This document shows positions 1-64,000 of a stretch of DNA of 64,000 bases, piece after piece. The DNA lies in assembly GCA_963851445.1 (NCBI GenBank), contig CAWKPH010000001.1, positions 61,813-125,812 on the forward strand, in the 5' to 3' direction. Made by a program: the position numbers and the translations under genes. The notes under the pieces were generated by a model that ran no database searches, was not told the origin of the DNA, and saw only the letters and a program-made list of their open reading frames with translations. This DNA is from an uncultured bacterium (GTDB lineage: Bacteria > Patescibacteriota > Minisyncoccia > Phycocordibacterales > Phycocordibacteraceae). Positions within the stretch are counted from its first letter, which is position 1; every line of letters begins with the position of its first letter.

Positions 1-1570
1 TCACATTCGCAAGAATCTTTTGCTCAGTGTTATTGTCGACGCGCGCAGTGAAATCGTCGAGAAGGAGAATTCTTGGGTCTAGGGCCAGTGCGCGCGCGAG
101 CATGATGCGCTGTTTCTGTCCGCCTGAGAGTGAAGTCCCACGTTCGGAGACCACGGTATCAAGTCCGTCTGGTAAGTCTCCTATGAAATCGTGGAGTTCT
201 GCAGTGTCGATTGCCTTCTGCAGCTGTTCATCCGTGACCGTCGTACTAAAACCGATATTCTCGCGAAGCGTGAGATTAAAGATAATGCTGTCTTGGAAAA
301 CAAACCCTATCTGCTTGTACAAGCTCTCCTTCTGATAGGTTTGGAGCGGCTCATTATCGTATTCTATGAGACCTGCCGTGGGTTGTAGGAGTCCAGTAAG
401 AAGGTAGAGCAATTGCGTCTTCCCTGCTGCAGTTGGACCAATGATCGCATTCTTGGTCCTCGGTTTTATCTCAAACGATACATCTTTAAGCGCGTGACGT
501 CCTCCATAGTTGAGCGACAAATTCTTTACTTCGATAGCTCCCAGTAGTTTTGAGATGTTAGTGCCTGTATCTTGAGGGTCTTCACGATTCATCACTTCCA
601 TGACTCGTCCGTACGAAGCACTAGCCTGCGCGATCACGTTACTCATAAACCCAATAACAAGGATCGGGAAAATGAGAATAACGAGGTAATTATTGAAGGC
701 GGTAAAATCGCCAAGCGTCATCGAACCATGAATCACGTAGTATCCACCGAGAAAGAGAATGAGAAGTGTTGCGAAGTTCGTAACGAATGTGATTGTTGGG
801 ATGAGTAACGAGAAATATCCAATAATCTGGAGTCCAATTGAGCGCGATGCGCCTGAGGCTTGAACGAACTTGTCATACTCAGTCTCCTGAGAATTAAAAA
901 GACGTATGAGTGCCGCGCCCCAAATACTTTCACTAATGACTTTGTTGAGCCAATCAATAATCTCCTGAGATTTACGAAAAAGTTTGCGCACTCTGCCAAG
1001 GACGACATAAAAGGTAACCGCGATGAATGGGAGCGTCGCAATGACAGCTAGTGCAAGACGCCAATCAAGAAGAAGGAGAAGTGTACACGAACCAATGATG
1101 AGGAATATCGATGAGATGATCGAAGCAATCGCCTGGGAGATGAATGTTTTGACCGCATCAATGTCTGACGTGAGGTTCGTGAGAAGTCGCGCAGGGGTAA
1201 TGTGTTCGATGGTCGAGTATTCCTGTACGCTTATCTTTGCAGCGAGATGATTACGCAAGTCACGTGCGACCGTTTCTGAGGCGAGTGTTTGTACAACCGA
1301 TTGCAAGAACGTGAATATGAAGATGGCAAACGCAACGACCGTAAATTCAAGAATTACTTTTGAAATCAGTAGATGTTTCGCGGTATATGCATCGATCGCA
1401 TGTGCGGTGATCTCAGGAACAATGAGGTTAAAGCCATTTGCGAATATCGTAAGGACAGTCAACAACAGTACCCAGCCCCAATACGGCTCAAGGAGCTTTA
1501 CGAGACTACCATTATCTTTTGACAGCCACGCAGATCGTGCTGGCTGTGTATCGGGTCGGGAGGATGCCAT
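1..1570 (-). CDS. ABC transporter permease/ATP-binding protein (MsbA-like exporter), C-terminus truncated by window edge
   Basis: Reverse-strand translation from ATG at 1570 gives an N-terminal 6-TM domain followed by Walker A (GPTAAGKT), ABC signature LSGGQKQRIMLARAL and Walker B ILLLDD. Runs off the window, so not in the ORF track. Confidence 0.8.
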   Translation of the reverse strand, partial: MASSRPDTQPARSAWLSKDNGSLVKLLEPYWGWVLLLTVLTIFANGFNLIVPEITAHAIDAYTAKHLLISKVILEFTVVAFAIFIFTFLQSVVQTLASETVARDLRNHLAAKISVQEYSTIEHITPARLLTNLTSDIDAVKTFISQAIASIISSIFLIIGSCTLLLLLDWRLALAVIATLPFIAVTFYVVLGRVRKLFRKSQEIIDWLNKVISESIWGAALIRLFNSQETEYDKFVQASGASRSIGLQIIGYFSLLIPTITFVTNFATLLILFLGGYYVIHGSMTLGDFTAFNNYLVILIFPILVIGFMSNVIAQASASYGRVMEVMNREDPQDTGTNISKLLGAIEVKNLSLNYGGRHALKDVSFEIKPRTKNAIIGPTAAGKTQLLYLLTGLLQPTAGLIEYDNEPLQTYQKESLYKQIGFVFQDSIIFNLTLRENIGFSTTVTDEQLQKAIDTAELHDFIGDLPDGLDTVVSERGTSLSGGQKQRIMLARALALDPRILLLDDFTARVDNNTEQKILANV

Positions 1571-1615
1571 ATTAATTGTTTATCATGTCATTTTGCATAG
1601 TATGTGTTCCTCGAA

Positions 1616-3148
1616 TTATTCGGCAAGCATTTTGTGTGCCTCTTCTGCTGAAAGTTGGCGCTCGGGAACAACAATGAGGAACGAGAAAATTGCTCCTACA
1701 AGAAGAAATATCGCTGCGACCGTGTAAATATAGGCGTATGCATCGACCTGTGCCTTGAATTCGATGAGACCGATAAACGTTGCTAAGTTCTGGGGAGTGT
1801 TCACATACAGTTTACTCAAACTTGCGATTTGAAGTACATTCACTTTCTCGCGCCACTCCAGAAGCGTACTGAATAGAGCGATTCCGAATGCGCCTGAAAT
1901 GTTTCGTACGAGTGCGAGTACACTCGATGCGACGCCAATCTCTGATGCTGGCACCGCAACAGCGATCGCATTTGTACGTTGTGCCATGCCAAATCCGAGT
2001 CCTGTAGCCATAATAAAAAGAGGTATCATGACATCAACAGAAGTCGAACGCACATCAAGAAATGAGAACAAGTATATGCCAAAGGCGGCAACAAGCGTGG
2101 ATGCACCAATTACAATTCCAGGTTTCACTCTTCCAACAAGCGCTGCACCAAAGGGTGCAGCACCCATAAGTCCGATTGCCATCGGGATAAAAAGATAGCC
2201 GGACTGCGTGGCACTGTCGCCAAGAAAAGTCTGCGCGAAAATCGGTACGAGGAAAATGCTGCCCATGAGTCCCATGAATACTATGAAATTGTTAGAAAGC
2301 ACGTTTACGAAGACTGCATTCTTAAAGAATTTTAGGTCCACAATCGGCTCGGGGTGGTGCTGCTCAATGAGAATGAATATAAAAGTAAAAGCGATTGTTA
2401 CGATGTAGGTGATAATGCTGTAGGCTGAGAGCCAACCCCAACTTGTTCCTTGATCAAGCACGAGCACAAGTGCGGCAAGCGCAATACCCAGCGTTGCCGC
2501 GCCGAACCAATCGAATTTCACAACGCGCTCGGGTAACTTCGATTCTTTGACATAGGTGAGCGCCATGAAAGTACCGATGATACCAATAGGAATATTCACG
2601 AGGAACACCGACCTCCAGCCGAAGTTGTCGATCAAGGGGCCCCCGATCAAGGGGCCAAATACTGCGGCGGCACCGAATACGGACGACCAAATGCCGAGTG
2701 CCTGCGCTCGGTCTTTTGGTTTTGGAAACGTGACCGTGATAATGGCCATCGCCGTTGGATAGTCCGCAGAACCTGCGATGGCTTGAATGATACGAAATAC
2801 GATAAGTGACGGGAGGTTCCAGGCAAGACCTGCCAGAGCCGAACCAATAATGAAAACGACGAAGCCAATGAGGTATACCTTTTTGCGACCGATGGTATCA
2901 CCGAGCTTGCCCCAAATTGGCACAAAAACCGCGTTGGCCAAGATGTAGGCGGTGCCGATCCAGCCCGCTGCAGTAACGGTAATATGAAAATCTGTGATGA
3001 CTTTCGGAAGTGCGAGGTTCACGATCGTCTGATCCAGACGACCAAGGAATGTGCCGACGATGACCGTTATGAGGACCATCCATTTGAGATTGTCCTCACT
3101 AGACTTCACCGCTGGTTGTGCTCCATATGTAGCAGTCGCTGTCGCCAT
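1616..3148 (-). CDS. MFS transporter, DHA2 (EmrB/QacA) drug:H+ antiporter family, about 14 TM
   Basis: 510 aa ORF with the MFS motif GKLGDTIGRKK, many TM helices and DHA2-like length. Confidence 0.85.
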   Translation of the reverse strand: MATATATYGAQPAVKSSEDNLKWMVLITVIVGTFLGRLDQTIVNLALPKVITDFHITVTAAGWIGTAYILANAVFVPIWGKLGDTIGRKKVYLIGFVVFIIGSALAGLAWNLPSLIVFRIIQAIAGSADYPTAMAIITVTFPKPKDRAQALGIWSSVFGAAAVFGPLIGGPLIDNFGWRSVFLVNIPIGIIGTFMALTYVKESKLPERVVKFDWFGAATLGIALAALVLVLDQGTSWGWLSAYSIITYIVTIAFTFIFILIEQHHPEPIVDLKFFKNAVFVNVLSNNFIVFMGLMGSIFLVPIFAQTFLGDSATQSGYLFIPMAIGLMGAAPFGAALVGRVKPGIVIGASTLVAAFGIYLFSFLDVRSTSVDVMIPLFIMATGLGFGMAQRTNAIAVAVPASEIGVASSVLALVRNISGAFGIALFSTLLEWREKVNVLQIASLSKLYVNTPQNLATFIGLIEFKAQVDAYAYIYTVAAIFLLVGAIFSFLIVVPERQLSAEEAHKMLAE

Positions 3149-3150
3149 TA

Positions 3151-3813
3151 TTATTTTTTATATACCCAGATTTTTGCACTCATGCCGTTTCTCAGTTGTG
3201 GATATTTAGCGAGATCATAGGCAACTAACACATCAAATTTCTGCTCCTCGCGCTGATCAGAGACAGAAAATACTACATCGGAAGCAACATCGGTAGGACT
3301 TACTTCGCTCACTACCCCCTCGAATGTCTGGCCGGGATAAGCATCGACCGTAAACGTCGCACGGTCCCCAACCGCTACGTCGGCGAGTCCTTTGTCTTCC
3401 TCGAGCTGGCCATCGATACGCAATTGCGTTGGATCGATCATTGTGACAACCGGAGTTCCCGCACTTACTTGGCTACCTATATCGGTGTCCGTGGAAATTA
3501 CAAGGCCGCCGATAGTAGAGGTGATGAGTTGTGTGCCAACCTGGGCTACAACCGTATTTGGCTCGATAGTGTCTCCTACTGAAACGTATACTTGCTGCAA
3601 TGTTCCATCTGCATCGGCTGAAAGAGGAATTGACGGCGCTTCGACTGTTGAATTCTCTATATATACGCGCTGACCGGAAACAAGTAAATAGGCAATCGCA
3701 GCGATACCTCCGCCTATTACGATAATGATTGCTGCCGCTACCATGAGTGGCGCCCGGCTTTTTGAAGTCGTTTCCTCGTTTTCTCCCTGTTTTGTCTTTT
3801 TTTGATCAACCAT
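3151..3813 (-). CDS. HlyD-family secretion/efflux adaptor protein (EmrA-like, short)
   Basis: 220 aa ORF with an N-terminal TM and biotin-lipoyl-like and beta-barrel segments. The 3-nt gap to the MFS gene suggests an operon. Confidence 0.65.
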   Translation of the reverse strand: MVDQKKTKQGENEETTSKSRAPLMVAAAIIIVIGGGIAAIAYLLVSGQRVYIENSTVEAPSIPLSADADGTLQQVYVSVGDTIEPNTVVAQVGTQLITSTIGGLVISTDTDIGSQVSAGTPVVTMIDPTQLRIDGQLEEDKGLADVAVGDRATFTVDAYPGQTFEGVVSEVSPTDVASDVVFSVSDQREEQKFDVLVAYDLAKYPQLRNGMSAKIWVYKK

Positions 3814-3839
3814 AAAAGAAATATTACGTTGACACTCGA

Positions 3840-5372
3840 TTATTGAGAACCGACTAGGGACACCTGGTCCCCCTGTGAAAGTCCCGACAACACTTCAACC
3901 GACGTGCTGTTTGATATACCAACGGTTATGGGCGTCTCAACAGGACCGCTCGCGGCCTCCTTGAGGACATAATTTTCGGTGCCGTTTGTGATGAGAGCGC
4001 TCTTGGGTATAAGAAGTACGTTATCGGCGCTCCCTGCATGAATGGTCGCGTTTGCATGCATACCGTTCGTAATCGCAGGGTCTGCGGTATTGAATACGAG
4101 AGTCACCTTGTATCCCTGAGTACCATCAGCCTGCGTCGTTGGCGAGGTATCAATGGCTGAAACAGTCGCAGGAAAGATGCGTCCAGTTCCGTATGCATCG
4201 AGAGTTATGTCGGTTGCGTCCCCTACCGTAAGCGACGGGATATCGTTCTCGGGCAAATACACCTCGACTTCAAAATTGCCGCTCGGAATGAGCGAGATAA
4301 TTGGCGTGGTCGCCGTAACTACATCGCCTGTATTAACAAACACACTTGCAATCGTTCCTGAAAACGGCGCAATGACTTGCTGCTGTTTTATCTGTGCCTC
4401 GATACCTGAGACCACCGCTTGCTGTGCTTCGATACTCTGAGTTGATGCTCCTGCGAGCGTTTGATTTAGCTGATCCTGCGCTGATTCCACCGCAAGTTGC
4501 TGTGTAGTTATCGATTGACCAGCAGCGGTGAGCGAGGTGATAAGGCTGTTGATCGTGTCACGACCGGCATTCACTTGTGCAAGGTCTGCCGATTCTTGTG
4601 ATTGCGTAAAAGTAGGGCTGACTGGCGTGTCATTGAGAGCGGTTACAAGATCATCGAATAATGTACGGATTTGTTCAAGATTAGTGATACTCTCATTTGT
4701 TTGTGTCTCTAGCTGACTGGGTGAAGGAGCAGCGGGGACTGCTGCAACTTGTTCCTGCCACGTGTTGAACAAACTTATGAGTGCGTAACGATCCTGGTCT
4801 ACCGTGATTCCATCTGACTGGTTCGTTGTGCTTAGCATGAATGAGGGGTTGTTCGGATTTGAAAAGTTAAAAAGAGGATCTGCACCCGTGTTCACCGCCT
4901 GTTGTGCTTGCGCGTACGTGCTCTCGAGCATTTGCGGGTAATTCGTGTAGGTATTCGTAAGCGTTTGTTGCGCCGAGGTCACTGCGGTCTGTTGCCCAGC
5001 AATATCGACACTTCGAGGACCCGATTCAAGCTGATTGAGGCTCGCCTCGGCCGCTTCAAGCTGCGCACCAAGAACACTGGTATCTAAGGAGGCAAGGAGT
5101 GTTCCTGCAGAAACCTTGTCGCCAACCTTTACGTCCAAGGAAGTGACCTGGCCCCCCGATTCGAAAGTGAGGGTTGGGTTTTGTACAGGAGTAACCATAC
5201 CAGTTGCGGTTATATCCTCAGTAATATCACCTTTCGTCACGGCGGCGTAAACCACCCTTGGCGGTGCTGACTCAATAAAATAGTAGGAAAGACCTCCGAG
5301 TATGATGACAACAACGACAGCGATCGCAACTTTCACAGGGGTAGTTTGAAGTAGTTCAGAAATAGAAGGCAT
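3840..5372 (-). CDS. Efflux periplasmic adaptor (membrane fusion protein) with long coiled-coil hairpin
   Basis: 510 aa ORF with an N-terminal TM, an extended Q/A/T-rich coiled coil, and lipoyl plus beta-barrel MFP architecture. Confidence 0.65.
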   Translation of the reverse strand: MPSISELLQTTPVKVAIAVVVVIILGGLSYYFIESAPPRVVYAAVTKGDITEDITATGMVTPVQNPTLTFESGGQVTSLDVKVGDKVSAGTLLASLDTSVLGAQLEAAEASLNQLESGPRSVDIAGQQTAVTSAQQTLTNTYTNYPQMLESTYAQAQQAVNTGADPLFNFSNPNNPSFMLSTTNQSDGITVDQDRYALISLFNTWQEQVAAVPAAPSPSQLETQTNESITNLEQIRTLFDDLVTALNDTPVSPTFTQSQESADLAQVNAGRDTINSLITSLTAAGQSITTQQLAVESAQDQLNQTLAGASTQSIEAQQAVVSGIEAQIKQQQVIAPFSGTIASVFVNTGDVVTATTPIISLIPSGNFEVEVYLPENDIPSLTVGDATDITLDAYGTGRIFPATVSAIDTSPTTQADGTQGYKVTLVFNTADPAITNGMHANATIHAGSADNVLLIPKSALITNGTENYVLKEAASGPVETPITVGISNSTSVEVLSGLSQGDQVSLVGSQ

Positions 5373-5412
5373 ACGGCGAATGAGGTAAGGCTAAATAATT
5401 CTTAAAAAAGAT

Positions 5413-5865
5413 TTATGTGGTACGAGTAATTACAGTAAGTATACGAGCTAGTTCGTGACAATCGCGATCAGATAACGAGGCCATAACTCGCGAGAAAGCA
5501 TGTTCACGCATCTTCATTGCTTGATCGAGGAGGTGTATGCCTTTCTTCGAGAGTATGAGGCGCACACGGCGGCGATCTTTTGGATCCTCGACGCGCTCAA
5601 TCATTCCTTCTTTGACGAAAGTATTGATGAGCGAGGTTGCCGTTGGTGGCGCTATCTTAAGATACTCAGCAACATCACTCATGGTAGGTGTACTTCGTTC
5701 CGCTATGAATCGAAGTGTTTCGATATGCAAGAACGTAGTTATAGGACAACCTTCACGAGTTATCTCGCTCTTGAGAAGTCGGCCCACCTCAAACATAAGC
5801 GGAAGTAGCTTCTTCTTGTTCAGCGTGCCGAGATTTCGGACTTTCCGTTGGATTGTTGCTTCCAT
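5413..5865 (-). CDS. MarR family transcriptional regulator
   Basis: 150 aa winged-HTH MarR-like ORF (…SDVAEYLKIAPPTATSLINTFVKEGMIERVEDPKDRRRVRL…) at the head of the efflux cluster. Confidence 0.85.
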   Translation of the reverse strand: MEATIQRKVRNLGTLNKKKLLPLMFEVGRLLKSEITREGCPITTFLHIETLRFIAERSTPTMSDVAEYLKIAPPTATSLINTFVKEGMIERVEDPKDRRRVRLILSKKGIHLLDQAMKMREHAFSRVMASLSDRDCHELARILTVITRTT

Positions 5866-5873
5866 GCGCTAAT

Positions 5874-5888
5874 AGTTAGCCTAACTAA
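5874..5888. promoter_or_regulatory. Perfect 7-1-7 inverted repeat TAGTTAG-C-CTAACTA, candidate MarR operator
   Basis: Palindrome lies 9 nt upstream of the MarR start codon (5865). Dyad operators are typical of MarR regulators. Confidence 0.4.
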
Positions 5889-5935
5889 CTATATATGAAG
5901 AGGCCCTGAAATGCAAGTGTATCCGCGGACTCGGC

Positions 5936-6487
5936 TCAACGAAATGTGTCGATATAGGCGGTAAATGCAGCGAGTGCAGAATCGATAAATGTGAGAGTGT
6001 CTTCATCGACAAGGTTACCCTCCGTATCGAATTTCTTCTGGGCCGAACCTAGATAAAATTCTGGTTGACCGGGAACCCGCGCGTTTAGATAGCCCAATAC
6101 CTGTTTCAAGGAGTACTGTGCTAAAGCTGTGCCGATATTGCCGCCCGATGCTCCAGTAACATATACCGGTTTCTCGTTCCACGCACTATCGCCATAGGGA
6201 CGTCCTGTCCAGTCAAGAGCATTCTTAAGCGGACCCGGTATTCCACGATTATATTCAGGTGTCGCGATGAGTACGCCGTCAGCTGATTTAATCTTATTCT
6301 TCAGGTTGGTAACTACTTGCGGAAAATCTGTTTCAAGATCCTGATCATAGAGGGCAAGGTTCCCTATCTCGAGTATTTCGATGGTAACTCCCTCAGGCGC
6401 CCTTTCTTTGAAGGTGCGAATGAGCGCAGAATTATATGAAGCTTTGCGAAGGCTGCCGGAAATGGCAACAAGGTTGTAGGTAGGCAT
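5936..6487 (-). CDS. NAD(P)H-dependent FMN reductase (flavodoxin-like fold)
   Basis: 183 aa ORF; N-terminus LVAISGSLRKASYNS and the GIPGPLKNALDW motif are typical of the family. Confidence 0.8.
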   Translation of the reverse strand: MPTYNLVAISGSLRKASYNSALIRTFKERAPEGVTIEILEIGNLALYDQDLETDFPQVVTNLKNKIKSADGVLIATPEYNRGIPGPLKNALDWTGRPYGDSAWNEKPVYVTGASGGNIGTALAQYSLKQVLGYLNARVPGQPEFYLGSAQKKFDTEGNLVDEDTLTFIDSALAAFTAYIDTFR

Positions 6488-6494
6488 ACCTCTT

Positions 6495-7157
6495 CTATAG
6501 CACAGGGCGTTCTATGGGTTCGCTGTGGATAGCGTTCTGATGATACACATCATGGTAAATGGGTATTGAAAGCGAGAACATAAGCCAGAATGCGCCGAGA
6601 AGGTAGCCCCCCACCACATCGCTTGTGTAATGATAGTTAAGCGCTAGCCGCGAGAATCCAATAAGAAGAATGAAACAAGCGGGAATGATAAGGGCAAGAT
6701 TCTTTCGAAGTCGTGAGGGAGCATGCACGTATAGAAGGAGGCCGATGAATCCATACAACACTACGCTTTCATTTGCATGACCACTTGGAAATGAATACGA
6801 AGTAATGGTAGGGAGCCACGGTAGAGTCTCAGGCCGTAGACGTTGGACTAAATCCTTTATGTATTCGGCAGAGACAGTTGCACCAAGTAAGGCGATCACA
6901 AGTCGCGCTATTATATCGGGACGATGTCTGTACAAAACAATAACAACAAGGAGACCGGCAACAACGCCTGTAAGACTTCCGAAGTCTGAAATTATGCTGA
7001 AGATATTCGACCAGAACGGCGTCTCTAGTGGGAGTATGAGTAGGTGTACAGAGGAATCGATACTCGTAAAAAAATCAGGGAACTTTACGAGCACGAGAGT
7101 GAAGAGCGCGAATGCAACTGCAAAAGCTATCGTGTAGTACGGGAAATATCGCCGCAT
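6495..7157 (-). CDS. PAP2 family phosphatase (phosphatidic acid phosphatase type 2)
   Basis: Carries the KDLVQRLRP, PSGH and SRLALNYHYTSDV motifs and is multi-TM. Confidence 0.8.
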   Translation of the reverse strand: MRRYFPYYTIAFAVAFALFTLVLVKFPDFFTSIDSSVHLLILPLETPFWSNIFSIISDFGSLTGVVAGLLVVIVLYRHRPDIIARLVIALLGATVSAEYIKDLVQRLRPETLPWLPTITSYSFPSGHANESVVLYGFIGLLLYVHAPSRLRKNLALIIPACFILLIGFSRLALNYHYTSDVVGGYLLGAFWLMFSLSIPIYHDVYHQNAIHSEPIERPVL

Positions 7158-7176
7158 CTATATAGCATACACGATG

Positions 7177-7874
7177 CTATTGAAGTTTTTGTTTGAAGAA
7201 GTCGAGAATAATCGGCCACGTGAGATCTGATGCTTCTTTGTCGTAACTTGGTCGATCATCAGTGAGATACGCGTGCTGTGCGCCACTAAACTCGACTTGA
7301 ATGTATTTCTTTCCTGCCGCGTCCATGGCTTTCGGAATCTGACTCCAGATATCACGCCCGAGACGCAAATCAGCACTCCCCCAAAAGAAGAGCATGGGGG
7401 CTGAGAGATTTGGAACACGATCAAGAAGGTCAGGTGCTATACCGCTGCCGTAGAGCGAAATAGCTGCCTTGAACGGTAATACGCTATTGGCTATATACGC
7501 AGAGCGACCGCCCATGCAAAAACCGATGATGCCAATGGCGCCTCCTACACCCGGTTGCGACGAAAGCCATTCATGGCTCGCTCGTGCGTCATTTTCAATT
7601 TCCTCATGTTTCAAGGCTTGTATAAGCGGCATGATTTCCTCAATGGGTGCATCCTGCTTTGCGAACCCTGGAGAAGTGCGGTAAAGAGTTCTGGCGCCAC
7701 TGCTAAATATCCCTCAGCAGCAATACGATCCGCAACGCGTTTTATATAGCCATTCACGCCAAACGCTTCTTGAAAGACGATTACACCTCCTCTTATATTC
7801 CCTTTTGGTCTTGATACATATGCCTGCATCTCACTTCCATCATTTACTTTAAGGGTCACGTAATTCTCTTGCAT
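7177..7874 (-). pseudogene. Dienelactone hydrolase family gene interrupted by a 1-nt indel (or sequencing error)
   Basis: ORFs 7611..7874 (N-terminal part, …APELF) and 7177..7632 (C-terminal part) are collinear with one DLH. Frame -1 continues …YRTSPGFAKQDAPIEEIMPLIQ…. The shift maps to a T3 run (+strand AAA, 7684-7686). Confidence 0.6.
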
Positions 7875-7944
7875 AGCATTATCCGTTACTTATTTCTTCC
7901 AAAATATCACCGCATTCATGAAGTGTCGATGAGCATGCAATTAC

Positions 7945-7984
7945 AAAACCCTACGCCCTTCGAGGCGTAGGGTTTTGTGTCTTT
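7945..7984. terminator. Rho-independent terminator hairpin (AAAACCCTACGCC-CTTCGAG-GCGTAGGGTTTT) with T-run
   Basis: Perfect 12-bp stem followed by a U-run, located downstream of the DsbA-like gene on the minus strand; the structure is symmetric. Confidence 0.55.
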
Positions 7985-7992
7985 ACTTCGAA

Positions 7993-8748
7993 CTATTTAT
8001 TCAACTGCGCGTCAATGAGTGCCGAAACTGTCTGATATGTCTGGGCTCCCTGGAGTAGGGTGGTGCCAATAAGCACACTTGGCGTGCCTTGGATACCATA
8101 GCTCTGTCCTTCAGAAAAATCAGCTTGAACCGTGTTGTCATACTGAGTTTTGTTTGCAGCAACCTCTGCCACAACTGAATTTACATTGATGCCGGGGATG
8201 GTAGCAAGAATCTTTTGAATCGCAGCAGCGTCGGCCCATCCGCCATTCTCTGTACCTTGTGAAGCATACATAGTCGTATACCAGGTGTAGAAATCTTGCG
8301 GATAGAGTGTCCAAACAGCGCGAGCATATTCAGAAGCAGTCTCTGAATCAGGGCCAATAAAATCGAAATCTTTGAAGACAATCTTCAATTTGTGAGTCTG
8401 CACGTAATTCGTGTAGAGCTGCGGCAAAACGGTTTGATCGAATTGTTTGCAGAACGGACATTGGTAGTCGAAGAAAAGCGCCATCGTTACAGGTGCATTC
8501 GCGTCTCCAATGTAGGGTTCGCCTGCAGTTTTTACGTTCGCGATATTAACCGCTACGGCTCCTGGAGTTGTACTTGTCGCCGTCGCTTGTGTGCCAGATG
8601 AGGAACGGTTTGTAAGACCAAAATAAATCGCTCCTGCCACAAGTACAAAGCCAATGAGAACGACTATGACAGTACCGTATCGGTCGAACCAAATGGGACT
8701 ATCGCTACCAATTGTTATGTGTTGAGAATTCTTTGTGTTTTCATCCAT
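7993..8748 (-). CDS. DsbA-family thiol:disulfide oxidoreductase (membrane-anchored, CPFC active site)
   Basis: 251 aa ORF with an N-terminal TM and a thioredoxin-fold CPFC motif (…FFDYQCPFCKQF…). Confidence 0.8.
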   Translation of the reverse strand: MDENTKNSQHITIGSDSPIWFDRYGTVIVVLIGFVLVAGAIYFGLTNRSSSGTQATATSTTPGAVAVNIANVKTAGEPYIGDANAPVTMALFFDYQCPFCKQFDQTVLPQLYTNYVQTHKLKIVFKDFDFIGPDSETASEYARAVWTLYPQDFYTWYTTMYASQGTENGGWADAAAIQKILATIPGINVNSVVAEVAANKTQYDNTVQADFSEGQSYGIQGTPSVLIGTTLLQGAQTYQTVSALIDAQLNK

Positions 8749-8759
8749 ATTTCCCTATA

Positions 8760-9248
8760 TTATCTGCTTTTCTTTGAGGATTTCTTAGCAACTTTCTTTT
8801 TGGGCGACGACTTCTTGGCGACCTTACGGCGAGAGGATCTGGTTGCAGTCTTCGCAGCTTTCTTCACCGCCTTACCGCTCTTGCCTGCTGCATCCTTAAG
8901 TTCTTTCTCGATCTCCTTCCAATTTTGCTTGAGCTCATGTGCAGCGAGCATAAGATCCTCGCGCTTCACGTTCCTCATACCTTCATACGACTTAGCAGCG
9001 CGGTCCACAATTAGCGCTATAGCTTTCTGGTCGAGCTTCCTGAGCACCTTCGCCTCTTTCACGACCTCCTTCTTCATGTGATCAGCCCATTTCGCGGCTT
9101 TTCTGCGATGTTTAGATGCATCACGTGATCCATAAAAATAATATCCTGCACCTGCCGCTGCAGCGGCTGCAAGTACACCTGCACCAATGCCTGCAGCCAT
9201 TTCACCGGTATGACCTTTCTTCCTAGCTGCTTTTTTCTTTTGAGCCAT
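8760..9248 (-). CDS. Hypothetical lysine-rich protein with one TM segment
   Basis: 162 aa ORF with a Gly/Ala-rich hydrophobic segment and a coiled, Lys/Ala-rich basic C-terminal tail (AKKAAKK-like). No family assigned. Confidence 0.4.
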   Translation of the reverse strand: MAQKKKAARKKGHTGEMAAGIGAGVLAAAAAAGAGYYFYGSRDASKHRRKAAKWADHMKKEVVKEAKVLRKLDQKAIALIVDRAAKSYEGMRNVKREDLMLAAHELKQNWKEIEKELKDAAGKSGKAVKKAAKTATRSSRRKVAKKSSPKKKVAKKSSKKSR

Positions 9249-9271
9249 AAAATAATAAATAGTGATAATTA

Positions 9272-9550
9272 TTAAGAACTACGTTTCTTATTTAGAATCC
9301 GTTTTCCAGCTTTTCCTGCAAATCCAAAGAGCGATAAAAGACCGAGTCTCCCATTCTTTATTCCCGCACGCGCTTCATCAAGATCTCCCTTGAGTGCGAG
9401 TGCTTCTTCCTCCACCGTGCCGGCGATTCGTTCTAGCGTCCGCACGAACTGAATGCTATAGAGCAACGCTACAATAATCAGTACGACGAGCAGAACGAAA
9501 CCAATCGATGCAATAACGAAGAAAATATCCATCATGAGGAACTGGTCCAT
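9272..9550 (-). CDS. Small membrane protein, DUF948/YtxH-like (N-terminal TM plus coiled coil)
   Basis: 92 aa ORF with an N-terminal TM helix then an amphipathic helix. The family assignment is tentative. Confidence 0.4.
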   Translation of the reverse strand: MDQFLMMDIFFVIASIGFVLLVVLIIVALLYSIQFVRTLERIAGTVEEEALALKGDLDEARAGIKNGRLGLLSLFGFAGKAGKRILNKKRSS

Positions 9551-9625
9551 ATATTTCCCACCCCCGTGGGTACCTTACTAGTGTAGTAACTAGGACGTGG
9601 TTTGCAAGTGCCCGGCGGGAACAAC

Positions 9626-9650
9626 AAAAAGCCCCAAACGGGGCTTTTTG
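9626..9650. terminator. Rho-independent terminator (GCCCCAAACGGGGC followed by TTTTT)
   Basis: GC hairpin flanked by A-run and T-run, downstream of the DEAD-box helicase gene. Confidence 0.55.
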
Positions 9651-9668
9651 AAACATCGGTGCGAATAA

Positions 9669-10974
9669 TTATTCCTGAATGAAGGTCAGTGCTTTACCGG
9701 CTGCACCTGCACGCCCTGTGCGGCCAATACGGTGGGTATAGTCCTCGTAGGTCGCGGGAAGATCGTAGTTTATAACGTGCGAAACAGCACTTATATCTAG
9801 GCCGCGTGCAGCGACATCGGTAGCTACAAGAACATTCACCTGACCTTGTTTGAAGAGGCCAAGCGCCTTCTGGCGACGCCCATGTGTCTTATCGCCATGG
9901 ATGGAATCAGCACGAATACCAACGTGATTAAGATCTCGTTCAAGACGCTCAACGCCATGCTTGGTACGGCCAAAGACGATTACCTTGTCGAACCCAGGTT
10001 GTTTAAGCAGGTTGGCAAGTACTTCGAGTTTTGATTCACCTGCCTTGATGCGGACAACATCTTGATCGACGGTCGCCGCGGTATCGCGTGTCTTTACCGA
10101 TACGACTACGGGCTTGTTGAGAAATTCGCCAACGAGCTTTTCGATTTCGCGTGAGAGCGTCGCTGAAAAGAACAACGTGTGGCGGGGGCTTGGCATTTGT
10201 CCGAGTATAAAGCGCATATCTGGAATGAATCCCATATCTAGCATACGATCAGCTTCATCGAGAACGACCGTGCCAAAGCTAGAAAAATTAAGTTCTCCTC
10301 GTTCTGCAAGATCCTTCAACCGCCCAGGAGTACCGATGACGAAGTTAGGATTGCGGCGAAGCTGTCGCATTTGTGGAACGATATTCGCCCCACCGACGCA
10401 ACAGACTGCATTAATGTTGAGAGTTTTTGCGAAGCCATAGAATTCCTGCTCGATTTGAAGCGCAAGTTCACGAGTAGGAACCATGATGAGTACGCGTTCA
10501 TCCTGTCCGAGTACGACGAAGCTTTATGATTTTGTCGAGAAGCGGAACGAGAAAGGCTGCTGTTTTACCAGTCCCTGTCTGCGCCATACCGACAACATCC
10601 TGACCCTTGAGCGCGAACGGAATTGCTTTGTCCTGAATCGGGGTTGGGGTTATATAGCCCTTTTTAATAATGTTGTCCTTGAGACGTTGGTCGATAGGAA
10701 AATCGGCGAATTGATGTTCAGGAATGAATACATCCTCGTCCTCAGTAACGACTGCCTTATTGATGAGTTTCGAAAGGTCGACGGACATCTCCTGGAAGCC
10801 TTTCTTTGACTTACCTCCTACAGAGCGGCCTCGAGAATTTGAGTACCTCGAACTGCCACGGTTACTATTTCCGCTTGAATTGTTGTTAAAACGTGAGCCG
10901 GAACTTCCACGACCGTAGTCGTTGGATCGCGGCGGGCGACGACCATCGGTACGTCGCATATATGTTGTTGCCAT
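9669..10974 (-). pseudogene. DEAD-box ATP-dependent RNA helicase interrupted by a 1-nt indel near 10498-10508 (or sequencing error)
   Basis: ORF 10498..10974 carries the Q-motif and motif I (AQTGTGKT). ORF 9669..10484 carries PTRELA, DEAD, SAT and the HRIGRTGR motifs. A second frame reads …[14 protein letters not shown] across the junction. Confidence 0.7.
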
Positions 10975-11247
10975 TGTGTATTTAGTTGATTGGCGCGCAA
11001 TTTTCTTTCGTCTCTTTTCGTACAGGCTTTGCTGCAGATTTGCGAGAACGCTGTCGCGAGATGCGCGCGATTATAAGAAGCAAAAGGAGATTTCTACTTT
11101 TCGCTCAACCGATCTCGAGAGTTTGCAGATTTCGTTCTTCATCTGGTCCTGAGCGACTCTCAAGACGATAAACGGGTAGAGATTGGTTATGTACAGAGTA
11201 GCATGCCTCGCTGTTTTTGCAAGGCCCTATAGAAAATAGACGCGCGC

Positions 11248-11400
11248 CTAAGAAATGGGATTCTTCCCTTGAATGAGGCGTATTAGTATCAGAATAATCG
11301 CGATGACGAGAAGGACATGAATGAATCCTCCAAGGGTATAGGAGGTGATGAGTCCAAGTGCCCAAAGAATAAGAAGTATGACTGCAATTGTGATCAACAT
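11248..11400 (-). CDS. Small membrane protein, lmo0937-family-like (50 aa)
   Basis: ATG at 11400; encodes MLITIAVILLILWALGLITSYTLGGFIHVLLVIAIILILIRLIQGKNPIS, two TM helices. Missed by the ORF track because an overlapping frame is longer. Confidence 0.45.
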   Translation of the reverse strand: MLITIAVILLILWALGLITSYTLGGFIHVLLVIAIILILIRLIQGKNPIS

Positions 11401-11486
11401 ATCTTGTATATTTATCTACTAATATAGCTACGAGAAACCTATATCCACACAATACTACAATACGCTCCTATAGATAGAGTACGATT

Positions 11487-13277
11487 CTATTCTTTGCGGC
11501 GAGCCTTGGCGCGCTCTGTCTCGTTGAGGAATTGTTTACGTAAACGCACAGAGATTGGCGTGATTTCGAGGTATTCGTCCTCGGCCATGATCTCGAGGCC
11601 GCGTTCAATCGTGAGGGTAAATGCAGGCACGAGATTTATGGCTTCATCATTACCCGACGAGCGAACATTGGTCAGGTTCTTACCCTTCGTAGGATTTACC
11701 ATCATTTCTTCACCTTTGGACGTATTACCTATGACCATCCCTTCATACACTTCGGTAGCAGGAACAATGTAGAGCACACCACGTTCCTGAAGGCCCCAGA
11801 GTGCATAGCCAAGTGCTTTGCCAGAAGCCATTGAAATCATGGAGCCAACTTGGCGCTTTTTAATCTCCCCCACATAAGGCTTGAAGCCAATGAACCGTGA
11901 GGAAAGGATTCCTTCGCCTTTTGTGTCGATCACAAATTGATTACGGTAGCCCAAAAGACCACGAGTTGGCCCTTCGAATGTGAGACGCACCAGATCATCA
12001 TGTTGCACGAGATTTTGCATGACAAATGCACGCGTTCCAAGGCGTTCGATAATTGCTCCCTGGAATTCACTCGGTGTGTCAATGATAACTTCTTCGAACG
12101 GTTCCAATTTCTTTCCTTCCTCTTCACGAATAATGACCTGCGGCTGCGAAACTTGGAGCTCGTATCCTGAACGGCGCATATTTTCAAGAAGCACCGCGAT
12201 GTGTAGTTCGCCGCGACCCGAGACCTTGAACGAATCTGGTGAAACAAAATCGACTTTGAGACCGACATTTACTTCAAGCTCACGCTCGAGGTATTCACGT
12301 AGCTGCCGGCTTGTCACGTACTTCCCTTCACGCCCCGCGAATGGAGAGTTATTCACGAGAAAATTAACACTAATAGTTGGTTCATCAATCGCAATTGCAG
12401 GAAGCGGATCTGCGGCTGCATCAGCCGATACTGTCTCGCCAATGAAAATATCTGAAAGGCCGGCGACAATGACAATATCCCCTGCCTGCGCTTCAGGCAC
12501 GTCAGTACGATCAAGACCTGTAAAGGTGAAAACCTTGGTAAGCTTACCCGAACGACTCGTACCATCTGGTTTCTTTACCGTCACACTCTCGCCGGCATGC
12601 ACGATACCTTCATATATACGTGCGATCGCAAGACGTCCAAGAAAGTTATCATACGCAAGGTTGAATACCTGGAGGCGAAGTGGCTTGGCGAGCGCTTCGG
12701 GCGTTGATGCGGGAGGCACCTGCTCAAGTACAACATCAAGGAGTGGCGTAAGGTCCTTGCGTTCGTCGTCAAGCTTTCGCATGGCAACACCTTCGCGGCC
12801 AATCGAATACACCGTTGTAAAATTAGCCTGCTCATCAGTTGCACCAAGCTCAAGAAAGAGTTCGAGTACTTGTTCTTCAGCGCGCGCTGGATCTGCTGCT
12901 GGCTTATCAATTTTGTTGAGCACAACGATTGGTTTGAGCCCTAGTTCGAGCGATTTCTTTAGAACGAATCGCGTTTGTGGCATGGGGCCTTCCTGTGCAT
13001 CGACGATAAGAAGTACCGAATCAATCGAGCGGAGCACCCGCTCTACTTCTGAACCGAAATCCGCGTGCCCTGGTGTATCAACGATATTTATTTTTGTGCC
13101 CTTGTATTGGATTGAAACATTTTTTGAGTAGATTGTGATGCCGCGCTCCTGCTCAAGAGTATTTGAATCGATAGATACACCCGTAGAGACCGCGCCGGTC
13201 TGAGCAAGGATCGCATCGGTAAGAGTTGTTTTACCGTGGTCCACGTGCGCTATGATCGCAATGTTACGAATTTCCAT
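11487..13277 (-). CDS. typA: Translational GTPase TypA/BipA
   Basis: 596 aa ORF with G-domain motifs (AHVDHGKTT, DTPGH, NKID) and EF-G-like domains. Confidence 0.95.
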   Translation of the reverse strand: MEIRNIAIIAHVDHGKTTLTDAILAQTGAVSTGVSIDSNTLEQERGITIYSKNVSIQYKGTKINIVDTPGHADFGSEVERVLRSIDSVLLIVDAQEGPMPQTRFVLKKSLELGLKPIVVLNKIDKPAADPARAEEQVLELFLELGATDEQANFTTVYSIGREGVAMRKLDDERKDLTPLLDVVLEQVPPASTPEALAKPLRLQVFNLAYDNFLGRLAIARIYEGIVHAGESVTVKKPDGTSRSGKLTKVFTFTGLDRTDVPEAQAGDIVIVAGLSDIFIGETVSADAAADPLPAIAIDEPTISVNFLVNNSPFAGREGKYVTSRQLREYLERELEVNVGLKVDFVSPDSFKVSGRGELHIAVLLENMRRSGYELQVSQPQVIIREEEGKKLEPFEEVIIDTPSEFQGAIIERLGTRAFVMQNLVQHDDLVRLTFEGPTRGLLGYRNQFVIDTKGEGILSSRFIGFKPYVGEIKKRQVGSMISMASGKALGYALWGLQERGVLYIVPATEVYEGMVIGNTSKGEEMMVNPTKGKNLTNVRSSGNDEAINLVPAFTLTIERGLEIMAEDEYLEITPISVRLRKQFLNETERAKARRKE

Positions 13278-13311
13278 AAATTAGTCCTGAAAAGCAGTTT
13301 GCCCTGGTCGG

Positions 13312-13339
13312 TAGAAAAACAAAACGGCCCTGCGGCCAG
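13312..13339 (-). terminator. Hairpin GGCCGCAGGGCC followed by a U-rich tract (terminator or attenuator) between mltG and typA
   Basis: Minus-strand RNA reads CTGGCCGCAGGGCCGTTTTGTTTTTC. Confidence 0.4.
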
Positions 13340-13377
13340 TTCTTCTCACAATACCTTTATAGTATGATAGCGTCAAC

Positions 13378-14355
13378 CTATTTGAGATATTCTTTAATAT
13401 TCGCAATCTGCCCTGCGTACGTATCCGAACAGTGGATCTGGCCTGTTGGGTCGTGGAGATAGTAAAGACAGTCTGTCTGTTCCGGGTTGAGGACAGCATT
13501 TATTGCCGCGAGGCTTGGTTCATCAATAGCATGCGGGGGTAACCCAGCGTGTTCATAAGTATTGAAGGGAGAATCAACGAGCTTATCAGCCGGAGTTGGA
13601 ACTGGCCACCAATCTGATTCATTGCCAACTACATACTGGAGAGTTGCGTCAATCTGAAGTGGCATATTATTTTTTAGACGATTAAAGATAATCCCTGCGA
13701 TGAGCGGCATATCGCTTGTGCCAGCAGCTTCACGTTCAATAAGTGAGGCAATTGTCACAACATTTGTCCACTGCAATCCTTCTTGCTCGGCTTGGTTTGC
13801 GTAGGGCGCAAATTCTTGTTGGAAACGATCCCGGAACCGCTCGGCAATTTGTGCAGGTGACTGCGCAGAAGAAATGAGGTAGGTATCGGGGAAATATACT
13901 CCTTCAACGTAAGCTGGCGAAGGATCGGTGTCTATATTCAGCCATTCGCTTTTCTGTGCGGCCGTCCAGTTAAATGTTGCCGCAAGCTTGTCAGCTATCT
14001 GCTCCTTACGCCAACCTGGAGGAAAGGTAAAGAAGACCAATGATGGTGGCTGCACCAAGGCACTCGCAATGCTCCATATATCCATGCTCGCTGAGAGCTC
14101 ATATCCTCCAGGTTGAATAGTTATACCTTTGTCGACATACTCGTACGCGATCTTAAGCGCAAGTCGACTTCGTACAAACCCCTGTGACTTTAAGGTATCG
14201 AAAACCTGATCAGAGGTTTCACCAGGATTTACCGTGAATTCTGTCTGGCCGGCATAGAGATCGACTGGACCAAAGTAATGCGCATACAGGAGCGCAATGA
14301 CAAAGAGAGCTAGAACGACTCCGCCTATGCTGATTGAAAATAAACGTCGTCTCAT
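13378..14355 (-). CDS. mltG: Endolytic murein transglycosylase MltG (YceG-like)
   Basis: 325 aa ORF with an N-terminal TM and a YceG-like domain (…LIEREAAGTSDMPLIAGIIFNRL…). Confidence 0.9.
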   Translation of the reverse strand: MRRRLFSISIGGVVLALFVIALLYAHYFGPVDLYAGQTEFTVNPGETSDQVFDTLKSQGFVRSRLALKIAYEYVDKGITIQPGGYELSASMDIWSIASALVQPPSLVFFTFPPGWRKEQIADKLAATFNWTAAQKSEWLNIDTDPSPAYVEGVYFPDTYLISSAQSPAQIAERFRDRFQQEFAPYANQAEQEGLQWTNVVTIASLIEREAAGTSDMPLIAGIIFNRLKNNMPLQIDATLQYVVGNESDWWPVPTPADKLVDSPFNTYEHAGLPPHAIDEPSLAAINAVLNPEQTDCLYYLHDPTGQIHCSDTYAGQIANIKEYLK

Positions 14356-14461
14356 TATGCTCTCTTGCGCCTATCAGTGTGTCTTGACGAACTATGATTC
14401 TCCCCTCCTGCAAACTTCAAAAGCAACATTTTCTCATTCTAACATCCTCATTCAGTTGCAT

Positions 14462-14704
14462 CTATTTTATGAGCTCTAGCTTATCCTGCCGACGAAGCTG
14501 TTTTAGTCCATATTCGCGCTTCTGAGCCTCGCTTCGTGAGGCGCACTTCTCCCAGTAGCGAAGCACGACAGGTCGCCGGTTTTTCGTATACTGCGCTCCG
14601 TGAAGACTTCCGTTATGTTCAGTTATTCTTCGTTCAAGGTCAGTTGTATATCCGCAGTACAAGGTGCCGTCCGCGCATTCGACCATGTACACAAAATGAT
14701 TCAT
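14462..14704 (-). CDS. GIY-YIG nuclease family protein (YhbQ/URI-like, 80 aa)
   Basis: Contains the FVYMVECADGTLYCGYTTDLERRITEHN GIY-YIG core. Confidence 0.8.
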   Translation of the reverse strand: MNHFVYMVECADGTLYCGYTTDLERRITEHNGSLHGAQYTKNRRPVVLRYWEKCASRSEAQKREYGLKQLRRQDKLELIK

Positions 14705-15306
14705 GAAAGCTTATAGGTACTAATGATCCTGGCAGCCGCCTCAGAAAACTGCATTCCTATTGGAACAATTTCAAGCGGCATATTCGCTTCTTCAAGCGCT
14801 TGGCGCTTCTGTTCATCACTATGCATCCGTTCGAGACGCTGGTGATCAGGTCCGTTAAGCTCTATAGCGAGGATAGGCTGGAGCCATGCATTACAAATTA
14901 CAAAATCCAGATGTTTTGGGAGTATCTTATTGCGATTTACGTAGTATTTGCTACCGTGCATCGTCTCAATAACATCAGCGATTCGCATCTTTGGAAAAAT
15001 ACGAAAATCCTTCCCGATTTGTCGCTCAAGTTCGCGGTAAAAGGCGGTCTCCGTCGAGGTCATGACCATGCGACGTTTCCGATATGCGTGGGCCTCCTCT
15101 GGCCGTGCATGCATCGGCTCTGATCGTTGCACATCATGATATTGTTGTGCCAAACTTCGTTCACGGTGTCGTCCTCTGTGATTTTCTGTGTGAGCTAAAT
15201 GTGGATGATGAGTGTGCCATTCTGCTCTACCCACGAGAAAAATGAGTGCTGTGATGAGAACGATAATTACGAGAGAAAATACAAGCATCCTGCTCGCAGT
15301 ATACAA
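14701..15306 (-). CDS. Membrane-anchored DUF2726-like (restriction-endonuclease-like fold) protein with His-rich linker
   Basis: 201 aa ORF: N-terminal TM, a His/Arg-rich segment, then a DUF2726-like block (FYRELERQIGKDFRIFPKMRIADV…HLDFVICN…LAIELNGPDH). Its stop overlaps the GIY-YIG start (ATGA). Confidence 0.55.
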   Translation of the reverse strand: MYTASRMLVFSLVIIVLITALIFLVGRAEWHTHHPHLAHTENHRGRHRERSLAQQYHDVQRSEPMHARPEEAHAYRKRRMVMTSTETAFYRELERQIGKDFRIFPKMRIADVIETMHGSKYYVNRNKILPKHLDFVICNAWLQPILAIELNGPDHQRLERMHSDEQKRQALEEANMPLEIVPIGMQFSEAAARIISTYKLS

Positions 15307-15347
15307 CGCGTGTAGGACACTATCGCGTTATCTACACCTCACATATC

Positions 15348-16835
15348 TCAATTCGCCAAATCAAGAGTTAGATCGATTCGAATTTGCGAGACAAAATCCT
15401 GTACGTGACTCACGAGAATCATCGCGCCTTCGTATTGATCGAGTGCTTTAGCAATCACGGGCAAATGCCGGAAATTAATATGGTTAGTTGGTTCATCGAG
15501 AATGAGAAGCCCCGGGCGTTCAAGCACAAGACTTGCGAATGCCACAAGTCCTTTCTGCCCTTCTGAAAGCATGCCAATCTTCTTATGCATATGACTGCTG
15601 GTGAGGAGAAATCCTGCAGCAGTTGCCCGCATACGTTCCTCGTTTGGCTTTTCCATGGCTGCTAAAAGAGACTGGAAAACAGTCTTTTCGAAATCAAGTG
15701 TTGAGAAATCCTGACGGTAGTAGCCAACTTTTAGGGCTTTTGCAATCTTTGCACCCTCTGCGTGTCCGCTTGCAAGAGCTTCGAGAAGAGTGCTTTTCCC
15801 CGCACCGTTGGGACCCTTGATAAGCAAATGGTCCTTCTTTTTAAGCGAGACGCCGGCCGTGTGTATTTTGGGTTTGTGTGATTTAAAGCTCATTGACATA
15901 AAGGAGGTTATGCTCACGATTTCGCCAACGAGATTCTCTTGGACCGGAATTATAAATGGTCGAATGGTTTTATCCTCTTTACGTACGTCGACAACTGCTT
16001 CCTCCATCTCTTCAACTTCGCTGCGCATTTTCTTCGCAACGAGGCGCATCTTGCCTCCTTTTTGTGCGAAAAAGTTTGCTTTGTCCTTATTGGCTTGGAT
16101 CTTCTTCTCAAGTTGCGCATTCAGGCGATTCTCGCGTTCGATGCGAGCCGTTATTTCCTTGAGAAGATCAAAATAATTGCCAGTGTATTGTTCTACTTTC
16201 TGAGAGTGTAGATCGAGGTAGAGTACGCCCTGTGTAAATGAGTTGAGAAACTCTGCGTCGTGCGAAATAACAAGGCATGTCTTTTGATACTCCTTGAGAA
16301 ACTTGGTCAGATGCTCAATACCTGCAGCATCCAGATTATTCGTTGGTTCATCAAGAAGCAGTAGGTCGGGATTCTGGATGAGCGCAGATGCGAGGAGTAA
16401 TCGCGCTTGTTGGCCTCCGGAAAATGACTTAATGAGACGATCATGGGATGCCTTAAAGTTCACAATTTCGAGAGCGGCATCGATCTTTGGATCAATGTCA
16501 TACACTTTCTCGGTAAAACATTTCTCGAAGAATTCGCGGATTGTGAGGTCGCGCTCAGAAGCTGTGATCGCTTGATTTGCCATGGCAATAGAGAGTCCAT
16601 GCTGCTTCACAACCTTACCCTCGTCGGGTATAAGAGCGCCGGTTATGAGCTTGAATATCGTGCTCTTCCCCGCGCCATTTTGCCCCATCACCGTCACCTT
16701 CATGCCACGCCGAACTGAAAAATCCACCTCCTTTAATATAGGATGGTTGTGGCCGTAGCCGAATGAAAGCCCTTCAAAACGTAGGGCCGCTTCTCGCGGT
16801 CCTTGAGGGTTCGCATTTTTAGGAGTGGTGTCCAT
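15348..16835 (-). CDS. ABC-F family ATPase (two tandem ABC domains, no TMD)
   Basis: 495 aa ORF with two Walker A motifs (GQNGAGKST, GPNGAGKST) and two ABC signatures (LSGGQQARLLLA, LSEGQKGLVAFA). Confidence 0.85.
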   Translation of the reverse strand: MDTTPKNANPQGPREAALRFEGLSFGYGHNHPILKEVDFSVRRGMKVTVMGQNGAGKSTIFKLITGALIPDEGKVVKQHGLSIAMANQAITASERDLTIREFFEKCFTEKVYDIDPKIDAALEIVNFKASHDRLIKSFSGGQQARLLLASALIQNPDLLLLDEPTNNLDAAGIEHLTKFLKEYQKTCLVISHDAEFLNSFTQGVLYLDLHSQKVEQYTGNYFDLLKEITARIERENRLNAQLEKKIQANKDKANFFAQKGGKMRLVAKKMRSEVEEMEEAVVDVRKEDKTIRPFIIPVQENLVGEIVSITSFMSMSFKSHKPKIHTAGVSLKKKDHLLIKGPNGAGKSTLLEALASGHAEGAKIAKALKVGYYRQDFSTLDFEKTVFQSLLAAMEKPNEERMRATAAGFLLTSSHMHKKIGMLSEGQKGLVAFASLVLERPGLLILDEPTNHINFRHLPVIAKALDQYEGAMILVSHVQDFVSQIRIDLTLDLAN

Positions 16836-16879
16836 ATATGTACCTTACCGTATCCAAGACAGATTAGTAACTGTAGGGA

Positions 16880-17428
16880 TCAAATTCGATATTCTTTACG
16901 CAATTCACTTCTACACGCCTTGTAATCGGGAACGGTCTTTGTAACTAATTTCCAAAACCGTTCTGAATGATTCATTTCCTTGAGGTGGCAAAGCTCGTGC
17001 ACAATAATGTAGTCCGCAAGATGCGACGGCAGGAGTGCAATACGAAAATTAAAACTGAGTGTGCCCCTTTTTGAACAACTCCCCCAGCGTGTTTTCTGAT
17101 TTCTCATAGTTACTCTCGAGTATTGAAACCCATAAAACTGATTGAAGTACGTGAGTCGTGAAAGAGCCAGTGTTCGGGCATGATCCCTATATCCTTTACT
17201 CTCAGCTACAGAAAACTTTTTAGGACCACTTATTTCTTTTTGCCTCCCATCCTCGAATTTAGTGAATGTTTTCTCAATCCATACTGATTTTGTCTTAAGA
17301 AATTGCTCTACTACTTCAACGGAGACCTTCCGAGGTGTGGTAACCACAATTCGACCATCAGGATGGATTGTAAGTATCGTACTTTTCGCACGACGATTTA
17401 TTCTGTGAGTATAATTCCATTCGCGCAT
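16880..17428 (-). CDS. YgjP-like metal-dependent hydrolase (DUF45/SprT-like, HExxH)
   Basis: 182 aa ORF with WGSCS and HELCHLKEMNHSERFW motifs. Confidence 0.75.
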   Translation of the reverse strand: MREWNYTHRINRRAKSTILTIHPDGRIVVTTPRKVSVEVVEQFLKTKSVWIEKTFTKFEDGRQKEISGPKKFSVAESKGYRDHARTLALSRLTYFNQFYGFQYSRVTMRNQKTRWGSCSKRGTLSFNFRIALLPSHLADYIIVHELCHLKEMNHSERFWKLVTKTVPDYKACRSELRKEYRI

Positions 17429-17466
17429 GCAAACGTAGCTTTGATCTGTAAATTTACGCTTGAGTA

Positions 17467-18687
17467 TTACTGATACTGTATAAACATCGGTTGCGGTGTA
17501 AGCTGAAGCACTTCCTGTGGCGTCATCATACCCGTTGAAGGGGGACGCAAATCATTAACGAAAAATAGCTTGAACCCGGTGAATTGAACTGGCTCGTCTT
17601 CAATAAATTTCGCATACGTGTTCTTTTTTCGCGCAGGTGAGCCCCAGCCGTCCATGTCCATCACAATCTCGACTTGCGGGAGCGGCGTAATGTCCTGTGT
17701 ATTCGTAACCATATCCTGGGTGAAGCGGTGTACGATGAGGATTTTTGGTGGCAGATTGTACTCCTCTACAAGACCCGCGAGGTAGTTGGCAGCAAAATTT
17801 ATGTCGCTTGCGTCCAGTGTGCCAATCTCTGTTCCTGGAGGGGCACCGTCTTTCATCGAGAATTCTGGATCAAGTGCGAGTTCAACATTGGGTAGTGCGA
17901 GATATTTCTCAAGAAGCGGCACCTCTGTCTGCACATTACTGAGACCCACTTGTACATCGAGTATGAGGACACCGTGTTCTTGATTTGCTAATCCAAGCGC
18001 TTCCTCGATCTGGCTATCGGGCATACGGAGCCTATATTTGCCATCTGCACCTGGACTTCCCTGCGCGGTAACGGCGATATAATCAATTCCCGGTACAACA
18101 GGGGTACTCGGGTCTGCGGCCTGCCACTGGGCTACGGTCGCGTTCAGCATCTGAAGCATCTGCGGCACGGGATACTTTCCGAGAACTCCCATTGAGGTGG
18201 AGTAGAAGTTTCCGTAGTAAGCGACAATGCGACTAAATGGGAGGATTGCACCTGCATTTGGATAAACCGTTTTCACTGGCCATAAGGGGGGTGGGTCGGC
18301 AACTGCCACCGCGGCTGAGGCGGTGGAGCTACTCATCATAGAAGCCGAAGAGGTTGCAACAGGAACAATTGGTTCATTGGCAATTTCTTGCAGTTTTTGG
18401 TTGTAAAGGGCGATGTTGAGGGTCGGAACTACGGGGGGTGTTGAGGTTGCTGCAGTGGAACTTGCGGTCACAACGATTTGCGCATGTACATGGTCATAAA
18501 GTCCTGTGAAAAAGTTAGTGAAGGTAAGGAAATAAAGCGTCGTAAGATATATGATGCAGGTAATGAAACTGAAAATAAAAACGAGCCGTTTTCTATCGGC
18601 TTTCGATTTTTCTTGCATTTGATCGTTCTCCAAGCGATTCTTATTTTTCTTCGTAAACAAAGCCATGTGGTACACCCTACTATACAA
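17467..18687 (-). CDS. Hypothetical membrane-anchored extracytoplasmic protein (possible glycoside-hydrolase-like TIM-barrel domain)
   Basis: 406 aa ORF with an N-terminal TM and a Ser/Thr/Ala-rich linker. The C-terminal domain is unrecognized, so the call is low-confidence. Confidence 0.4.
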   Translation of the reverse strand: MYSRVYHMALFTKKNKNRLENDQMQEKSKADRKRLVFIFSFITCIIYLTTLYFLTFTNFFTGLYDHVHAQIVVTASSTAATSTPPVVPTLNIALYNQKLQEIANEPIVPVATSSASMMSSSTASAAVAVADPPPLWPVKTVYPNAGAILPFSRIVAYYGNFYSTSMGVLGKYPVPQMLQMLNATVAQWQAADPSTPVVPGIDYIAVTAQGSPGADGKYRLRMPDSQIEEALGLANQEHGVLILDVQVGLSNVQTEVPLLEKYLALPNVELALDPEFSMKDGAPPGTEIGTLDASDINFAANYLAGLVEEYNLPPKILIVHRFTQDMVTNTQDITPLPQVEIVMDMDGWGSPARKKNTYAKFIEDEPVQFTGFKLFFVNDLRPPSTGMMTPQEVLQLTPQPMFIQYQ

Positions 18688-18746
18688 GGATTCCTACAGT
18701 CTATCACGCACCCTGCTACCCTCTGGAATATTATCTGAAGGCTTGT

Positions 18747-19124
18747 TTACCGCTCTGCAATCGTTATTTGATTGCCGTCTGGGTCCGCAAAACGAAACCA
18801 CTTCACGCCTGAACCGGGGCCGTAGAGATCATCTTTAATTTCGCTGACTGTTACACCCTTCTCGCTAAGCCCCGTATGTGATGCTGTGACATCGGAGGTT
18901 GCAAAATAAAGCATCATCGTGCCGGGCTTCATATCTTCGTGATAGGTGGAGAGGGTGATAGTAGCTCCGCCTTCTGGCAAGGTAACTGCTACCCACCAGT
19001 TATTGTCGTCTTGGCGGTAATCCGTAGTGACTTTGAGACCAAGCTTGTCTGCGTAGAACTCTTTAGCCTTAGGCATGTCACTGACAGCCATCATGACCAT
19101 CGTTAGTTTGTCGGCAATTTGCAT
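18747..19124 (-). CDS. VOC family protein (glyoxalase/bleomycin resistance/dioxygenase fold)
   Basis: Paired beta-alpha-beta-beta-beta modules. Start placed at the internal Met MQIADK to avoid overlap with the upstream gene. Confidence 0.65.
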   Translation of the reverse strand: MQIADKLTMVMMAVSDMPKAKEFYADKLGLKVTTDYRQDDNNWWVAVTLPEGGATITLSTYHEDMKPGTMMLYFATSDVTASHTGLSEKGVTVSEIKDDLYGPGSGVKWFRFADPDGNQITIAER

Positions 19125-19158
19125 AGTGTATATTTTGCCATTAATTATAAATGCCGAT

Positions 19159-19512
19159 TTACATACCTCCTCTAGGATTCGCATCCATCAGTTCTACGTA
19201 GGAACTTGGAATCATTTGAAGATGTGGATTACTCTGCACAAGAGTAGCGGCAGCATCATGTGATTCAGCTTGGACCATCATGCACCAGTTCATATCGTTC
19301 TTCATATCCGTAATGCTGTCTTTGGTCACGCGCTTGGTCTTCCCAAGAGGAAAACCGTCCTCGACAATGGCATCCTTGTGGGCTTCACGCCATGCCTTCC
19401 ACTCCTGCATGACTTTATCAGACTGTTCTTTACGAGTTGCCTCGTCAACGGTGGCCATCCAATCCTTCATGGAGTCAGCTGGAATACAAAAGATTGCTAC
19501 ATACTTATTCAT
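19159..19512 (-). CDS. YciI-like (Dabb-fold) small protein
   Basis: 117 aa ORF. Segments DGFPLG and MMVQAESHDAAATLVQSNPH resemble the YCII-related domain. Confidence 0.45.
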   Translation of the reverse strand: MNKYVAIFCIPADSMKDWMATVDEATRKEQSDKVMQEWKAWREAHKDAIVEDGFPLGKTKRVTKDSITDMKNDMNWCMMVQAESHDAAATLVQSNPHLQMIPSSYVELMDANPRGGM

Positions 19513-19603
19513 AGAGATGTTGTTATTGGTATGTGTCTATTCTACCAAATTGATTCGTGAGTTACACGTGAATTGTGCTAGCACAAGATTCGAACAAAGT
19601 TCG

Positions 19604-21445
19604 CTAATGCGATGCAATGAACGCAATGGTCGATGGTCCGAGAACGCCTGTGCCCACAGAAAGATTGAATGGTGCAAGTATGTTTGTGGTGTGAGCTTCC
19701 TGGAATTTGACAAGTGCGTTAAAAGTGAGCGTGCCAAAATAATCGGTTTCTTGTCCTGGAGAACCTGTGCCTGCGGCGGCAATTGTAAAGCCATGGGAAT
19801 TGAGATACTGCTGAAGTGCCATCACGTCGCTACCCTCCATGCCACGTTCTAGATAACGCTTGAAGGCAACACTTGTAGCAGAGGTTGAGCTACCGACTTC
19901 TGCCACCGGTGGAGCAGCGATTGATGGAACAACGACCGGAAGCGAGGAGGAGGCAACGGGTGGGAAAAGATTTGGCCACTCTGTTTCAAGTGCCTGAGCT
20001 GCCTTTGTATTACCCGTGCTATTAAGATACGTTACTTGTGAAGTTACCGAACCGCCGCCCGAAACGCCTTCGTCGTTTGGTGCAATCGTATCAATGACAT
20101 AGTTAGCGGAAGTCGAAGGTGAAATTACACCGGTGATCTTGGTTACGCTGTCTCCTCCAGAAATCTCGTTGTTATTATTATTTGCGGTCCACATGTTCGT
20201 ACCGTCGAAGGCAATTTCAGCAGGACTGAAACCGACACCGGTGTATGTGACCATCGTGCCGTTAGGGGCAATCTCAGTGACAGCACCTTCCTCAGTACCG
20301 GGAACACCAAAATCAGTCACCCACATATTTGTGCCGTCGAAGGCGATACCATTGGGGCCGTCGCCAGTGCCAGTATATGTGGTTATCGCACCGGATGGGG
20401 TTATCTTCGAGACACTCTTGCTGTTGTTTTCAAAATCAAAGTATGGTGCGGGGCTGAAGCCACCGTAGTTGGCAGTCCACATATTTGTGCCGTCGAAGGC
20501 GATGCCGATGGGTCCAAGCCCAGTCCCTGAATAGCTTGTTGAGGTGCCTGTTGGAGATATTTTTGTAACACTGTCGCCGCTGCCGGTATCGTTACTGCCA
20601 TAGTTAGCGGTCCACATATTTGTGCCGTCGAAGGCGATGGATTGGGGTCCCGGAGTCGTGGTGGCGGTGAGGAGTACAGCGCTCGTAGAAGCAATTTCGG
20701 TGACGATACCTGGAGAGACGCCGTCAACGTAACTTGATACCCACATATTTGTGCCATCGAAGGCGATGTCGTCTGGAGCTTGCGCTACGGTAATGGGAGA
20801 ACCGATGATAGAACCATTTAAACCAAGCTCTCTTACTGTGGTACCGTTGCCTGATCCTACACCGAGAGGACCTCCATAATTTGTTACCCACAGGTGCGTG
20901 CCGTCGAAGGCGATGCCGGAAGGACCATCGAAGCCGCTGTATGCGGTGACGGTGCCGCTTGGAGTGATCTTGTCTACGTCGTCGTTATTCCCATTCGTTA
21001 CCCACATGTTCGTACCATCAAAGGCGATGCCGTAGGGCTGGTTAAAGCTCGGGTCTTTATAGGTCGTGCCTATCACTTTCCCTTTTACACTAATTACATT
21101 TGTTCCTGCACTCGTGTTTGCACTCGGAGTGAACGTCGCTGTATAGACGTCGGGGTTTGTGGTGGATGCAAGATTCGTGAGGATGCCGTTTGTCGCTGAT
21201 GTATCGCTAGCAGTAAAGTCGAGCGGCGCTGCTGGGAAGGTAAAGGTAACGGTCGCAGTTTGACCGACGCCCAAATTAGAATTGCTGATCGTAATAGTCG
21301 GTCCTGCAAGTGGAGCAGGCATGGATCCCGAAGTCGTAAGCGGAAGTATGCCATTAAAAGAAGCAAACGCAGACAAAGGGAGCATAAACGAAAGTGCGAG
21401 CATAATGACCGCACCCAAGGTATGAGGCCGATAGATTGTTTTCAT
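19604..21445 (-). CDS. Secreted beta-propeller repeat protein (NHL/Vgb-lyase-like IAFDGTNMW repeats) with Ig-like N-domain and C-terminal peptidoglycan-binding (PG_binding_1) domain
   Basis: 613 aa ORF with a signal peptide, about eight repeats of P.GIAFDGTNMWV(T/A)N…SVTKI(T/S)P at ~50-aa spacing, and a C-terminal …VMALQQYLNSHGF…GTLTFNALVKFQEAH domain. Confidence 0.6.
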   Translation of the reverse strand: MKTIYRPHTLGAVIMLALSFMLPLSAFASFNGILPLTTSGSMPAPLAGPTITISNSNLGVGQTATVTFTFPAAPLDFTASDTSATNGILTNLASTTNPDVYTATFTPSANTSAGTNVISVKGKVIGTTYKDPSFNQPYGIAFDGTNMWVTNGNNDDVDKITPSGTVTAYSGFDGPSGIAFDGTHLWVTNYGGPLGVGSGNGTTVRELGLNGSIIGSPITVAQAPDDIAFDGTNMWVSSYVDGVSPGIVTEIASTSAVLLTATTTPGPQSIAFDGTNMWTANYGSNDTGSGDSVTKISPTGTSTSYSGTGLGPIGIAFDGTNMWTANYGGFSPAPYFDFENNSKSVSKITPSGAITTYTGTGDGPNGIAFDGTNMWVTDFGVPGTEEGAVTEIAPNGTMVTYTGVGFSPAEIAFDGTNMWTANNNNNEISGGDSVTKITGVISPSTSANYVIDTIAPNDEGVSGGGSVTSQVTYLNSTGNTKAAQALETEWPNLFPPVASSSLPVVVPSIAAPPVAEVGSSTSATSVAFKRYLERGMEGSDVMALQQYLNSHGFTIAAAGTGSPGQETDYFGTLTFNALVKFQEAHTTNILAPFNLSVGTGVLGPSTIAFIASH

Positions 21446-21480
21446 ACTTAAACTATATCATCCGATATTGCGCTCAACTC

Positions 21481-21663
21481 TCAACGATGAGGCAACCCTG
21501 CCCAGCAGCAAGGGCTTCGCATTCCACTGTTAAGCTTTGAGATTCCTTTTTTGATACAGATGCTGTTTCGAATCCGAATCTTCTTTGGAAAAGCCTTGCT
21601 TGCTCTTTGCGTGAGTCCTTGGAAATCTGTACGAGGTTTCTCGCACGCTATAAAAAGTGACAA
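21481..21663 (-). pseudogene. Possible remnant of a YdeI/OmpD-associated family gene
   Basis: 60 aa ORF ending …KKGISKLNSGMRSPCCWAGLPHR resembles the C-terminus of the intact YdeI-like protein at 23116..23418 (…LIEGMRRPCCWIGCIHR). Confidence 0.25.
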
Positions 21664-21695
21664 AAGTGACAGAGGAACGCACTTCTAGGTGTCAC

Positions 21696-22220
21696 TTAAA
21701 TAGTTACATCCATCTGTAACGTTTCCTTAATTTCATTCAGCGTTTCTTGGATATTCTTGTCTTTTGTATCTATAACAACCGCATCTAATCGCTCCTTTCT
21801 AAGCGCATCAGCTTTCTCCCACAACTTTCCCACCTTTTCTGGAGTAAGAAGGCTTCCCGGCCTATATCCACGCTCGTCTGCACGCGCTTGGGTGGTGGCT
21901 TTGTCAGCAAACAAGAGAAACTCGTATACCTCTGCGTTGTACTTCTTGGCTACAGCAATAAACAACTCAAGAGTATCTGAGTACGAAATAGCCTTATCAA
22001 TAATTACGCTCTGCCCATTTCTAAAGGCTCCGTCGATGGCGCCTGCTGCTTTCTCATAAGCAAGGCTGAGACTTTCTTCCTGGTTTTCCTTGTAGTCTGG
22101 TATCGAGCGGCGAATCTCATCTACATCAATAAGAACCGAGTTCGGCATATCTGCATGTAGTAATGTCGAAATTGTAGACTTGCCCACTCCCGACGGACCA
22201 TTGAGGATGATAAGTTTCAT
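21696..22220 (-). CDS. P-loop NTPase, AAA_33/zeta-toxin/CPT-like small-molecule kinase
   Basis: 174 aa ORF with Walker A (LNGPSGVGKST) and a small kinase-like fold. Confidence 0.6.
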   Translation of the reverse strand: MKLIILNGPSGVGKSTISTLLHADMPNSVLIDVDEIRRSIPDYKENQEESLSLAYEKAAGAIDGAFRNGQSVIIDKAISYSDTLELFIAVAKKYNAEVYEFLLFADKATTQARADERGYRPGSLLTPEKVGKLWEKADALRKERLDAVVIDTKDKNIQETLNEIKETLQMDVTI

Positions 22221-22228
22221 ATTTCCGC

Positions 22229-22729
22229 TTAGCCTATTAGCTTCTTAAGTTCTGCGACATCTATACGATCTGATTCCCGTTGCCACATGAGCATCTCTTT
22301 GTTTTTTATGATAAGTGCCTTGGAAAGAAGTGGTAATTTGAATCTCTGCCATTCGACTACTTCAACATTAGGGAAACCGTCTTTGTAGAAATTCTCGTAC
22401 TTTTGGATTTCCTTATCAAAAATATCCATCTCGGACATAGGACAGATATCCAAAATTTCCATCACTTCTACGTTGTAGTTGTCGTAGTTCTGGTCAAAAA
22501 AATGTTCGAGGGGACTCGTGATGTATGGCTCCACAATTGAGAGAAATTCCTTGAAGACAGCGTCATCTTTGGAGACTTCAATATCAATGTCAATGTCCGT
22601 GATACTGCGAGGTACACCGTACACGTAGCATGCAAATCCACCCGTGATGCACCAGCGCAAATTGAGCTTTTCAAGAATCGGAATTATATACGTAAGCGCT
22701 TCATATGCTTTTTGCTGTTCGGGACTCAT
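22229..22729 (-). CDS. Nucleotidyltransferase-fold protein (aminoglycoside/lincosamide NTase-like)
   Basis: Contains the NTase signature GGFACYVYGVPRSITDIDIDI (GS…D.D). Start taken at MSPEQQ to avoid overlap with the dgkA-like stop. Confidence 0.5.
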   Translation of the reverse strand: MSPEQQKAYEALTYIIPILEKLNLRWCITGGFACYVYGVPRSITDIDIDIEVSKDDAVFKEFLSIVEPYITSPLEHFFDQNYDNYNVEVMEILDICPMSEMDIFDKEIQKYENFYKDGFPNVEVVEWQRFKLPLLSKALIIKNKEMLMWQRESDRIDVAELKKLIG

Positions 22730-22740
22730 GTTGAATTTTT

Positions 22741-23091
22741 CTAAGCAAACTTCCGAATCAGGATGAAAGCAAGACAAACGAGTCCGAATATCGCTGCCCA
22801 AAAAACAGCTGCCGAAGCTAAATCCTTACTGCGTCCAATTGCTTCATCACGTGCAGGGTGGATCTTGCTGAGCGCCATTTCAATTGCTGAATTCTGTAAC
22901 TCAGTGACTATTACAAAGAACCAGCAGAATGTAAGTAATAGCATGTCATCCGGAGAAAGATCGAATAAGAAATAAACAATTGGGAGTCCAATAACAGCAA
23001 GCGCGATATCGATTTGGATAGCGCTATCATGCGTAAGAGCGTAGAGCAATCCACGAAACGGGTGTGAGAATCTTGTAATCCAATACTTCAT
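22741..23091 (-). CDS. Diacylglycerol kinase family protein (prokaryotic DgkA/undecaprenol kinase type)
   Basis: 116 aa ORF with three TM helices and the ALTHD…NSAIE…DLASAAV motifs. Confidence 0.75.
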   Translation of the reverse strand: MKYWITRFSHPFRGLLYALTHDSAIQIDIALAVIGLPIVYFLFDLSPDDMLLLTFCWFFVIVTELQNSAIEMALSKIHPARDEAIGRSKDLASAAVFWAAIFGLVCLAFILIRKFA

Positions 23092-23115
23092 AACATCATT
23101 TTACCTTGAGAATCA

Positions 23116-23418
23116 TTACCTTTTAGCTTTTTTCTTGCGCAGTATCCCTCGTACCGACTGGCTGATTGGCTTGTCAGTTCGGTGAATGCAGCCTATCCAG
23201 CAACACGGTCGCCTCATCCCCTCGATGAGTTCCGAACATACTCTTCTCACATGATCTTTCCGCGTCTCCGGGGTCTTAACTGAGATGGTCCAGCAAATCC
23301 ATTCATTCCGTGCGAGCGGCGTAATGTCTTCCCATGCAGCGAGCGCTTTCGGTGAAGTAACGAGTGCCTTCTTTAAATCTGCAGGTAACTTATGCGCAGT
23401 TCCTGATGATACTTTCAT
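23116..23418 (-). CDS. YdeI/OmpD-associated family protein
   Basis: 100 aa ORF; …LAAWEDITPLARNEWICWTISVKTPETRKDHVRRV…RRPCCW matches the family. Confidence 0.6.
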   Translation of the reverse strand: MKVSSGTAHKLPADLKKALVTSPKALAAWEDITPLARNEWICWTISVKTPETRKDHVRRVCSELIEGMRRPCCWIGCIHRTDKPISQSVRGILRKKKAKR

Positions 23419-23500
23419 AACAGCATATTAACATTTAACTTTCTGTGCCTGTCCATGAATGGCACTGGGTCTAGTATATAAAGTTAAGGTTTAAAGAGTT

Positions 23501-23521
23501 GGTTCGAGTCTTAGAGAGGTC
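23501..23521 (-). repeat. Copy 3 (inverted orientation) of a 21-nt repeated element GGTTCGAGTCTTAGAGAGGTC
   Basis: Shares about 21 of 31 positions with copies 1 and 2, on the opposite strand, and abuts the ICMT-1 stop codon. Confidence 0.35.
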
Positions 23522-24197
23522 ACCACACAAACGGCACTAAGTGATATTTCACTTTCTTCTCGTACTCCACATAGCCCGGAAGATCTCTTGCCAATACTCG
23601 CTCTTCGTCAAGAAGTCTCCAAACGAGTACTAGTGTGAAAAGAACGAGCGTAAGGAGTCCCCACCACGAACCAAGTGCAAGTGGAGTCCCCAGAATGAGG
23701 ATGAGAGCTCCGCTGTACATAGGATGTCGGACCCAGGCGTATGTACCAGTAGAGATGACCTTCTGTCCGCTATCTACTTCAATAAGTGCAGAAGCGTACG
23801 TGTTTTCTTTAAAGACAAGGAATACGATATAGAAACCAATCACAACAAGAATATCGCCTATAATGCTTACATACGATGGCACTATGGACCAGCCGAAGCG
23901 ATGATCAAGTGCTGGAAGAATAATGACTAAAAGGAATGAGACCTGGGCAATGGATTGTATTATCTTCTGACTTGTCTCTTTCTCGTTGAGCGGACCTGCG
24001 CTTATTCGCCGCTCCAAAAGCTTCGGGTCGCTTTTCATCAAGTTGATGGTGATCGCGAAAGCCGGCCCAAAGAACGCTATGAGGAAAACCCATGCTTGCC
24101 AGTAATTAAAGGTCCATGCTGAAATAAAGAGCATTGCTGCCGTGACAGCGAGAAGTGTAAGAGATCCAATAACTGCTTTTAGGTTCACATTTTTCAT
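23520..24197 (-). CDS. Isoprenylcysteine carboxyl methyltransferase (ICMT/PEMT) family membrane methyltransferase, paralog 1
   Basis: 225 aa multi-TM ORF with C-terminal …RHPMYSGALILILG…LLDEERVL…EYEKKV, typical of ICMT. Confidence 0.75.
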   Translation of the reverse strand: MKNVNLKAVIGSLTLLAVTAAMLFISAWTFNYWQAWVFLIAFFGPAFAITINLMKSDPKLLERRISAGPLNEKETSQKIIQSIAQVSFLLVIILPALDHRFGWSIVPSYVSIIGDILVVIGFYIVFLVFKENTYASALIEVDSGQKVISTGTYAWVRHPMYSGALILILGTPLALGSWWGLLTLVLFTLVLVWRLLDEERVLARDLPGYVEYEKKVKYHLVPFVW

Positions 24198-24210
24198 CGT
24201 AAAGCTTGAA

Positions 24211-24885
24211 TTAGAAAATTCCCGGTATTAGGTGCCAGTGAACCTTCGCTTGATATTCCGTATAGCCCGATAGATTTAATGCAAGAAATTTTTCTTCGTC
24301 AAATAATCGCCAAACAAAACCTAGAGCCAGGAGAACAACTGGAACAAGTCCCCAATAAGAGCCCAGAGCCAAAGATATACCGATGAAATAGAGTATCGCA
24401 CATGAATACATTGGGTTTCGCACGATTGCATAGGGACCGGTTGAAACGACTTTTTGATCTTTCGTCACCTCGATACTCGCGGAACCAAAAGAATTTTCCT
24501 TGAACACTCGATACACCATCCACATGCTCAGTATGATGATGAGGTCGCCCATGATGGGAACCCAGGATGGCGCGCTCGACCATACAAAACGGTGATCGAA
24601 CCCGGGAACAATGAATGTAGCGATGAGCGGCACTCCTAGAGCCCATACTATGATCTTTTGGATAGGCCGGTGTTCTTCGGTTGGTCCACCTCGAGTTCTA
24701 TTTTCGAGTAGTATCGGATCGTTAGTTATGTAAAGGGTTATGGGGATGCTCGTCACGACGACGACTCCAAGAAATAGCCATGCCTGCCAGTACTGTATGG
24801 TCCCAGCCGAAAGAAATATTGCAAGTCCCATAAGGATAATTGTTATAACAAATCCGAACCAGGCTCCTGCTTTAGGATTCTTCAT
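24211..24885 (-). CDS. ICMT/PEMT family membrane methyltransferase, paralog 2
   Basis: 224 aa ORF with the same architecture as the adjacent paralog (…RNPMYSCAILYFIG…FDEEKFL…EYQAKV). Confidence 0.75.
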   Translation of the reverse strand: MKNPKAGAWFGFVITIILMGLAIFLSAGTIQYWQAWLFLGVVVVTSIPITLYITNDPILLENRTRGGPTEEHRPIQKIIVWALGVPLIATFIVPGFDHRFVWSSAPSWVPIMGDLIIILSMWMVYRVFKENSFGSASIEVTKDQKVVSTGPYAIVRNPMYSCAILYFIGISLALGSYWGLVPVVLLALGFVWRLFDEEKFLALNLSGYTEYQAKVHWHLIPGIF

Positions 24886-24906
24886 GACTTAAGGATAGCA
24901 CTATTC

Positions 24907-24927
24907 GACCATTCTCGGATTCGAACT
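24907..24927 (+). repeat. Copy 1 of the 21-nt element (+strand GACCATTCTCGGATTCGAACT; mRNA-sense AGTTCGAATCCGAGAATGGTC)
   Basis: Matches copy 2 at 20 of 21 positions. Lies about 20 nt upstream of the ICMT-2 start codon within a ~60-80-nt homologous upstream block. Confidence 0.5.
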
Positions 24928-24992
24928 GATTTCGCGTCCAAGAATATGAAAGCCCTTGGTCTTTCGATATTTCGATTCGAGTCTCAGAGGGA

Positions 24993-25595
24993 TCAGAATG
25001 ATCCTGTTTTGACTTCGCCTGCGCGTTGAAAATTAGCGATGATGACACCACTCGGGGTATGTATGCATTTCTCCAAAGTAAAAGCTGCAGGAATCGTACC
25101 AACTTCGAAAAGTCGTTTCCCGACACCGAGCGTAATGGGGAAAATTTTGAGCCAAAGCTCGTCAACAAGATCGTATTTAAGAAGTGTCTGGATGAAATTC
25201 CCACTGCCGTGCACCTGCAATTCCAGACCATCTTGCTGCTTCAATTTCTGGATTTCACCGATCACATTTTCTTTGAGCACAACTGTCTTCTCCCAATCGG
25301 TTTCAAGTGGCGTAGTGCTGGCGACGTATTTCGTTGCTTTGTTGATGCTGTTTCCAATCGGGTTGTCATTATGGAGCGGCCAATACGACTTGAAGATGTC
25401 GTATGTCTTCCTGCCGAGGAGCAAGTCGAACGGATGTTCCAATTGCTCAAGCATCACTTTGCCGCCAACCTCGTCCATATACGGAACTGTCCATCCGCCG
25501 TATTTGAAATCACCCGAAGTATCTTCTTGCGGGCCTCCTGGCGCCTGCATAACACCGTCGAGTGTAACAAAAGACAGGACAATTATCTTTCTCAT
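24993..25595 (-). CDS. Dihydrofolate reductase family protein (RibD C-terminal domain type)
   Basis: 200 aa ORF; N-terminus MRKIIVLSFVTLDGVMQAPGGPQED…GRKTYD is typical of the RibD_C/DHFR-like family. Confidence 0.75.
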   Translation of the reverse strand: MRKIIVLSFVTLDGVMQAPGGPQEDTSGDFKYGGWTVPYMDEVGGKVMLEQLEHPFDLLLGRKTYDIFKSYWPLHNDNPIGNSINKATKYVASTTPLETDWEKTVVLKENVIGEIQKLKQQDGLELQVHGSGNFIQTLLKYDLVDELWLKIFPITLGVGKRLFEVGTIPAAFTLEKCIHTPSGVIIANFQRAGEVKTGSF

Positions 25596-25622
25596 CCAGA
25601 GATTTTAACACACCAAGATGAT

Positions 25623-25643
25623 GACCTTTCTCGGATTCGAACT
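25623..25643 (+). repeat. Copy 2 of the 21-nt element (+strand GACCTTTCTCGGATTCGAACT)
   Basis: Matches copy 1 at 20 of 21 positions and lies about 30 nt upstream of the DHFR-family start codon. Confidence 0.5.
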
Positions 25644-25804
25644 CAATCTATGACTTACATACTCATCTCGAATCTTAGACCCGTTATGACTCCTCTAGGA
25701 AATTATTTTCCGCTCGCCAAACGGCGCCTTAGATATTCGCATGTGTCCTGGTCGTTCGATACTTAACTAGACTGCTGGAAGTGTGGAACGATATCCGAAC
25801 AGAA

Positions 25805-26209
25805 TTAGCTTTTTCTTCTGTTCAATAAAGTCACAGAAAATTGAAGAATGGTAGCGAATGTTACCCACGCGAGATACGGGAGATTACTATACGCAATCCA
25901 AGGTGCATATGTATATACAGAAAGAAGAGCCCACACTAAGGTAATGTCGACGAGCAATATATCGACAAGAGCAAGCGAGAAGTTCTGTAATCGGAATTGA
26001 ATAGTTGTGTAAGAGAAATTAAAAATTAGATTCAATAGAAACGGGAGTATTACTACAAAAGGCACTCCTTTATTAAAATATTCCAAGAATATATATCCAA
26101 AAGAAATTACGATCACTACGTAAAGAACCGTCCATACAGGAGCGAATAGCCATGCGGGAGGCGACCACGACGGTTTTCGGTATTCTTTGTATCTAGAGTC
26201 ATTCTTCAT
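25805..26209 (-). CDS. TspO/MBR (tryptophan-rich sensory protein) family
   Basis: 134 aa ORF with the PPAWLFAPVWTVLY motif and a multi-TM, Trp-rich sequence. Confidence 0.7.
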   Translation of the reverse strand: MKNDSRYKEYRKPSWSPPAWLFAPVWTVLYVVIVISFGYIFLEYFNKGVPFVVILPFLLNLIFNFSYTTIQFRLQNFSLALVDILLVDITLVWALLSVYTYAPWIAYSNLPYLAWVTFATILQFSVTLLNRRKS

Positions 26210-26271
26210 TCAAAAAGTATAGCCCATCTAGATTGGCTGGGAGTCTGGTACGACGTGGGAACCTTTTTGCG

Positions 26272-26910
26272 CTAGCGTACAGGTTGTCCAGCTAGGATTT
26301 GGAATACAAATTGCAAAAGCATAAATTGGTCGTAAATATCCTTCATTATCTCGCTTAAGGTTTCATCCTTCATCGAATTAATCTTTTCTATCAATTCAGG
26401 ATTCTCGGGATACCTAAGTAGTAAATTTTTCGGGTCAGGATATGGCCGACCCAAATATAAGTGATTCCTATATTTCAAGATTATCTCGGGTAATTTCTTC
26501 TCCCAGTAAAGAAGTGTTCCTGAATATATAAGAACTTGTGGAAGTTTTGTTTTCTTTCCTTGTATATCTACTTCCACATAATCAAAGGCATTCTCAAGCT
26601 CATCTACAGGAAGTGTTCGAAGAAGTAAGGAAATCTCTTTACCTACTTTCCGAAGGTCATGCTCATTCCGAATAGGTATCTTAAACTGAATGCTATAAGC
26701 CTTCATGGCTAATTCCAACCCATGTTTGAAGAGATAGATGGCCACTCCAATTCCATTTTTCTGTGTTCCCCAATCTTTTCTATCCTGTATCTCTTTAGCT
26801 AAGATTTTTGCATTAGAGAGATATTCTAGCGCAAAGCTAAACCAGTCCAAGAAGCCTTTCTCAAACGGCTGTCCTTCAACAATATTATCTTTGTTTATTC
26901 TTACCGCCAT
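26272..26910 (-). CDS. Hypothetical protein encoded in AT-rich (~33% GC) segment
   Basis: 212 aa ORF with no recognizable family. The local GC drop relative to ~50% flanks suggests foreign origin. Confidence 0.5.
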   Translation of the reverse strand: MAVRINKDNIVEGQPFEKGFLDWFSFALEYLSNAKILAKEIQDRKDWGTQKNGIGVAIYLFKHGLELAMKAYSIQFKIPIRNEHDLRKVGKEISLLLRTLPVDELENAFDYVEVDIQGKKTKLPQVLIYSGTLLYWEKKLPEIILKYRNHLYLGRPYPDPKNLLLRYPENPELIEKINSMKDETLSEIMKDIYDQFMLLQFVFQILAGQPVR

Positions 26911-27312
26911 TTTGAATTAATTATTTAAATGTAACGCGTTTCTTTTTAAGGTACACTCCAAGTCCAAGAGCTACCATATATGACCATGCTGTCCATTTTC
27001 GTCCAAAATCTTTTCTCCCACATATTTCTCTCTGGATCTCCACCAAATTTACTACTATTGGCCATCGTCTTATAAACATCCTCAGAAATAAAGATATTTA
27101 AGGAATCATCATTTATGGATGACAACTTTACGGCATAAAGCATTTCAATCGAAAATTCTAGGACAGAAGGAAGAAGAATGTAAGGCGAAGGAGGTAGATA
27201 TAAGAAACTATGCCAAATATCTCTTACGTGAAGGAGCTGACGTAGAGAAGCGAGAATTGCTCGGATGCCTTAGAAGCAAAATACTTTTAAGCGACAAGAC
27301 TATTTCTCTCGG

Positions 27313-27825
27313 CTAGGCTGTGTAATTCGTCTCAATATTTAGCTGAGCTTTTATTTCAAGTGCACGCGCCATCAGATGATCGCCTATCTCCCCCCAATCG
27401 AAATACTCCTTATAGTCCTTAGGGTCTATTAATTTTATCTCGGTAATATCTCCGTCGGGATCACTTACAAAATTTCCATACGGTTCGACCAAACAAACAG
27501 AGCGCGTCTGCGAGATGATCCCTTCAGAATTGTGAATATCTTGATAGCCAATAAATCGCTGTTTAAGTACACGCATGTTAGTTTCCTCTTTTACTTCACG
27601 GCTCACAGCTTCTCGAGCAGTTTCTCCTTCTTCAACACCTCCCCCGGGAGGAGTCCAATACCCTTTATTCTTTGCATACACGATAACTAACTGGTCTTTA
27701 TAGAAACAATATGCGTGAACTCCACTAATCTTTTTATCGCCATAATCTAGCTCACTATTAATATCGTGGTATTCAACTTTTAGTACTTCACCTGAAGCGT
27801 TAGTTAGATTTGATGAGATGTTCAT
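27313..27825 (-). CDS. NUDIX hydrolase
   Basis: Contains the Nudix box GGGVEEGETAREAVSREVKEETN. Confidence 0.8.
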   Translation of the reverse strand: MNISSNLTNASGEVLKVEYHDINSELDYGDKKISGVHAYCFYKDQLVIVYAKNKGYWTPPGGGVEEGETAREAVSREVKEETNMRVLKQRFIGYQDIHNSEGIISQTRSVCLVEPYGNFVSDPDGDITEIKLIDPKDYKEYFDWGEIGDHLMARALEIKAQLNIETNYTA

Positions 27826-28802
27826 ACGTACAGCTTTTGAATTATATCTCCTTGAATAAAGTCCCTAAGTAACCGAGCTTCATGCGACACAAAGTGATTT
27901 CCTCGAGCGTCTCCTAGATCGTAGTAATGGTTCTCAAGCCATGAAGTTAGTACCATGCGGCGAAGTCGGACTTCTAGTCCATCCAGTAGTTCCTTTCTTA
28001 AAATTGGATAAATGGAATTGTATCCAGCAATAATTTCATTCGCTGAAGCAACTCCACTTTCTTCGGTATAGTCACCGGTAAAGCTTATGTAAAGAATAGC
28101 GCGAGCAAGTTCAGCTGCACGAGGAGCCATTTCTGCCTTTTCCCAGTCACATACTCCGATGATTTCTCGACTCTTTGTATCTATAAGAAGATTTCCCGCC
28201 TGATAGTCACCGTGCGTCAGAATATCGCTTGGTAGTACTATATCCATACTAAGCGTTGAAATGAGATCGAGCTTTAGTTGTGTGTACGAAATAAATTCTT
28301 CGTCGATAGGATCTTTCGTTTCTTTGCTTTCAATACGCACTTTGTATTCCTGTATCTTCGCTAGCTCTCCTTCCTTTGGTTTTTCTCGAAATGACTTCTG
28401 CGTGAGAAGTTCTGGAACATCTTTACTGCCTGCAACATGTATCTTGCCTAAGAGAACTCCCATGTTTCTATAGCCTTCGAGGGAGTAGTTATGTGAACGA
28501 TCGCTTTCCAGGAACGGGTAGAGTGAATACGCATTACTGTCATATACCACAAACTTCTCTCCCATATTTGAAGGAATCATACAGACAGCAGGAATGTCTC
28601 GTTCGCTCATAAGCTCCTCAACTAATGCAGTTGCTGGAAGTATATCCTTGCTCTTCTCTCGCACTTCCTTAATGAAGTACTTTCCCGAGCTTGTCGAGAG
28701 TATGTAGTTTTTGTTGAGAATTCCTTCTGTCACCTCGCTAATAGATTGAACGTCACCCAAGCTAAAATCTGTAACTAGCTTCTTGAGGTGCTCGGGGCTC
28801 AT
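27822..28802 (-). CDS. Phosphotransferase enzyme family protein (APH/choline-kinase-like)
   Basis: Contains the HGDYQAGNLLID catalytic loop and a CDWE motif. The stop overlaps the NUDIX start by 4 nt. Confidence 0.75.
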   Translation of the reverse strand: MSPEHLKKLVTDFSLGDVQSISEVTEGILNKNYILSTSSGKYFIKEVREKSKDILPATALVEELMSERDIPAVCMIPSNMGEKFVVYDSNAYSLYPFLESDRSHNYSLEGYRNMGVLLGKIHVAGSKDVPELLTQKSFREKPKEGELAKIQEYKVRIESKETKDPIDEEFISYTQLKLDLISTLSMDIVLPSDILTHGDYQAGNLLIDTKSREIIGVCDWEKAEMAPRAAELARAILYISFTGDYTEESGVASANEIIAGYNSIYPILRKELLDGLEVRLRRMVLTSWLENHYYDLGDARGNHFVSHEARLLRDFIQGDIIQKLYV

Positions 28803-28804
28803 GT

Positions 28805-30868
28805 TTAAATATTAGACTTACTGCCCACTCCGAGTTGATCAAACACAAAGCTCCATACATCCGCCTCCTGCTCAACTGCACGTGAGACAGCAAATGCTCC
28901 GCTGTGTCCAGCTTTCATTTCGACACGCATAAGTATCGGATGATCTGAGACATTTGCTTCCTGCAAGCGAGCAGCGAGCTTATAGGCGTGAAGTGGATGT
29001 ACTCGATCATCTCCGTCCGAGGTCATGATGAGCGTTGCCGGATACTTTTCGCCGTCCTTTACGTTATGGTACGGACTATAGCCAAAAAGATACGGAATCA
29101 TATCTGGATCATCAGGATCTCCAAAATCAGGGATCCAATGCCTACCGCCGTGGTGAAGATGGAAACGCAACATGTCAGATACAGGAACTCGGCAAACCAC
29201 AGCCTGGACCAAATCAGGTCGCTGTGTTTCAAGAGCAGAGACAAGTAGACCGCCGTTGCTTCCTCCCATAATGGCAAGCTTCTTTTTTGAAGAGTACTTC
29301 TGTGCGATTAAGTATTCCGCAGCTGCAATGAAATCATCAAACACATTTTGCTTGCTCTTCTTCATACCAGCTTCGTGCCACTTACGCCCAAACTCACCAC
29401 CGCCGCGAAGATTCGCTACTGCATAGATACCCCCACGCTCGATGAGTGGTATTGGATTAATCGTATACGCTGGGCGAAGGCTAATATCAAATCCTCCGTA
29501 TCCATAGAGCATAGTCGGATTATTCCCATCCTTTTGCAGACCTTTCTTGTACACGAGGAACATAGGGACTTTCGTACCATCCTTTGATGTAAACCAAACT
29601 TGCTCAGTTACGATCTCGTCCGTATTGAAGGTCGCTTGTACTTTGTGAAAAATGGAAGTAGTTCCAGACTCCAAATCCATCCTAAAAATAGTCGGCGGGT
29701 ACGCGAACGAGGTAAATGAATAAAACATTTCTTTACCCTCTGATTCGCCAGACATTCCTCCGGCAGTTCCGATGCCAGGCAATTCAATATTTCGTACACA
29801 CTCTCCTGTTAGCGTGTACTCGTTAATGACCGACTGAACATTATGGGTATATTCCACAAATAGTTTTTCACCGATAAATTTAAAGGCAGCGAGGAGATCA
29901 TCACTCTCTGGCAAAATATCGGTAAATTCTGGCTTACCTGCAAGTGCCTTTTCAACGGGAGTTGCCATGAGCTTGAAGTGCGGTGCATTATCATTTGTAC
30001 TTACGTAGAGCATGTCGCGATGAATATGTCCGCCCTGCTCTGCACCAGGCACACGCTTCAATACGAGTGTGAAATCAGATTTTGTGTTTGCTTCCTTAAT
30101 ATAAATCTCTGACCAGTTCTCTCCATTTTCTTGACCCCATATTGTCCCAAGGAGGTACTTATTGTCATCTGACAAACGTACTGATGGCTGCCACTCTTTC
30201 GCAAACCCCTTACCCCATACATAAGAATCTTTATCCGAAGTCTCTCCAATTGTATGGAAGTACAGTCTCTTGTGGAATTTAGGTTCATTTTCTGGTGCAT
30301 CAGGATCACGCCGTACATACCAGAAGCCAGTACCGTCTGCATTCCATGCGCTCATAGCGGGATACAGGTCGTCTGGAATGAGGTCTGGAAGCGTATCGCC
30401 CGTATCGACGTTCAGTACATGCAAATCCCGTTTATCATTTCCAGATTTTGAAAGACCATATACAATCCATTTCCCGTCGCGTGACGGTGTCCAGCCTGAA
30501 AGAATAGTTGTCTTATCAGGAGATAGTGTATTTGGGTCTATGAGTATTCGCTCATTTCCTTCGAGATCTTCTCGAACATACAGCACTGGCATGTCCTGCT
30601 TTGGTTCGCGCTTGCTGTAGAAGTAACGGTTATTCCGCACAATAGGAGTCCCGACTGATTCAAATTCAGCGAGTTCTTTAAGCTCGTCTCGAAGTATGTT
30701 TCGTATAGGAAGTGAGGAAAAATATTCCGAGGCGACATTACCCTGTTTAGTGAGCCAGTCATGTAGTTGCGTTTCATTTGGATCGCCTTCTAGCCAACGG
30801 TATGGATCAGGTACTTTTGTGCCGTGTAAATCTTCAATAAGATCTTCCTTTCGAGTCTCTAATTTCAT
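28805..30868 (-). CDS. Prolyl oligopeptidase (S9A) family serine peptidase
   Basis: 687 aa ORF with an N-terminal beta-propeller and a C-terminal alpha/beta hydrolase carrying the GGSNGGLL nucleophile motif. Confidence 0.9.
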   Translation of the reverse strand: MKLETRKEDLIEDLHGTKVPDPYRWLEGDPNETQLHDWLTKQGNVASEYFSSLPIRNILRDELKELAEFESVGTPIVRNNRYFYSKREPKQDMPVLYVREDLEGNERILIDPNTLSPDKTTILSGWTPSRDGKWIVYGLSKSGNDKRDLHVLNVDTGDTLPDLIPDDLYPAMSAWNADGTGFWYVRRDPDAPENEPKFHKRLYFHTIGETSDKDSYVWGKGFAKEWQPSVRLSDDNKYLLGTIWGQENGENWSEIYIKEANTKSDFTLVLKRVPGAEQGGHIHRDMLYVSTNDNAPHFKLMATPVEKALAGKPEFTDILPESDDLLAAFKFIGEKLFVEYTHNVQSVINEYTLTGECVRNIELPGIGTAGGMSGESEGKEMFYSFTSFAYPPTIFRMDLESGTTSIFHKVQATFNTDEIVTEQVWFTSKDGTKVPMFLVYKKGLQKDGNNPTMLYGYGGFDISLRPAYTINPIPLIERGGIYAVANLRGGGEFGRKWHEAGMKKSKQNVFDDFIAAAEYLIAQKYSSKKKLAIMGGSNGGLLVSALETQRPDLVQAVVCRVPVSDMLRFHLHHGGRHWIPDFGDPDDPDMIPYLFGYSPYHNVKDGEKYPATLIMTSDGDDRVHPLHAYKLAARLQEANVSDHPILMRVEMKAGHSGAFAVSRAVEQEADVWSFVFDQLGVGSKSNI

Positions 30869-30914
30869 ACATGCATTTTATCAGAAGTATCTCCTTTCTA
30901 TAACTAGCGATGGC

Positions 30915-30929
30915 TTTAGGACTCGAACC
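30915..30929 (-). repeat. tRNA T-arm-like fragment (GGTTCGAGTCCTAAA on minus strand), copy A
   Basis: Identical 15-mer to copy B, 65 nt away. No acceptor or anticodon arms can be formed. Confidence 0.4.
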
Positions 30930-30980
30930 GAAATCCATCCCATATTTAAAAGAGTTCTAACTTTTCCTAATCTGCACCTG

Positions 30981-30995
30981 TTTAGGACTCGAACC
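30981..30995 (-). repeat. tRNA T-arm-like fragment (GGTTCGAGTCCTAAA), copy B
   Basis: Shares GGTTCGAGTCCTA with the T-arm of the intact tRNA-Gln 60 nt upstream. Confidence 0.4.
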
Positions 30996-31056
30996 CGAGC
31001 CTTCAAAATATCCTTTAGTTATCTACGCGTCTCGAGCGCGATAACCTAGCACGAGT

Positions 31057-31130
31057 TGGCTGCGAGACTAGGACTCGAACCTAGATAACGACCTCCAGAG
31101 GGTCGCGTCCTACCATTAGACGATCTCGCA
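31057..31130 (-). tRNA. tRNA-Gln (anticodon CUG), CCA encoded
   Basis: Manual cloverleaf: acceptor TGCGAGA/TCTCGCA (U1:A72, G73), D-arm GTCT/GGAC, anticodon stem CGACC/GGTCG with loop CTCTGGA, T-arm CTAGG-TTCGAGT-CCTAG, then GCCA. Confidence 0.85.
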
Positions 31131-31254
31131 ATGGTGATGCCCAAACTGCAAACGCGGCAGCATCCTACCGCGTAGTAGTTAATAGAATACTTTAAAAGGA
31201 AGCCCCATTCAAGCAGCCTCTTTTTTAATATAATGCGCTATATCTTTCGACTGA

Positions 31255-31686
31255 TTAGAACCACATCCCGAACAATGCACCCATTAGTAGAAGCGTTACA
31301 AGAAATTGTCCCGCGTTGATCCACCAAAGTTTCCATGGCTTCCCCTCCCAGAGCACGCTCGGCAAGAGCACCGGTGCAACAAAACCAAGCCATGCGAAAA
31401 AACCGACAGAGAGTCCGGTAACAATTCCTTTGTTATCTAAGTACGCCGACGTATGCAGATACGCGCGAGAAAGTATGAATGCCATTACGAGTGCTCCAAT
31501 GAATTGGAGGAGGTATTTACCGCCCATACCCTTTCGCATCTTCATCTTTTCTTCGTGAGACATGTTCTTCATATCCATGCCTGTCATGCGCATCCACGGT
31601 TTCCCAAATAACGGCCCATACCAGAGTGTACCAACCACCATGGCGAGAACTGCAGCCACCACTACTGCTAAAAGATGAATTGACAT
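31255..31686 (-). CDS. DUF1761 family membrane protein
   Basis: 143 aa ORF; N-terminus MSIHLLAVVVAAVLAMVVGTLWYGPLFGKPW and four TM helices match DUF1761. Confidence 0.55.
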   Translation of the reverse strand: MSIHLLAVVVAAVLAMVVGTLWYGPLFGKPWMRMTGMDMKNMSHEEKMKMRKGMGGKYLLQFIGALVMAFILSRAYLHTSAYLDNKGIVTGLSVGFFAWLGFVAPVLLPSVLWEGKPWKLWWINAGQFLVTLLLMGALFGMWF

Positions 31687-31742
31687 AGTATCTACGGATT
31701 TATTAGAGCGGATTTTTGCCCGCTAACGCAAAGATACCATGA

Positions 31743-32588
31743 CTACGGGTTTGTTGGAGCAGTTGTTGATGTATTACTTGAGCCCTTCACTGCGACGTAG
31801 ATCGTGGCAATATCAGCACGTGCTGCTTTAAGATCATTGGTCGCAGTCTGAATTTTTGACTTAGCGTCTTTGATCGTCGCGCTGTTTGAAGCCTCAATGG
31901 TTGTATTCCCCTGATCAGGCTGCAGGCCCACTGTCTCGCTAAGTGCAGCTGCAGCTTGCGTGTTTGCATCAGATATCTTTGCGTTCATATCGGTATACGC
32001 AGATACTGCAGCAGAAGGATTTCCAGCGGCAGTAATGCGCGTTTCGAGTTTTGGTGCAAGACCTTGCATAAGACCGACGATGGTATCAATACGATCGGAG
32101 GTTGCTGCAATCCGTACTTGTGGAAGCACGAGCAGATAAATACGATAGTTCTTGGTGATCGTTGCAGCGTCTGCTCGAAGAGTCGCCCCAGTTGTATCGC
32201 TGTTAATTTGTGCCTCAAGGGTATTCATTTCAGTTATTTGCGCTGAGAGAATTCCCTGAAGAGACGTCACCTCACTTGCCGAAAGATTTTTCACCCCACC
32301 AAGACGTGTTGAGGCTGAGTTCAAGGATGAAATGCGCGCGCTGATTGCCGCATCTGCTGCAGTCTGCGCCGTGGTGAATCGTGCGCTAGTATGGGTACCC
32401 GTAGTTGTAGTGACGGGAGCGTTAGTAACTGAAACACCGGTAGTTGCACCCACTACGGTACTTGTGACAGGAGTTTGTACTCCAACGTTTGCGTTTACAC
32501 CTATAGTCTGTGCTAATGCCGCTACTGGTAAAGTTGCCGCGAGCACGGCGATGCTAAGTAAACTTGCTATACGTGATGTTTTTTTCAT
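31743..32588 (-). CDS. Secreted hypothetical protein (signal peptide, Thr/Ala-rich, helical)
   Basis: 281 aa ORF with a signal peptide (MKKTSRIASLLSIAVLAATLPVAALA) and no family assignment. Confidence 0.45.
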   Translation of the reverse strand: MKKTSRIASLLSIAVLAATLPVAALAQTIGVNANVGVQTPVTSTVVGATTGVSVTNAPVTTTTGTHTSARFTTAQTAADAAISARISSLNSASTRLGGVKNLSASEVTSLQGILSAQITEMNTLEAQINSDTTGATLRADAATITKNYRIYLLVLPQVRIAATSDRIDTIVGLMQGLAPKLETRITAAGNPSAAVSAYTDMNAKISDANTQAAAALSETVGLQPDQGNTTIEASNSATIKDAKSKIQTATNDLKAARADIATIYVAVKGSSNTSTTAPTNP

Positions 32589-32612
32589 AAGTATTGATGT
32601 TGGTTTAGGGAG

Positions 32613-32906
32613 CTATGGGTTGATCGTGTTCTGCGCATTGGCATTATCCGTAGCGAGGCCTCCCATTTGGGTGTCAATTGCAGCAGTATCTTCTTCAAGC
32701 GCCGTATTAGAATCACTTGACCCTCCGGGAAGCGCCGTACTCGCCCTTGGCAGTGTGCCAGAAGCAGCGACTGCCGCTGCTGAATTAGTATTAGCGCTTC
32801 CTCCAAGCGTCCCAGAAGCCATACGTGTGGTCAGGTAATACGCGCCTCCCACAAGCACCAAAATTACAACAACGCCAACCACTGCCTTAGTCGTAGCATT
32901 AGACAT
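32613..32906 (-). CDS. Small membrane-anchored hypothetical protein
   Basis: 97 aa ORF with an N-terminal TM helix and an Ala/Ser/Thr-rich tail; paired with the upstream secreted protein. Confidence 0.4.
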   Translation of the reverse strand: MSNATTKAVVGVVVILVLVGGAYYLTTRMASGTLGGSANTNSAAAVAASGTLPRASTALPGGSSDSNTALEEDTAAIDTQMGGLATDNANAQNTINP

Positions 32907-33012
32907 AGATCAATTTATTAATCATATAACTAGTATCTCCTGATTATATCGCCTTTAACGGGCTTACTAACGAGCAGGTTGTATAACCTTCTCAAAGAAT
33001 AAGACGATTGTC

Positions 33013-34664
33013 CTAGGCTTTCCTTTCAGCTCTTTTTGCAGAAGCTTTAAGAAATGCTGTAAATAGGGGGTGTGGAGAGAGCGGACGCGCCTGGAGCTCG
33101 GGATGAAATTGTGTACCGAGATAGAACGGATGTTTGTCCTTAGGGAGTTCTGCAATCTCCATAAGCACATTATCGGGAGAGGTGCCTGAGAAAACGAGGC
33201 CTCCTTTTTCGATTTGCTCTACATATTGAGGATTTATCTCATAGCGGTGACGGTGACGTTCTTCAACAACCTCTTTACCGTATGCTTCCTGAGCAACACT
33301 CCCCTTTTTAAGATGTGCTGGATATACGCCAAGCCGCATAGTGCCGCCATATTGATTCTGTTCGAGAAGCGCAATCTGTTCGGGCATTACGTCTACCACG
33401 GGGTACTTAGTCCCAGGATTTATTTCGACGGTGTGGGCTCCCTCAAGACCAAGGACATTTCGAGCGTATTCGATGACGAGCATATGGAGTCCGTAGCAGA
33501 GTCCGAATAAGGTATTTTATTCTCGCGCGCAAAGCGTGCGGCTTTAATCTTCCCTTCGATTCCTGTTTTGCCAAAACCTCCCGGCACAATGATGCCATCA
33601 TATTTCGAAAGCGTTTCGATATCAGTATCCTTTTCGAAATCCTTTGCATTAACCCACTCTATTTTGGGCTTGACTCCGATCTCCGCACCAGAGAATTTCA
33701 ACGCTTCGATTACTGAAAGGACGCATCAGAAAGCACGTAGTCACCCGTATCAAAATACTTTCCAACGATTCCGATGGTGACTTCATCGTCACTCAGCCTG
33801 GCCTTCTGCACAAAATTGCGCCATTCGTGAAGTCCTGTCGATTCGGATTTAGGGAGTGAAAGTGACTCAAGTAGTAGCTCACCAAGGTTGTCCTTTTCAA
33901 AATTGAGTGGGACATCATAGATGCTTTCAACATCGGGTGCAGAGATTATGCATTCGGGAGAAACATTACACCATATGGCAAGTTTTTCTTTGCGCTTCTC
34001 ATCCATAGCGCCCGTCGATCGTGCAATGATGAAGTCAGGTTGTACACCATAGGAGTTGAGTTCGCGAATGGCGGTCTGCGTGGGCTTGGTCTTCATTTCG
34101 CCAAGCGTACCTGGAACAGGTAGGTACGAGACCATGACAAAACGGACATCGTTTGGGTGCTGGAGTCGAAGTACGCGCGCTGCCTCTATGAAAAGTGCGT
34201 TCTGAAAATCTCCTACCGTTCCGCCTATTTCTATTACTGAAATCTGGCTACCGTTCTGGGCGGATGCCGCATAGATCCGACGCAGGATCTCGTCGCGTAC
34301 ATGAGGAATTGCTTCAATCGTTTTACCGCCATACTCGAGTGCACGTTCGCGATTGATTACGGATTGGTACACCATGCCACTTGTCATGTAGTCTTCGCTT
34401 GAGAGGTCGCGACCAAGAAAAACGTTCGTAATTACCCATATCCTGGTCAGTCTCAAGCCCACTACGCAGCACAAACACCTCCCCATGCTCAGTCGGATTC
34501 ATCGTGCCCGCATCAACATTAAGGTAAGGGTCAATCTTTACAAGATTGACCGTATACCCACGCCCTGTAAGAAGGAGTCCCATCGATGAAGTTGCGATGC
34601 CCTTGCCTACACCAGACATCACCCCTCCTATTACGAAGATATACTTGTGTCCTTCGGTTGCCAT
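33013..34664 (-). pseudogene. pyrG: CTP synthase (pyrG) broken by three single-nucleotide indels (or sequencing errors)
   Basis: Four consecutive ORFs (34323..34664, 33710..34486, 33420..33701, 33013..33483) are collinear with PyrG: synthetase N-terminus ([11 protein letters not shown]…[13 protein letters not shown]), middle, and GATase domain (…GIIVPGGFG…, …[21 protein letters not shown]…, …HRHRYEIN…). Junctions lie near 34424-34428 (A5 run), 33717-33722 and 33505-33509. Confidence 0.8.
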
Positions 34665-34695
34665 ACCAATTACTTACGTAGAGCTTTGTGCATAC

Positions 34696-35625
34696 TTAAA
34701 TGCGCAAATACCGACGAACTGCTAAATAACTTGCAAACCCACCGAGCAAAATACCGGAACCGAGAATGATGCCCGCTATCATGAGAAAGTTCTGTAGGTA
34801 GTACGAAAGAATATCAAATCCTCCGAGCCACGAGGAATAATTACTACCGATATACCAAATGGCTGGTGAGTAAATGAGAAGCGCGATAAATCCTGAAATG
34901 ATGCCAGCGAGTACCCCAGCGACGATAAAGGGACCTCGAATATAGGCGTTGCTTGCTCCTACGAGGCGCATTACAGCAATCTCATCGCGCGAGCTATAGA
35001 TAGCTAGACGTATAGTTGCAAGAGCAATGATAGTAGACGCAAGTGCAAAAATAATGACGATAATAAGCCCTGCTTGTTCGGTCGTATGAATAGTAGAGGT
35101 AAGACGATTAATAATCGTTTCATTCTCGTAATAGTTGATGTGATCGACAATTGAGGTTCCGTTGACGTTTAGACCTTGATCATTGTTAATGTAATTTACA
35201 ATATCCGGGTAATCCGCAGGATTTACGGCCTTAATATCGAGTGATGCTCCGAGTGGATTCGAACCAAGTTCATTAAGCGCATTCAAGGTAAGCTGGTCGC
35301 CTGCGTGGCGCGTCGTGAACTGTGAAAGTGCATCGGCGGCAGAGGTATAGGTTACCTGAGCGACTTCAGGATTTTGTTCGAGCTGGTCCTTGAGATTAAG
35401 TACATCGCCTTCGGCGGCGCTCGTAGTGAAATAGACTGTTACGTCAACTTTGTTCTGAATCTGCTGAAGTGTGTATGAAAGGAGCGCAGAAAGGAAAATG
35501 AGGAAACCGATGATCATGAGTGTCACGGTCATAATAAGTACTGTCGCAAATGAGACAGCGCCGCTTCGAAAGAAGTTTTTTGATCCACCAGAGAGCACGC
35601 GACGAAGTGAAGTGAACATGCTCAT
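34696..35625 (-). CDS. ftsX: Cell division permease FtsX
   Basis: 309 aa ORF with four TM helices and a large extracytoplasmic loop; immediately follows ftsE. Confidence 0.9.
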   Translation of the reverse strand: MSMFTSLRRVLSGGSKNFFRSGAVSFATVLIMTVTLMIIGFLIFLSALLSYTLQQIQNKVDVTVYFTTSAAEGDVLNLKDQLEQNPEVAQVTYTSAADALSQFTTRHAGDQLTLNALNELGSNPLGASLDIKAVNPADYPDIVNYINNDQGLNVNGTSIVDHINYYENETIINRLTSTIHTTEQAGLIIVIIFALASTIIALATIRLAIYSSRDEIAVMRLVGASNAYIRGPFIVAGVLAGIISGFIALLIYSPAIWYIGSNYSSWLGGFDILSYYLQNFLMIAGIILGSGILLGGFASYLAVRRYLRI

Positions 35626-35627
35626 GA

Positions 35628-36308
35628 TTATAGTATGTACTGGCCTTGTGGATCGTCGCGGATGACACGCCCGCGATCCATCGTAATAACTCGTCTGCCC
35701 ATTGCATCGACTACACCCTTGTTGTGCGTCGTGATAATAACGATTGTGCCGAGTTCATTGATTTTCTTCAATATCTCAACGATTTCATAGGTGTTAATTG
35801 GATCAAGGTTGCCTGTGGGCTCATCGGCAATAATGACATCAGGTTGATTGATGATTGCACGGCCAATCGCAACGCGCTGCTGCTCACCGCCAGAGAGCTG
35901 ATGGGGAAAATGATTTGCTTTTGAAACGAGATCTACAAGATCAAGAATATAAGGCACATCCGACTCAATCTCATCGTCAGGTCTTCCTGCGGCTTCCATA
36001 GCGAATGCAATATTCTCGTACGCAGTCTTGTTCGGAATAAGACGAAAATCCTGAAATACCATACCTATCTTGCGTCGATAGTTATGCATCATGCTTGGAC
36101 GAAGTGAGTGCACATCGATGTCCTCGAAATAGACTGCACCTGAAGTAGGACGCTCCTGCGCGAGGAGCATCTTAAGGAGGGTGGTCTTGCCAGCGCCTGA
36201 GTGGCCAACGACCGATACAAATTCTTTTGGATTAACCGTGAGGGTGATGTCTTCTAGAGCCGGGGTTCCATCACGATAAATCTTTGAAACATTGTCGAAT
36301 TGAATCAT
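35628..36308 (-). CDS. ftsE: Cell division ATP-binding protein FtsE
   Basis: 226 aa ABC ATPase (GHSGAGKTT, LSGGEQQRVAIGRAI) located upstream of ftsX. Confidence 0.9.
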   Translation of the reverse strand: MIQFDNVSKIYRDGTPALEDITLTVNPKEFVSVVGHSGAGKTTLLKMLLAQERPTSGAVYFEDIDVHSLRPSMMHNYRRKIGMVFQDFRLIPNKTAYENIAFAMEAAGRPDDEIESDVPYILDLVDLVSKANHFPHQLSGGEQQRVAIGRAIINQPDVIIADEPTGNLDPINTYEIVEILKKINELGTIVIITTHNKGVVDAMGRRVITMDRGRVIRDDPQGQYIL

Positions 36309-36322
36309 GAGCGGTTCGTCTC

Positions 36323-37210
36323 CTATTGTACCTTATTTGCCGCAGCTGCGTCCATGAAATTATCAAGCTCTCCTCCAAGAACTGCCTCGGGGTCATGCGA
36401 TTCATACCCGGTTTCGTGGTCTTTTACGAGTTTATAGGGGTGGAGAATGTAGGAACGCATCTGGCTACCCCATTCATTGGCGGTTTCGGCGGCTATAGAC
36501 CGACCCTTGGCTTCAAGTTCTTGTTTTCTTTCTTCCCGAGCGAACAATTTTGCACGAATAAGTTCCATCGCTTTCTCTCGATTAGCTTGCTGAGAACGCT
36601 CGCTCGAGACGTGGACTGAGACTCCTGAGGGTGTATGGGTAATACGCACCGCAGTCTCACGCTTATTGACGTTCTGACCGCCCGCTCCTCCCGAGCGTGC
36701 AAATTGAATGTCCAGGTCTTCCGGACGCAGATCAACTTTCTCATTAGGCGCAAGCTTGGGGAGTACTTCGACGAGCGCAAATGAGGTCTGACGCTTGCTA
36801 TTAGCATTAAATGGAGAAATTCGCACCAAGCGATGCACGCCGGACTCATGCTTTAGTCGTCCGTAGACGCCTACACCACTAATTTCAAGGAGTACATTGC
36901 GGTAACCACCGTTATTGTTCTCGTTGGCATGGAGCTCCCAGGTAGTCCATCCTTTTTTCTGTGCATACCCCTCATACATCCTGCGCAGCATACGTGCGAA
37001 ATCCTCTGCGTCATCGCCACCTGCACCCGCGAGAATGGCAAGTGTTGCGGACCCACGATCATGAACGTCCCCCCCAGCATTACCCAGAGTAGCTGCATCT
37101 TTTAAGTTCTGATATTCACGCACGAGTTTCTGCGCCTCATCTTTGTCTGCCCAGAATTCGGGCGTGGCCATTAGCGCTTCAATTTCTTCGAGTCGCAACT
37201 TTTCATCCAT
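36323..37210 (-). CDS. prfB: Peptide chain release factor 2 (N-terminally short, no programmed-frameshift site)
   Basis: 295 aa ORF with the SPF tripeptide (RISPFNA) and GGQ (SGGAGGQ) motifs. It aligns to RF2 from about residue 30, and a tRNA gene lies 45 nt upstream. Confidence 0.85.
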   Translation of the reverse strand: MDEKLRLEEIEALMATPEFWADKDEAQKLVREYQNLKDAATLGNAGGDVHDRGSATLAILAGAGGDDAEDFARMLRRMYEGYAQKKGWTTWELHANENNNGGYRNVLLEISGVGVYGRLKHESGVHRLVRISPFNANSKRQTSFALVEVLPKLAPNEKVDLRPEDLDIQFARSGGAGGQNVNKRETAVRITHTPSGVSVHVSSERSQQANREKAMELIRAKLFAREERKQELEAKGRSIAAETANEWGSQMRSYILHPYKLVKDHETGYESHDPEAVLGGELDNFMDAAAANKVQ

Positions 37211-37255
37211 TAATCGAGTATAGCAAAGATGGATACTTTACTGTTTTACTGCCTT

Positions 37256-37331
37256 TGGAGCCATCTCGGAGGATCGAACTCCGGACCTTTACGTTACGAA
37301 TGTAATGCTCTACCAACTGAGCTAAGATGGC
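37256..37331 (-). tRNA. tRNA-Thr (anticodon CGU), CCA encoded
   Basis: Cloverleaf: acceptor GCCATCT/AGATGGC, D-arm GCTC-AGTTGGTAG-GAGC, anticodon loop TTCGTAA (CGT), T-arm CGGAG-TTCGATC-CTCCG. Has an A31·C39 mismatch. Confidence 0.8.
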
Positions 37332-37383
37332 ACTCTATAGTTATAGCAAACCGCATGACGACGCGCGACGGATCAAACCGTGA

Positions 37384-37456
37384 GCCGATGTCCGGGATCG
37401 GACCGGAGACCTCATCCTTACCATGGATGTGCTCTACCAACTGAGCTACATCGGCT
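37384..37456 (-). tRNA. tRNA-Thr (anticodon GGU), CCA not encoded, unusual T-loop (TCCGATC)
   Basis: Acceptor GCCGATG/CATCGGC, D-arm GCTC-AGTTGGTAG-GAGC, anticodon stem CATCC/GGATG with loop ATGGTAA, T-arm TCCGG-TCCGATC-CCGGA. Confidence 0.75.
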
Positions 37457-37545
37457 TCTATTCCTTCACAATAACCTCCGTATCCTAACGCAAACCCTAC
37501 AATTCCTCAATCTATTAGGGTCTTGAATGTTTCTTAGTCGTGTTT

Positions 37546-38838
37546 CTACAAAGTTGCAAACATCGCAACTGCTGCCGTTCCCATCGCAAGGAATGTAATC
37601 CAAACAATGGTGTTCGAAAGCCAACCGCTTCTATTTTCACCCATGATTTTCTTGCTCGCGGCAATCTTTGCAATAAGAAAGATGAGCGGCACCGCGACCA
37701 CCCCGTTAATTACCGCAGTAACCACGAGTGCCTTTATAGGATCAATACCAACAAAGTTGATCGTGAGTCCGATAAGCGTCGCAACGGTTATAACTCCGTA
37801 AAAGCCATGAGCTTTCGTGAGCTTCAAATTGAGACCTTCATTCCACTTGAAGGCCTCCGATACGGCATAGGATGCAGAGCCCGAAAGAATGGGGATCGCG
37901 AGGAGCCCAAGACCAATTATGCCGATGGAGAAAATGAGTTTTGCGAGATACCCGGCGTGAGGGAATGTTTGTACCAAAGGTTCGAGGGCACGAGCTGCAT
38001 CTGCAGATGTTTGGATGTTGGTAATACCATGAGCGTTCAGCACTGCGGCGCACACCACAATAATGCACCAGGTAGCTATCTCCGAAGCGACCATTCCGGC
38101 AGCATTGTCTATGCGAAGAGCTCGTATATATGATTTTCCGATGGTTGGCTTACCATGTGCGTCGATAAGCCCCTTTTCCTTCTCCTCTTCCACTTCTTGC
38201 GAAGCTTCCCAAAAAAACATGTACGGCGAGATCGTCGTACCCAACACACCGGTGATGATGAAGAGGAACGCGAAGGTGAATTGGAAATGCGGGATGAAAG
38301 TTGCTTCAAGAACGGTATACCACGGTAAGTGTACGAGAAAGACGGTGATCGGATATGCAAGCAGAACAATAGCGAGCCATTTGAGAATCCTTGCGTATAC
38401 CTTATATGAGGTAAAGATTTCGAGTACGAGAATAAGTGCCGTGAAAAAAAGCGTCGCAATGACAAAATCAACCGGCAGTATAAGCTCTACTGCCGCTGCC
38501 ATCGCACCAATATCAGCGCCTATGTTTATGGTATTGGCAACAATGACCAGGACCACCATGGGGTACAAAACCCATTTGCTGTAATTGTCGCGCACAATCG
38601 CTGCAAGACCTTTGCCTGTGACCGCGCCAATACGCGCACATGCTTCTTGTATCGCGATCAAGAGCGGAAGCATGAAAAGGGCTGTCCAGAGCTGGCCATA
38701 CCCAAACTGCGCGCCTGTTTGTGAATAGGTCGCAATGCCAGAAGGATCATCGTCGGCCGCACCTGTAACAACACCAGGTCCGAGAACCCTGAGAAAAGAG
38801 CCGAGCATGCTACCTTTTTTTTGTTCTGTTTCTTCCAT
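37546..38838 (-). CDS. NRAMP family divalent metal (Mn2+/Fe2+) transporter
   Basis: 430 aa ORF with 11-12 TM helices and NRAMP consensus segments (GPGVVTGAADDDPSGIATYSQTGAQFGY…). Confidence 0.85.
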   Translation of the reverse strand: MEETEQKKGSMLGSFLRVLGPGVVTGAADDDPSGIATYSQTGAQFGYGQLWTALFMLPLLIAIQEACARIGAVTGKGLAAIVRDNYSKWVLYPMVVLVIVANTINIGADIGAMAAAVELILPVDFVIATLFFTALILVLEIFTSYKVYARILKWLAIVLLAYPITVFLVHLPWYTVLEATFIPHFQFTFAFLFIITGVLGTTISPYMFFWEASQEVEEEKEKGLIDAHGKPTIGKSYIRALRIDNAAGMVASEIATWCIIVVCAAVLNAHGITNIQTSADAARALEPLVQTFPHAGYLAKLIFSIGIIGLGLLAIPILSGSASYAVSEAFKWNEGLNLKLTKAHGFYGVITVATLIGLTINFVGIDPIKALVVTAVINGVVAVPLIFLIAKIAASKKIMGENRSGWLSNTIVWITFLAMGTAAVAMFATL

Positions 38839-38914
38839 AGAATAGCGAGCTTAGGAGTTGGTGGGTAGATACATGTTTTCGATAAGTATAGCAGGAGGGT
38901 ACCTACTGAAAGCA

Positions 38915-39613
38915 TTAATTTACGTCTACGAGTTCACTTGCTGCAGCAAAAGCTTCTGCTTCAGCTCTTTTCCGTTCTGCACGTTCTTTCGCTTTTGGTA
39001 GTAGTCCGAAAATACGCTCCGTGAATGTGAGCGAGCCGGGGATAATGTTGAAAATAATAGGAAATAGGAAGAAGAGTACGCTCGCCGGAATGAAAAAGAA
39101 TGAGATGAAAATGCCGATAAGATAGGAAACGATTGTGAGACGAATACGAATCTGTGCTTGTCGAACGACTAGTAAGGAGAGGTCTTCATTACGGAGTTCG
39201 CTGCGCCTGCGTACATAGCGAATCATTGTCGCGGTTAATAGTGCGACTGCAAGAATGTTCAACCCGTATACGAGTACTGCCGCTTGCGCATTAGGATAGG
39301 TACCAAACAGTCGCGCAGAGAATGGTATGAATACCAAGAACATGAGGTACACCATGTTGAGCAGGTTTAAAGAGCGATCCACGGTCTTCGTAAATCTGTG
39401 AAAAAGGAATTGGTGATTGATCCAGAAGACCGAGAGCACGAGAAACGTGAATGCATAGCTACCAACGAGCGGCCAGATGCTGCCAAGGAGATATATAACA
39501 CGAGCGTTCGTTACTATGCCGCTTACAATTGGTACCTGTACATCGAACACAAGAAGCGTCATTGCTACTGCAAAGACGCTGTCGCTTAGTGATTCTACTC
39601 GGTCCTTATTCAT
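38915..39613 (-). CDS. TMEM175/DUF1211 family membrane protein (putative K+ channel family)
   Basis: 232 aa ORF; N-terminus RVESLSDSVFAVAMTLLVFDV matches the RxxxFSD motif of DUF1211. Confidence 0.6.
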   Translation of the reverse strand: MNKDRVESLSDSVFAVAMTLLVFDVQVPIVSGIVTNARVIYLLGSIWPLVGSYAFTFLVLSVFWINHQFLFHRFTKTVDRSLNLLNMVYLMFLVFIPFSARLFGTYPNAQAAVLVYGLNILAVALLTATMIRYVRRRSELRNEDLSLLVVRQAQIRIRLTIVSYLIGIFISFFFIPASVLFFLFPIIFNIIPGSLTFTERIFGLLPKAKERAERKRAEAEAFAAASELVDVN

Positions 39614-39626
39614 GGGCGCAGTACGT

Positions 39627-40589
39627 TTAATTGGTAAAGTCTTGAGTCACCATCTTACCGTATAAACCACCATCGATAATACCGATGCCTACTTTGTGAA
39701 AATTAGGATCAAGAATATTAGCACGATGTCCTGGCGAATTCATGAGTCCAATTTCTGCGAGTGCCACCGTTGGTGCAAGCGCAAGATTCTCCCCTGCGGT
39801 AGTGTAGGTGATGCCAGCGGCGTGCATGCGATCGAACGGACTAAGTCCATCGGGCGTTATATGCGAGAAATACTGACGTTCCCACATATCTTGCGAATGT
39901 GCCCGTGCGATTGCAGTGAGTGTGGAATCTAGAGTGAGCGGACCTACGCCTGCCTGCGCACGCGCTTGATTGACGAGTGCGAGCATTTCTCCTTCCCCTA
40001 CCTCATCAATGCTTGTACCGCTCGGTCTAAAGGGGAGGGTCTCGGTGCCTTCCGTGTCTGAATCCTTTGTAACGAGCGTTATCGCCTGATCGACATTTCC
40101 CCCGGTAATTCTATTAAGGAATGCAGTGACCGTAGGTAGTTCCCGCTGTACAAGCATGTTGGTATACGAGTCAGAAATATCTTGAGCTACTTTCGTTGGA
40201 AGTGGAAGCACCGTCGATGCGATAACTAAAAGCACGATCAGTATGAGTGCTTCAAACGCGGCGGGTATAATTGCGAGAGTGCGCGTTATATTATTTTCAG
40301 TAAATACGTGCGGGGACTCTTTCATGATCGCGCGAAGCACCGCGTACAAGATTTCTTGTATAACGACCATTAGGAATATGAAGGCAGCTATATAGCCATA
40401 CGTTGGTGGAATGCTGAGGTGCGCGTCTATATAGGCCCCGAGTGGGTTGTAATACACAAACGCAACATAAAAACTGACTGCTAGAGCAAGTAAGCGCGCA
40501 ATCAGGACCCAGAACCCCGTTCGTATACCCAGATAAATGTAGGTCAGCAATATGAGGAATGCGATCAGGTCGATGTAGTTAAGAGCCAT
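39627..40589 (-). CDS. CvpA-family membrane protein fused to a C-terminal CAP (SCP/PR-1-like) domain
   Basis: 320 aa ORF: four N-terminal TM helices (CvpA-like), then …HSQDMWERQYFSH…GENLA…SPGHRANIL…, typical of CAP domains. Confidence 0.6.
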   Translation of the reverse strand: MALNYIDLIAFLILLTYIYLGIRTGFWVLIARLLALAVSFYVAFVYYNPLGAYIDAHLSIPPTYGYIAAFIFLMVVIQEILYAVLRAIMKESPHVFTENNITRTLAIIPAAFEALILIVLLVIASTVLPLPTKVAQDISDSYTNMLVQRELPTVTAFLNRITGGNVDQAITLVTKDSDTEGTETLPFRPSGTSIDEVGEGEMLALVNQARAQAGVGPLTLDSTLTAIARAHSQDMWERQYFSHITPDGLSPFDRMHAAGITYTTAGENLALAPTVALAEIGLMNSPGHRANILDPNFHKVGIGIIDGGLYGKMVTQDFTN

Positions 40590-40631
40590 AACCTCAGTAT
40601 AGCGAACCTATAACCTCGTCGCGAGGTTTTG

Positions 40632-41228
40632 TTAGTTGTCGGGTTTTCGACCAGTGAGGCCAAGAAGTTTATCCTGCAAGCTGGCGCTTTGAGGAACTTC
40701 CACTTTTGGACCAAACACACCATATGAACGCCACTCTTCTGCATTAGGTGTAATCTCGTCCCAGAGTCCCTGCACGAGATCCTCAGGAAGTTTGCTATCA
40801 ACACCTATCACAAGTGCGAGATCATGAGCGCGCAGTCCCCTGAAAGAATTTATTTGCCAAAAGTAGTGCTGTGCACTGTAGTCACCAAATGAACAATGCA
40901 CAGTACGTGAGAGATCTGTAAATTCACGAGCCGCGTCGCAGGCATTGGCCGCAAATCTCACGAAGTTTTCCTTTGGATAATCACCTAGGAGATCTCCATC
41001 GAATTTTTCTCTCCCCGCTTGATCCATCGTCTTACCCTCGAGCATATCGGGTACCCACGCATCATCGTATGCGTGATAATTGATAACCCCACGAAGTGTT
41101 ATCGGTCCTGGCTTGCTATGCATTTCAAATTCGGATGGCATGATCATAGACCACTGATCATCCTTAATCTGCTCAACCACTTTCACAAGAGCTTCATCCG
41201 CGAGTACGAATATTTGCTGTTCGTTCAT
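40632..41228 (-). CDS. DinB/MDMPI_N-like superfamily protein (TIGR03086-like)
   Basis: 198 aa soluble helical protein. The family call is by overall resemblance only and is low-confidence. Confidence 0.35.
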   Translation of the reverse strand: MNEQQIFVLADEALVKVVEQIKDDQWSMIMPSEFEMHSKPGPITLRGVINYHAYDDAWVPDMLEGKTMDQAGREKFDGDLLGDYPKENFVRFAANACDAAREFTDLSRTVHCSFGDYSAQHYFWQINSFRGLRAHDLALVIGVDSKLPEDLVQGLWDEITPNAEEWRSYGVFGPKVEVPQSASLQDKLLGLTGRKPDN

Positions 41229-41272
41229 GACGTACTAAAAGGTAATTTAATATAAGTACTTTGTAGTATATA

Positions 41273-42448
41273 TCATGCGACGCGAGGCTCTTTTGGTTTT
41301 ACGAGCATGAACGTTGCAATAAGGGTCGTAATGGGCACGGCAAGGATGAGACCGATGCTGCCGATGACTGTCCGGATAATCTCGGTAGCAAATATTTCCT
41401 GATTTATGCTGGCGCCAAATGAAAGATTTGAGAAGTGAAGAAGGAGCAGAAGCGGAAGCGATGCTCCTACATAGGCAATCGCAAGTGTGTTGATGAGCGC
41501 ACCAATGTGTTCCCTGCCAATGCGCATTGCGTGCCTGAATACACGCGGACGCGAATAGTGTTCTGCCGCAGTGCTGAGTTCTTCGATGGCAACTGCCTGA
41601 CCAATCGCCGCATCGTACAAAATGCCAAGTAAGCCAATCATGATAGCGCCAAGAAGAAGCCCAACGAAATCGATTGTTCCATTCGTTTGTATATTTAATT
41701 CAGCAGCTTCTTCATTGGTATAACCCGAAAGATGCGTGGTGTGCACAGCAGCGTATGCAAGAAGGCCGGTGATAACAATAGTTACGATCATCCCAAACAC
41801 CGCTGCAGTGGTCGTCCTGTTGAATCCATGTGTTATATACGAACCAATAACTACGATGAACGAGCAGATTCCCATGCTCAGAAGAATTGGTGAGTAGCCA
41901 TGAAGTATTCCCGGTAGGAGCAGATAGAAAATAGCGGCAATGCTTATGACGAGCGATAGTAACCCGCGTATGCCCTGCTCACCACCGAACACGAGCGCGA
42001 CCACGAGGAAAAGACCGACCCAGAATAGCATCGACGGAATACGGTAGACGTCTGAAACATAATACAGATCAACACCGTCGTCAGGATTGATTTCATGCGT
42101 CAGATAAAACTGATCACCAGGCTTCAAGTTGAGATAATCATTTGTAACGGTGACCGAGTCCCCTTTGTCAGGACCGCTTTGAACGGTCGCGACGAGCGTT
42201 TGATAGGAGTGCAGTGTCGTAGTCCCAGGAATCTCTTTTTGCGTCTGCGCGATGACGGCGGTGACTTTTGCTAGCTCCACATAATCCTGCCCTGCTTCGG
42301 CGTCCTGCGGAGGAGCTTGTGTGCTTTGGTCGCTAGCGGACTGGGCAGTGGGACTCGTGGACGTCGCATGCACTGCGATAGGTACCCAAAGGCTGAGAGC
42401 AAGGCTAGCCGCGAGGACGAGCGCAAAAAGACCTACTGCTTTAGTCAT
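41273..42448 (-). CDS. YibE/F family membrane protein
   Basis: 391 aa ORF with a signal/TM segment, a periplasmic domain and a C-terminal polytopic region typical of YibE/F. Confidence 0.7.
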   Translation of the reverse strand: MTKAVGLFALVLAASLALSLWVPIAVHATSTSPTAQSASDQSTQAPPQDAEAGQDYVELAKVTAVIAQTQKEIPGTTTLHSYQTLVATVQSGPDKGDSVTVTNDYLNLKPGDQFYLTHEINPDDGVDLYYVSDVYRIPSMLFWVGLFLVVALVFGGEQGIRGLLSLVISIAAIFYLLLPGILHGYSPILLSMGICSFIVVIGSYITHGFNRTTTAAVFGMIVTIVITGLLAYAAVHTTHLSGYTNEEAAELNIQTNGTIDFVGLLLGAIMIGLLGILYDAAIGQAVAIEELSTAAEHYSRPRVFRHAMRIGREHIGALINTLAIAYVGASLPLLLLLHFSNLSFGASINQEIFATEIIRTVIGSIGLILAVPITTLIATFMLVKPKEPRVA

Positions 42449-42505
42449 GTTTGCATGAATTGTAACTCTCTATCCCCATTCCTAAAAGGATCCTTACTTG
42501 CAAGT

Positions 42506-42534
42506 ATTTTGCGTCTGCAGTAGACTGCAAAATA
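42506..42534. promoter_or_regulatory. Inverted repeat TATTTTGC-N13-GCAAAATA overlapping the start of the Fur-family gene; candidate Fur/Zur-type operator
   Basis: A perfect 8-nt arm pair ends at the ATG (42534). Confidence 0.4.
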
Positions 42535-42959
42535 TGAAAAACAATACTGTGCCGTCAGTAGAGATACTTCGTGGAGCCGGTATGCGCGCTACACCAGGCC
42601 GCATAGAACTTATCGATGTACTCGCCAAAGAGAAAGGCCCCCTCACGGTGAAGGAAATTCAAGAGAAACTTCCCCGCCTGCTAAACGAGGTAACTCTCTA
42701 TCGTGCCCTTGAATCACTGGTGGAAATTGGACTGGTGACCCATGTCGATTTGCAGCATGGTCATGCGCATTTCGAACTTGCCGCAACACGTAAACACCAT
42801 CATCACCTCGTTTGCACTGGCTGCGGTGCGATTGAGGACTTCGTGAATGAAACATGCGAATCACTTTTGGTGAATGTTGCGAAGAAATCTACTCTTTTCA
42901 AGGTTGCCGTAAGTCATTCTATGGAAATCTTCGGGCTATGCCAAAACTGTTATGGATAA
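42534..42959 (+). CDS. Fur family transcriptional regulator (likely Zur/metal uptake regulator)
   Basis: Winged-HTH N-terminus and C-terminal HHHLVCTGCG…C..C metal sites. Heads a metal ABC transporter operon and overlaps the next gene by 8 nt. Confidence 0.8.
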   Translation: MKNNTVPSVEILRGAGMRATPGRIELIDVLAKEKGPLTVKEIQEKLPRLLNEVTLYRALESLVEIGLVTHVDLQHGHAHFELAATRKHHHHLVCTGCGAIEDFVNETCESLLVNVAKKSTLFKVAVSHSMEIFGLCQNCYG

Positions 42960-43887
42960 AAACACCCGTATCATATTTATTGTTGTTATTGTCGTTGTGG
43001 TAGTCGGTGCACTCGGCTTCTTTCTTGTTCACGTAACCAAATCGAGCACGACTGCACAATCTAATACCAACAAGTTGCAAATCGTTGCAGGAGAGAATTT
43101 CTGGGGTTCAATCGCGTCACAGATCGGTGGTTCCGATGTACAGGTCACGAGTATTGTCTCTGACCCGAACGCCGATCCACATGAATACGAAAGCAGCACA
43201 AACGATGCGCGCGCAATCGCAACCGCCAATTACGTTATTTTAAATGGCGCTGGTTACGACAGCTGGGGCGATAAGCTTGTCGCAGCTAGTCCTAATCCCA
43301 GTCGTAAAGTTCTTGAGGTAGCAACGCTGCTTGGTAAGAAAGAAGGCGATAATCCGCATTTCTGGTACAACCCGGTCTACGTAAACGAGGTAGCCAAACA
43401 AATGGAAGAGGACATGATATCTCTTGATCCGTCCCATGCCACCGATTACGAAAATAATTACGCTACACTCCAAGCTTCATTTGCTGAATATCAAAATCGC
43501 ATCGCTTCGATCCAAAAACAGTTCGGTGGTACGCAAGTAGCGGCAACCGAAGATATCTTCGCGTATCTCGCCACTGCTTCTGGACTTGATCTCATTTCAC
43601 CACCCACCTTTACCGAAGCCGTCGCGGAAGGTAATGATCCACCTGCAGACAGCGTTGTAACGTTCCAGAACCAATTGAAGAGCGGCCAGGTGAAAGTGCT
43701 CGTATACAACGAACAGACTGTGACTCCTCTCACCGAAAGTATGAAGGCACTCGCTGCACAAGAGAATATACCTATTGTTGGTATCACTGAAACAATTCAA
43801 CCGCCTGACGCTACATTCCAAGAATGGATGAATGCTGAGCTTATTAATCTAGAGAATGCACTCAACGCGCAAGCGCTTGGTCAATAG
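42952..43887 (+). CDS. Metal (Zn/Mn) ABC transporter substrate-binding protein (ZnuA/TroA-like)
   Basis: 311 aa ORF with an N-terminal TM/signal anchor and a cluster A-I SBP fold (…DPHEYE…, …NPHFWY…). Confidence 0.85.
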   Translation: MDKNTRIIFIVVIVVVVVGALGFFLVHVTKSSTTAQSNTNKLQIVAGENFWGSIASQIGGSDVQVTSIVSDPNADPHEYESSTNDARAIATANYVILNGAGYDSWGDKLVAASPNPSRKVLEVATLLGKKEGDNPHFWYNPVYVNEVAKQMEEDMISLDPSHATDYENNYATLQASFAEYQNRIASIQKQFGGTQVAATEDIFAYLATASGLDLISPPTFTEAVAEGNDPPADSVVTFQNQLKSGQVKVLVYNEQTVTPLTESMKALAAQENIPIVGITETIQPPDATFQEWMNAELINLENALNAQALGQ

Positions 43888-43916
43888 TAATTCTCGTTCG
43901 TGCTAAGGTAAAAAAC

Positions 43917-44762
43917 ATGGAGCGGAACGAGGAATCTAAAGACAATGCTGAGTTTGTCATAACTGCTCAAAATCTTTCGGGCGGGTATAGCGATCATGCC
44001 ATTTGGAACCAGGCGGATTTCTCTATTGCCAAGGGGGAGTTCATTGCAGTACTGGGACCCAATGGTTCCGGCAAGACAACACTCTTTCGGATGCTGCTCG
44101 GACTTATTCGCCCTATCGATGGAACACTTTCAGTGCTAGGCAGAAGTCCGCGTCGCGGTGACGCGCGCATTGGGTATGTACCACAACGGCATGATGTGGA
44201 CCGAGACACCGCAATTGAAGCGCGTGAGTTTGTGAAGCTTGGACTTATCGGCACGCGCTGGGGTATCGGTTTGCCATCAGAAGGTGGTCGTGAAGCAGAT
44301 GAGGCATTAAAAATTGTTAATGCTGAGGACCTTTCCCATACGCCTCTTGGAAAAATGTCAGGGGGAGAACTACAGCGTATCTTCCTTGCACAAGCGCTTG
44401 TTTCGAATCCAGATATCTTACTTCTTGATGAACCGCTGGCCAATCTTGATATCAGACGCGAGTCAAACTTGGTAAATTTGATTGCAGATATTGTTAAAGA
44501 ACGAAAAGTCACCGTTCTTTTGATTGCACATAATATTAATCCCTTGCTGCCAGTGCTTGATCGTGTGCTCTATATTGCAAACCGCAAAGTGACACTCGGC
44601 ACGCCAGAAGAAGTGCTTACCTCTGAATCACTCTCGCGTCTCTACGGGATTTCTATAGAAGTACTACGCGACTCGCAAGGCCGCCTTGCGATTATCGGTA
44701 TCGAGGAATCAGGACAGCACGATCACGATCACGAAAACACCACTTCCCATCACCATGAATGA
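43917..44762 (+). CDS. Metal ABC transporter ATP-binding protein with His-rich C-terminal tail
   Basis: Walker A GPNGSGKTT and signature MSGGELQRIFLAQAL; the C-terminus reads …ESGQHDHDHENTTSHHHE. Confidence 0.85.
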   Translation: MERNEESKDNAEFVITAQNLSGGYSDHAIWNQADFSIAKGEFIAVLGPNGSGKTTLFRMLLGLIRPIDGTLSVLGRSPRRGDARIGYVPQRHDVDRDTAIEAREFVKLGLIGTRWGIGLPSEGGREADEALKIVNAEDLSHTPLGKMSGGELQRIFLAQALVSNPDILLLDEPLANLDIRRESNLVNLIADIVKERKVTVLLIAHNINPLLPVLDRVLYIANRKVTLGTPEEVLTSESLSRLYGISIEVLRDSQGRLAIIGIEESGQHDHDHENTTSHHHE

Positions 44763-45579
44763 CCTCGTTTTCAGCTGGAATATCTTCGCAGACCTAAATG
44801 CAATGCTGCAGTACGATTTCATGCAGCACGCATTTGAGGCAGGCACGATTATTGCAATCGTTGCAGGCGTCGTTGGGTATTTTATCGTAATACGTAAATC
44901 ATCGTTTGCGGCTCACGCACTTTCACATGTTGGATTTACCGGAGCTGCAGGCGCGGTGCTTCTCGGTCTTACTCCTCTTTTTGGACTCCTTGCGTTCACG
45001 CTGGGCGGTGGACTCTTGATAGCAACCCTTGGCGCGCGCGCCGCCGAACGTGATGTTCAGATAGGAACAGTGTTGGCTTTCATGCTTGGTCTAGGTGTCC
45101 TTTTCATTAGTCTCTATACCGGCTACGCAACTGAGGCGTACTCAATCTTATTTGGAGAGATACTAGGTATAAGCGCAAGTGACGTAATTGTTACCGCCAT
45201 TGCTGCAGTCATCATCCTCGTACTCGTTGCAGCTCTTTATCGTCCACTCCTCTTTATGTCGCTAGATCAAGACGTGGCTGAGGCCAAAGGTGTCCCGACG
45301 TACACTCTTGGCATCCTGTTTATGCTTATCGTTGCAGCAACAACTTCGATTTCCGTTCAAGTCGTTGGAGTCCTGCTCATTTTCGCACTCATGGTCACCC
45401 CAGCGGCAGTCGCGCAACGTCTTGCACGTCGTCCCATGCACGGCATTCTTATTTCCGTGACGATTGCTCTATTTTCGACTTGGTTCGGTCTTTTCATTGC
45501 ATTCTATCTCCCATATCCAGTCAGCTTCTTCATTACGACAGCAACCTTTGGTATATATCTTCTCTCACGGATTCTTTAA
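44755..45579 (+). CDS. Metal ABC transporter permease (ZnuB-like)
   Basis: Start at MNDLVF overlaps the ATPase stop (ATGAATGA). ABC-3 family polytopic permease. Confidence 0.85.
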   Translation: MNDLVFSWNIFADLNAMLQYDFMQHAFEAGTIIAIVAGVVGYFIVIRKSSFAAHALSHVGFTGAAGAVLLGLTPLFGLLAFTLGGGLLIATLGARAAERDVQIGTVLAFMLGLGVLFISLYTGYATEAYSILFGEILGISASDVIVTAIAAVIILVLVAALYRPLLFMSLDQDVAEAKGVPTYTLGILFMLIVAATTSISVQVVGVLLIFALMVTPAAVAQRLARRPMHGILISVTIALFSTWFGLFIAFYLPYPVSFFITTATFGIYLLSRIL

Positions 45580-45720
45580 AATAAAACTGGTTCTCTGGAG
45601 GGTCGCGCAGATACTCTTGACGACATGAGTATAATGTGTGACTCTATAAATAGCTTTTGTACCGTGCATTCTGCGCTCTGGGTGTTACCCAGGTTCCAAG
45701 GACACAGGAGAGGATACGTT

Positions 45721-46089
45721 ATGTGGTTTACTCGATGCGCGAGGGTCTTTGCCGCCGCTTTCGCAGCTCTCGCTATTCTGCTCGTGACTGGCATCGTGGA
45801 GGAGCGTCTCCTCTCCAGCTTGCTACTCATTCGGGTGATTAGCTGCATGTTTTTTCTGGCCGGTTTGTTCGATATCTTTCGATCTCTCACACCGCCTCGC
45901 TTGACCTCGCAAGCAGGTGAGACATTGTTTTGGATCGGTGTCGCAAACGGTTTTCTGCCCGCCTGCGCGATGATGGGGCAACCTGACTGGTTTGTTGGCC
46001 ATGGTATTTGGGTGAATTGGGTAATCAGTGCAGGGCTCATCTTTCACGCCATCATCCTGTACATCAACAACCCTCGAGAGATTGCGTAA
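45721..46089 (+). CDS. Hypothetical small membrane protein
   Basis: The plus-frame ORF has 3-4 TM helices, whereas the overlapping minus-frame ORF looks non-proteinaceous. Start chosen at MWFTRC. Confidence 0.3.
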   Translation: MWFTRCARVFAAAFAALAILLVTGIVEERLLSSLLLIRVISCMFFLAGLFDIFRSLTPPRLTSQAGETLFWIGVANGFLPACAMMGQPDWFVGHGIWVNWVISAGLIFHAIILYINNPREIA

Positions 46090-46113
46090 CCGCCGCCTCG
46101 TCGATTCGAAGAT

Positions 46114-46150
46114 CGCTTCTTCGTTTCGGCGAAGAAGCGGTTTTCTTTTT
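46114..46150 (+). terminator. Rho-independent terminator (CGCTTCTTCG-TTTCGG-CGAAGAAGCG followed by GTTTTCTTTTT)
   Basis: Perfect 10-bp stem followed by a U-run. Confidence 0.6.
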
Positions 46151-46204
46151 GTACTTACTTCCCTTTCACAACTATCAACCGAAAATTCAGTGATTTTGTC
46201 GTGG

Positions 46205-46233
46205 TTGACAATAAAACTCCCCTATTGTAGTAT
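46205..46233 (+). promoter_or_regulatory. Sigma70-type promoter: -35 TTGACA, 17-nt spacer, -10 TAGTAT; followed by ~100-nt leader of a cold-shock gene
   Basis: Consensus -35 with canonical spacing, upstream of csp (46336). Confidence 0.5.
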
Positions 46234-46335
46234 AGGACTATCAAACGCAGTGCTGTGGATCGAAGAACTCGTCGAGTCTCTTGTTCCAGCCTCCTGCACT
46301 TGATTTTTATCAGGTGCATCGCAACTACACTCAAC

Positions 46336-46536
46336 ATGCAGCAAGGAACAATTGCCGGCCTCAACCCTAAGGGTTTTGGTTTCATCAAGCGCGACGGTGA
46401 AGAAAAGGATCTTTTCTTCCACATGAACGAATTGGTGAACGCGAAGTTCGACGAACTTCGTGAAGGCGACAAAGTTGAATTCGAAGTCGGGGAAGGACCT
46501 AAGGGACCTAACGCGGTTCGTGTCAGCAAAATCTAA
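46336..46536 (+). CDS. Cold-shock protein (CspA family)
   Basis: MQQGTIAGLNPKGFGFIKRDGEEKDLFFHMNEL… carries RNP1/RNP2 motifs of the cold-shock domain. Start chosen at the internal Met. Confidence 0.9.
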   Translation: MQQGTIAGLNPKGFGFIKRDGEEKDLFFHMNELVNAKFDELREGDKVEFEVGEGPKGPNAVRVSKI

Positions 46537-46546
46537 ATGAAGACAA

Positions 46547-46578
46547 GCGCCTCCTCAACAGGGGCGCTTTCTTTTATA
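46547..46578 (+). terminator. Terminator hairpin GCGCC-TCCTCAACAGG-GGCGC followed by TTTCTTTTAT
   Basis: GC stem plus U-run between the two csp genes. Confidence 0.45.
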
Positions 46579-46582
46579 TATT

Positions 46583-46792
46583 ATGGCAACCCAAAAAGGC
46601 ACAATTACTATACTTACTGACCGGCAATCCGGTTTTATAAAGCGCAAAGGCGTTGCGGAAGATCTTTTCTTCCACTCAGACCATGTGATAGAAATTCAAT
46701 ATAAAGATCTTAAGATTGGAGATCACGTTGCGTTCGAAGTAACAGAAACACGCAACGGTCCCTACGCAATCTCAGTAACTCGTATCAAATAA
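46583..46792 (+). CDS. Cold-shock protein (CspA family), second copy
   Basis: 69 aa ORF: MATQKGTITILTDRQSGFIKRKGVAEDLFFH…. Confidence 0.9.
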   Translation: MATQKGTITILTDRQSGFIKRKGVAEDLFFHSDHVIEIQYKDLKIGDHVAFEVTETRNGPYAISVTRIK

Positions 46793-46798
46793 GGATTT

Positions 46799-48625
46799 CT
46801 ATCCGAAGGTGAAAGTATAGGCTTGAAGACCAGCACCCATGACTTTAATCATGACGGTATGCACTCCTGGAGTTGCATCCTGCACGAGTGTGTACAACCG
46901 ATCCGCGCCAATGACTGCGGTAGAGGTTGTTGGATTCACATCACTTCCCGCAAGTTTCCCAACTGGCGCGCCATCAAGAAATACTTCAATGGTCGTAGGT
47001 GTTTGAGCGCTTGCTACCATATAAAGATTGTGGGCGTCATACATGTACTCGATGGTATCGGAAGTTCCTACTGTCTGCGCATACTCTGGCTCAAAATCCC
47101 ATGTACCTCCGAGATAGAGTGCGTTAGGACCGATTGCTCCTGAAGGAATCGTGAGCGTCTGATCTCCCGATTGGCCCTGCGTCCCATTTGCTAGGTATCC
47201 ATTCCTATTCGAACCGAAATAGGTTTCCGGGCTCTGTATTGCATCGAGGCCGGGGTCGGGGAGGGTTGTTAGAGGAGTGCTTGTAACAGACGTTGCTATA
47301 CCTAGACGTGCAGCGCGCTCAGCAAGCGCTGCTTGTATAGCTTTTTCAGTCTCACTATAATCGCCTTCACCTGCATGATCATCGGTTATGTATCCATCAA
47401 TGTCGATGACATAGTCGTGCGGCCAGTATTCGTTACCATAGGCATTCCAAGTGTTGTATTCATTATCAAGCACGACTGGATAGGTTATGCCGAATTGCTT
47501 GAGCGCTGCGGCTACATTGCTCACAAGATGCTCAAATGCAAATTCAGGTGTTGATACGCCGATGATGACGAGGCCCTGATCCTTGTACTTCGCATACCAC
47601 GATTCGAGGTATGGAAGTGTGCGCTGACAGTTGATGCAACTATAGGTCCAGAAATCGAGGAGTACAACGTTTCGTTCGCGATATCCTGCAAGCGTGATGG
47701 GCTTACCGCCCGTATTGAGATAAGCATCAGGCATCACGAGTTCTGGTGCAAGATGATACTGTGCATTCTTCATTGCAAGTGTCGCTGCTGATGGCGGAGA
47801 AACTACTTGAGATGAGGCATCTGGTTGAAGGTATGTCGTGGCAATACTGGTTGACGCAGTACCTTCTTCGTTTGGTGTTGAGCTTCCTGTACTACCTAGT
47901 GTAGTTCCCTGCTTTGCTAAAAGACCTTGCTCGATTTTCGTCTCATCAAAGACACTGTAAAGCGGCGCCTCGATGGCTGCAGCGAAACCCGTAATGATCA
48001 GGATGCCGATGAGAATGAAAATTGCACCAATAGTTCGTTTGAGCCACCCATTTGGATCAGACGCGATATTCAACCTATCCATGATGCGCTGACCAACGAA
48101 TGATATGAGAAGCAGTGAAACGCACATGCCGACGATATACGCGAGAATATCAGCAATACCTACCGAAAGACTAACGGGCAGTACCGTTGCAAGAACAAGG
48201 AAATAGGTGGGACTACAGGAAGAGAATACGGGTCCAAGTGCCGCACCCACAAGAATATCTCCCCAAAATGTTTGTTTGTTGAATGCGCTCGACATTGCAT
48301 CACTTGAACGGCTGTTCATTTTGGCCGCAAATGGAATCATGTCCCACAATTTCGGGAACAACATAAAAAGTCCGATGACTATAATCAATCCCCCGGAGAA
48401 CGTAGTCCAAAACCAGGGCGGCACTGCGATAAAAACGGTTGAGACCTTAAGAAGTAGTGTGAAAAGAAATACCGATATGCCAAGCGAGAGAGTGACAGTA
48501 GCTGCGCGTCGTATACTTGTTCCCCCTGCGAGTGATCCGCCAACGACAACTGGTAAAAAAGGAAGAACACAGGGTGAAAGAACTGTAAGTACGCCCGCTA
48601 AAAGTGCTATAAGAAATAGTGCCAT
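46799..48625 (-). CDS. CcdA/DsbD-like cytochrome c biogenesis transmembrane domain fused to thioredoxin-like (redoxin) domain and an extra C-terminal beta-rich domain
   Basis: 608 aa ORF: N-terminal polytopic region with LSPCVLP and SSCSP cysteine pairs, then WTYSCINCQ thioredoxin motif, then a ~180-aa C-terminal domain. Confidence 0.75.
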   Translation of the reverse strand: MALFLIALLAGVLTVLSPCVLPFLPVVVGGSLAGGTSIRRAATVTLSLGISVFLFTLLLKVSTVFIAVPPWFWTTFSGGLIIVIGLFMLFPKLWDMIPFAAKMNSRSSDAMSSAFNKQTFWGDILVGAALGPVFSSCSPTYFLVLATVLPVSLSVGIADILAYIVGMCVSLLLISFVGQRIMDRLNIASDPNGWLKRTIGAIFILIGILIITGFAAAIEAPLYSVFDETKIEQGLLAKQGTTLGSTGSSTPNEEGTASTSIATTYLQPDASSQVVSPPSAATLAMKNAQYHLAPELVMPDAYLNTGGKPITLAGYRERNVVLLDFWTYSCINCQRTLPYLESWYAKYKDQGLVIIGVSTPEFAFEHLVSNVAAALKQFGITYPVVLDNEYNTWNAYGNEYWPHDYVIDIDGYITDDHAGEGDYSETEKAIQAALAERAARLGIATSVTSTPLTTLPDPGLDAIQSPETYFGSNRNGYLANGTQGQSGDQTLTIPSGAIGPNALYLGGTWDFEPEYAQTVGTSDTIEYMYDAHNLYMVASAQTPTTIEVFLDGAPVGKLAGSDVNPTTSTAVIGADRLYTLVQDATPGVHTVMIKVMGAGLQAYTFTFG

Positions 48626-48725
48626 AAACTTTGTCTAGGAATATATAGCAAGTGTAGTTAATTTTTTAAGCTATGTAAAGCGAGCTTTACATAGGTTGTG
48701 GATGACTTCCAATTCACTTTTTAAG

Positions 48726-49094
48726 TTATCCATGAGTGTCCCGATACTCACGGGTTCCAAGTTTTGCAAGGATCATTACCGCTAATGTTGCTGGTATCCA
48801 CAAATCTATGGTGTGTGTAAGACCCTGGTATATAAGTGCGATTGTGAGCATGCCTGCGGCTACGAGATACGCAGTACGTCCGGAAATCGTCCGATTAATT
48901 TCTTCGCGCTCATCGCGAGCATTTTCGGTAAGCACAAATCCCACCCACACGAAGACAAGGGCTGTTACACCCGTCAGTACCACCATAAGGAGTGTGCTAG
49001 GCATCCAGAACATAAAAGGATTCGAAAGAAGCACGAGGAGTGCGACAAGTGCGAAGGTAACGAGGTATTCGAAGAATCTGCGAGGGGTTTTCAT
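48726..49094 (-). CDS. Hypothetical membrane protein (DUF2178-like) co-transcribed with an XRE regulator
   Basis: 122 aa ORF with 3-4 TM helices, overlapping the upstream HTH gene by 4 nt. Confidence 0.4.
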   Translation of the reverse strand: MKTPRRFFEYLVTFALVALLVLLSNPFMFWMPSTLLMVVLTGVTALVFVWVGFVLTENARDEREEINRTISGRTAYLVAAGMLTIALIYQGLTHTIDLWIPATLAVMILAKLGTREYRDTHG

Positions 49095-49300
49095 ATAGGT
49101 GAGATATAAAAGAGATCTTCGACAGGCATGCCGAATGTGTGTGCTAGCTCGAGCGCTAGTGAAACCGATGGCGTGTAGTTCCCTTTCTCAATAGCAATAA
49201 TGGTCTGTCGAGAGACTCCGACACGCTCTGCAAGCATTTCTTGAGTCATGCCACGGTCGATACGTACTTTGTTGATGTCATTTCTTACTTCCCGGGCCAT
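49091..49300 (-). CDS. XRE-family helix-turn-helix transcriptional regulator
   Basis: …RIDRGMTQEMLAERVGVSRQTIIAIEKGNYTPSVSLALELAHTFGMPVEDLF… is an HTH_3 domain. Start placed at the internal Met MAREV. Confidence 0.7.
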   Translation of the reverse strand: MAREVRNDINKVRIDRGMTQEMLAERVGVSRQTIIAIEKGNYTPSVSLALELAHTFGMPVEDLFYISPI

Positions 49301-49363
49301 GCGACTACTATAGAAGTATACAAAGTCTATGTCAAAGGAACTTGTCATTCGTTTTTAAGACCC

Positions 49364-50104
49364 TTACGAAGTTGTGTAGTCACCTACTTGGTCAGCGCAG
49401 TAATTCGTATTATTGCTCAAGAACGCGCATAACGTGAAATCAATACCTTGGTCCGTAGCGCTATATGTATAAGGCTCGTGCGTGAAGGGGTCAGTGGGTA
49501 TGATTTGCAAGTAATTTGGAGCAAGTTCATTGAGTGAATCAGGATACGTATTTTGGTTATCGAAATACGCGCCCAGTGCCTTTTGAATCGTTTGTATATC
49601 AGATTCCCGCAAGGTATCAACGGTGGTTCCATCGACTTGAACTCCCTCGGTCTGACCTGGTGTAGTTGTTGTAGCGGGAATTTGTGATGCGGGCGTAGGA
49701 TTGCCGAAGAATCTTGGGTCAATAGATCCCTCGACCCTATTTACAGTGGATACCGCAGTTGGTACCCACAGGTTTTGTGTAAACATAAGTGTACCGCCCA
49801 GGATAATAAGGATACCGAGAAATATGCTTGTCGAGACGATTGCAGCTGATGTTCTTTGCTTTGGAGAATTGTCGGGAACATATTGGGTTGCTTGAACAGG
49901 TGCTGGCTCGGCGTTTACTTGCACTACAGGCATGGGGGTTCCTGGTGCAGGGGTAACGTTGGCGTAAAGGAACTCATTAAAGCCAGCATTAATATCCTCT
50001 ATCTCCCAGTGGTTTTCGAGTAATACACGCGTAATCTGCTCACGGGCTATCCCTTTTGAGAATCCTTTACGGATGAAATCTATAAGCTCGGCAGGTACTG
50101 CCAT
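49364..50104 (-). CDS. Hypothetical membrane-anchored extracytoplasmic protein
   Basis: 246 aa ORF with one TM helix in the middle. No family assigned. Confidence 0.4.
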   Translation of the reverse strand: MAVPAELIDFIRKGFSKGIAREQITRVLLENHWEIEDINAGFNEFLYANVTPAPGTPMPVVQVNAEPAPVQATQYVPDNSPKQRTSAAIVSTSIFLGILIILGGTLMFTQNLWVPTAVSTVNRVEGSIDPRFFGNPTPASQIPATTTTPGQTEGVQVDGTTVDTLRESDIQTIQKALGAYFDNQNTYPDSLNELAPNYLQIIPTDPFTHEPYTYSATDQGIDFTLCAFLSNNTNYCADQVGDYTTS

Positions 50105-50139
50105 GATGAATAGTTAAACACAATACTACTCGCTTTTCA

Positions 50140-50523
50140 TTAAGACCCGGTGGAACCTAGATACCACAAAACGAGACCAATAATAACAGCTACAACGCCA
50201 CTTGCGACAAGGATCGAATTCGATGCGAGCTTTCGATAAAAGGATATCGAGGTGTTCGGAAAGAGTGTGATAAATGTACCCTTGATAAGCATGAGCCATC
50301 CGATGATCGTAATGACCAACTGCAGGTTAGAGCTCCAAACATTGTTGAGCCCTATCGTCACTGCTCCTGCGATGAAGGTGATTACTCCAAGGGTCCATGT
50401 TAGACCCTTGCTCTCCTTCAGATCGTTCATTACTGCCATGAAATATTTCTTATTGAGTACGGAGAGACCAACCAAAACAAATACCGCACCGAGGACTTCA
50501 GACAAAACATTTGTTGCAGCCAT
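50140..50523 (-). CDS. Hypothetical 4-TM membrane protein
   Basis: 127 aa hydrophobic ORF. Confidence 0.4.
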   Translation of the reverse strand: MAATNVLSEVLGAVFVLVGLSVLNKKYFMAVMNDLKESKGLTWTLGVITFIAGAVTIGLNNVWSSNLQLVITIIGWLMLIKGTFITLFPNTSISFYRKLASNSILVASGVVAVIIGLVLWYLGSTGS

Positions 50524-50693
50524 ACGAGTGATCGTTAATAGTACCTCTAAATTCTAGCACTCTTATGTAAGCTAAAGTCGATGTTGCGAACAATCCGCCA
50601 TAAAAGCCCATTTCATTGGTCTTTTATAAACCTGGGCTCTCAAGAATACTGTTGGAACCTAGCTTGAGAAACTCGGCAAAGAGAGGCCTTGTA

Positions 50694-51887
50694 TTAGCTT
50701 TCTATAACGACCGCTGCCGTCGTGAAGGTGCTTGGGAGTGTTTCTAAGTTAGAGTACGCAGTTGAATCTGAAGGACCGTATTGAATATGATCAAGTGTTG
50801 CGTAGTAAAACTGACCTCCTCCTCCTACTTTCGAAGCTGTCACAGTAAGACTTTCGGTTTGGCCAGCCGGAATGAGGAAATTGCCGTCTGCAGTTCGAGA
50901 AGCAGTTGAGGAAACAGCTTCCGCTGTTGGGACGCTTGACGTACCTGTTCCCGAGCTATGAATAACTGGTTCGAAACCCGCCGGACCACCATAAACATAC
51001 AGAGTTTCCCCGCCTGCCGTCACATTAAAGGTAAAGGTGAAATTGCCAGTTTGTGTGGTGACACCAGATCCGTTGTTGACTACCGTCACGGCGGTGGTCG
51101 GTGTACCAACGGTCAAAGCGTTGCTTGTTATGCCAGCTCCACTTGTCGTAAGTGTACCCACTGTAAGCAGATTAGACTGAGAATCATAAGTAAGAACAGT
51201 GTAGGTTCCAGCTTTAAGAGCACCGAAGTTGGCGGACCAGTTTGTACCCGATATTGTTTCTGCTGCTGCAACTGCTGGTCCGTCTCCCTTGAGAAGCTGA
51301 CTTACTGTACCCCAATCCGTACTGCCCTTGTAATTTGGTCCTACAATCACAACTTGTGTTGGTAGGGACACTATGCCGCTCAGTGTAAAGGGTGTATTTG
51401 GTGCTGGGTGAAGACTACTCTCAGTTATCGACTCGGAGGAAGAGATGTTTTGTGTGACGCTGCATGTAGCTGTCACACCTAATGCTCCATGAAACACAAG
51501 TGTGTACGTCTTAGAGTATGGTGCTGACAATCCACTCGAGGTCCATGAGGATGTGGACTGACCATTTGCTGGTAAGTTTCCTTTACCACCTAGCAATCCA
51601 CTTGCCTCGGTCATGTAGAGGGCATTTGTGCTGCTCCAGGTAATTGTAGATTGCTGATCCGGCATGACCGATGTTGCGCTTAACGTAACATGGCATGTAG
51701 GCTTGACAGCAGCTACTGGAGGAGAAGAGATTGCGGTTACTGCAGCTGCTTGTAACGAATTAACTTGTGTAAGCAACGCTTGTAGTTCGGTCTCAAGATT
51801 GCTTATGGTGTCCGCATGGGCAAATGGCGCGATAAAGAAAAAGGCAAGGAAAACCGCTACGCCACTAAAGGCTAGTTTCTTAGTCAT
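50694..51887 (-). CDS. Secreted hypothetical protein (signal peptide, N-terminal coiled coil, beta-rich Ser/Thr/Gly-rich body)
   Basis: 397 aa ORF with a signal peptide. No family assigned. Confidence 0.45.
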   Translation of the reverse strand: MTKKLAFSGVAVFLAFFFIAPFAHADTISNLETELQALLTQVNSLQAAAVTAISSPPVAAVKPTCHVTLSATSVMPDQQSTITWSSTNALYMTEASGLLGGKGNLPANGQSTSSWTSSGLSAPYSKTYTLVFHGALGVTATCSVTQNISSSESITESSLHPAPNTPFTLSGIVSLPTQVVIVGPNYKGSTDWGTVSQLLKGDGPAVAAAETISGTNWSANFGALKAGTYTVLTYDSQSNLLTVGTLTTSGAGITSNALTVGTPTTAVTVVNNGSGVTTQTGNFTFTFNVTAGGETLYVYGGPAGFEPVIHSSGTGTSSVPTAEAVSSTASRTADGNFLIPAGQTESLTVTASKVGGGGQFYYATLDHIQYGPSDSTAYSNLETLPSTFTTAAVVIES

Positions 51888-52005
51888 ACGAGCTGAAAGT
51901 GAATATGTTTAATACCTTAAGAATACACTGACTTCTACTCAGCGTATTGGGAGATGGGGATAGTTACGATGGAATCAATAGACATCCCGCACACATGCCT
52001 CATGC

Positions 52006-52063
52006 GAAGCTTGTATTTACGTATCCAAACGACCCGTACTCTTGTGGGCGCTGTTGGAACCAG
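52006..52063 (+). repeat. Intact copy (X) of a ~58-nt repeated element: A-part (GAAGCTTGTATTTAC…TCCAAACGA) plus B-part (CGCTGTTGGAACCAG)
   Basis: A-part is ~80% identical over ~45 nt to 56931..56975. B-part 15-mer is identical to 57546..57560. Order and orientation are the same. Confidence 0.5.
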
Positions 52064-52082
52064 AGTCGTTAGGGATTTTTAA

Positions 52083-55000
52083 TCAGTTTTCCTCTGTAGC
52101 AAACTGTGCCTTCACGGCCTTGCCCGGCCAGCGTGTATAGATTATCGGGATGAGGAGGAGTGTCAGCAACAGTGAAAAAGCGAGACCGAACATAATAGTG
52201 AACGCGAGCGGACCCCACTCCGGTGAGACAAGGGAAAGAGGAATCATGCCAATGACTGTGGTGATGGTCGTAAGTAGAATCGGTCGTAGTCGTATCGATG
52301 CCGCCTGTACAACAACTTCATCTAGTGTCCGCCCCCCGTGTTCCCTACCGATACGGGAAATAGAGTCCATGAGTATGATCGCGTGATTTATGATGACACC
52401 CGCAAGCGCAACGATACCGAGCATCGCTGGAAATGAGAGGGTGGAGTTCGTAATGAATAGGCCCGCAAAGACACCAGTAAGCGAGAGAGGGACGATGAGT
52501 AGTAAATACAGGGACTGCCTGAATGAATTAAACTCCAGGACCAAGATGGCGAGCATGAGTACGAGTCCGGCAATGAAAGCGATAACGACATCACTGAACG
52601 AATTTGCGATGCTCTGCGCATCTCCCTGTACGTTGATCGTAACGCCGGTAGGAATCTGCGAGGCAAATTTCTTTTCGAACTCTTGGGTGATTTGTGTCGC
52701 GTTACCTGTATTGGTCACGTCGGATGAAAGCGTTACGTCACGGTTGCCGTTGTCATGATCGATCTCCGTCTGGGACGGCTGATACGAAACCGTAGCTATC
52801 GACGAAAGTGGCACGGGGCCATTCGCGCTAGGAACCGTAAGAGCCTCAATGGCATCAATCGTCGTGTTCGTCGTCTGGCTTGGATCAGTATAGTTTGGAT
52901 TAAGTGCGATCTTCACATACACATCGATCTGGTTCGTGCCTGATTCAAGCGACGTCGCTTCGGTCCCATAGAGCGCAGAACGGAGCGTGCCCGCCACCAC
53001 AGTTGGCGAAATACCGAGATTCGCGGCTTCAGCTGCATTCAGCGTGATATCAAATTCTGAGCTGTCATTCTTTGTACTGGTGGTGACATTCGTTGTGCCT
53101 GGAATCTGTGCCAGTACCTGAGCACCCTTTTCCACAGTTTCGGTAAGTAGTGCGGTATCAGTGCCCTCGAATTCAATCGATACAGGCGCGCTGGTTGAGG
53201 GTCCAGAAACTGGTCCTGATACGGTAACGTCGGCATCTTTTACCGGTGCCAGCTCCGTACGAAGATCCTCAATATATTTATTACTATCTTCATGGCCTGA
53301 TTTGAGGGTGACGGTTATATTGGCCACCTGGCTTCCCGAGGATCCGCCGCCAGTAAATGCGCTGCCCTGTCCCACACTCGTCACAAAATTCGCGATCCGC
53401 TTGTCGTTATAGAGAATCTCTTCCACCTCGCGCGTCGCAAGGTCGGTGGTGCTAAGCACGGTTCCCACCGGTTCTTCAATCTGTACATAAACCGAATCTG
53501 TAGAACTCGCTGGAAAGAAATCAACTTTTATTAATCCTAGTACAGGGAACATCATTGCGATGACAAAGAGAATACCCATTGTCCAGAGGAAGCGGTTCTG
53601 GAATGTGCGGTCGTGAAGCACGTTCGACAAGAACTTCACATACCACGTCTTTATGCGATGCATGATGCGCTCCTGATTACTTTCTTTTATATGCCTTTTT
53701 GGCGGCTTCACGAAAAAGGTCGCAAGGAGTGGCACCATACCGAGTGCAACACAGATGGAAGCAAGGAGTACGAAAATGATAGTGAACGGAATACTTTGAA
53801 TGAACTTGCCTACAATGCCGCTTAGAAAAAGAAGCGGCACGAATACCGCAATAGTAGCGCAGGTACCAGCGAAGAGTGGCAAGGCGTAATCATGGAGCGC
53901 CTCGACCGCCGCGTTGAAGCGATTTTCTCCAGCTTCAATATGTGTATGAATGGCTTCGACGACCACGATACCTGAATCTACGAGAATACCTATGGCGAGA
54001 ATAAGAGCGAACAATGAAATGAAGTTCAGTGTGTTGCCTGAAAAATCCAAGCCGATGAACGCTATAAGAAACGAGAGAGGAATTGAGGCGGCCGCCACGA
54101 CCGCTTCACGCCATCCGAGTGTGAGAAGGAGAATAACGATTACAAGCGCTACCGTTTCGAGACCTGCTTGGGTCAGTTCGGATAGATCCTGGTCGACGAG
54201 CATCGAGCCGTCACTCGTGATAACGACTTGTGTGCCTGAGAGTGTGGTCTTCTGGAGCGTAGCAATCTCTTTTTTTACTGCTGTTCCAACCGTATCTATG
54301 TTACTGTCGGTACTTTTGTAAACAGAGAGCGTGAGCGCTGGTTGAGAAGGATGACCGCCTACCGATACACGCGAGTACGTCGTGGGGTCCTCAAGACCAT
54401 CGACGACATTTGCTACTTCGCCTACCGTTACCGTTGCTCCCGAAGGCGTCGTGAACGACACGTTCGCTACGTCTTCAGGAGTTGCGACACTTGCATCGAG
54501 TCTTACGTCGTAGGAAACACCGCTAACAGTGATAGAGCCTTCGGGCGATGCAAGACTCGCAGCAGAAATGGCGCTCGTGATGTCTGAGATGCTAATCCCA
54601 TATTGCTGTAGTGCCGACTGCTGAACAATCACTTGTACCTCGCGAGGCTGGACCCCGGTGAGATCGACGGTAGCAACGCCTGACACGCGTTCTAAATCGG
54701 TTTGTACTTCCTGCCCAAGTTCAGTAAGCTCTCCCGGTGCTAGATCCCCTGAAACGGAAGCAACGATGACGGGCTGGTTTGTGAAGTTTACCTGTGTTAC
54801 GGTAGGCGTTTTCGCCTCCGCGGGGAGCTCGCTCTGAAGCTGGTTTACTTCATTCTGAAGCGATTGGATAGACTGATTGACATCAGCATTTGCATCAAAC
54901 TGTACTTCGATGGTGGAAACACCGTCTACAGATGATGAGGTGACTTCCGATACATTCGAAAGTCCAAGCACACCGTTTTCAATCTTATTCGTTACGAGCT

Positions 55001-55184
55001 GCTCGACATCACTTGCCGATGCACCAGGAAGAATAGTTGTTACGATACCGATCGGAATCGAGATGGCTGGAGAGGCTTCCTTGGGTATGGTTAAAACTGC
55101 ATAGAGGCCCGAGAATACAAGCGCAATCATCAAGAGCACCGTGAAATGTTCTCTTTTCAGGAAGAATTTCCAAAATCCGGTCAT
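52083..55184 (-). CDS. RND superfamily efflux transporter permease (AcrB/HAE-like, 12 TM)
   Basis: 1033 aa ORF with AcrB-like domain order and conserved TM4 and TM10 regions. Confidence 0.9.
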   Translation of the reverse strand: MTGFWKFFLKREHFTVLLMIALVFSGLYAVLTIPKEASPAISIPIGIVTTILPGASASDVEQLVTNKIENGVLGLSNVSEVTSSSVDGVSTIEVQFDANADVNQSIQSLQNEVNQLQSELPAEAKTPTVTQVNFTNQPVIVASVSGDLAPGELTELGQEVQTDLERVSGVATVDLTGVQPREVQVIVQQSALQQYGISISDITSAISAASLASPEGSITVSGVSYDVRLDASVATPEDVANVSFTTPSGATVTVGEVANVVDGLEDPTTYSRVSVGGHPSQPALTLSVYKSTDSNIDTVGTAVKKEIATLQKTTLSGTQVVITSDGSMLVDQDLSELTQAGLETVALVIVILLLTLGWREAVVAAASIPLSFLIAFIGLDFSGNTLNFISLFALILAIGILVDSGIVVVEAIHTHIEAGENRFNAAVEALHDYALPLFAGTCATIAVFVPLLFLSGIVGKFIQSIPFTIIFVLLASICVALGMVPLLATFFVKPPKRHIKESNQERIMHRIKTWYVKFLSNVLHDRTFQNRFLWTMGILFVIAMMFPVLGLIKVDFFPASSTDSVYVQIEEPVGTVLSTTDLATREVEEILYNDKRIANFVTSVGQGSAFTGGGSSGSQVANITVTLKSGHEDSNKYIEDLRTELAPVKDADVTVSGPVSGPSTSAPVSIEFEGTDTALLTETVEKGAQVLAQIPGTTNVTTSTKNDSSEFDITLNAAEAANLGISPTVVAGTLRSALYGTEATSLESGTNQIDVYVKIALNPNYTDPSQTTNTTIDAIEALTVPSANGPVPLSSIATVSYQPSQTEIDHDNGNRDVTLSSDVTNTGNATQITQEFEKKFASQIPTGVTINVQGDAQSIANSFSDVVIAFIAGLVLMLAILVLEFNSFRQSLYLLLIVPLSLTGVFAGLFITNSTLSFPAMLGIVALAGVIINHAIILMDSISRIGREHGGRTLDEVVVQAASIRLRPILLTTITTVIGMIPLSLVSPEWGPLAFTIMFGLAFSLLLTLLLIPIIYTRWPGKAVKAQFATEEN

Positions 55185-55187
55185 GAG

Positions 55188-56843
55188 CTATTGGCTAGCT
55201 GCACTGGCACCTGTGTTGCCACTTGTGGGAGAACTCGATGCTACAAGCACGGCGTCTCCTGCTGAGAGACCGCGCGCATCCGTGACTATTTCAAGGTTGG
55301 CGGGAAGCGCCGTTGTTATTTGTATAAGATCGCCTATGACCTGACCAATCTGCACCGCATGTGCGACGAGATGTCCGGTCGAATCAACGGTAAAGACATC
55401 TCGCTCATTCGGAAGGAGTTTTACCGCGGTGAGAGGGACTTCAATATTCGGAGTTGTGGATGCTATTCCTTGAGTCGAAGTCGCTACGGTAGTAGCGGAG
55501 GTGGGCAGTGGCGGAAGTGCTACTTGCACGGACTGCCCATTCACAAGGTCTGCACCTGCGTTCACCGCAACCTCGACTTCAATTTGTTCTGTCGTGGGAT
55601 CGAGCGCTGGTGCAATGGTTGTCACCACGCCACTGTAGGAATTGTCGATAGTAAGCGTATCGCCTATCATCAAACGATTTGCATCTTGCTGCGAGAGCTC
55701 TAGGATTACTTGAAGCGCATTATTTTGAGCAACAGTTGCGACATGTTGATCAAGGCTTACATAATTCCCAACGGTAATCGGAAGATAATTAACCGTACCC
55801 GCAAATGGTGCACGTATGATGGTCTTTTCATAAGCAGCCTGCGCAGCGCGTAGTCCCCCAAGCGCTTCTTCAACGCTCGCCTGCGAACTGGTAACTCCTG
55901 CACCAGAAGAATCATTAGTGCTTTGTGTTTGACCGACTGCTGCTGCAGTGACACTTGCGTTATAGGACGTTTGAGCATTTGTTACACCTGCCTGTAATGT
56001 GCTAACAGTACTTTGTGCCGCGGCAAGACCAGCAAGTTGTGCAGCGGTTGCGCCCGATCCCTGCATGCTCGCAAGCGTCGTTAGACTCGTGAGGAAGGAC
56101 GCAATCGTTGTTAGATTGCTTTGCGCTGTTGAAAGGAGTGTCAACGGATCGGTCGTGTTGGCGGTTGCGAGGCTTGCCTGCCAATTCTGCATAAGAACCA
56201 TGATGTTTGCGTCCTCGCGCGAAAATGTGTAGTTGGTGTTAAGTGTGTTGATAAGCAATTCCGGTCCTACCGGCGTATTATTACCAAAAAGTGTGCTTAC
56301 ATCTGTCGCGAGCACATCCTGTAAACTTGTGTACGTTGATTGATAGGTGTTGCGTGCCGATGTCTGTGCCTGTGCAAGCGAGACTGTTGAGTTTTGGGAT
56401 TGTAGCGACGTCGCGTGTTCTGCAGCAACCGCTGCATCGTATGCCCCTTGCGCCTGTAATACCGCAGCATCTGCTGCAGATCCATCAAGACTCGCAATGA
56501 CGAATCCCGCGGGAACCGTTGCACCGAGTGTCGTATTGACGGCTTCGACCGTTCCTGCCGATTGTGCAAGAATATTTGCCTCGCTTACTGACTGAACCGT
56601 TCCGGTAACGAAAACACCGTCAGTACTCTCATTAAAGGAATCAAGACTCGCAAGTGTTACCGTCGGCACTGAGCCAGAAGCTGTAGCGGGCTTGGTAATA
56701 TGGGCGAGTGCGAGTCCTCCACCTATGATGATAAGAACTATTACGCCGATAATGATTTGTGTACGGCGCGAAAATGAAGAAAACTTTTTCCAAAGTTTTG
56801 TAAAAAAAGCGCCAACCCGCGCGACTGCGGAGGATAGATTCAT
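55188..56843 (-). CDS. Efflux RND periplasmic adaptor subunit (membrane fusion protein) with long coiled coil
   Basis: 551 aa ORF with an N-terminal TM, extended Ala/Gln/Thr-rich coiled coil, lipoyl and beta-barrel regions. A 3-nt gap to the permease indicates an operon. Confidence 0.8.
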   Translation of the reverse strand: MNLSSAVARVGAFFTKLWKKFSSFSRRTQIIIGVIVLIIIGGGLALAHITKPATASGSVPTVTLASLDSFNESTDGVFVTGTVQSVSEANILAQSAGTVEAVNTTLGATVPAGFVIASLDGSAADAAVLQAQGAYDAAVAAEHATSLQSQNSTVSLAQAQTSARNTYQSTYTSLQDVLATDVSTLFGNNTPVGPELLINTLNTNYTFSREDANIMVLMQNWQASLATANTTDPLTLLSTAQSNLTTIASFLTSLTTLASMQGSGATAAQLAGLAAAQSTVSTLQAGVTNAQTSYNASVTAAAVGQTQSTNDSSGAGVTSSQASVEEALGGLRAAQAAYEKTIIRAPFAGTVNYLPITVGNYVSLDQHVATVAQNNALQVILELSQQDANRLMIGDTLTIDNSYSGVVTTIAPALDPTTEQIEVEVAVNAGADLVNGQSVQVALPPLPTSATTVATSTQGIASTTPNIEVPLTAVKLLPNERDVFTVDSTGHLVAHAVQIGQVIGDLIQITTALPANLEIVTDARGLSAGDAVLVASSSPTSGNTGASAASQ

Positions 56844-56887
56844 GCCAGAAAAGCTTGTATCGAGTTTCGGGGGGCACTCATAGTCGA

Positions 56888-56916
56888 ATTATAGCATTTT
56901 AGACACTAGTTTCTAA
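56888..56916 (-). promoter_or_regulatory. Candidate promoter of the RND operon (minus strand: -35 TTAGAA, 17-nt spacer, -10 TATAAT)
   Basis: Consensus -10 lies about 45 nt upstream of the adaptor ATG. Confidence 0.35.
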
Positions 56917-56936
56917 CGTTCCTTAGGTCGCCATAC

Positions 56937-56964
56937 GAGCTTGTATTTACTTCTCCAAAACCGA
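56937..56964 (+). repeat. A-part copy (Y) of the repeated element
   Basis: GAGCTTGTATTTACTTCTCCAAAACCGA versus X GAAGCTTGTATTTACGTATCCAAACGA. Confidence 0.45.
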
Positions 56965-57015
56965 TGCGCGTCTTAGCGGATACTATCCGCAGTAAATGAA
57001 ATAGCGGCTGAAGTT

Positions 57016-57366
57016 TTACCTCCGGCCGCTGCGCTTTTTGTTCCTTTGGAAATGCTTGGGGAAACGATCTTTCTTCTGCTGGTTGCACTTGCCGCACGCA
57101 ACCACCATATTCTCGATATCGAATTCCGAACCCCCTTTTGAGACTGGAATCCTATGATCTACCGTGGCCCTGTGAGATCGCCTTGCTGCTGCGAGCTGGC
57201 GTTCGCGGGTTGAACGCGGATTCTTCTCAATCTCCACAGCCAGATAAACATCGTGACGGCAATAATGACAAATCTTTCCATCCCGCTCGATAAGGAGCGG
57301 AAGGAAGTACGCGGTATCTCCCGCAGTCCATTCTCGAGGCAACGTAAGTCTCCCATGCCAAGTCAA
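57016..57366 (-). CDS. HNH endonuclease family protein (small, free-standing; TTG start inferred)
   Basis: 116 aa ORF with the HNH motif CHYCRHDV…VDHRIPVSKGGSEFDIENMVVACGKCNQQK. It lies in the ~560-bp segment separating the Y and Z repeat halves. Confidence 0.7.
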   Translation of the reverse strand: MTWHGRLTLPREWTAGDTAYFLPLLIERDGKICHYCRHDVYLAVEIEKNPRSTRERQLAAARRSHRATVDHRIPVSKGGSEFDIENMVVACGKCNQQKKDRFPKHFQRNKKRSGRR

Positions 57367-57545
57367 AGATTAAAAAAGATCAGCCATTTGCTCGGCTCTT
57401 CCTCATCTCATCTAGTAGATGAAAGAACTCCTCCCTCAGACAGTCATCTGTCTTGCTAGGAACGACGAGTGCAATAACAATGTTCTAAGCTAAGACACAA
57501 ATACACTGAAAAGTGCATCTTGTCAATTTTGCGCAGCCTCGTAGA

Positions 57546-57560
57546 CGCTGTTGGAACCAG
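57546..57560 (+). repeat. B-part copy (Z) of the repeated element (CGCTGTTGGAACCAG)
   Basis: Exact 15-mer match to X 52049..52063 in the same orientation. Confidence 0.4.
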
Positions 57561-57708
57561 CTTAAAATCTGCATCCTAGGAGTTTGTATTATCGGGTTTA
57601 TTCTGCACTCTTCCTCTGTGGCCGTGAGAATCCCCATGAATTGCTCTACGTATTAATCTTTCTTCGGTTTCCCTTGCAATCTTGGGATGCGGTGTATGGT
57701 CCTTTAAT

Positions 57709-58092
57709 TCAAGGTTGTCTCGAAAGAGTTCCGTCTTCTACAGAAGCTTTACTAGATTCAGCCCCAGCTTCCCTATGTCGATCCTCATATGGGATGCGGC
57801 CATTACGTGTAGCGCTCGAAGCGTAATTTGCAGCGTCGGCTATTTGTCGATCATATAAGGTCTCTCCTGGATCCATGTCATATGTGGGAGTCTTATCAAA
57901 ACCGTTGCCATAAGCATAAGAATGACGCTCTTCGTCAATTGAACTTTCAGAATCCAGCTCAGATATTTCCTGTATATCCTGCAGCCTTAGTCCTTCTTCT
58001 GTCGTAGCAGGGTCAGGCACTTCTTCAATGGGTATGAATTTCTTTTTCTTCGGAGCTTCGCCGCCCTCTGACCAGCCACTTTCAAATTGCAT
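57709..58092 (-). CDS. Hypothetical acidic low-complexity protein
   Basis: 127 aa Glu/Asp/Ser-rich ORF. Coding status is uncertain. Confidence 0.3.
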   Translation of the reverse strand: MQFESGWSEGGEAPKKKKFIPIEEVPDPATTEEGLRLQDIQEISELDSESSIDEERHSYAYGNGFDKTPTYDMDPGETLYDRQIADAANYASSATRNGRIPYEDRHREAGAESSKASVEDGTLSRQP

Positions 58093-58116
58093 GTTGTTGG
58101 AACTAAGATGCGGCTA

Positions 58117-59226
58117 TTACTGAGAAGTCACTGTAAATGACACGCTACTTGATTTCAAATTGGTAGAGGTGTACGGGCCTTGAGTTAAAAAGATTTCATA
58201 ATTGCCAGGCTGTAGAGGAAAAGTGGTTCCAGCACAGTCCCCGCCAGGAGCTGGTGCGGTTGCTTCATCTATATCACATGAGAATTCTGAGGGTGGGATG
58301 GTAAATGTCATTTGTGTTCCCGCAGAATTAATCAATATTCCTCCATATCCTGGCGTAAAAGTATATCCACCAAAATGTAATATGGTGGTGCTTGAAAATC
58401 CGCTGCCATTTAGAGTTAGATCTGTACCTATTGGGCCCGCGGAGGGGATCACCGAGCTCAATATCGGTACAGTCTGTCCGTTATAGGGAGTATTTGGTAT
58501 TACACTTTGCGGAGTATCTACACGTATTGTTGCAGTACCTGCCGAAACAGCGTTCAGTGTGTATATTTCCCCACCGACAAATTGGGGTTCATTAAGCACA
58601 AGTGTTGCCGGTGCTGTTACTGCAGGACTAAAACCTGATGATGTTCCAGAGTATTCCGTCACAACTGTTATCTGTGCGGTATTGTTTACTGTGTTTGTCT
58701 GATCAAGGGTGAAGACCGTTACCATTCCTACGGACGTATTTTGTGTCGCACTTTCTCCAGATGTAAGAGTGACAGATCCTGGCACTGTCATCGTGACGCT
58801 TCCAGTAGAACTTGGTGGTGTTGCTGGTGAAGTGGTACATGGTTCACCTGTCGTAGAACTGAAGGCTGCTCCTGGAAGACATCCCGTCACGGTTGGTGTG
58901 CCGGGACTATATACTGCCAACAGAGCGTTTGCTGAGGCGCGGGTGATTGGACCGAAGTAACCAACTGCTGGTGAAATACCGTTAGCCTGTTGATAGGCTA
59001 CAACTGCTGCTTGAGTTTCGGTACCGAAGTAACCGGTTGCTCCAGCGGGAATTGAGTACCCCTTAGAAATGAGCCAAGTCTGAAGTGCTGTTACATCAGA
59101 TCCAGTTGAACCTGTGGTGAGATTAGTGCTGAAAGTCGTGCTCGTCATTACTGAAGTTGTTTGGGCAAATACCAGAGCAGGGAGAATCAGGGTCGATACA
59201 AGGAGCGCAATTATTGCTTTTTTCAT
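58117..59226 (-). CDS. Secreted protein with N-terminal peptidoglycan-binding (PG_binding_1) domain and IPT/Ig-like beta domains
   Basis: 369 aa ORF with a signal peptide, then GSDVTALQTWLISKGYSIPAGATGYFGTETQAAVVAYQQANGI and a Thr/Ser-rich beta-rich body. Confidence 0.55.
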   Translation of the reverse strand: MKKAIIALLVSTLILPALVFAQTTSVMTSTTFSTNLTTGSTGSDVTALQTWLISKGYSIPAGATGYFGTETQAAVVAYQQANGISPAVGYFGPITRASANALLAVYSPGTPTVTGCLPGAAFSSTTGEPCTTSPATPPSSTGSVTMTVPGSVTLTSGESATQNTSVGMVTVFTLDQTNTVNNTAQITVVTEYSGTSSGFSPAVTAPATLVLNEPQFVGGEIYTLNAVSAGTATIRVDTPQSVIPNTPYNGQTVPILSSVIPSAGPIGTDLTLNGSGFSSTTILHFGGYTFTPGYGGILINSAGTQMTFTIPPSEFSCDIDEATAPAPGGDCAGTTFPLQPGNYEIFLTQGPYTSTNLKSSSVSFTVTSQ

Positions 59227-59382
59227 AAGAGCGACGGTGAAAGAATGTTAATAAAGTAACTATATCACCCCAACACATATTTATTTAGAAGCTGTAGATA
59301 GTAACGATCGAATTAGTTCAGAGGTCCGTAGACCAATTCATACGGACTTGCATTACTTATCAAAAACTAATGCGCGGTCGAC

Positions 59383-59456
59383 GGGACTTGAACCCGCAGC
59401 CTCGTCCGTGACAGGGACGCGATCTAACCAATTGATCTACGACCGCAGTATTGCGA
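59383..59456 (-). tRNA. tRNA-Asp (anticodon GUC), CCA not encoded
   Basis: Acceptor GCGGTCG/CGACCGC, D-arm GATC-AATTGGTTA-GATC, anticodon stem CGTCC/GGACG with loop CTGTCAC, T-arm GCGGG-TTCAAGT-CCCGT. Confidence 0.85.
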
Positions 59457-59477
59457 TTGCACATTAACTCCCTGACT

Positions 59478-59726
59478 TTAACGGTTTTTGGGTCCTCGAG
59501 CAAGGCTTTTGAGAAGATCGCGAAGCGCAACGATGGCCCACACCAGATTCAATATAAGGAAAGGCAAGCTCCCGATCAGATAGGAATAAATGATCAACAA
59601 CGCACTCCCGAGAAGATTCCCAGCATCATATATCAGGGAGTGACGATCGATTTTATTGAGTTCGTTTGCGACAAAACACACTAATATAAGAAAAGCACCT
59701 GCGACGCCGATGGATGTGGTAATCAT
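59478..59726 (-). CDS. Hypothetical small membrane protein (2-3 TM)
   Basis: Start moved to MITTSIG to avoid overlapping the tRNA-Met gene. No family assigned. Confidence 0.3.
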   Translation of the reverse strand: MITTSIGVAGAFLILVCFVANELNKIDRHSLIYDAGNLLGSALLIIYSYLIGSLPFLILNLVWAIVALRDLLKSLARGPKNR

Positions 59727-59738
59727 AGTGTCGAGGGT

Positions 59739-59812
59739 GGGAGTTGAACCCACGACCTTCTCTTTATGAGTGAGATGCTCTAACCAACTGAGCTACCCCG
59801 ACAGTAGCTTTA
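59739..59812 (-). tRNA. tRNA-Met/Ile2-type (anticodon CAU), CCA not encoded
   Basis: Acceptor GTCGGGG/CCTCGAC (one G·U), D-arm GCTC-AGTTGGTTA-GAGC, anticodon loop CTCATAA, T-arm GTGGG-TTCAACT-CCCAC. Has an A31·A39 mismatch. Confidence 0.7.
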
Positions 59813-59849
59813 CCTTACTATGCGTCCTGAGGTTCTTCAACCGTTTCTT

Positions 59850-60887
59850 CTACGATTGAGAGAACATTACATTGATGGTATAGGGACCCACTTGGAAAGT
59901 TTGTACTTCGTTCTGGTTGCTGTTGTTGCCCATATTCCCTGTCGTGAAACTATAGCGAAAGATGTGCATCGTTCCTGATCCATCATACGGGAAAGTTGTA
60001 CTACCTGATTGGAAAAATCCGGCTGGAAATCCATAACCAGAGGGATCTACGAATCCTTGTACACCATCACCACCGCGTGAGAATCCTCCGCGATAAAGAT
60101 GTACAGCGCGTGGCATCACCTCTGAAGAAGCAGTACTTCTGGTTACCGCAAAACTTTCTCCGTCAGCGCCGATTGGACTAGGCGAAGCAAGCACAGAAGA
60201 ACCTCCCGCCACCATGGTAATTGCGTTAGGATTACTATTGACAAGAGTTACGGTCGAACCGTTTACCGTTGCGGTGGCATCGTCAAAGGATACTGAACCG
60301 AAGTCATCAAGAGGTATGAGACCGACCTGGTCGCTTGGCATTTCCTCAATCCATTCAGCAGAAGAATTAGAAGATGCATAGTTCACGGTATTGGAATAAC
60401 TTTGACCGGTTGTATTGTCACGGATAGTTATAAGCCAAAGATTTGATGACTGCTCGCTAAGAGTTGCCGTGACTGAATCGCCTGGAGAAACGGTAAGTGA
60501 CACCGGGTTCGAGCTGCCAGGTAATACCTCATACCACGCTTGGTACTGGGTCGATCCATTTTGAGTGATTGCTTGAGTGCCAGCTTGAATAAGATCGTCG
60601 CTTGATACCCCACCAATGCCTACCCACGTCGCGTCAGCAGCAACCGAAGCACTGGTCGTGACCGACGGAACGGTCCAGGTTCCCGTAACACCCGTATAAT
60701 CCCCGCTCGAGTCAGCAATATACCCGGACCAATTGCGCGAAAGGTTCGTACTTATAGCGGAATTCGGCGCAGCAGCATGCGCGATCCCGGAACTGAATAT
60801 ACCTATCAAAGCGAACACCATTATAAATGCGATGCCACGGTGAGCTGCTTTTACAGCGAATTTAGAAGATGAAATGCCTCTTGCCAT
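59850..60887 (-). CDS. Secreted peptidase G1/A4 (eqolisin/scytalidoglutamic peptidase)-like protein
   Basis: 345 aa ORF with a signal peptide. Segments …NWSGY…GVTGTWTVP…ATWVGIGG…LIQAG…YQAWYEVLPG… match Peptidase_A4 conserved blocks. Confidence 0.55.
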   Translation of the reverse strand: MARGISSSKFAVKAAHRGIAFIMVFALIGIFSSGIAHAAAPNSAISTNLSRNWSGYIADSSGDYTGVTGTWTVPSVTTSASVAADATWVGIGGVSSDDLIQAGTQAITQNGSTQYQAWYEVLPGSSNPVSLTVSPGDSVTATLSEQSSNLWLITIRDNTTGQSYSNTVNYASSNSSAEWIEEMPSDQVGLIPLDDFGSVSFDDATATVNGSTVTLVNSNPNAITMVAGGSSVLASPSPIGADGESFAVTRSTASSEVMPRAVHLYRGGFSRGGDGVQGFVDPSGYGFPAGFFQSGSTTFPYDGSGTMHIFRYSFTTGNMGNNSNQNEVQTFQVGPYTINVMFSQS

Positions 60888-60951
60888 ACCTTACATACGT
60901 ATTTGACGGGGCAGATGGTGCGAACTTACATACCATACGTGGGTCTAGATG

Positions 60952-61632
60952 CTAGAATTTTCCGAAATCAATGATTGGTTTCCCTATGACTGCGTTCTGT
61001 GGAATCGCGAAGATTGGATTAAGTGAATCGTTGGTATCTGAAATGAAATATTCCCCCGACGGAACCACGCTGCTATCTATGGTGTCACCTGGGACTCCTA
61101 TAATTTGTTGAAGCTGGTATTCACTTGGGTTGTCTGCCGTGCCTGCAACGTGCGCAATTACGACGTCTCCCTTCAGGGCATGGGTACTCCATTTTTCGAC
61201 GAGAAGATAATCACCAACCTCATATCGTGGAGCCATGGTATTGTCCGTCACGATAAACGGCTCCACAACAAATGAGGGAATGGAGATAATGACTGTGGTA
61301 CCCAGTATCCCCCCGACGACACAGGTGGTAAGCCATACCATGAGGAATCGTAGTATCGAAGCATCGTAGTAAAGCTTGTAGAGAAGATATGCTCCGTAAG
61401 AGCCCAGTAGTAGGCCGGCGACATACCAGAGCCAGGCAAAGCCCCCAAAGGCCTCGCCGAGAATATAAAAAAGCACCACCACTATGGCAGAAACGAATAT
61501 GACAACCACTGAGTGTGCATAGGTGCTCTCATCAGGCATATACAGGCTTGTTATGACCCGGAGAAGGAGCGAACCGAGGAGAAGTGCGGCTATTACAATG
61601 AATAGAACGAGCAGTATAAAAACCACATACAT
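60952..61632 (-). CDS. Signal peptidase I (S26)-like membrane protein with non-canonical catalytic positions
   Basis: 226 aa ORF with several N-terminal TM helices. S26 boxes are present but read NTMAP (Thr where Ser is expected) and YQLQQIIGVPGD (Gln where Lys is expected). Confidence 0.5.
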   Translation of the reverse strand: MYVVFILLVLFIVIAALLLGSLLLRVITSLYMPDESTYAHSVVVIFVSAIVVVLFYILGEAFGGFAWLWYVAGLLLGSYGAYLLYKLYYDASILRFLMVWLTTCVVGGILGTTVIISIPSFVVEPFIVTDNTMAPRYEVGDYLLVEKWSTHALKGDVVIAHVAGTADNPSEYQLQQIIGVPGDTIDSSVVPSGEYFISDTNDSLNPIFAIPQNAVIGKPIIDFGKF

Positions 61633-61775
61633 ACGGATATTGTAGCATTTGAAAGATTTTGCCCATTTCCAGGCTTTGGTCTACCATACGTGCATGCCTA
61701 TGATAGGCTCTTGACTTCTCAAACATGTGATGCCAAGTGGACGTTCAATTACTTATAGAGTTAAATCTTATCTGT

Positions 61776-62882
61776 ATGACTATCGCATCTACTCTGTCGG
61801 CCCGTCAGTGGGCCTACCTCGCACTATCGGGGTTGCTTTTAGTAGCGGCAGTTTTGTTCTTTGGTGCACATATGAGTCGCGCAGAGAGTTCTTCAGTGAT
61901 GATCACCTCAAGCGATGCAAATCCAACAGTTGCAAAGGTGGGTGACACCGTTACTCTTTCATTCATTACGAGTGCAAGTACTACCAACCCTACGGTCGCA
62001 ATCGAAGGCCATAGCGTAGGTGTTTCAGGAGGCCCAACCAACTGGACGGCAAGCTATACCATCCAAGCATCTGACCCAGCCGGCATCGTTCCTTTTGTGA
62101 TCGATGCAAGCGGTACGGTACTCACCAGCACAACTAATAATTCAAGCGTTGTCGTGTACAACGGCGGCCCAACAGTCGTGTTGACGACTCCGTCTGCGAC
62201 AGAGCCGAATCGTACGAATCAGACTACTGTACCAGTCATGGTTACATTCTCTGAGCCGGTGCTTGGTTTTAGCGCAGGAAACCTAAAGACGCCTGAAGCG
62301 TCGGTGAGTAATTTCGCTGCACAACCTGGAGGTCAAATCTATACATTTGATTTGACCCTTAATCCTCAGTACAACACTTTCTTTGCCTACGTTAAGGCTG
62401 ACCAAGTGACTGATGCTGCGGGAAATTACAACTCTTACTCTAACGAGCTGTCGTTCCTCTATAGCCCTACGGGGCTAGGAGAAGGTCCTAGTAACATGGG
62501 AGGAGTAGTTATGACGCAAAGTGCTCCCCACGTTACCGTTACAACTGTTACAACGACTCCCCCTCCGCAAACTGAACCGAGCCTCATGACGGGCACGGCA
62601 GCCGGTACGGGTAACATGACTACTCACGAGAACTCGATGCCAGCGGGTATGGTAATGAGTGCTACACCTCCTTCTACGAGAGCCACAAGCATGACAAGCT
62701 CGACGAGTGGTCTCATGGGAACCTCAAGCAATATGATGGCTTCTTCGAGCGCATCCACAACTCCAGGAACAAGTGGTTCTGGTCTAGGCTCTCCAGCAGT
62801 ATGGGCAGGTATTATCATCATCCTTATCCTTCTTATAGGAGGAGGTTGGTGGTATTCACGCAACGTAACTCCTACGGTCTAA
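61776..62882 (+). CDS. Cell-surface protein with Ig-like (Big-like) domains and C-terminal TM anchor
   Basis: Signal/TM N-terminus, beta-rich repeats, a Ser/Thr/Met-rich stalk and a C-terminal hydrophobic anchor (WAGIIIILILLIGGGWWYSR). Confidence 0.5.
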   Translation: MTIASTLSARQWAYLALSGLLLVAAVLFFGAHMSRAESSSVMITSSDANPTVAKVGDTVTLSFITSASTTNPTVAIEGHSVGVSGGPTNWTASYTIQASDPAGIVPFVIDASGTVLTSTTNNSSVVVYNGGPTVVLTTPSATEPNRTNQTTVPVMVTFSEPVLGFSAGNLKTPEASVSNFAAQPGGQIYTFDLTLNPQYNTFFAYVKADQVTDAAGNYNSYSNELSFLYSPTGLGEGPSNMGGVVMTQSAPHVTVTTVTTTPPPQTEPSLMTGTAAGTGNMTTHENSMPAGMVMSATPPSTRATSMTSSTSGLMGTSSNMMASSSASTTPGTSGSGLGSPAVWAGIIIILILLIGGGWWYSRNVTPTV

Positions 62883-62911
62883 TCACCTCAGGGTTCTAGT
62901 GAACTAGAATA

Positions 62912-62944
62912 AAGCGACCTGGAGATTCTCTCCAGGTCGCTTTA
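62912..62944. terminator. Bidirectional terminator hairpin (AAAGCGACCTGGAGA-TTCT-CTCCAGGTCGCTTT) between convergent genes
   Basis: A 13-bp perfect stem flanked by A-run and T-run. Confidence 0.6.
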
Positions 62945-62989
62945 TGTAAATCATATTCGAGCCTCTCACATAGATCTTTACGTGGAAAA

Positions 62990-63619
62990 CTATGTGCAGG
63001 CGGCATCCGTTTTCTCAAGCGCCTTCTGCACGGCTGGGTGTGAATTTATTTCGTCAAACCAACGCGAAACATTTGGGTAGTCGGCAAGAGAAGCGCCGTC
63101 CATACTCTTAAACGCACGTACCCAAGGCCAGGTCGCCATGTCCGCGATTGAGTAGTCACCTGCTAAGTAGCTAACCGTACCAAGACGCTTATCGAGTACT
63201 TCAAGAAGGCGTTTTGTTTCGTCGGTGTAGCGTGTTATCGCATAAGGGATCTTCTCGGGCGCGAAACGTGTAAAGTGAGCAAGTTGTCCAAACATAGGCC
63301 CAACACCTGCCATCTGGAACATGAGCCACTCAATGACCTGGTATTTACCTTGCAGGTCTTTGGGCATAAATTTTCCGGTCTTTTCTGCGAGATACTCCAG
63401 TATCGCTCCAGACTCAAATATCGTTAGTGTTTTATCAGGTGCATCGCTATCAACCAGAACCGGAATCTTGTTATTCGGGTTGAGTGCGAGGTATTCAGGG
63501 GTCTTCTGCTCCCCTTTCGCTATATTGATAGGGATTAATTCATACTCAAGACCAAGCTCTTCTAGTAGAATCGGCACTTTGTATCCATTTGGTGTTTTCC
63601 ATACATATAGTTTCAGCAT
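62990..63619 (-). CDS. Glutathione S-transferase family protein
   Basis: 209 aa ORF with an N-terminal thioredoxin-like domain (…KIPVLVD…ESGAILEYL) and a C-terminal helical domain. Confidence 0.85.
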   Translation of the reverse strand: MLKLYVWKTPNGYKVPILLEELGLEYELIPINIAKGEQKTPEYLALNPNNKIPVLVDSDAPDKTLTIFESGAILEYLAEKTGKFMPKDLQGKYQVIEWLMFQMAGVGPMFGQLAHFTRFAPEKIPYAITRYTDETKRLLEVLDKRLGTVSYLAGDYSIADMATWPWVRAFKSMDGASLADYPNVSRWFDEINSHPAVQKALEKTDAACT

Positions 63620-63730
63620 AAAAAATTGTTACTGGTATCTTCTCAGTGTACACACGCCGCTCAAAACCCCACTAAGGGGATAACTGCACGCAAGTAAGCT
63701 CATTGTTACAGCGATTAGATGAAGATTCGG

Positions 63731-64000
63731 TTACGGCAAAAGCGGCGCCAGTGAAATGGCCACACAGAATGCTACAAGCACGACTAGTGAGAATAGGAAC
63801 GTTTTTCGAGCCCACGTAGCGTCGTCGCTTACTCTAAACCCCCGAACACCCTGTACGAACCAGGCAAGACCGACTATCGCTATGAGAATGAAATAAACAT
63901 AACCGGCGTAGCCCACTGCAAAGAGGAGTGAGGTAAGAGCAATGAACGCGATTATATAGGAGAGAATGTGAATCTTTGCAGCACGCATGCCTTTGACAAG
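63731..64000 (-). CDS. Hypothetical membrane protein, possibly the C-terminal part of a longer protein running off the window
   Basis: The frame remains open upstream of the first Met to the window edge, and the sequence has 2-3 TM helices. Confidence 0.3.
   Translation of the reverse strand, partial: LVKGMRAAKIHILSYIIAFIALTSLLFAVGYAGYVYFILIAIVGLAWFVQGVRGFRVSDDATWARKTFLFSLVVLVAFCVAISLAPLLP

Follow-up and report, generated by a model that had tools for sequence, protein, structure and literature searches.

The membrane-anchored DUF2726 protein and the small GIY-YIG nuclease encoded side by side in this stretch of Patescibacteria DNA (64,000 nucleotides, hereafter the window) are probably the products of two independent genes, neighbours in one lineage of small-genome Patescibacteria that its best homologues place as Parcubacteria-like, and not the components of a purpose-built two-nuclease system. 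Each protein is an unremarkable member of a known family, and their genes are chance neighbours in a compact genome. The DUF2726 gene would most likely have been inserted into the short spacer between an ABC-F gene and the GIY-YIG gene, genome compaction would have left its stop codon overlapping the GIY-YIG start, and co-expression of the two proteins would be an accident of position, not the mark of a dedicated machine. The locus is an example in which a 4-nt overlap of two nuclease-type genes in a compact genome does not amount to evidence of a system.

Both ORFs were present on the minus strand, the DUF2726 ORF (201 aa, Vsr-like PD-(D/E)XK fold) at 14701-15306 and the GIY-YIG ORF (80 aa) at 14462-14704, in a long stretch of genes read in the same direction; a crude longest-ORF gene map puts 66 of the window's 77 ORF calls on the minus strand. 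Read 5' to 3' on that strand, the local order begins with a YgjP-like metallopeptidase gene (16880-17428) and an ABC-F family ATPase gene (15348-16835), continues through the two ORFs and proceeds to a YceG/MltG gene (13378-14355) and a TypA/BipA-like GTPase gene (11487-13277), the last named from GTP-binding sequence motifs and not from a profile search. The ABC-F assignment follows two Pfam ABC_tran domains with an ABC_tran_Xtn domain and matches to NCBIfam ABC-F models, of which the best, NF000355, fell short of its cut-off with 321.6 bits. The start codon of the 201-aa ORF is a TTG at 15306, and an in-frame ATG at 15288 gives a 195-aa form corresponding to the public gene call (P0001), which is on a 687,765-bp contig; exact protein look-up of the TTG-start form returned no match. 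Pfam profile scans showed that the neighbours of the DUF2726 gene within about 8 kb are all housekeeping or miscellaneous genes, with no restriction-modification (R-M) gene found in that interval. Upstream of the YgjP-like gene, a 406-aa ORF (17467-18687, minus strand) with a hydrophobic N-terminal stretch followed by Ala/Ser/Thr/Pro-rich low complexity had no Pfam or NCBIfam match.

The smaller protein had been described in the initial annotation as a minimal GIY-YIG nuclease of the YhbQ/Slx1 URI type, a description borne out by profile searches. Residues 2-74 matched PF01541 (E=9.7e-19, 67.9 bits against a cut-off of 22.6), and nearly the whole chain aligned with two UPF0213 proteins of known structure, EF2693 (PDB 1ywl, E=7.4e-18, residues 2-79) and BH0048 (PDB 1zg2, E=5.7e-17, residues 1-79), while similarity to Slx1 was marginal (E=0.012-0.22) and the NCBIfam search gave only a sub-threshold intron-endonuclease match. 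Every column invariant among 29 homologues is retained (Y6, C10, D12, Y16, G18, R26, H30, A37, T40, P45, V46 and E64), and N31 is nearly invariant in the same set, the window protein included; we take the two motif tyrosines and the conserved arginine, His/Asn and glutamate to form the catalytic core, as is general for the family. The chain stops at residue 80, right behind the URI domain, and carries no extra domains. In its length class (80-107 aa), single URI domain, full-length alignment (E~1e-17) and conserved Tyr, Gly, Arg, His and Glu positions, it thus resembles the UPF0213 proteins YhbQ of E. coli and YazA of B. subtilis, from which it differs only in the genomic position of its gene, downstream of an inserted DUF2726 gene. 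It shares the GIY-YIG/URI catalytic domain family with eukaryotic Slx1, and YhbQ and YazA are reported to belong to that family (PMC7017083), but Slx1 also carries a zinc finger at its C terminus and works with an obligate partner, Slx4, whereas no Slx1-type zinc finger (RING/PHD-type) follows the URI domain of the 80-aa protein. By profile and alignment it is a widespread stand-alone URI nuclease of the UPF0213/YhbQ/YazA type, and from family membership its presumed activity is that of a small DNA endonuclease resembling Slx1.

The larger protein matched PF10881 (DUF2726) at about three times the cut-off (E=6.8e-22, 78 bits against 24.7). The match envelope, residues 79-181 (14764-15072, minus strand), delimits a predicted nuclease core modelled mostly at pLDDT 85-97. 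Its restriction-endonuclease-like alpha/beta core is closest to Vsr, DUF559 proteins and I-Bth0305I, the best structural matches being the DUF559 protein 3hrl, the I-Bth0305I catalytic domain 3r3p and Vsr 1cw0; DUF2726 has likewise been grouped in this branch of the PD-(D/E)XK superfamily, as a functionally uncharacterized family that has been transferred multiple times and has a mobile-element context in Fusobacteria (Steczkiewicz et al. 2012, PMC3424549). Alignment with homologues showed the family-invariant D134, E149, H155 and D164 to be present, and residue 151, at the E-x-D position, to be Asn in the window protein and four of its nearest relatives and Asp in most members. A search for representatives of the family gave 4468 at E<=1e-3, a number that fell to 525 at a threshold of 1e-10 and to 6 at 1e-30, one of the last being the protein itself, and the best non-self relative reached only 48-51% identity. 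NCBIfam holds no model for the protein. In PADLOC-DB 2.0.0 neither window protein was matched at E<=0.1, and ten DUF2726 relatives gave no match except a marginal one to mREase_II (E=0.003). The sole match at the locus in a PHROGs search was to phrog_14167, a family of unknown function (E=2.9e-5).

Vsr, the DUF559 proteins and I-Bth0305I are soluble, whereas the DUF2726 subfamily of the window is anchored in the membrane at its N terminus; the window copy further departs from that branch by its lineage-specific His/Arg-rich linker and the Asn at E-x-D. Hydropathy and the AlphaFold model place a transmembrane helix at about residues 7-27 (15226-15288, minus strand): the best hydrophobic 19-mer spans residues 7-25, with a Kyte-Doolittle mean of 3.24, residues 2-30 are modelled as helical, and the membrane helix has a pLDDT of 86-97. 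The linker, residues 29-52 (15151-15222, minus strand), contains 7 His in 24 residues and is modelled as disordered over residues 33-50 (pLDDT <50). The proposed architecture of a single transmembrane helix, a His/Arg-rich segment and a restriction-endonuclease-like DUF2726 core is therefore present in full, but its elements differ in how widely the family shares them. An anchor was found in 42 of 75 DUF2726 relatives from GTDB genomes and in 103 of the full-length cluster representatives, which make up 133 of the best 149; a comparable His-rich stretch occurred in only one of those 149, and 12 aligned homologues had no counterpart of the linker. These comparisons indicate that the anchor is a common family trait, making no special combination, and that the His-rich linker is idiosyncratic to the window protein.

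The window helix is preceded by one Lys/Arg and followed by five within 25 residues, and an excess of Lys/Arg C-terminal to the helix was seen in 101 of the 103 anchored representatives, whose N-terminal tails have a median of 3 residues. By the positive-inside rule, this charge distribution suggests that the helix would serve as a signal anchor holding the Vsr/DUF559-like PD-(D/E)XK domain at the cytoplasmic face of the membrane. An extracellular DNA-uptake nuclease, in keeping with the earlier suggestion of a role in DNA uptake, was rejected as a candidate because the Lys/Arg distribution points inward.

The stop codon of the DUF2726 ORF (TGA) and the start codon of the GIY-YIG ORF (ATG) share an ATGA at 14701-14704 on the minus strand, as the initial annotation had reported. 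No Shine-Dalgarno-like purine run was found in the 15 nt upstream of the GIY-YIG ATG, which makes coupling by reinitiation plausible, and translation of the GIY-YIG ORF may depend on reinitiation after the DUF2726 ORF. The exact overlap, together with the missing ribosome-binding site, implies that the two proteins are probably co-expressed. The overlap is nothing unusual here and reflects tight gene packing: in the crude longest-ORF gene map, 3 of the 59 same-strand junctions in the window have a -4 overlap, and 16 of the 59 are no longer than 15 nt, overlaps included. It also reflects the habit of the GIY-YIG gene of abutting whatever lies upstream. In a scan of the region, promoter-like sites numbered 6 where shuffled sequence averaged 5.9, and there were 7 terminator-like sites against 3.8; since these counts lie near those of shuffled sequence, operon boundaries could not be drawn from the scan. 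A terminator-like hairpin at 15280-15298 (minus strand; 8 pairs, 3 of them G-C, then a T-rich run) overlaps the first DUF2726 codons just past the ABC-F stop, in a region where the total of such sites is not clearly above that of shuffled sequence.

Conservation of the gene neighbourhood, the check proposed with the initial annotation, was examined from both sides. On the DUF2726 side, six-frame translations of 80 GTDB contigs (one genome per species), 27 viral contigs and 7 loci obtained by exact protein look-up were searched with a GIY-YIG profile built from 29 UPF0213-type proteins only and liable to miss strongly diverged GIY-YIG subfamilies encoded close to a DUF2726 gene. No UPF0213-type GIY-YIG ORF was found within 5 kb of the DUF2726 relatives at the 80 genome loci, within 4 kb at the 27 viral loci, or near those at the 7 looked-up loci, and switching off the HMMER filters at E<=10 brought no change (top score 8.9 bits). 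Conversely, the DUF2726 profile detected no DUF2726 gene at 80 metagenome GIY-YIG loci or at 6 further ones obtained by protein look-ups (best E=3.9). The pair was thus never seen at 187 related loci pooled from both sides (80 genome, 27 viral and 80 metagenome), and the two genes occurred together only in L001, which is the sequence of the window in another assembly. Fusions of the two domains were absent from the best 149 DUF2726 representatives, and precomputed Pfam architectures (13 and 40 protein matches) held none joining them. Among the loci searched, then, the adjacency is unique to this genome. The view of the pair as a system not previously described agrees with the lack of any PADLOC match and of any paper linking YhbQ-type GIY-YIG proteins with DUF2726; what did not survive is the notion that it is a functional module. 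Of the two outcomes that had been named as counting against it, assignment of the 201-aa protein to a non-nuclease family was not found, the protein staying within the nuclease-fold family DUF2726, while non-conservation of the adjacency in other genomes (0 of 107 DUF2726 loci, 0 of 80 GIY-YIG loci) was.

In the closest relatives the place upstream of the GIY-YIG gene is taken by the ABC-F gene. The nearest GIY-YIG homologues, from Parcubacteria bacterium C7867-004 (70% identity) and from GCA_018826595 (JAHJYZ01, 62%), are encoded immediately behind an ABC-F gene, 19 and 2 nt away respectively, and nothing lies between. The ABC-F orthologues at loci L090 and L091, with GIY-YIG genes following after 19 and 2 nt, are 74% identical to that of the window over the full length. 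The same order recurs at L100, L107 and L111, and was found at 9 of 86 GIY-YIG loci in all, every one of them among the nearest relatives of the window. In this clade the GIY-YIG gene is probably inherited vertically, immediately downstream of the ABC-F gene. Because ABC-F directly abuts GIY-YIG in the nearest relatives and the DUF2726 gene stands between them here, a lineage-specific insertion is most likely. At another locus (L098) the slot is occupied by a different, unrelated ORF of roughly 99 aa that contains hydrophobic segments and whose end also overlaps the GIY-YIG start. The simplest reading of these alignments and gene orders is that ABC-F/GIY-YIG would be an inherited arrangement whose spacer accepts insertions. 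The ABC-F and GIY-YIG genes (14462-16835, minus strand, in the window; L089-L093, L098, L100, L107 and L111 elsewhere) have been kept together, with a gap of 2-19 nt, despite differing outer flanks (HI0933-like and DoxX-M23 in the relatives, YgjP and YceG-TypA in the window), and their staying together in this Parcubacteria clade may deserve a specialist's glance.

The opposite polarity, in which ABC-F/DUF2726/GIY-YIG is the ancestral order, lost repeatedly in relatives and leaving the DUF2726 gene as a decaying resident, appears improbable. It would accord with a GC content of the DUF2726 gene (0.45-0.48) equal to that of its flanks, giving no compositional mark of recent transfer, and with the lack of insertion scars: neither flanking repeats nor mobile-element genes were found at the DUF2726 gene, only short chance repeats, so that the insertion is argued solely from synteny with relatives. 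Yet the two-gene arrangement occurs in at least five distinct related lineages, one relative carries a different gene in the slot, and relatives of the DUF2726 protein reach no more than about 51% identity, against 74% for ABC-F, which points to a history separate from that of its neighbour. Were the longer order ancestral, the verdict that there is no conserved system would still hold. A further alternative is a recently evolved two-nuclease module, in which the tethered DUF2726 protein would recruit or activate the GIY-YIG nuclease as Slx4 does Slx1, with translational coupling setting the stoichiometry. Slx1-family nucleases are weak alone and activated by partners (PMC7017083), and the ATGA overlap, the GIY-YIG start without a Shine-Dalgarno-like sequence and the family-invariant residues kept in both proteins would all suit such a module. 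Against these stand its singleton status (absent from the 107 DUF2726 loci, the 80 GIY-YIG loci and 13 further ones, with no fusions), the commonness of short or overlapping junctions in this genome, and the equally tight fit of the GIY-YIG gene against ABC-F or an unrelated small ORF in the nearest relatives. Since the adjacency is not conserved and the GIY-YIG gene directly follows ABC-F in those relatives, the module is unsupported, and we consider it very improbable.

The surroundings of DUF2726 relatives were surveyed for clues to the role of the protein itself, using a Pfam scan of the 65 same-strand genes lying within 150 nt of them. There was no constant partner, no Pfam family being common to more than 3 of the 65, but the neighbours had a recognizable flavour: DNA methylases, ResIII, a Schlafen-type helicase, TraC/TraG, DpnII, NERD, AAA_15 and Type ISP enzymes. 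Among the closest single-TM DUF2726 loci, from Patescibacteria and unassigned metagenome contigs, the adjacent gene encodes a type IIG R-M enzyme (L009), an N6_N4 methylase (L010), a Type ISP enzyme with a 4-nt overlap (L027), a Schlafen-type helicase (L043), DpnII (L065), a NERD nuclease (L080), a methylase with EcoO109I (L002) or AAA_15 with GmrSD (L006). Relatives are also encoded on 81 plasmid records, 49 of them conjugative. Four of the 65 neighbours matched the PADLOC model mad8 (mads_8), with a best E of 4.9e-12.

We take DUF2726 to be a large, horizontally mobile family of small one-helix membrane proteins. Because relatives adjoin R-M or defence genes and occur on plasmids, the most probable role of the window protein would be that of a solitary defence-type or selfish DNA nuclease. 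This is the least secure step of our account; the defence role draws on the kinds of gene found next to a minority of the loci. The likeness to accessory or solitary nucleases of R-M systems and defence islands lies in the proximity of relatives to type II, IIG and ISP R-M, DpnII, EcoO109I, NERD and GmrSD/AAA_15 genes and in their presence on some conjugative plasmids; the difference lies in the lack of a PADLOC model and of a constant partner, and in the surroundings of the window copy, which belongs to a housekeeping operon and has no R-M gene close by. Second in rank comes a part in DNA uptake or salvage. In that account the protein would be a membrane-associated nuclease for DNA arriving through a competence channel, in a host without nucleotide synthesis of its own, and the GIY-YIG gene would be incidental. 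Patescibacteria depend on scavenged nucleotides, and the anchor would put the nuclease domain at the inner membrane face, where imported DNA emerges, but the only direct hint, a ComEC-type Competence domain, came from one of the 65 neighbours, whereas R-M and defence neighbours turned up repeatedly. The patchy distribution of the family and its absence from this site in the nearest relatives are unlike a core salvage function, and it is found in many nucleotide-making phyla and on plasmids; we regard this account as unlikely. A bolder proposal, that single-TM DUF2726 proteins provide a one-gene, membrane-tethered defence acting on incoming DNA at the inner face, here also wired by coupling to the Slx1-like GIY-YIG protein as a two-nuclease effector, is one to which we attach hardly any probability. 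At 50% identity the single-TM DUF2726 proteins fall into hundreds of clusters; their genes often adjoin those of R-M systems, and PADLOC includes none of them. This large membrane-anchored subfamily, of unknown function and repeatedly found beside R-M genes in Patescibacteria, may merit a specialist's attention.

Two other sites in the window were recorded in passing. On the minus strand at 9669-10974, a DEAD-box helicase is divided between two ORFs: the DEAD domain begins in 10498-10974, and its remainder lies with Helicase_C in 9669-10484. The frame changes near 10500-10520, which could reflect a frameshift, a pseudogene or an error in sequencing. Further upstream of the nuclease ORFs, a Zeta-toxin/AAA_33-like kinase ORF (21696-22220, minus strand) adjoins an ORF at 22229-22801 with weak likeness to aminoglycoside nucleotidyltransferases, and the two (21696-22801) may form a small toxin or resistance-type pair.

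Follow-up and report, generated by a model that had tools for sequence, protein, structure and literature searches.

The 21-mer AGTTCGAATCCGAGAAWGGTC that recurs in an accessory-gene array of a probable candidate-phyla-radiation (Patescibacteria) bacterium is the best-conserved core of a short, lineage-specific junction repeat (J) of about 70-95 nt. Within the window, the 64-kb stretch of a 687,765-bp contig analysed here, J occupies the gaps between transcription units, following the stop codon or terminator of the upstream module and preceding the promoter of the downstream one. It is related to repeat units linked to a nearby tRNA-Gln gene, modules are bracketed by direct repeats, and module content differs between relatives. 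With a confidence that falls a little short of even, we read these repeats as att-like junctions, or as the scars left where modules were serially gained and lost at a hot spot beside tRNA-Gln; the recombination mechanism and its enzyme are inferred.

Junction repeats and the modules between them

The array comprises eight minus-strand genes, and Pfam confirms both the genes and the families first proposed for them: an AAA_33/Zeta_toxin kinase, DAGK_prokar (DgkA), OmdA/YdeI, two PEMT/ICMT proteins, RibD_C (the DHFR-family gene) and TspO, together with a nucleotidyltransferase whose match is weak. They form modules of one to four genes and about 0.5-2 kb each, all on the minus strand: YdeI-DgkA-nucleotidyltransferase-kinase (21696..23418), the ICMT-2/ICMT-1 tandem (23520..24885), which is also homologous to J-free ICMT loci, RibD_C (24993..25595) and TspO (25805..26209). 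A hairpin and U-run terminator follows the kinase module at about 21650-21697 (fold z=-3.07). RibD_C and ICMT have homologs 70-87% identical in distant phyla, and the array region contains a low-GC patch, both of which are consistent with acquired DNA.

Two minus-strand copies of the 21-mer, 20/21 identical, lie 21 nt before the ICMT-2 start codon and 27 nt before that of RibD_C, as had been described: A1 (AGTTCGAATCCGAGAATGGTC, 24907..24927), which by the family alignment is the 3' core of the J copy between RibD_C and ICMT-2, and B1 (AGTTCGAATCCGAGAAAGGTC, 25623..25643), the same core in the J copy upstream of RibD_C. The pair is a direct repeat that brackets RibD_C with a spacing of 716 bp. 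A search allowing up to 3 mismatches found no further match, with 0 expected (100 shuffles). The elements are intergenic, the sole ORF that spans them being a spurious antisense frame (25026-25766). The preliminary description also held that both copies sit inside a common block of 60-80 nt; blastn and Smith-Waterman alignments find the 21-mer alone to be common to the two, and the longer block (about 50-75 nt) is instead common to the 24907 copy and to copies in two other metagenomic contigs, L004 and L022.

The most complete copy of J in the window (24903..24996, minus strand) matches the J profile with an nhmmer E=1.3e-20, and the L004 and L022 copies with Smith-Waterman z=13-17. It is made up of an inverted arm, a local hairpin and the 21-mer, with TATCGAAAGACCAAG as its middle part. 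The arm (24974-24996, plus strand), which had previously been missed, begins at the RibD_C stop codon TGA. A shortened copy (25619..25690, minus strand; J profile E=9e-4) combines the 21-mer with a degenerate inverted arm at 25666-25690 (plus strand), which had escaped notice as well. The third, diverged copy reported in inverted orientation at the ICMT-1 stop codon proves to be the arm GGTTCGAGTCTTAGAGAGGTCACCA (23501-23524, plus strand), overlapping that codon, of a decayed J between ICMT-1 and YdeI (23448..23524, minus strand; Smith-Waterman z=5.2-8.5) whose 21-mer position is degenerate (about 13/21). The ends of J look like imperfect inverted repeats, TGAYC...GGTCR, with about 15/22 positions matching. 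Outside these spacers, the repeat-family alignment places a degenerate T-loop-like arm TTTCGAATCCGAATCTTCTTT at 21565..21585 (plus strand), between the kinase-module terminator and the next gene's promoter, and there is a weak T-loop-like copy of the family at about 19594 (minus strand). The J family rests on six copies from three contigs.

Comparison with the other contigs locates the junctions. In L004, the RibD_C ortholog is preceded by a J whose 5' half resembles the window's ICMT-2 copy and not the window's RibD_C copy; in L022, the gene downstream of J is an unrelated one, encoding a 93-aa membrane protein. J is thus found beside different sequence in each, which indicates that left and right partners have been reassorted at the 21-mer. 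Homology between the window and L004 RibD_C loci (84.7%) begins exactly at 25643, the first base of the 21-mer, and ends at 24968, just past the inverted arm. Where ICMT-2 homologs lack J, their alignment with the window starts at 24902, immediately after the 21-mer. Between conserved repeats, the gene content of the window differs from that of L004. There is also a second repeat, X: X1 (GTTCCCACGTCGTACCAGACTCCCAGCCAATCTAG, 26228..26262, minus strand), upstream of the TspO promoter, and X2 (GTTCGGATATCGTTCCACACTTCCAGCAGTCTAGTTAAGTATCGAACGACCAGG, 25746..25800, minus strand), which begins 4 nt after the TspO stop codon, bracket TspO, and the corresponding TspO-free site of L004 has a single X.

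RibD_C is bracketed by direct repeats of 19-33 nt in five contigs, the window and four others that carry other repeats. When flank-to-flank repeats were scored for 160 genes, the top three were all RibD_C (18, 17 and 17), against a next-best score of 12 and a median of 7. In one contig, L006, the bracketing repeats are inverted relative to RibD_C, which counts against the junction reading. In other contigs, the homologs of RibD_C and ICMT are flanked by different repeats or by none; the flanking repeats are specific to the host and not to the cassette.

Relation to the tRNA-Gln gene

A tRNA-Gln(CTG) gene, found by tRNA-gene search and by Rfam, stands at the head of the variable region (31057..31130, minus strand); it lies outside the region covered by the preliminary description. 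The array is downstream of it on the same strand, that is on the 3' side of the tRNA, a position used as an island criterion. Directly 3' of the gene, repeat alignment identifies two tandem tRNA-linked units (30895..31056, minus strand), with cores at 30993 and 30927 on that strand, both of which contain GGTTCGAGTCCTAAA, 13 nt of the 3' part of the tRNA-Gln T-arm. J is related to unit 1, with 56-64% identity over about 80 columns and z=4.3-7.8 against shuffles, and its profile also matches the unit directly 3' of the L004 tRNA-Gln remnant (unit 1; E=0.003). All sense copies are downstream of tRNA-Gln and in its orientation. The earlier remark that the element contains a T-loop-like core was therefore pertinent, given the kinship between this element and the repeats beside tRNA-Gln.

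The 21-mers have only the T-loop core of about 10 nt in common with the present tRNA-Gln, so they are unlikely to be a displaced 3' fragment of it, and the exact 20-mer forms the 3' end of no tRNA in 185,579 species genomes; both points count against the junction reading. That J is itself a tRNA gene or pseudogene was rejected: neither ARAGORN nor the Rfam tRNA model finds a cloverleaf. T-stem pairing is not kept among the repeat copies. In L004, the 3' end of tRNA-Gln, CCA included, recurs as a 24-nt near-copy 2.1 kb from the first remnant, and this pair brackets four genes missing from the window. Such duplication of a tRNA end is the pattern described for tRNA-targeted islands (PMC4383910). 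RibD_C also lies 1-6 kb from tRNA-Gln or its remnant in L004, L005, L006 and L025.

A model of module exchange and its alternatives

A model can be proposed from these features. J would be a member of a tRNA-T-arm-like repeat family that originated in the 3' flank of the neighbouring tRNA-Gln, and J and X would mark the boundaries of accessory modules of one to four genes that are gained, lost and swapped in the hypervariable region downstream. Modules would enter or leave through recombination at the J/X repeats, performed either by a site-specific, T-loop-targeting tyrosine recombinase acting in trans or since lost, or by homology-driven recombination between repeat copies. Each insertion would leave a duplicated core, and hence a module bracketed by direct repeats, as RibD_C is by its two 21-mers. 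Several observations count against this. As previously noted for integrases, a Pfam scan of about 60 window ORFs reveals no Phage_integrase, and likewise no transposase or other recombinase; recombinases are also absent from the precomputed Pfam lists of related loci. Known islands that carry an integrase are far larger than these modules of 0.5-1.4 kb, and the inverted arms and the exact abutment on stop codons are not predicted by the model. A bolder version, which we regard as a long shot, is that candidate-phyla-radiation bacteria may practise integron-like capture of promoter-bearing single-gene cassettes (about 0.5-1.4 kb), which would be both inserted and excised at short tRNA-T-arm-like sites: the tRNA-Gln 3' flank would be the platform, the recombinase would be encoded elsewhere in the genome, and the RibD_C bracketing would be its footprint.

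The main rival, unlikely though to be taken seriously, is that J is a MITE-like element of Correia/REPIN type that has spread between the genes of this lineage without any role in gene mobility, its terminal inverted repeats being the 21-mer and the inverted arm. Its size (68-95 nt), its imperfect inverted-repeat ends, the presence of several copies beside unrelated genes in three contigs and the absence of J from the flanks of orthologous genes in other lineages all suit such an element, as does the greater likeness of the 21-mer within the genome (20/21) than at the orthologous L004 position (17/21). MITE hallmarks are terminal inverted repeats, target-site duplications, many dispersed copies and a parent insertion sequence. 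However, no target-site duplication is seen at the three window copies or at the L004 copies, and no transposase was found. Pairing of the arms gives a hairpin that does not outscore those of shuffled sequence (z=-0.83 and -0.89), and an inverted-repeat search of the window did not report the arms. The window copies are all at 23.4-25.7 kb, in adjacent spacers (about 2.2 kb), and a J-profile search found none in the other ~60 kb. The relation to the tRNA-Gln-linked units also argues against a MITE, as do the two arms that begin exactly at stop codons.

The position of the promoters bears on regulatory readings. Between the 21-mer and the ATG there is a conserved extended -10 box (TGnTAnnnT), at 6 nt from the start codon (TGTTAAAAT for RibD_C and TGCTATCCT for ICMT-2), and a -10 box is found 6 nt upstream of the ATG in each module (TATACT for TspO). 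The mRNAs downstream of J are thus, to judge by sequence, probably leaderless and devoid of the 21-mer. Since J is upstream of these probably leaderless promoters, it is unlikely to be a 5' leader, and the shared leader initially envisaged finds no support because the promoter sits between 21-mer and ATG. We consider it improbable that a regulator co-controls the accessory genes by binding the 21-mer as an operator, activator site or insulator, even though the 21-mer is far better conserved (19-20/21 across three organisms) than its surroundings and always lies just upstream of a promoter, and related repeats in other contigs show a GTTC-N7-GTCC periodicity reminiscent of tandem half-sites. 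Against this, the distance from 21-mer to -10 box varies (6, 9, 15 and 15 nt), and orthologous RibD_C and ICMT genes of other lineages retain the same promoter without the element; these two facts also make the shared operator suggested earlier unlikely. Moreover, the 21-mer has no internal dyad or tandem symmetry, decayed copies persist (IG-C and the downstream copy of L004), and direct-repeat bracketing and module differences are left unexplained.

Even less probable is that J is a 3'-UTR element of the upstream gene, whether as a hairpin for stabilisation or processing or as an unconventional terminator or insulator that separates leaderless units. Such an element would begin at a stop codon and end before the next promoter, as J does, and the local hairpin at 24903-24956 is significant (z=-2.55), its stem surviving three double changes relative to L004. 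But RNAalifold on four J copies yields no consensus structure, and that hairpin is not kept in the other four copies. J has no U-run, canonical terminators exist elsewhere in the genome, and the repeat follows a normal terminator both in L006 and after the kinase gene. Rfam scans (gathering-score and E-value) return tRNA-Gln only and no match for J; a cis-regulatory RNA leader or known RNA family was likewise rejected on promoter position, the lack of an Rfam match and the lack of a consensus fold.

In integrons, attC is an imperfect hairpin of 57-141 nt with R'' (RYYYAAC) and R' (GTTRRRY) at its base, and a CALIN needs no adjacent IntI-type tyrosine recombinase. That the array is a classical integron cassette array or CALIN with the repeats as attC sites is barely credible: co-directional, compact single-gene units, imperfect inverted-repeat spacers abutting stop codons and a G|TT motif where module homology begins speak for it, but no IntI was found, every unit carries its own promoter, the flanking repeats follow the host and not the cassette, the hairpins are neither significant nor conserved, and the outer ends are TGAYC/GGTCR in place of the R''/R' boxes, the sole AAC/GTT-type pair being internal. 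The cassette-type layout originally suggested thus survives in part: in a variable region, repeats do delimit modules that have promoters of their own, with RibD_C and TspO bracketed by direct repeats and a module content different from that of L004, while classical integron features are lacking.

To our knowledge, few mobile elements have been recognised in ultra-small candidate-phyla-radiation bacteria, and the route by which they gain genes 70-87% identical to those of distant phyla is poorly understood. If the reading as junction repeats is right, a tRNA-Gln hot spot with self-promoted single-gene modules would be a concrete and testable route of gene flow, and one that, having no visible recombinase, would differ from standard islands and integrons. 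If J is merely a decaying repeat family, it would still be a useful marker of module boundaries in these genomes.

Comparison with known systems

Williams reportedly described, in 2002, a T-loop sublocation of integrases. The closest known systems are the tRNA-targeted islands (Islander concept, PMC4383910), with which the array shares an acquired variable block that immediately follows a tRNA gene on its 3' side, direct repeats that resemble the tRNA from T-loop to 3' end and run in tRNA orientation, and a relative in which a near-copy of the tRNA-Gln 3' end brackets different genes. In such islands att direct repeats, including tandem accretion, are documented (PMC4383910). Unlike them, the present array has no integrase found, modules of only 0.5-2 kb, repeats that copy the resident tRNA 3' end for about 10-13 nt only, and extra inverted copies.

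With integron arrays and CALINs the array has in common that its compact units point the same way, mostly hold one gene and serve unrelated accessory functions, that short repeats abutting stop codons occur at every junction, and that the same gene turns up in different arrays. It differs from them in having no IntI, attI, Pc, R''/L''/L'/R' architecture or conserved hairpin, in the promoter that each unit owns, and in repeats that follow the host lineage. Like bacterial MITEs (Correia/NEMIS, REPIN, ERIC), J is a lineage-specific intergenic repeat in the 70-100-nt range with what look like imperfect terminal inverted repeats, positioned between a stop codon and the next promoter; unlike them, it is without target-site duplication, is clustered in the 64 kb seen, has weakly complementary arms and is related to tRNA-linked repeats.

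Repeats linked to tRNA genes also occur in tRNA operons such as E. coli tyrT, where, as here, short tandem units after the tRNA gene repeat its 3' part. Nobusato et al. are said to have described, in 2000, an "insertion with long target duplication" of restriction-modification genes in Helicobacter, for which we know of no established mechanism. In those cases too, direct repeats some tens of nucleotides long flank the genes and occur once at the empty site, as X does at TspO and at the TspO-free site of L004. In contrast to both the tRNA-operon repeats and the Helicobacter cases, the family found here reaches kilobases away and punctuates several modules.

Gene array and junction repeat

Pfam matches support all eight gene calls of the preliminary description (AAA_33/Zeta_toxin kinase, nucleotidyltransferase, DgkA, OmdA/YdeI, two PEMT/ICMT paralogs, RibD_C, and TspO), that of the nucleotidyltransferase being weak. 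The repeated 21-mer AGTTCGAATCCGAGAAWGGTC does recur upstream of two of these genes, at 24907-24927 and 25623-25643 of the minus strand (identity 20/21), ending 21 nt before the ICMT-2 start codon and 27 nt before that of RibD_C. It has no third window match at ≤3 mismatches (0 expected, 100 shuffles). The inverted copy also stands, at 23501-23524 (+), overlapping the ICMT-1 stop codon. Two inverted arms had been missed, one per 21-mer spacer: the arm at 24974-24996 (+) has its start at the stop codon of RibD_C, and the other, at 25666-25690 (+), is degenerate. The inverted arms adjoin stop codons exactly, and the final codon and stop of ICMT-1 are complementary to TCACCA, which resembles a tRNA end. 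The array finding is real and more structured than first seen, although the homologous blocks of 60-80 nt reported around the two window copies disappear, since these have nothing in common past the 21-mer.

Alignment of the copies defines a junction repeat, J, of ~70-95 nt and four parts: an inverted arm starting at the upstream stop codon (TGAYCYCTCTRAGACTCGAAYC), a middle (TATCG...GACCAAG), a block of ~25 nt (TTTCWATATTYTKGRSCRCGAAAYC), and the 21-mer. The window holds a complete copy (24903-24996), a truncated one (25619-25690), and a decayed one (23448-23524). Because the source organism, probably a candidate-phyla-radiation bacterium and represented by a contig of 687,765 bp, has few sequenced relatives, the comparison covers six J copies. 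Closer relatives were sought through the conserved DUF1761 neighbour, but the best match is only 55% identical, with Kaiserbacteria and Sungbacteria proteins matching at ≤55%.

In the metagenomic contig L004, a RibD_C homolog (87% identical) has other neighbours and the same element upstream; it reads through the stop codon region (224 aa). Nucleotide homology with the window (84.7%) runs from 25643, the first base of the 21-mer, to 24968, just past the inverted arm, and ends there. In its 5' half, the L004 copy looks like the window ICMT-2 copy and that of contig L022, and not like the window copy at the orthologous RibD_C position; therefore left and right partners were reassorted at the 21-mer. 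The L022 copy, which precedes the gene for an unrelated 93-aa membrane protein, is the one true copy among 15 matches in a degenerate 21-mer scan of metagenomes, the other 14 being chance or coding. Three scans of viral contigs gave chance matches only or none. J is not tied to a gene: it is missing from RibD_C homologs of 72-83% identity (L005, L006, L023, L024, L025, L058/59, L060) and from ICMT homologs of 77-84% identity (L026-L028), and ICMT-2 homology to other contigs begins at 24902, directly after the 21-mer. This makes J a lineage-specific junction element that belongs to no gene. The copies could also be MITE-like selfish repeats, a reading we find unlikely; no target-site duplications are visible. 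In the library searched, no publication treats integrons, MITEs, or leaderless promoters of Patescibacteria.

Promoters and RNA structure

In the window and in homologous loci alike, the ATG of all these genes is preceded, at 6 nt, by an extended -10 box (TGnTAnnnT). Across the window, TAnnnT lies 5-8 nt before the ATG in 16/52 genes and at exactly 6 nt in 12 (examples at 21446-21460, 23419-23435, 24886-24902, 25596-25612, and 26210-26226), and only 6/52 have a Shine-Dalgarno-like motif. With the -10 box so placed and such motifs few, the array mRNAs are probably leaderless, and because of the 12 genes with exact spacing and the 6/52, leaderless mRNAs appear common in the source organism. The 21-mer would then precede the transcription start, which is why the 5' leader suggested earlier is not retained. 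It could instead be a regulator binding site, as the earlier mention of a shared operator implied, and we regard this as distinctly improbable. As a -35 element or fixed-geometry operator it is rejected: its distance to the -10 box varies, and -35 hexamers are poor.

A 3'-UTR RNA element is less probable still. This genome has ordinary terminators, one of them after the kinase gene (z=-3.07); there, and in contig L006, the repeat follows a terminator and precedes the next promoter. In the 24903-24956 copy, a local hairpin is significant (z=-2.55), and its stem survives three double changes relative to L004. However, conserved RNA structure is rejected, as this hairpin is present in only 2/6 copies and lost in the other four. 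RNAalifold finds no consensus structure for four J copies, a long hairpin between the J arms shows no advantage over shuffled sequence (z about -0.8), and Rfam returns tRNA-Gln only, at gathering and E-value thresholds. Elsewhere, at 19573-19611 (-), GCGAACTTTGTTCGAATC directly follows the stop codon of a 613-aa secreted repeat protein (19604-21445, -). It is a CGAAC-N3-GTTCG dyad like the J inner stem, followed by the palindrome TTGTGCTAGCACAA. The protein combines about nine IAFDGTNMW repeats with Big_12 and PG_binding_1 domains, and a second Big_12 protein is encoded at 61737-62882.

Other genes of the window deserve mention. Three or four ORFs share CTP synthase (pyrG, 33013-34664, -), and two share a DEAD-box helicase (9669-10974, -), which points to frameshifts: assembly errors of long reads, or pseudogenes. 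The RF2 (prfB) ORF (36323-37210, -) is only 295 aa, so the N-terminal part must be in another frame, presumably through the programmed +1 frameshift that we would expect here. A small stand-alone HNH endonuclease gene lies at 57016-57366 (-).

Direct repeats around RibD_C and TspO

RibD_C lies between two 21-mer direct repeats 716 bp apart, and between other direct repeats in four further contigs: 20 nt in L059 (1094-1113/1773-1792, spacing 679 bp), 19 nt in L023 (4934-4952/5606-5624, 672 bp), 23 nt in L006 (5939-5961/6643-6665, 704 bp), and 33 identical nt in L004 (863 bp). A GTTCGAA-type motif is present in most, and most begin 3-5 nt past a stop codon; those of L006 are inverted relative to the gene. 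A flank-to-flank control took in 160 genes of the window and of 11 loci; its top three scores (18, 17, 17) all belong to RibD_C genes, against a next-best of 12 and a median of 7. General punctuation after every gene is therefore rejected, the flank repeats being particular to RibD_C and to a small number of modules.

TspO is likewise bracketed, by two copies of a second repeat, X (26228-26262 and 25746-25800). In L004 the site without TspO has only one X, which gives an occupied-versus-empty comparison. X of both the window and L004 is a member of a wider family, TGTTCGAAC-TTCGTCCCAC (GTTC-N7-GTCC), which starts a few nt past stop codons and, in several related contigs, encloses RibD_C or small modules; its sites include the L059, L023, and L006 repeats listed above, together with L026 1761 and 4030 (-) and L060 556. 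The low-GC patch at 25800-28400 (37-41%, compared with 47% for the window) spans TspO, a protein of 212 aa lacking a Pfam match, an AT-rich spacer of 400 nt, and NUDIX/APH.

In about 60 window ORFs and in the Pfam lists of related loci, we find no recombinase, be it an integrase, a transposase, or another kind. A classical integron fails its defining tests and is hardly credible.

The tRNA-Gln-associated region

The T-loop-like core noted in the 21-mer proved pertinent: its trail leads to tRNA-Gln (31057-31130, -), outside the stretch first described. Two tandem units directly follow this tRNA, each repeating GGTTCGAGTCCTAAA, 13 nt of its T-arm. In L004, a profile of three J copies picks up the first such unit (E=0.003), and J and the tRNA-linked units share 56-64% identity over about 80 columns, with Smith-Waterman scores 4.3-7.8 standard deviations above shuffles. 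These sequence likenesses indicate that J is related to the tRNA-Gln-linked units. Sense copies all lie downstream of tRNA-Gln, in its orientation, and RibD_C is 1-6 kb from tRNA-Gln, or from a remnant of it, in L005, L006, and L025 as well.

The 21-mer itself is neither a real tRNA nor a tRNA 3' end: ARAGORN and Rfam are negative, the available tRNAs align only at the T-loop core, and the resident tRNA-Gln matches the 21-mers only over these ~10 nt. Among 185,579 species genomes, the exact 20-mer has two chance coding matches only and ends no tRNA. The 3' end of tRNA-Thr(CGT), GTTCGATCCTCCGAGATGGC, from one of two tandem tRNA-Thr genes (CGT, GGT; 37256-37455, -), is loosely 21-mer-like, and no more so than the T-loop core explains. 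The 30 nt directly 3' of tRNA-Gln (31027-31056) are 100% identical at L024 10029-10058, where the RibD_C proteins are only ~78% identical; there they are preceded by a pseudo-tRNA 3' end, GTTCGAGACCGAGTCGGCCAGCCA, without an ARAGORN call.

We tentatively prefer, with somewhat less than even confidence, to read J and X as junction repeats, either att-like sites or their scars, which record how small self-promoted modules were serially gained, lost, and exchanged in a variable region associated with tRNA-Gln; we infer the recombination mechanism and the enzyme behind these junctions. That these bacteria have an integron-like capture system using tRNA-T-arm-like sites is quite doubtful. Returning to module exchange beside tRNA-Gln, L004 has, 2.1 kb past the first remnant, a near-copy (24 nt, CCA included) of the tRNA-Gln 3' end, and this pair encloses four genes absent from the window. 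The window has an S9 peptidase, APH, NUDIX, a hypothetical gene, and TspO; L004 has other genes there. Integrase-mediated islands show a regenerated tRNA and a displaced fragment, according to the Islander authors (PMC4383910). The near-copy of the tRNA 3' end in L004 and its differing gene content follow the same pattern as these tRNA-targeted islands.

Follow-up and report, generated by a model that had tools for sequence, protein, structure and literature searches.

Remnants of a Pycsar cyclase and a serine integrase in a low-GC stretch downstream of tRNA-Gln(CTG)

Positions 26210 to 28802 of the 64,000-nucleotide stretch of DNA analysed here (the window) had been described in an initial annotation as an AT-rich island adjacent to a tRNA locus, encoding an unassignable 212-aa protein and a possible NUDIX-kinase module. 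Does this stretch represent one functional unit, and how did it arise? We found that it is a patchwork of acquired genes downstream of tRNA-Gln with no single functional module. The locus is an ordinary decayed scar of a mobile element and a defence system, together with a new member of the HEPN family. Its features are listed below.

25805..26209, minus strand: TspO/MBR membrane protein (Pfam TspO_MBR, 97 bits; GC 37.8%, z = −3.1), left part of the low-GC block
26272..26910, minus strand: intact 212-aa protein of predicted HEPN fold, from a rare, uncatalogued family
26946..27137, minus strand: C-terminal remnant of Pycsar cyclase PycC (last 62 codons plus stop; the ORF spans 26946-27143)
27131..27316, plus strand: C-terminal remnant of a large serine integrase (last 60 codons plus stop; the ORF spans 27119-27316)
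27313..27825, minus strand: NUDIX hydrolase (Pfam NUDIX, 50.7 bits against a cut-off of 21.1)
27822..28802, minus strand: APH-family (eukaryotic-like) small-molecule or protein kinase (Pfam APH, PF01636, 48.8 bits against a cut-off of 23.2)
28805..30868, minus strand: prolyl oligopeptidase (peptidase S9; Pfam Peptidase_S9_N 292 bits, Peptidase_S9 185 bits; GC 45.3%)
30917..30929, minus strand: second extra copy of GGTTCGAGTCCTA; the prolyl oligopeptidase gene starts 48 nt downstream
30983..30995, minus strand: first extra copy of GGTTCGAGTCCTA, an exact 13-mer and putative att scar
31057..31130, minus strand: tRNA-Gln(CTG) (ARAGORN; Rfam tRNA, 60.5 bits)

Base composition and extent of the low-GC stretch

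The three ORFs originally reported are present on the minus strand at 26272-26910, 27313-27825 and 27822-28802, and their genes show no conserved synteny in relatives. The GC content of 26210-28802 is 40.0%, compared to 45.6% in the flanks and 47.1% overall; the drop is thus real, but milder than claimed, as the flanks had been put at about 50%. Sliding windows of the same length have a mean GC content of 47.1% (sd 2.0%). Only 1.5% of them are as low and every one of these overlaps the dip. With four contiguous genes at about 3.5 sd below the mean, the low-GC block is the lowest stretch of the 64 kb. The GC minimum starts at 25801 and therefore takes in the TspO gene to the left of 26210, while the right edge is gradual, with 42.4% GC in the kinase gene followed by 45.3% in the prolyl oligopeptidase gene.

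Two short ORFs are remnants of a Pycsar cyclase and a serine integrase

The AT-rich spacers between the genes had been thought to hold only doubtful mini-ORFs. Two of these, both 65 aa long and together in a 400-nt spacer, are C-terminal remnants of known genes, PycC and a large serine integrase. The minus-strand ORF represents the last 27% of the Pycsar pyrimidine cyclase PycC. It matches the PADLOC PycC profile PDLC00766 (E-value of 2.6 × 10−14, 51 bits) at profile positions 172-231 of 232, and in a tblastn search residues 173-235 of an Agrobacterium plasmid PycC aligned to window positions 27137-26946 (E-value of 5 × 10−13, 45% identity). Identity to full-length plasmid PycC proteins is 35-45%, with the homology ending at the same stop position. 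The Agrobacterium homologue is a full-length PycC (351 bits) adjoining a PycTIR effector, and in the plasmid homologues with full-length PycC (351 and 312 bits) the effector (PycTIR/cNMP-binding) comes before the cyclase.

While the C-terminal 62 residues match the PDLC00766 clade of PycC with PycTIR effectors, the window as a whole contains neither cyclase residues 1-172, the part in which this fold has its catalytic residues, nor the cNMP-binding effector. Using three full-length PycC proteins as tblastn queries, nothing beyond the C-terminal segment was detected anywhere in the window, and three plasmid Pycsar effectors yielded no window match better than an E-value of 0.9. Pfam searches of the neighbouring genes returned no cNMP-binding or TIR match. 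The cyclase remnant thus cannot work as Pycsar. A word-based homologue search of 5.8 × 10^9 proteins with the 65-aa ORF found none, and comparison to PDB sequences with phmmer and hmmsearch gave nothing meaningful. In our literature searches, we found no paper on Pycsar in Candidate Phyla Radiation (CPR) or Patescibacteria genomes.

The plus-strand ORF corresponds to the final 14% of a large serine integrase of phage type. It is 53% identical to residues 369-427 of a 428-aa integrase (E-value of 2 × 10−19) from locus L099, a prophage on IMG/VR contig UViG_3300047678_000750; when the tail of the L044 protein is included, identity is 53-55%. The L099 integrase has Resolvase, Recombinase and Zn_ribbon_recom domains. 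Of such large serine recombinases (CcrB/phiC31 type), the remnant retains the 60-residue tail and native stop, but all three domains are missing. A tblastn search of the 64-kb window for the rest of the L099 integrase found only residues 369-427. The 65-aa ORF had no match in Pfam or among plasmids; the 110-aa integrase remnant of L044 likewise matched no Pfam family and nothing in phages. The integrase tail was recognised only via a chance match in the NUDIX locus L044, whose integrase copy is truncated differently (residues 258-427).

The genomic context of the L099 integrase links this remnant to the tRNA gene. The region studied here is headed by tRNA-Gln(CTG), and the L099 prophage is integrated at the 3′-end of a tRNA of this species: the integrase stop and the convergent tRNA gene are 114 nt apart, and the end of a host pyrG-like gene is found on the far side of the tRNA. 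tRNA-Gln(CTG) is thereby identified as a site where a family of serine-integrase phages integrates. Some elements of the L099 arrangement are absent from our locus, namely the tRNA junction and a segment of about 110 nt downstream of the integrase that L099 and L044 have in common. Here, the stop of the integrase remnant overlaps that of the NUDIX gene (CTAG).

Repeats of the tRNA-Gln T-loop

A scan of positions 22000-32000 against Rfam identified tRNA-Gln as the sole match. The 13-nt core of its T-loop, GGTTCGAGTCCTA, is found three times without mismatch, at 31069, 30983 and 30917, so both extra repeats lie within 140 nt of the tRNA. Allowing up to two mismatches, the window contains seven copies where 1.1 are expected, a number reached in none of 100 shuffles. 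This agrees with the tRNA-Gln and T-arm remnants originally placed at 30915-31130. In L012, L044 and L019, the tRNA is likewise followed by similar additional copies of the tRNA-Gln 3′-end, and in L012 the same T-loop motif is found about 40 nt upstream of NUDIX. When the leader in the window (tRNA to peptidase) was compared to that in L012 (tRNA to NUDIX), no alignment was obtained beyond the tRNA and the 13-nt motif. We also considered the T-loop-like motifs as a promoter −35 element and rejected this, as the spacing to −10-like boxes, judged by eye, was inconsistent.

The locus may represent a tRNA-linked genomic island, in which a tRNA at one end, direct repeats of the tRNA 3′-end at both ends, an integrase and deviant composition would be expected. 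It contains tRNA-Gln with two 13-nt repeats nearby, an integrase remnant and a GC content about 3.5 sd low. A search for a distal copy of the tRNA-Gln 3′/acceptor end as island border found none; the island is therefore without a defined far boundary. The border of the low-GC block is 2.25 kb away from tRNA-Gln. Of the proposal that the island adjoins the tRNA, the link to the tRNA is thus retained and the direct adjacency of the low-GC block is not. The integrase and Pycsar remnants, along with the T-loop repeats, are stronger evidence than composition for this DNA, which does appear horizontally acquired and tRNA-linked, as had been proposed.

The NUDIX hydrolase and the kinase are unpaired elsewhere

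The NUDIX hydrolase has all catalytic residues in its NUDIX box (residues 62-84: G62x5E68x7R76E77VxE80E81xN83). It shares this canonical box with MutT/RppH/YtkD-type enzymes, being nearest to a YtkD-like protein (E-value of 4 × 10−11), followed by a Deinococcus Nudix protein and Bacillus subtilis RppH (4jzu, E-value of 2 × 10−6). It differs from them in scoring under all equivalog cut-offs, in a 45-residue N-terminal extension and in the penultimate box position, where the last G is replaced by N. The kinase shares the catalytic Lys, HGDxxxxN and DWE with APH/CotS/type II homoserine kinase-like proteins (PF01636), in the form of K45 (FIKE, 43-46), H197-G-D199-x4-N204 (HGDYQAGN, 197-204) and D219-W-E (DWE, 219-221). 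All its scores against NCBIfam equivalogs were far under the cut-offs (ThrB, 60.4 bits against 271; CotS, 41 against 173; APH(3′), 18.2 against 205; Mph, at most 14 against cut-offs of 500 or more), which argues against assignment as an antibiotic kinase, as initially suggested, or as a homoserine kinase. No relative was found in the PDB (E-value ≤0.001) or in IMG/VR. Only four relatives were present in 185,579 species genomes, one of which is a frameshifted insert of 43% GC in a genome of about 60% GC. The kinase is thus a patchily distributed accessory gene.

Could these two enzymes nevertheless be co-expressed as a dedicated module that serves in nucleotide modification, defence or antibiotic resistance? 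Their genes do overlap by 4 nt, as noted originally (kinase stop and NUDIX start, ATGA), and the catalytic motifs of both are intact. The NUDIX protein also weakly matches the PADLOC candidate PDC-S07 (E-value of 1 × 10−9, 54 residues), but this match is limited to the generic NUDIX box. Nor does the overlap indicate coupling, considering that eight of the 60 same-strand neighbour pairs in the window are at most 5 nt apart. The stop of the prolyl oligopeptidase is itself only 2 nt from the kinase start, so that three genes are packed together and not two. The kinase was absent from all of the 80 closest metagenomic NUDIX loci, and NUDIX from all four kinase loci in species-representative genomes. 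Because NUDIX and kinase do not co-occur, the module is already largely refuted and we regard it as very unlikely. Judged by their sequences, the NUDIX hydrolase and the kinase are each real, with intact catalytic motifs, and neighbours only in this genome. A tempting NUDIX-kinase module is thereby struck from the candidate new systems.

The NUDIX loci themselves suggest a different view of this arrangement. There are 341 metagenomic relatives of the NUDIX protein, the best 80 of which are 55-77% identical, and in 15 of these best 80 loci tRNA-Gln is found upstream of NUDIX. The genes in the interval between them differ per genome: DUF5677 in one, Y-family polymerase, HD and YdeI-like genes in another, or uncharacterised proteins. 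Here, the interval contains the prolyl oligopeptidase and the kinase. In other genomes, the NUDIX and kinase loci lack the prolyl oligopeptidase, except for a weak partial match in L052 (24% identity). The peptidase and kinase probably fill a slot between tRNA-Gln and NUDIX whose genes vary among related genomes, and the prolyl oligopeptidase, kinase and NUDIX genes would be co-transcribed only through tight gene packing. tRNA-Gln(CTG) thus appears both as a target of serine-integrase phages and at the head of an interval with variable gene content that precedes a conserved NUDIX gene.

A probable deletion between two divergent genes

The cyclase homology begins at 27137 and the integrase homology at 27131, placing the two remnants head-to-head within 7 nt (27131-27137). 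Both lack their 5′ parts and are open up to their native stops, with no internal stops; by base composition, the chance of encountering no stop is roughly estimated at 1% per remnant ORF. We suggest that an integrative element or prophage was once inserted at the locus, and that it carried a divergent integrase and a Pycsar operon consisting of a cNMP-binding effector followed by the cyclase. One deletion between the divergent genes probably removed cyclase residues 1-172 (three quarters of the protein), the Pycsar effector and the catalytic domains of the integrase; mobility as well as Pycsar immunity would have ended with it. As neither remnant has acquired a stop ahead of its native one, this probably happened recently. 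This insertion and subsequent deletion is, in our assessment, the likely history of the variable stretch downstream of tRNA-Gln(CTG), in a genome that is small and probably of the Patescibacteria/CPR type.

Certain details indicate that the history was not quite this simple. Whereas integrase and tRNA are separated by 114 nt in L099, the distance from the integrase remnant to the tRNA is 3.7 kb here and takes in the peptidase, kinase and NUDIX genes, so that additional steps, for example tandem insertions or a rearrangement, must be assumed for the insertion history. In addition, the remnant ends exactly at its native stop and lacks the downstream segment, and thus there must have been either a second junction or selection on the ORF.

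Could the two 65-aa ORFs be domesticated, functional mini-proteins instead of decaying remnants? In favour of this, both retain native stops and are free of internal stops, the integrase tail ends exactly at the CTAG shared with the NUDIX stop, and the gene caller of the Logan record called the plus-strand ORF. The same gene caller, however, chose another frame over the cyclase remnant, for which the word-based search of 5.8 × 10^9 proteins revealed no short free-standing homologue. Among the related loci compared, the integrase tail matches only longer integrase sequences (L044 and L099), and the different truncation in L044 also speaks against a conserved mini-protein. Domestication thus seems extremely improbable. 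Somewhat less remote, yet still distinctly unlikely, is that the GC dip is ordinary local variation, caused for instance by membrane or lysine-rich proteins, in which case the genes would be native and the remnants unrelated old debris. Third-codon-position GC is only 1.3-1.8 sd under the window mean, a similar AT-richness is seen in three other single genes of the window, and the many NUDIX relatives at 55-77% identity would suit a native gene. Against this, the four contiguous genes form the lowest-GC stretch of the 64 kb, the kinase and HEPN genes are very sparse and patchy in distribution, and remnants of an integrase and a defence gene lie inside the low-GC block. Old debris would also hardly be expected to preserve two open frames of more than 60 codons, given an estimated chance of about 1% each.

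Under the insertion-deletion account that we prefer, junk-like mini-ORFs in an AT-rich spacer become readable as a dated scar, where one deletion would have disabled both a phage integrase and Pycsar immunity, apparently in an ultra-small CPR-type bacterium. This alters no major concept, but provides a tidy example of defence-island turnover.

The 212-aa protein has a predicted HEPN fold

The 212-aa protein, previously considered unassignable, can now be assigned to the HEPN fold. Its AlphaFold model, built from an 18-sequence alignment, has the all-alpha, four-helix arrangement of HEPN. The protein scores 15.3 bits against Pfam PF05168, under the gathering cut-off of 22, this family being weakly matched by seven of the 18 family members (best E-value of 9 × 10−4). 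A Foldseek search of the PDB with the model was not significant, with a HEPN domain as the top hit (E-value of 0.12). Nothing above any cut-off was found in Pfam, NCBIfam, PADLOC or PHROGs, and neither the protein nor the family profile had a meaningful match to PDB sequences using phmmer and hmmsearch. The family is rare, with about 20 relatives in a profile search of 1.84 billion representative proteins and none in IMG/VR.

Compared to known HEPN proteins of about 130 aa (sacsin 3o10, HEPN-MNT toxin 7ae2/8xdj, YutE 1ylm and AF0298 2hsb), this protein of 212 aa has a beta-hairpin insert at residues 111-124 and an extra conserved D159-x2-N162-x3-R166-Y-P loop. The canonical Rx4-6H motif of HEPN is not present as such, and no conserved Rx4-6H is found in the family. 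The nearest motif, with the shorter spacing [KR]x3H, is [KR]-Y-x-x-H(-x-Y), found in 12 of the 18 members and corresponding to K146...H150.Y152 in the window protein. Unlike in HEPN-MNT toxin-antitoxin systems, where the MNT gene is adjacent, no MNT partner adjoins the 212-aa gene, whose neighbours are TspO and the cyclase remnant, or occurs in five distinct contexts of the family; these also contain no cyclase and no integrase.

As the HEPN gene starts only 35 nt past the stop of the cyclase remnant on the same strand, we considered it as a new Pycsar effector of that truncated cyclase. This candidate was rejected on gene order, since in the PycC clade of the remnant the cyclase follows its effector (cNMP-binding plus TIR or TM), on the lack of a cyclic-nucleotide-binding domain in Pfam searches and on the family contexts, none of the five of which includes a cyclase; we consider it very unlikely. 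The HEPN protein is most likely a stand-alone RNA-targeting toxin or defence protein, which may act via the conserved residues H63, E66, K70 and H84 together with [KR]146-x3-H150-x-Y152. The HEPN gene, and perhaps the TspO gene too, may be surviving cargo of the lost element; for the HEPN gene this is suggested by adjacency and shared low GC alone. This part of the account, the function of the HEPN protein included, is the least certain.

A broader, speculative and rather unlikely reading is that the whole family consists of very rare HEPN-fold RNases that function on their own as single-gene toxins or defence proteins, are characterised by the D-x2-N-x3-RYP loop and a shortened [KR]x3HxY motif, and spread among CPR-type bacteria as cargo of tRNA-Gln-targeting serine-integrase phages; the copy in the window would then have outlived its Pycsar system and integrase. 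With the predicted HEPN fold, an orphan family gains a testable catalytic hypothesis.

Two gene remnants in the spacer

The locus, part of a variable region linked to tRNA-Gln, bears the scar of a decayed mobile element and defence system, accompanied by an intact rare gene for a HEPN-fold protein, and the NUDIX-kinase pair is incidental to it. The spacer between the 212-aa ORF and the NUDIX gene (26911-27312) reads, by homology, as the scar of two gene ends:

26946-27143, minus strand, 65-aa ORF: C-terminal remnant of a Pycsar cyclase (PycC), by match to PADLOC PDLC00766
27119-27316, plus strand, ORF: C-terminal remnant of a large serine integrase, by homology to proteins of L044 and L099

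The 65-aa ORF matched the final 60 positions of the PADLOC PycC model PDLC00766 (E-value of 2.6 × 10−14). Plasmid matches (tblastn) were to genes of about 233 aa annotated 'adenylate/guanylate cyclase'; residues 173-235 of an Agrobacterium plasmid cyclase align to 27137-26946 of the window at 45% identity (E-value of 5 × 10−13), as far as the stop. These plasmid homologues are full-length PycC (351 and 312 bits), located directly downstream of PycTIR or cNMP-binding effectors. Searching the whole window with the plasmid proteins (tblastn) gave no further match to the rest of the cyclase or to its effector. Here, a remnant of the cyclase stands alone, and both defining parts of a Pycsar system, the full-length cyclase and the effector, are missing.

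The first clue to the identity of the plus-strand ORF was a 55% identical stretch in L044, one of the 80 best metagenomic NUDIX loci. Upstream of this stretch, the same frame leads into a zinc-ribbon domain of recombinases (Pfam E-value of 1 × 10−8); the stretch resembles CcrB-type recombinases. A scan of IMG/VR yielded L099 (contig UViG_3300047678_000750), where the gene is intact: its 428-aa product, a large serine recombinase, has Resolvase, Recombinase and Zn_ribbon_recom domains. Its residues 369-427 align to 27131-27310 of the window at 53% identity (E-value of 2 × 10−19), so that the window holds the C-terminal remnant alone. A second integrase copy, in L044 (contig Ga0082335_1000026, 7498-8031, minus strand), is independently truncated to residues 258-427, over which it matches the L099 protein at 92% identity.

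Homology to the cyclase extends from 27137 leftwards and homology to the integrase from 27131 rightwards, and the 5' truncations of the two genes coincide. The most economical history would be a single deletion between two divergently transcribed units, with the loss of residues 1-368 of the integrase, residues 1-172 of the cyclase and the Pycsar effector. Both remnants are open to their native stops. The deletion was probably recent, as 60-plus open codons in DNA of ~37% GC are unlikely after long neutral decay. At least one additional rearrangement is needed in the insertion history, because a search for a distal tRNA-Gln repeat marking the far border found none, the integrase remnant lies beyond the NUDIX gene, 3.7 kb from tRNA-Gln, the integrase-downstream segment conserved in L044 and L099 is absent from the window, and the stops of the integrase remnant and the NUDIX gene overlap at CTAG.

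The Pycsar cyclase, large serine integrase, HEPN fold, NUDIX and APH are known kinds. What is new, besides the HEPN-fold family described below, is evidence for Pycsar and tRNA-Gln-targeting serine-integrase phages circulating in apparently CPR-type genomes; for the window, this assignment is inferred from the nearest relatives of its kinase. Our literature search found no paper treating Pycsar in CPR or Patescibacteria genomes.

The tRNA-Gln flank

As the initial annotation had it, tRNA-Gln and T-arm repeats are present: after tRNA-Gln(CTG) at 31057-31130 come two more exact copies of its T-loop core. Extra tRNA-Gln 3'-end copies also occur downstream of the tRNA in three metagenomic NUDIX loci (L012, L019 and L044). 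L099 shares the tRNA species of the window: its integrase gene and a tRNA-Gln(CTG) converge, with 114 nt between the integrase stop and the tRNA 3' end. On the far side of the tRNA is a host gene end that by eye resembles the C-terminus of CTP synthase (PyrG). This arrangement marks L099 as one end of a tRNA-Gln-integrated prophage. L044 and L099 have in common ~110 nt downstream of the integrase, up to the tRNA junction.

Upstream of the prophage-end segment of L099 (4047-5520) are phage genes for a ParB-N6/N4 methylase, an HTH protein and a VRR-NUC nuclease. The L044 integrase copy is 2.7 kb from tRNA-Gln(CTG), with NUDIX, LD-carboxypeptidase and pyrophosphatase genes in between, and L044 has extra tRNA 3'-end copies at 4921 and 6785.

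A tRNA-Gln is found upstream of the NUDIX gene in 15 of the best 80 metagenomic loci (14 on the same strand, 10 within 335 nt), an association that might be due to co-transcription or to repeated capture events at tRNAs. Where the interval between the two is wider, its genes differ by genome, including DUF5677, a Y-family polymerase with HD and YdeI-like genes, and proteins of unknown function; in the window, they are prolyl oligopeptidase and the kinase. The tRNA-Gln 3' flank therefore acts as a slot for variable insertions, with a conserved NUDIX gene downstream. Of the tRNAs near this NUDIX family in the 80 loci, tRNA-Gln is the most frequent by a wide margin; a few loci carry tRNA-Gly, Arg, Asn, Met or Asp in that position.

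A 21-nt direct repeat, AGTTCGAATCCGAGAA[A/T]GGTC, occurs at 24907-24927 and 25623-25643 (minus strand; copies 20/21 identical) and resembles a tRNA T-loop-to-acceptor end. The copies bracket a RibD_C-like gene (24993-25595), each ~20-30 nt upstream of the next gene start, and could mark an old cassette insertion.

Base composition and gene packing

The GC content of 26210-28802 is 40.0%, compared to 47.1% for the window and 45.6% for both flanks. Sliding windows of the same length averaged 47.1% GC (sd 2.0%); 1.5% were equally low, every one overlapping this dip, and the minimum (39.0%) started at 25801. Per-gene z-scores were computed against 66 ORFs.

GC content of genes in and beside the dip
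25805-26209, minus strand, TspO: 37.8%, z −3.1
26272-26910, minus strand, 212-aa ORF: 37.1%, z −3.3
27313-27825, minus strand, NUDIX: 40.5%, z −2.2
27822-28802, minus strand, APH-like kinase: 42.4%, z −1.5
28805-30868, prolyl oligopeptidase: 45.3%, z −0.6

Third-position GC in the dip is only 1.3-1.8 sd low. The sliding-window and per-gene statistics therefore establish that the dip is real; it extends leftward over TspO and fades gradually rightward. An AT-rich island thus exists as initially proposed, but with flanks of ~46% rather than ~50% GC the contrast is milder than claimed. Three other single ORFs (11105-11452, 16880-17428 and 22229-22801) are 1.7-2.1 sd under the window mean GC and may be further small acquired genes.

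The ORFs and the 4-nt ATGA overlap of NUDIX and kinase are present as described. With the prolyl oligopeptidase stop 2 nt short of the kinase start, the tight spacing involves three genes. Close spacing is frequent in the window (of 60 same-strand neighbour pairs, 8 lie ≤5 nt apart), so the overlap is a poor sign of functional coupling.

A rare HEPN-fold protein

The 212-aa protein, at first considered unassignable, had no match that reached a cut-off in the four profile libraries searched and has just two relatives among 5.8 billion proteins. Searching 1.84 billion representative proteins with a profile added ~18 related small proteins, with H63, E66, L67, K70, H84, Y147, D159, N162, P168 and D191 invariant. 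Seven of 18 family members weakly matched Pfam HEPN, with no other family recurring, and AlphaFold2 modelled the protein from an 18-sequence alignment with a pLDDT of 87.5 and a pTM of 0.84. Foldseek against the PDB returned nothing significant, the top match again being a HEPN domain. We conclude that the protein has a HEPN fold and is assignable after all. Its family is rare and new in that it matched no profile of the four libraries above cut-off. It has the fold of the HEPN superfamily but neither a Pfam match above cut-off nor the canonical Rx4-6H motif, which is absent from the family. Instead, 12 of 18 members carry a [KR]-Y-x-x-H-x-Y element (K146/H150/Y152 in the window protein) that recalls the Rx4HxY motif of HEPN-MNT toxins.

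Genomic contexts of family members vary (histidine phosphatase and NYN nuclease; ThrRS and GyrB; others), and those examined contained no cyclase, MNT or integrase. Tentatively, the protein might be a stand-alone RNA-targeting toxin or defence protein kept from the decayed element. One 346-aa relative (P0021) apparently comprises two tandem domain copies, with two FRH-x-xELxLK motifs by eye.

The NUDIX hydrolase and the kinase

Both proteins pass Pfam cut-offs with intact motifs and belong to the NUDIX and APH folds. The NUDIX family has many, well-conserved members (of 341 metagenomic relatives, the best 80 share 55-77% identity); the window protein is nearest to YtkD, RppH and MutT types, under every equivalog cut-off. 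Relatives of the kinase are few and scattered: four in 185,579 species genomes, from Kaiserbacteria, Paceibacteria, Saccharibacteria and a deltaproteobacterial MAG of ~60% GC. That the two form a module, as had been suggested, is not supported by their distribution: no kinase was found at the best 80 metagenomic NUDIX loci and no NUDIX at the four kinase loci. The suggestion of an antibiotic kinase is not supported either, as scores for the curated aminoglycoside and macrolide kinase families are far below their cut-offs; the same holds for curated homoserine kinases.

In the deltaproteobacterial MAG (CAWDZB010000023.1; L011, 7001-7982), the kinase homologue is a frameshift-split 1-kb insert of 43% GC in ~60% GC DNA, placed by eye after glycosyltransferase-like genes, which suggests the recent transfer of one gene, now in decay. 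The window also encodes a P-loop kinase (21696-22220, minus strand) with Zeta_toxin, CPT and AAA_33 Pfam matches in its Logan record. Weak relatives of it adjoin NUDIX or APH-like kinase genes at other loci (L015, L072/L073, L009 and L058), which hints that accessory small-molecule kinases form a loosely linked set. Nearby, at 23520-24197 and 24211-24885 (minus strand), two paralogous genes for PEMT/ICMT-type membrane methyltransferases lie in tandem, separated by 13 nt.

Follow-up and report, generated by a model that had tools for sequence, protein, structure and literature searches.

Is a gene that appears in several pieces in an assembly broken in the organism, or is it only broken in the consensus? 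The question is raised by pyrG, the gene for CTP synthase, in the 64-kb stretch of bacterial DNA that we analysed (the window). Four collinear ORFs on the minus strand at 33013-34664 are pieces of one such gene (Table 1).

The pyrG locus

The window does not hold a single uninterrupted ORF for PyrG, as the frame changes three times and the largest ORF is 258 aa. The Pfam domain order is kept, with ORFs 1 and 2 matching positions 1-77 and 76-265 of the 265 in CTP_synth_N (PF06418), followed by ORFs 3 and 4, which match positions 17-75 and 99-189 of the 190 in GATase (PF00117). An earlier description of this DNA (the sequence-only reading) had proposed that four collinear ORFs rebuild a complete PyrG and that three independent single-nucleotide frameshifts separate them. 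Both proposals are borne out by the Pfam order, by tblastn (Table 1) and by repair: each junction is fixed by one 1-nt edit, and the three edits turn the 1652 nt into a 1653-nt ORF that encodes 550 aa without an internal stop. The gene call P0121 (221 aa) of the source assembly matches segment 2 at 100%. P0121 sits on one contig of 687,765 bp (NCBI and ENA), a length that suggests a near-complete small genome of ~0.69 Mb.

We refer to the three junctions as J1, J2 and J3 (Table 1). The extra A/T in an A5 run that had been reported at J1 is there, but the coordinates given for it (34424-34428) were 6 bases off, the run being at 34418-34422. The base said to be absent at 33717-33722 was correctly placed, and it falls between 33720 and 33721 (J2). 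At J3, the lost T and the coordinates 33505-33509 hold, but what had been called a T-run has 2 bases only, one short of the expected 3. The residue at J2 is Tyr in 120/120 homologues, and its codon in relatives is TAC or TAT; because the Tyr is invariant, the base lost from the window is the A of TAC. A GTAC site, possibly a methylation motif, is touched both by J2 and by an indel in a DEAD-box helicase gene of the window, described below.

Upstream of the codon for the catalytic Cys, in GLCYG, its reading frame contains no start codon. Judging by the sequence, pyrG as written in the window would not be able to yield an active enzyme, because none of the fragments would supply this Cys. When we searched the 64-kb window with the repaired protein using tblastn, no second pyrG copy was found.

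The upstream neighbours prfB, ftsE and ftsX are intact, and the order prfB-ftsE-ftsX-pyrG is kept in relatives. The release factor at the prfB position, which has PCRF and RF-1 domains, is only 295 aa long, and its match to the PCRF profile begins at position 95 of 194. There are two tRNA-Thr genes next to it, and the release-factor gene starts 45 nt after one of them, therefore there is no space for the usual N-terminal region of a release factor or for a programmed frameshift of the prfB type. The gene calls for the release factor in relatives are similar, at 285-291 aa.

Table 1. Coordinates of the features discussed in the text. Positions are those of the window except in the last three rows.
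Feature	Position	Strand	Description
pyrG as written	33013..34664	-	1652 nt, four reading-frame segments
pyrG ORF 1	34323-34664	-	113 aa
pyrG ORF 2	33710-34486	-	258 aa
pyrG ORF 3	33420-33701	-	93 aa
pyrG ORF 4	33013-33483	-	156 aa
pyrG segment 1	34419..34664	-	Residues 1-82, P-loop part of synthase domain; tblastn 100% identity
pyrG segment 2	33722..34420	-	Residues 82-314, remaining synthase domain and linker; tblastn 100%
pyrG segment 3	33507..33719	-	Residues 316-386, first part of glutamine amidotransferase domain; tblastn 100%
pyrG segment 4	33013..33507	-	Residues 387-550 and stop codon, remaining GATase domain; tblastn 100%
J1	34418..34422	-	T5 run (A5 on + strand) with one T extra; inside invariant GNYERFL
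J2	33720..33721	-	One base absent between these positions; A of TAC, Tyr315, in invariant DAYLSVIEAL; not a homopolymer
J3	33506..33507	-	TT where TTT is expected (TAT-TTC); inside IPYFGLCYG
pyrG interior without retrieved ERR11630394 contig	33446..34427	.	982 nt; holds all three indels
prfB, ftsE, ftsX	34696..37210	-	Intact upstream neighbours
Release factor at prfB position	36323-37210	-	PCRF and RF-1 domains
tRNA-Thr genes	37256-37331, 37382-37455		
DEAD-box helicase	9669..10974	-	ORFs 10498-10974 (158 aa) and 9669-10484 (271 aa); extra G at 10514
Dienelactone hydrolase (DLH)	7177..7874	-	ORFs 7611-7874 (87 aa) and 7177-7632 (151 aa); missing T in run 7683-7685 (APELF/YRTSPGF)
PEMT/ICMT-type methyltransferases	23520-24885	-	Two adjoining genes, 225 and 224 aa
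Transport and metal-homeostasis genes	1616-5372, 37546-38838, 42498-45579, 52083-56843		
Logan contig L081	36388-34428		
Logan contig L082	33445-22613		Part of a 16-kb contig
Logan contig L085	12853-7004		
Logan contig L086	48838-37428		Part of a 15-kb contig
Related contig L083	3041-3999, 4001-5657		pyrG with one shift near a G5A3T3 stretch; ftsX split too
Related contig L084	3965-5631		Two pyrG shifts, at A8 and A6 runs
Related contig L087	1560-6399		Most genes fragmented

The repaired protein and its relatives

The repaired PyrG passes the cutoffs of two CTP synthase equivalog models with full-length alignments, NF003792 at 676.8 bits (cutoff 308, profile positions 3-532 of 534) and TIGR00337 at 660.3 bits (cutoff 462.75, positions 3-526 of 526). 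It resembles the known glutamine-hydrolysing CTP synthases in aligning with them from end to end and in keeping GNYERF, DAYLSVIEAL and GLCYG, and differs in that the frame in the window is interrupted three times and gives no full-length product. GNYERFL, DAYLSVIEAL and IPYFGLCYG, as they read after repair, all fit the 90% consensus of 120 homologues.

The closest proteins, with identities of up to 85%, are CTP synthases of full length encoded in MAGs of Patescibacteria, Paceibacteria, Parcubacteria and Kaiserbacteria, and the 80 related genomic loci that we compared come from the same groups. The sequence-only reading had guessed at a CPR organism, in agreement with these nearest homologues and loci, which are all from Patescibacteria/Paceibacteria. 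The product is full-length in all of the top 120 protein matches, and pyrG is full-length and in a single frame in 80/80 related species. Neither loss nor breakage of pyrG was found among these 80 loci, and no relative (0/80) has a frameshift at the position of J1, J2 or J3. We take the locus to be the ordinary CTP synthase gene, present in one copy, of a Paceibacteria-like bacterium (Patescibacteria).

Across the 550 codons of the repaired gene we saw no sign of relaxed selection, either as an excess of changes at conserved sites or as stop codons. The protein is off consensus at 2 of 274 near-invariant columns, where the mean for the 120 intact homologues is 1.5 and at least 2 such deviations are present in 37% of them, and it has 5 unique residues compared with a homologue mean of 3.5. 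The usual neutral ratio is about one indel per ten substitutions. Three neutral indels should therefore be accompanied by ~20 or more substitutions, several of them at invariant sites, and by about one stop codon, and none of this is seen. The disruption is therefore either extremely recent or not biological, although the test is weak if the indel-to-substitution ratio of the lineage is unusually high.

We also measured the longest exact DNA matches to the 80 relatives at the three sites, as a test for unusually conserved DNA that might draw in reads from relatives. They are 17, 17 and 21 nt long (66th to 87th percentile). No nucleotide salvage genes were seen within the 64-kb window.

Other frameshifts in the window

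The main ORFs of the window were scanned with Pfam, with the annotations for 22613-33445 taken from the gene table of contig L082, and the frameshift survey covers the ORFs that have a Pfam match. Two further genes are split, a DEAD-box helicase and a dienelactone hydrolase (DLH), and the remaining Pfam-matching ORFs look whole, including those of 1033, 687, 613, 608, 596 and 551 aa. Both of the split genes can be checked against a contig of the same strain, L085, with different outcomes, one of the frameshifts being assembly-specific and the other reproduced. In L085, the helicase gene is intact (434 aa) and does not have the extra G at 10514; the window and L085 also differ by a synonymous T/C SNP at 10401, 113 nt from the indel. 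The DLH frameshift is present in L085 too, and DLH is probably a genuine pseudogene or else carries an error that is common to both assemblies.

In total there are five frameshifting indels in ~54 kb of coding sequence, and three of them are in pyrG alone. Corrected for the number of gene-sized bins, the probability of this clustering is ~0.009, therefore we regard it as non-random. Homopolymer runs of 6-8 bases occur 32 times inside intact ORFs, therefore the consensus is generally very good, and with such a low error rate elsewhere a local cause is needed for pyrG. We rejected a classic long-read homopolymer error, given that the sites are a T5 run, a position outside any run and a TT, while the runs of 6-8 bases lie within intact ORFs.

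Two other groups of genes in the window can be recorded here. Transport and metal-homeostasis genes are plentiful for a genome of ~0.69 Mb; they include an MFS transporter with two HlyD-like proteins, Nramp, Fur with ZnuABC, and an AcrB-type pump with a HlyD-like partner (Table 1). The gene table of L082 lists two adjoining paralogous genes for PEMT/ICMT-type membrane methyltransferases.

Independent contigs from run ERR11630394

Contigs with the same strain were found in the Logan assembly of run ERR11630394 by exact-protein look-up. The four contigs (L081, L082, L085 and L086) show only 2 differences from the window in 30,054 nt, both in the DEAD-box helicase, and L082 reproduces the window exactly at 33013-33445, within pyrG segment 4. 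L081 ends at 34428 and L082 begins at 33445, and these ends bound the stretch of the pyrG interior for which no contig was retrieved (Table 1). In a short-query search with the middle fragment of pyrG, which is not exhaustive, the source contig was the only one to give a product of at least 130 aa at 100% identity, and no read-derived contig did so. A second short-query protein search for the pyrG interior returned nothing identical and missed P0121 as well, so this absence is only suggestive. Exact look-ups of three pyrG fragment products and of P0121 gave no match, and we found nothing usable in the literature on run ERR11630394 or on CTP synthase in Patescibacteria.

If pyrG were a clean, fixed pseudogene, the contigs should assemble straight through it, as they do through DLH. 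The break over pyrG suggests branching or heterogeneity of the reads in a conserved stretch. The ends of the ERR11630394 contigs are at 37428, 36388, 34428, 33445, 17274, 12853 and 7004, and they fall in a tRNA-Thr, prfB, pyrG (twice), a YgjP-like gene, typA and a PAP2 gene. Apart from those in pyrG, three of the five ends are in conserved genes (tRNA-Thr, prfB and typA). That the ends are mostly in conserved genes suggests k-mers that are common to other members of the community. Inspected by hand, 4 of the 6 breaks in coding regions have a candidate third-position variant compared with 3.3 expected, which is uninformative.

A consensus error is the probable cause

Based on these comparisons, we believe, with a probability of roughly 0.65, that the indels in pyrG arose as local errors in the consensus of a long-read metagenome assembly, caused by heterogeneous reads. 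We favour this explanation because the repaired gene shows no relaxed selection, because pyrG is intact in 80/80 related species, because a same-strain contig from ERR11630394 contradicts the frameshift in the DEAD-box helicase, and because the three indels are all within the 982 nt for which no contig was retrieved from that run, whereas contigs nearby extend for 16 and 15 kb. The source is probably a long-read metagenome assembly; a link to the Danish long-read project is our guess from the contig naming and the database sources. A conserved stretch of ~1 kb may have been built or polished from a mixed set of reads, which could come from a second close haplotype or could have been recruited from related Paceibacteria. 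The living cell would then most likely make a full-length PyrG of 550 aa. The discrepancy in the DEAD-box helicase, where an indel and a synonymous SNP are within 113 nt, appears to be of the same character as the errors in pyrG.

Related contigs with Flye-style names (ENA assemblies) also carry a split pyrG, at different positions (L083, L084 and L087, Table 1), and these splits look like typical long-read noise. A Nanopore-only workflow with Flye and Medaka has been described for such soil MAGs (PMC12313526). The indels in the window are like Nanopore metagenome errors in being 1-nt indels in an otherwise perfect gene, and the Flye-style contigs likewise have split pyrG and ftsX. They are unlike such errors in their sites. 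Errors of this type usually fall in long homopolymers, as in L084 with its A8 and A6 runs, whereas the sites in the window are one run of 5 bases, one of 2 and a position outside any run. They also lie together within 1 kb of a 64-kb stretch that is otherwise almost free of errors. Clustered sites outside homopolymers point to local heterogeneity of the reads rather than to homopolymer base-calling. The suggestion in the sequence-only reading of an uncorrected long-read or homopolymer error is thus favoured as far as an artefact is concerned, but not in its homopolymer form.

Some observations count against a consensus error. There is no read or contig with an intact allele at J1, J2 or J3, and the indels are away from long homopolymers, which are the usual seat of consensus errors in long-read assemblies. 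In addition, the DLH frameshift is reproduced in L085, which makes it probable that the genome does contain genuine pseudogenes.

Possible inactivation, recoding or splitting of the gene

The main alternative is that pyrG is a genuine and recent pseudogene, fixed or polymorphic, which is decaying by small indels in a lineage that takes its cytidine nucleotides from a host or from the environment. We consider this doubtful, but there is real evidence for it. The indels are in the consensus of a very accurate assembly (2 differences in 30 kb compared with the read-derived contigs), they are not of the long-homopolymer type, and the gene would be non-functional as written, with the catalytic Cys of GLCYG unsupplied. 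The window has another broken gene, DLH, whose frameshift recurs in L085. Patescibacteria are known for reduced biosynthesis, and frameshift pseudogenes are a feature of reductive genome evolution in host-dependent bacteria. The pyrG locus is like such pseudogenes in having several small disabling indels in a biosynthetic gene of a very small genome, in which the DLH pseudogene appears genuine. It is unlike them in having neither stops nor an excess of substitutions at conserved sites, and in having an orthologue that is intact in every relative sampled.

Selection does not appear to be relaxed anywhere across the 550 codons, the repaired frame has no stop codons, and three independent indels with essentially no substitutions are unlikely under the usual mutation spectra. 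No decay is seen among the relatives either, as pyrG is intact in all 80. A fixed pseudogene should moreover have assembled cleanly in ERR11630394, as DLH did, and a read-derived contig contradicts the frameshift in the DEAD-box helicase, which is the one further case in a conserved gene that can be checked. Should the indels be real, which we think is the less probable case, this lineage, alone when compared with its 80 relatives, would have just inactivated its CTP synthase and would import cytidine nucleotides, at a stage too early for any further decay to show. The lesion may be polymorphic, with different alleles in different cells, which would account for the break in the read graph. As an alternative to a sequencing error, the sequence-only reading had proposed that the organism, like episymbiotic CPR bacteria, has truly lost de novo CTP synthesis and depends on a host. 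CPR was correct, but with 80/80 relatives intact and no decay in the gene, the loss is less favoured than an artefact.

It is very improbable that programmed recoding, by ribosomal frameshifting or transcriptional slippage, restores a full PyrG. J1 lies in CGU-UUU-UCU, and a +1 slip of tRNA-Phe along its U run is possible in principle, but J2 and J3 have no slippery sequence, the homopolymers are too short for transcriptional slippage, and the codon for the invariant Tyr at J2 is physically incomplete, which a slip cannot restore. None of the 80 relatives is shifted at these sites, and three events in opposite directions (+1, -1, -1) in one gene would be unprecedented. A programmed +1 frameshift is known in prfB, and pyrG is like it only in the U-rich stretch of J1, where a +1 slip is conceivable; unlike the site in prfB, J1 has no in-frame stop or rare codon and is not conserved in relatives, and pyrG would need two more shifts at non-slippery sites, one of which destroys a codon. 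We therefore excluded programmed recoding on the grounds that J2 lacks a codon base, that J2 and J3 are non-slippery and that no relative is shifted.

The least probable explanation, which we give almost no weight, is a functional split gene whose four ORFs are separate subunits that form an active enzyme: each of the fragments retains a match to some part of the two Pfam domains, but the breaks are within domains and within invariant motifs (GNYERFL, DAYLSVIEAL, IPYFGLCYG) rather than between domains, the frame of the GLCYG nucleophile offers no start codon, the fragments bear out-of-frame tails, and no relative is split at these points.

What the frameshifts would mean

If the indels are a consensus artefact, as we favour, a near-perfect long contig can still hold a few false frameshifts close together in one conserved gene, and a metabolic reconstruction based on it would wrongly score the organism as lacking CTP synthesis. 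If they are real, the locus would be a snapshot of the first steps in the loss of a near-universal nucleotide-synthesis enzyme from an ultra-small bacterium. This would not be a new kind of biology, but it would bear moderately on host dependence in the Patescibacteria.
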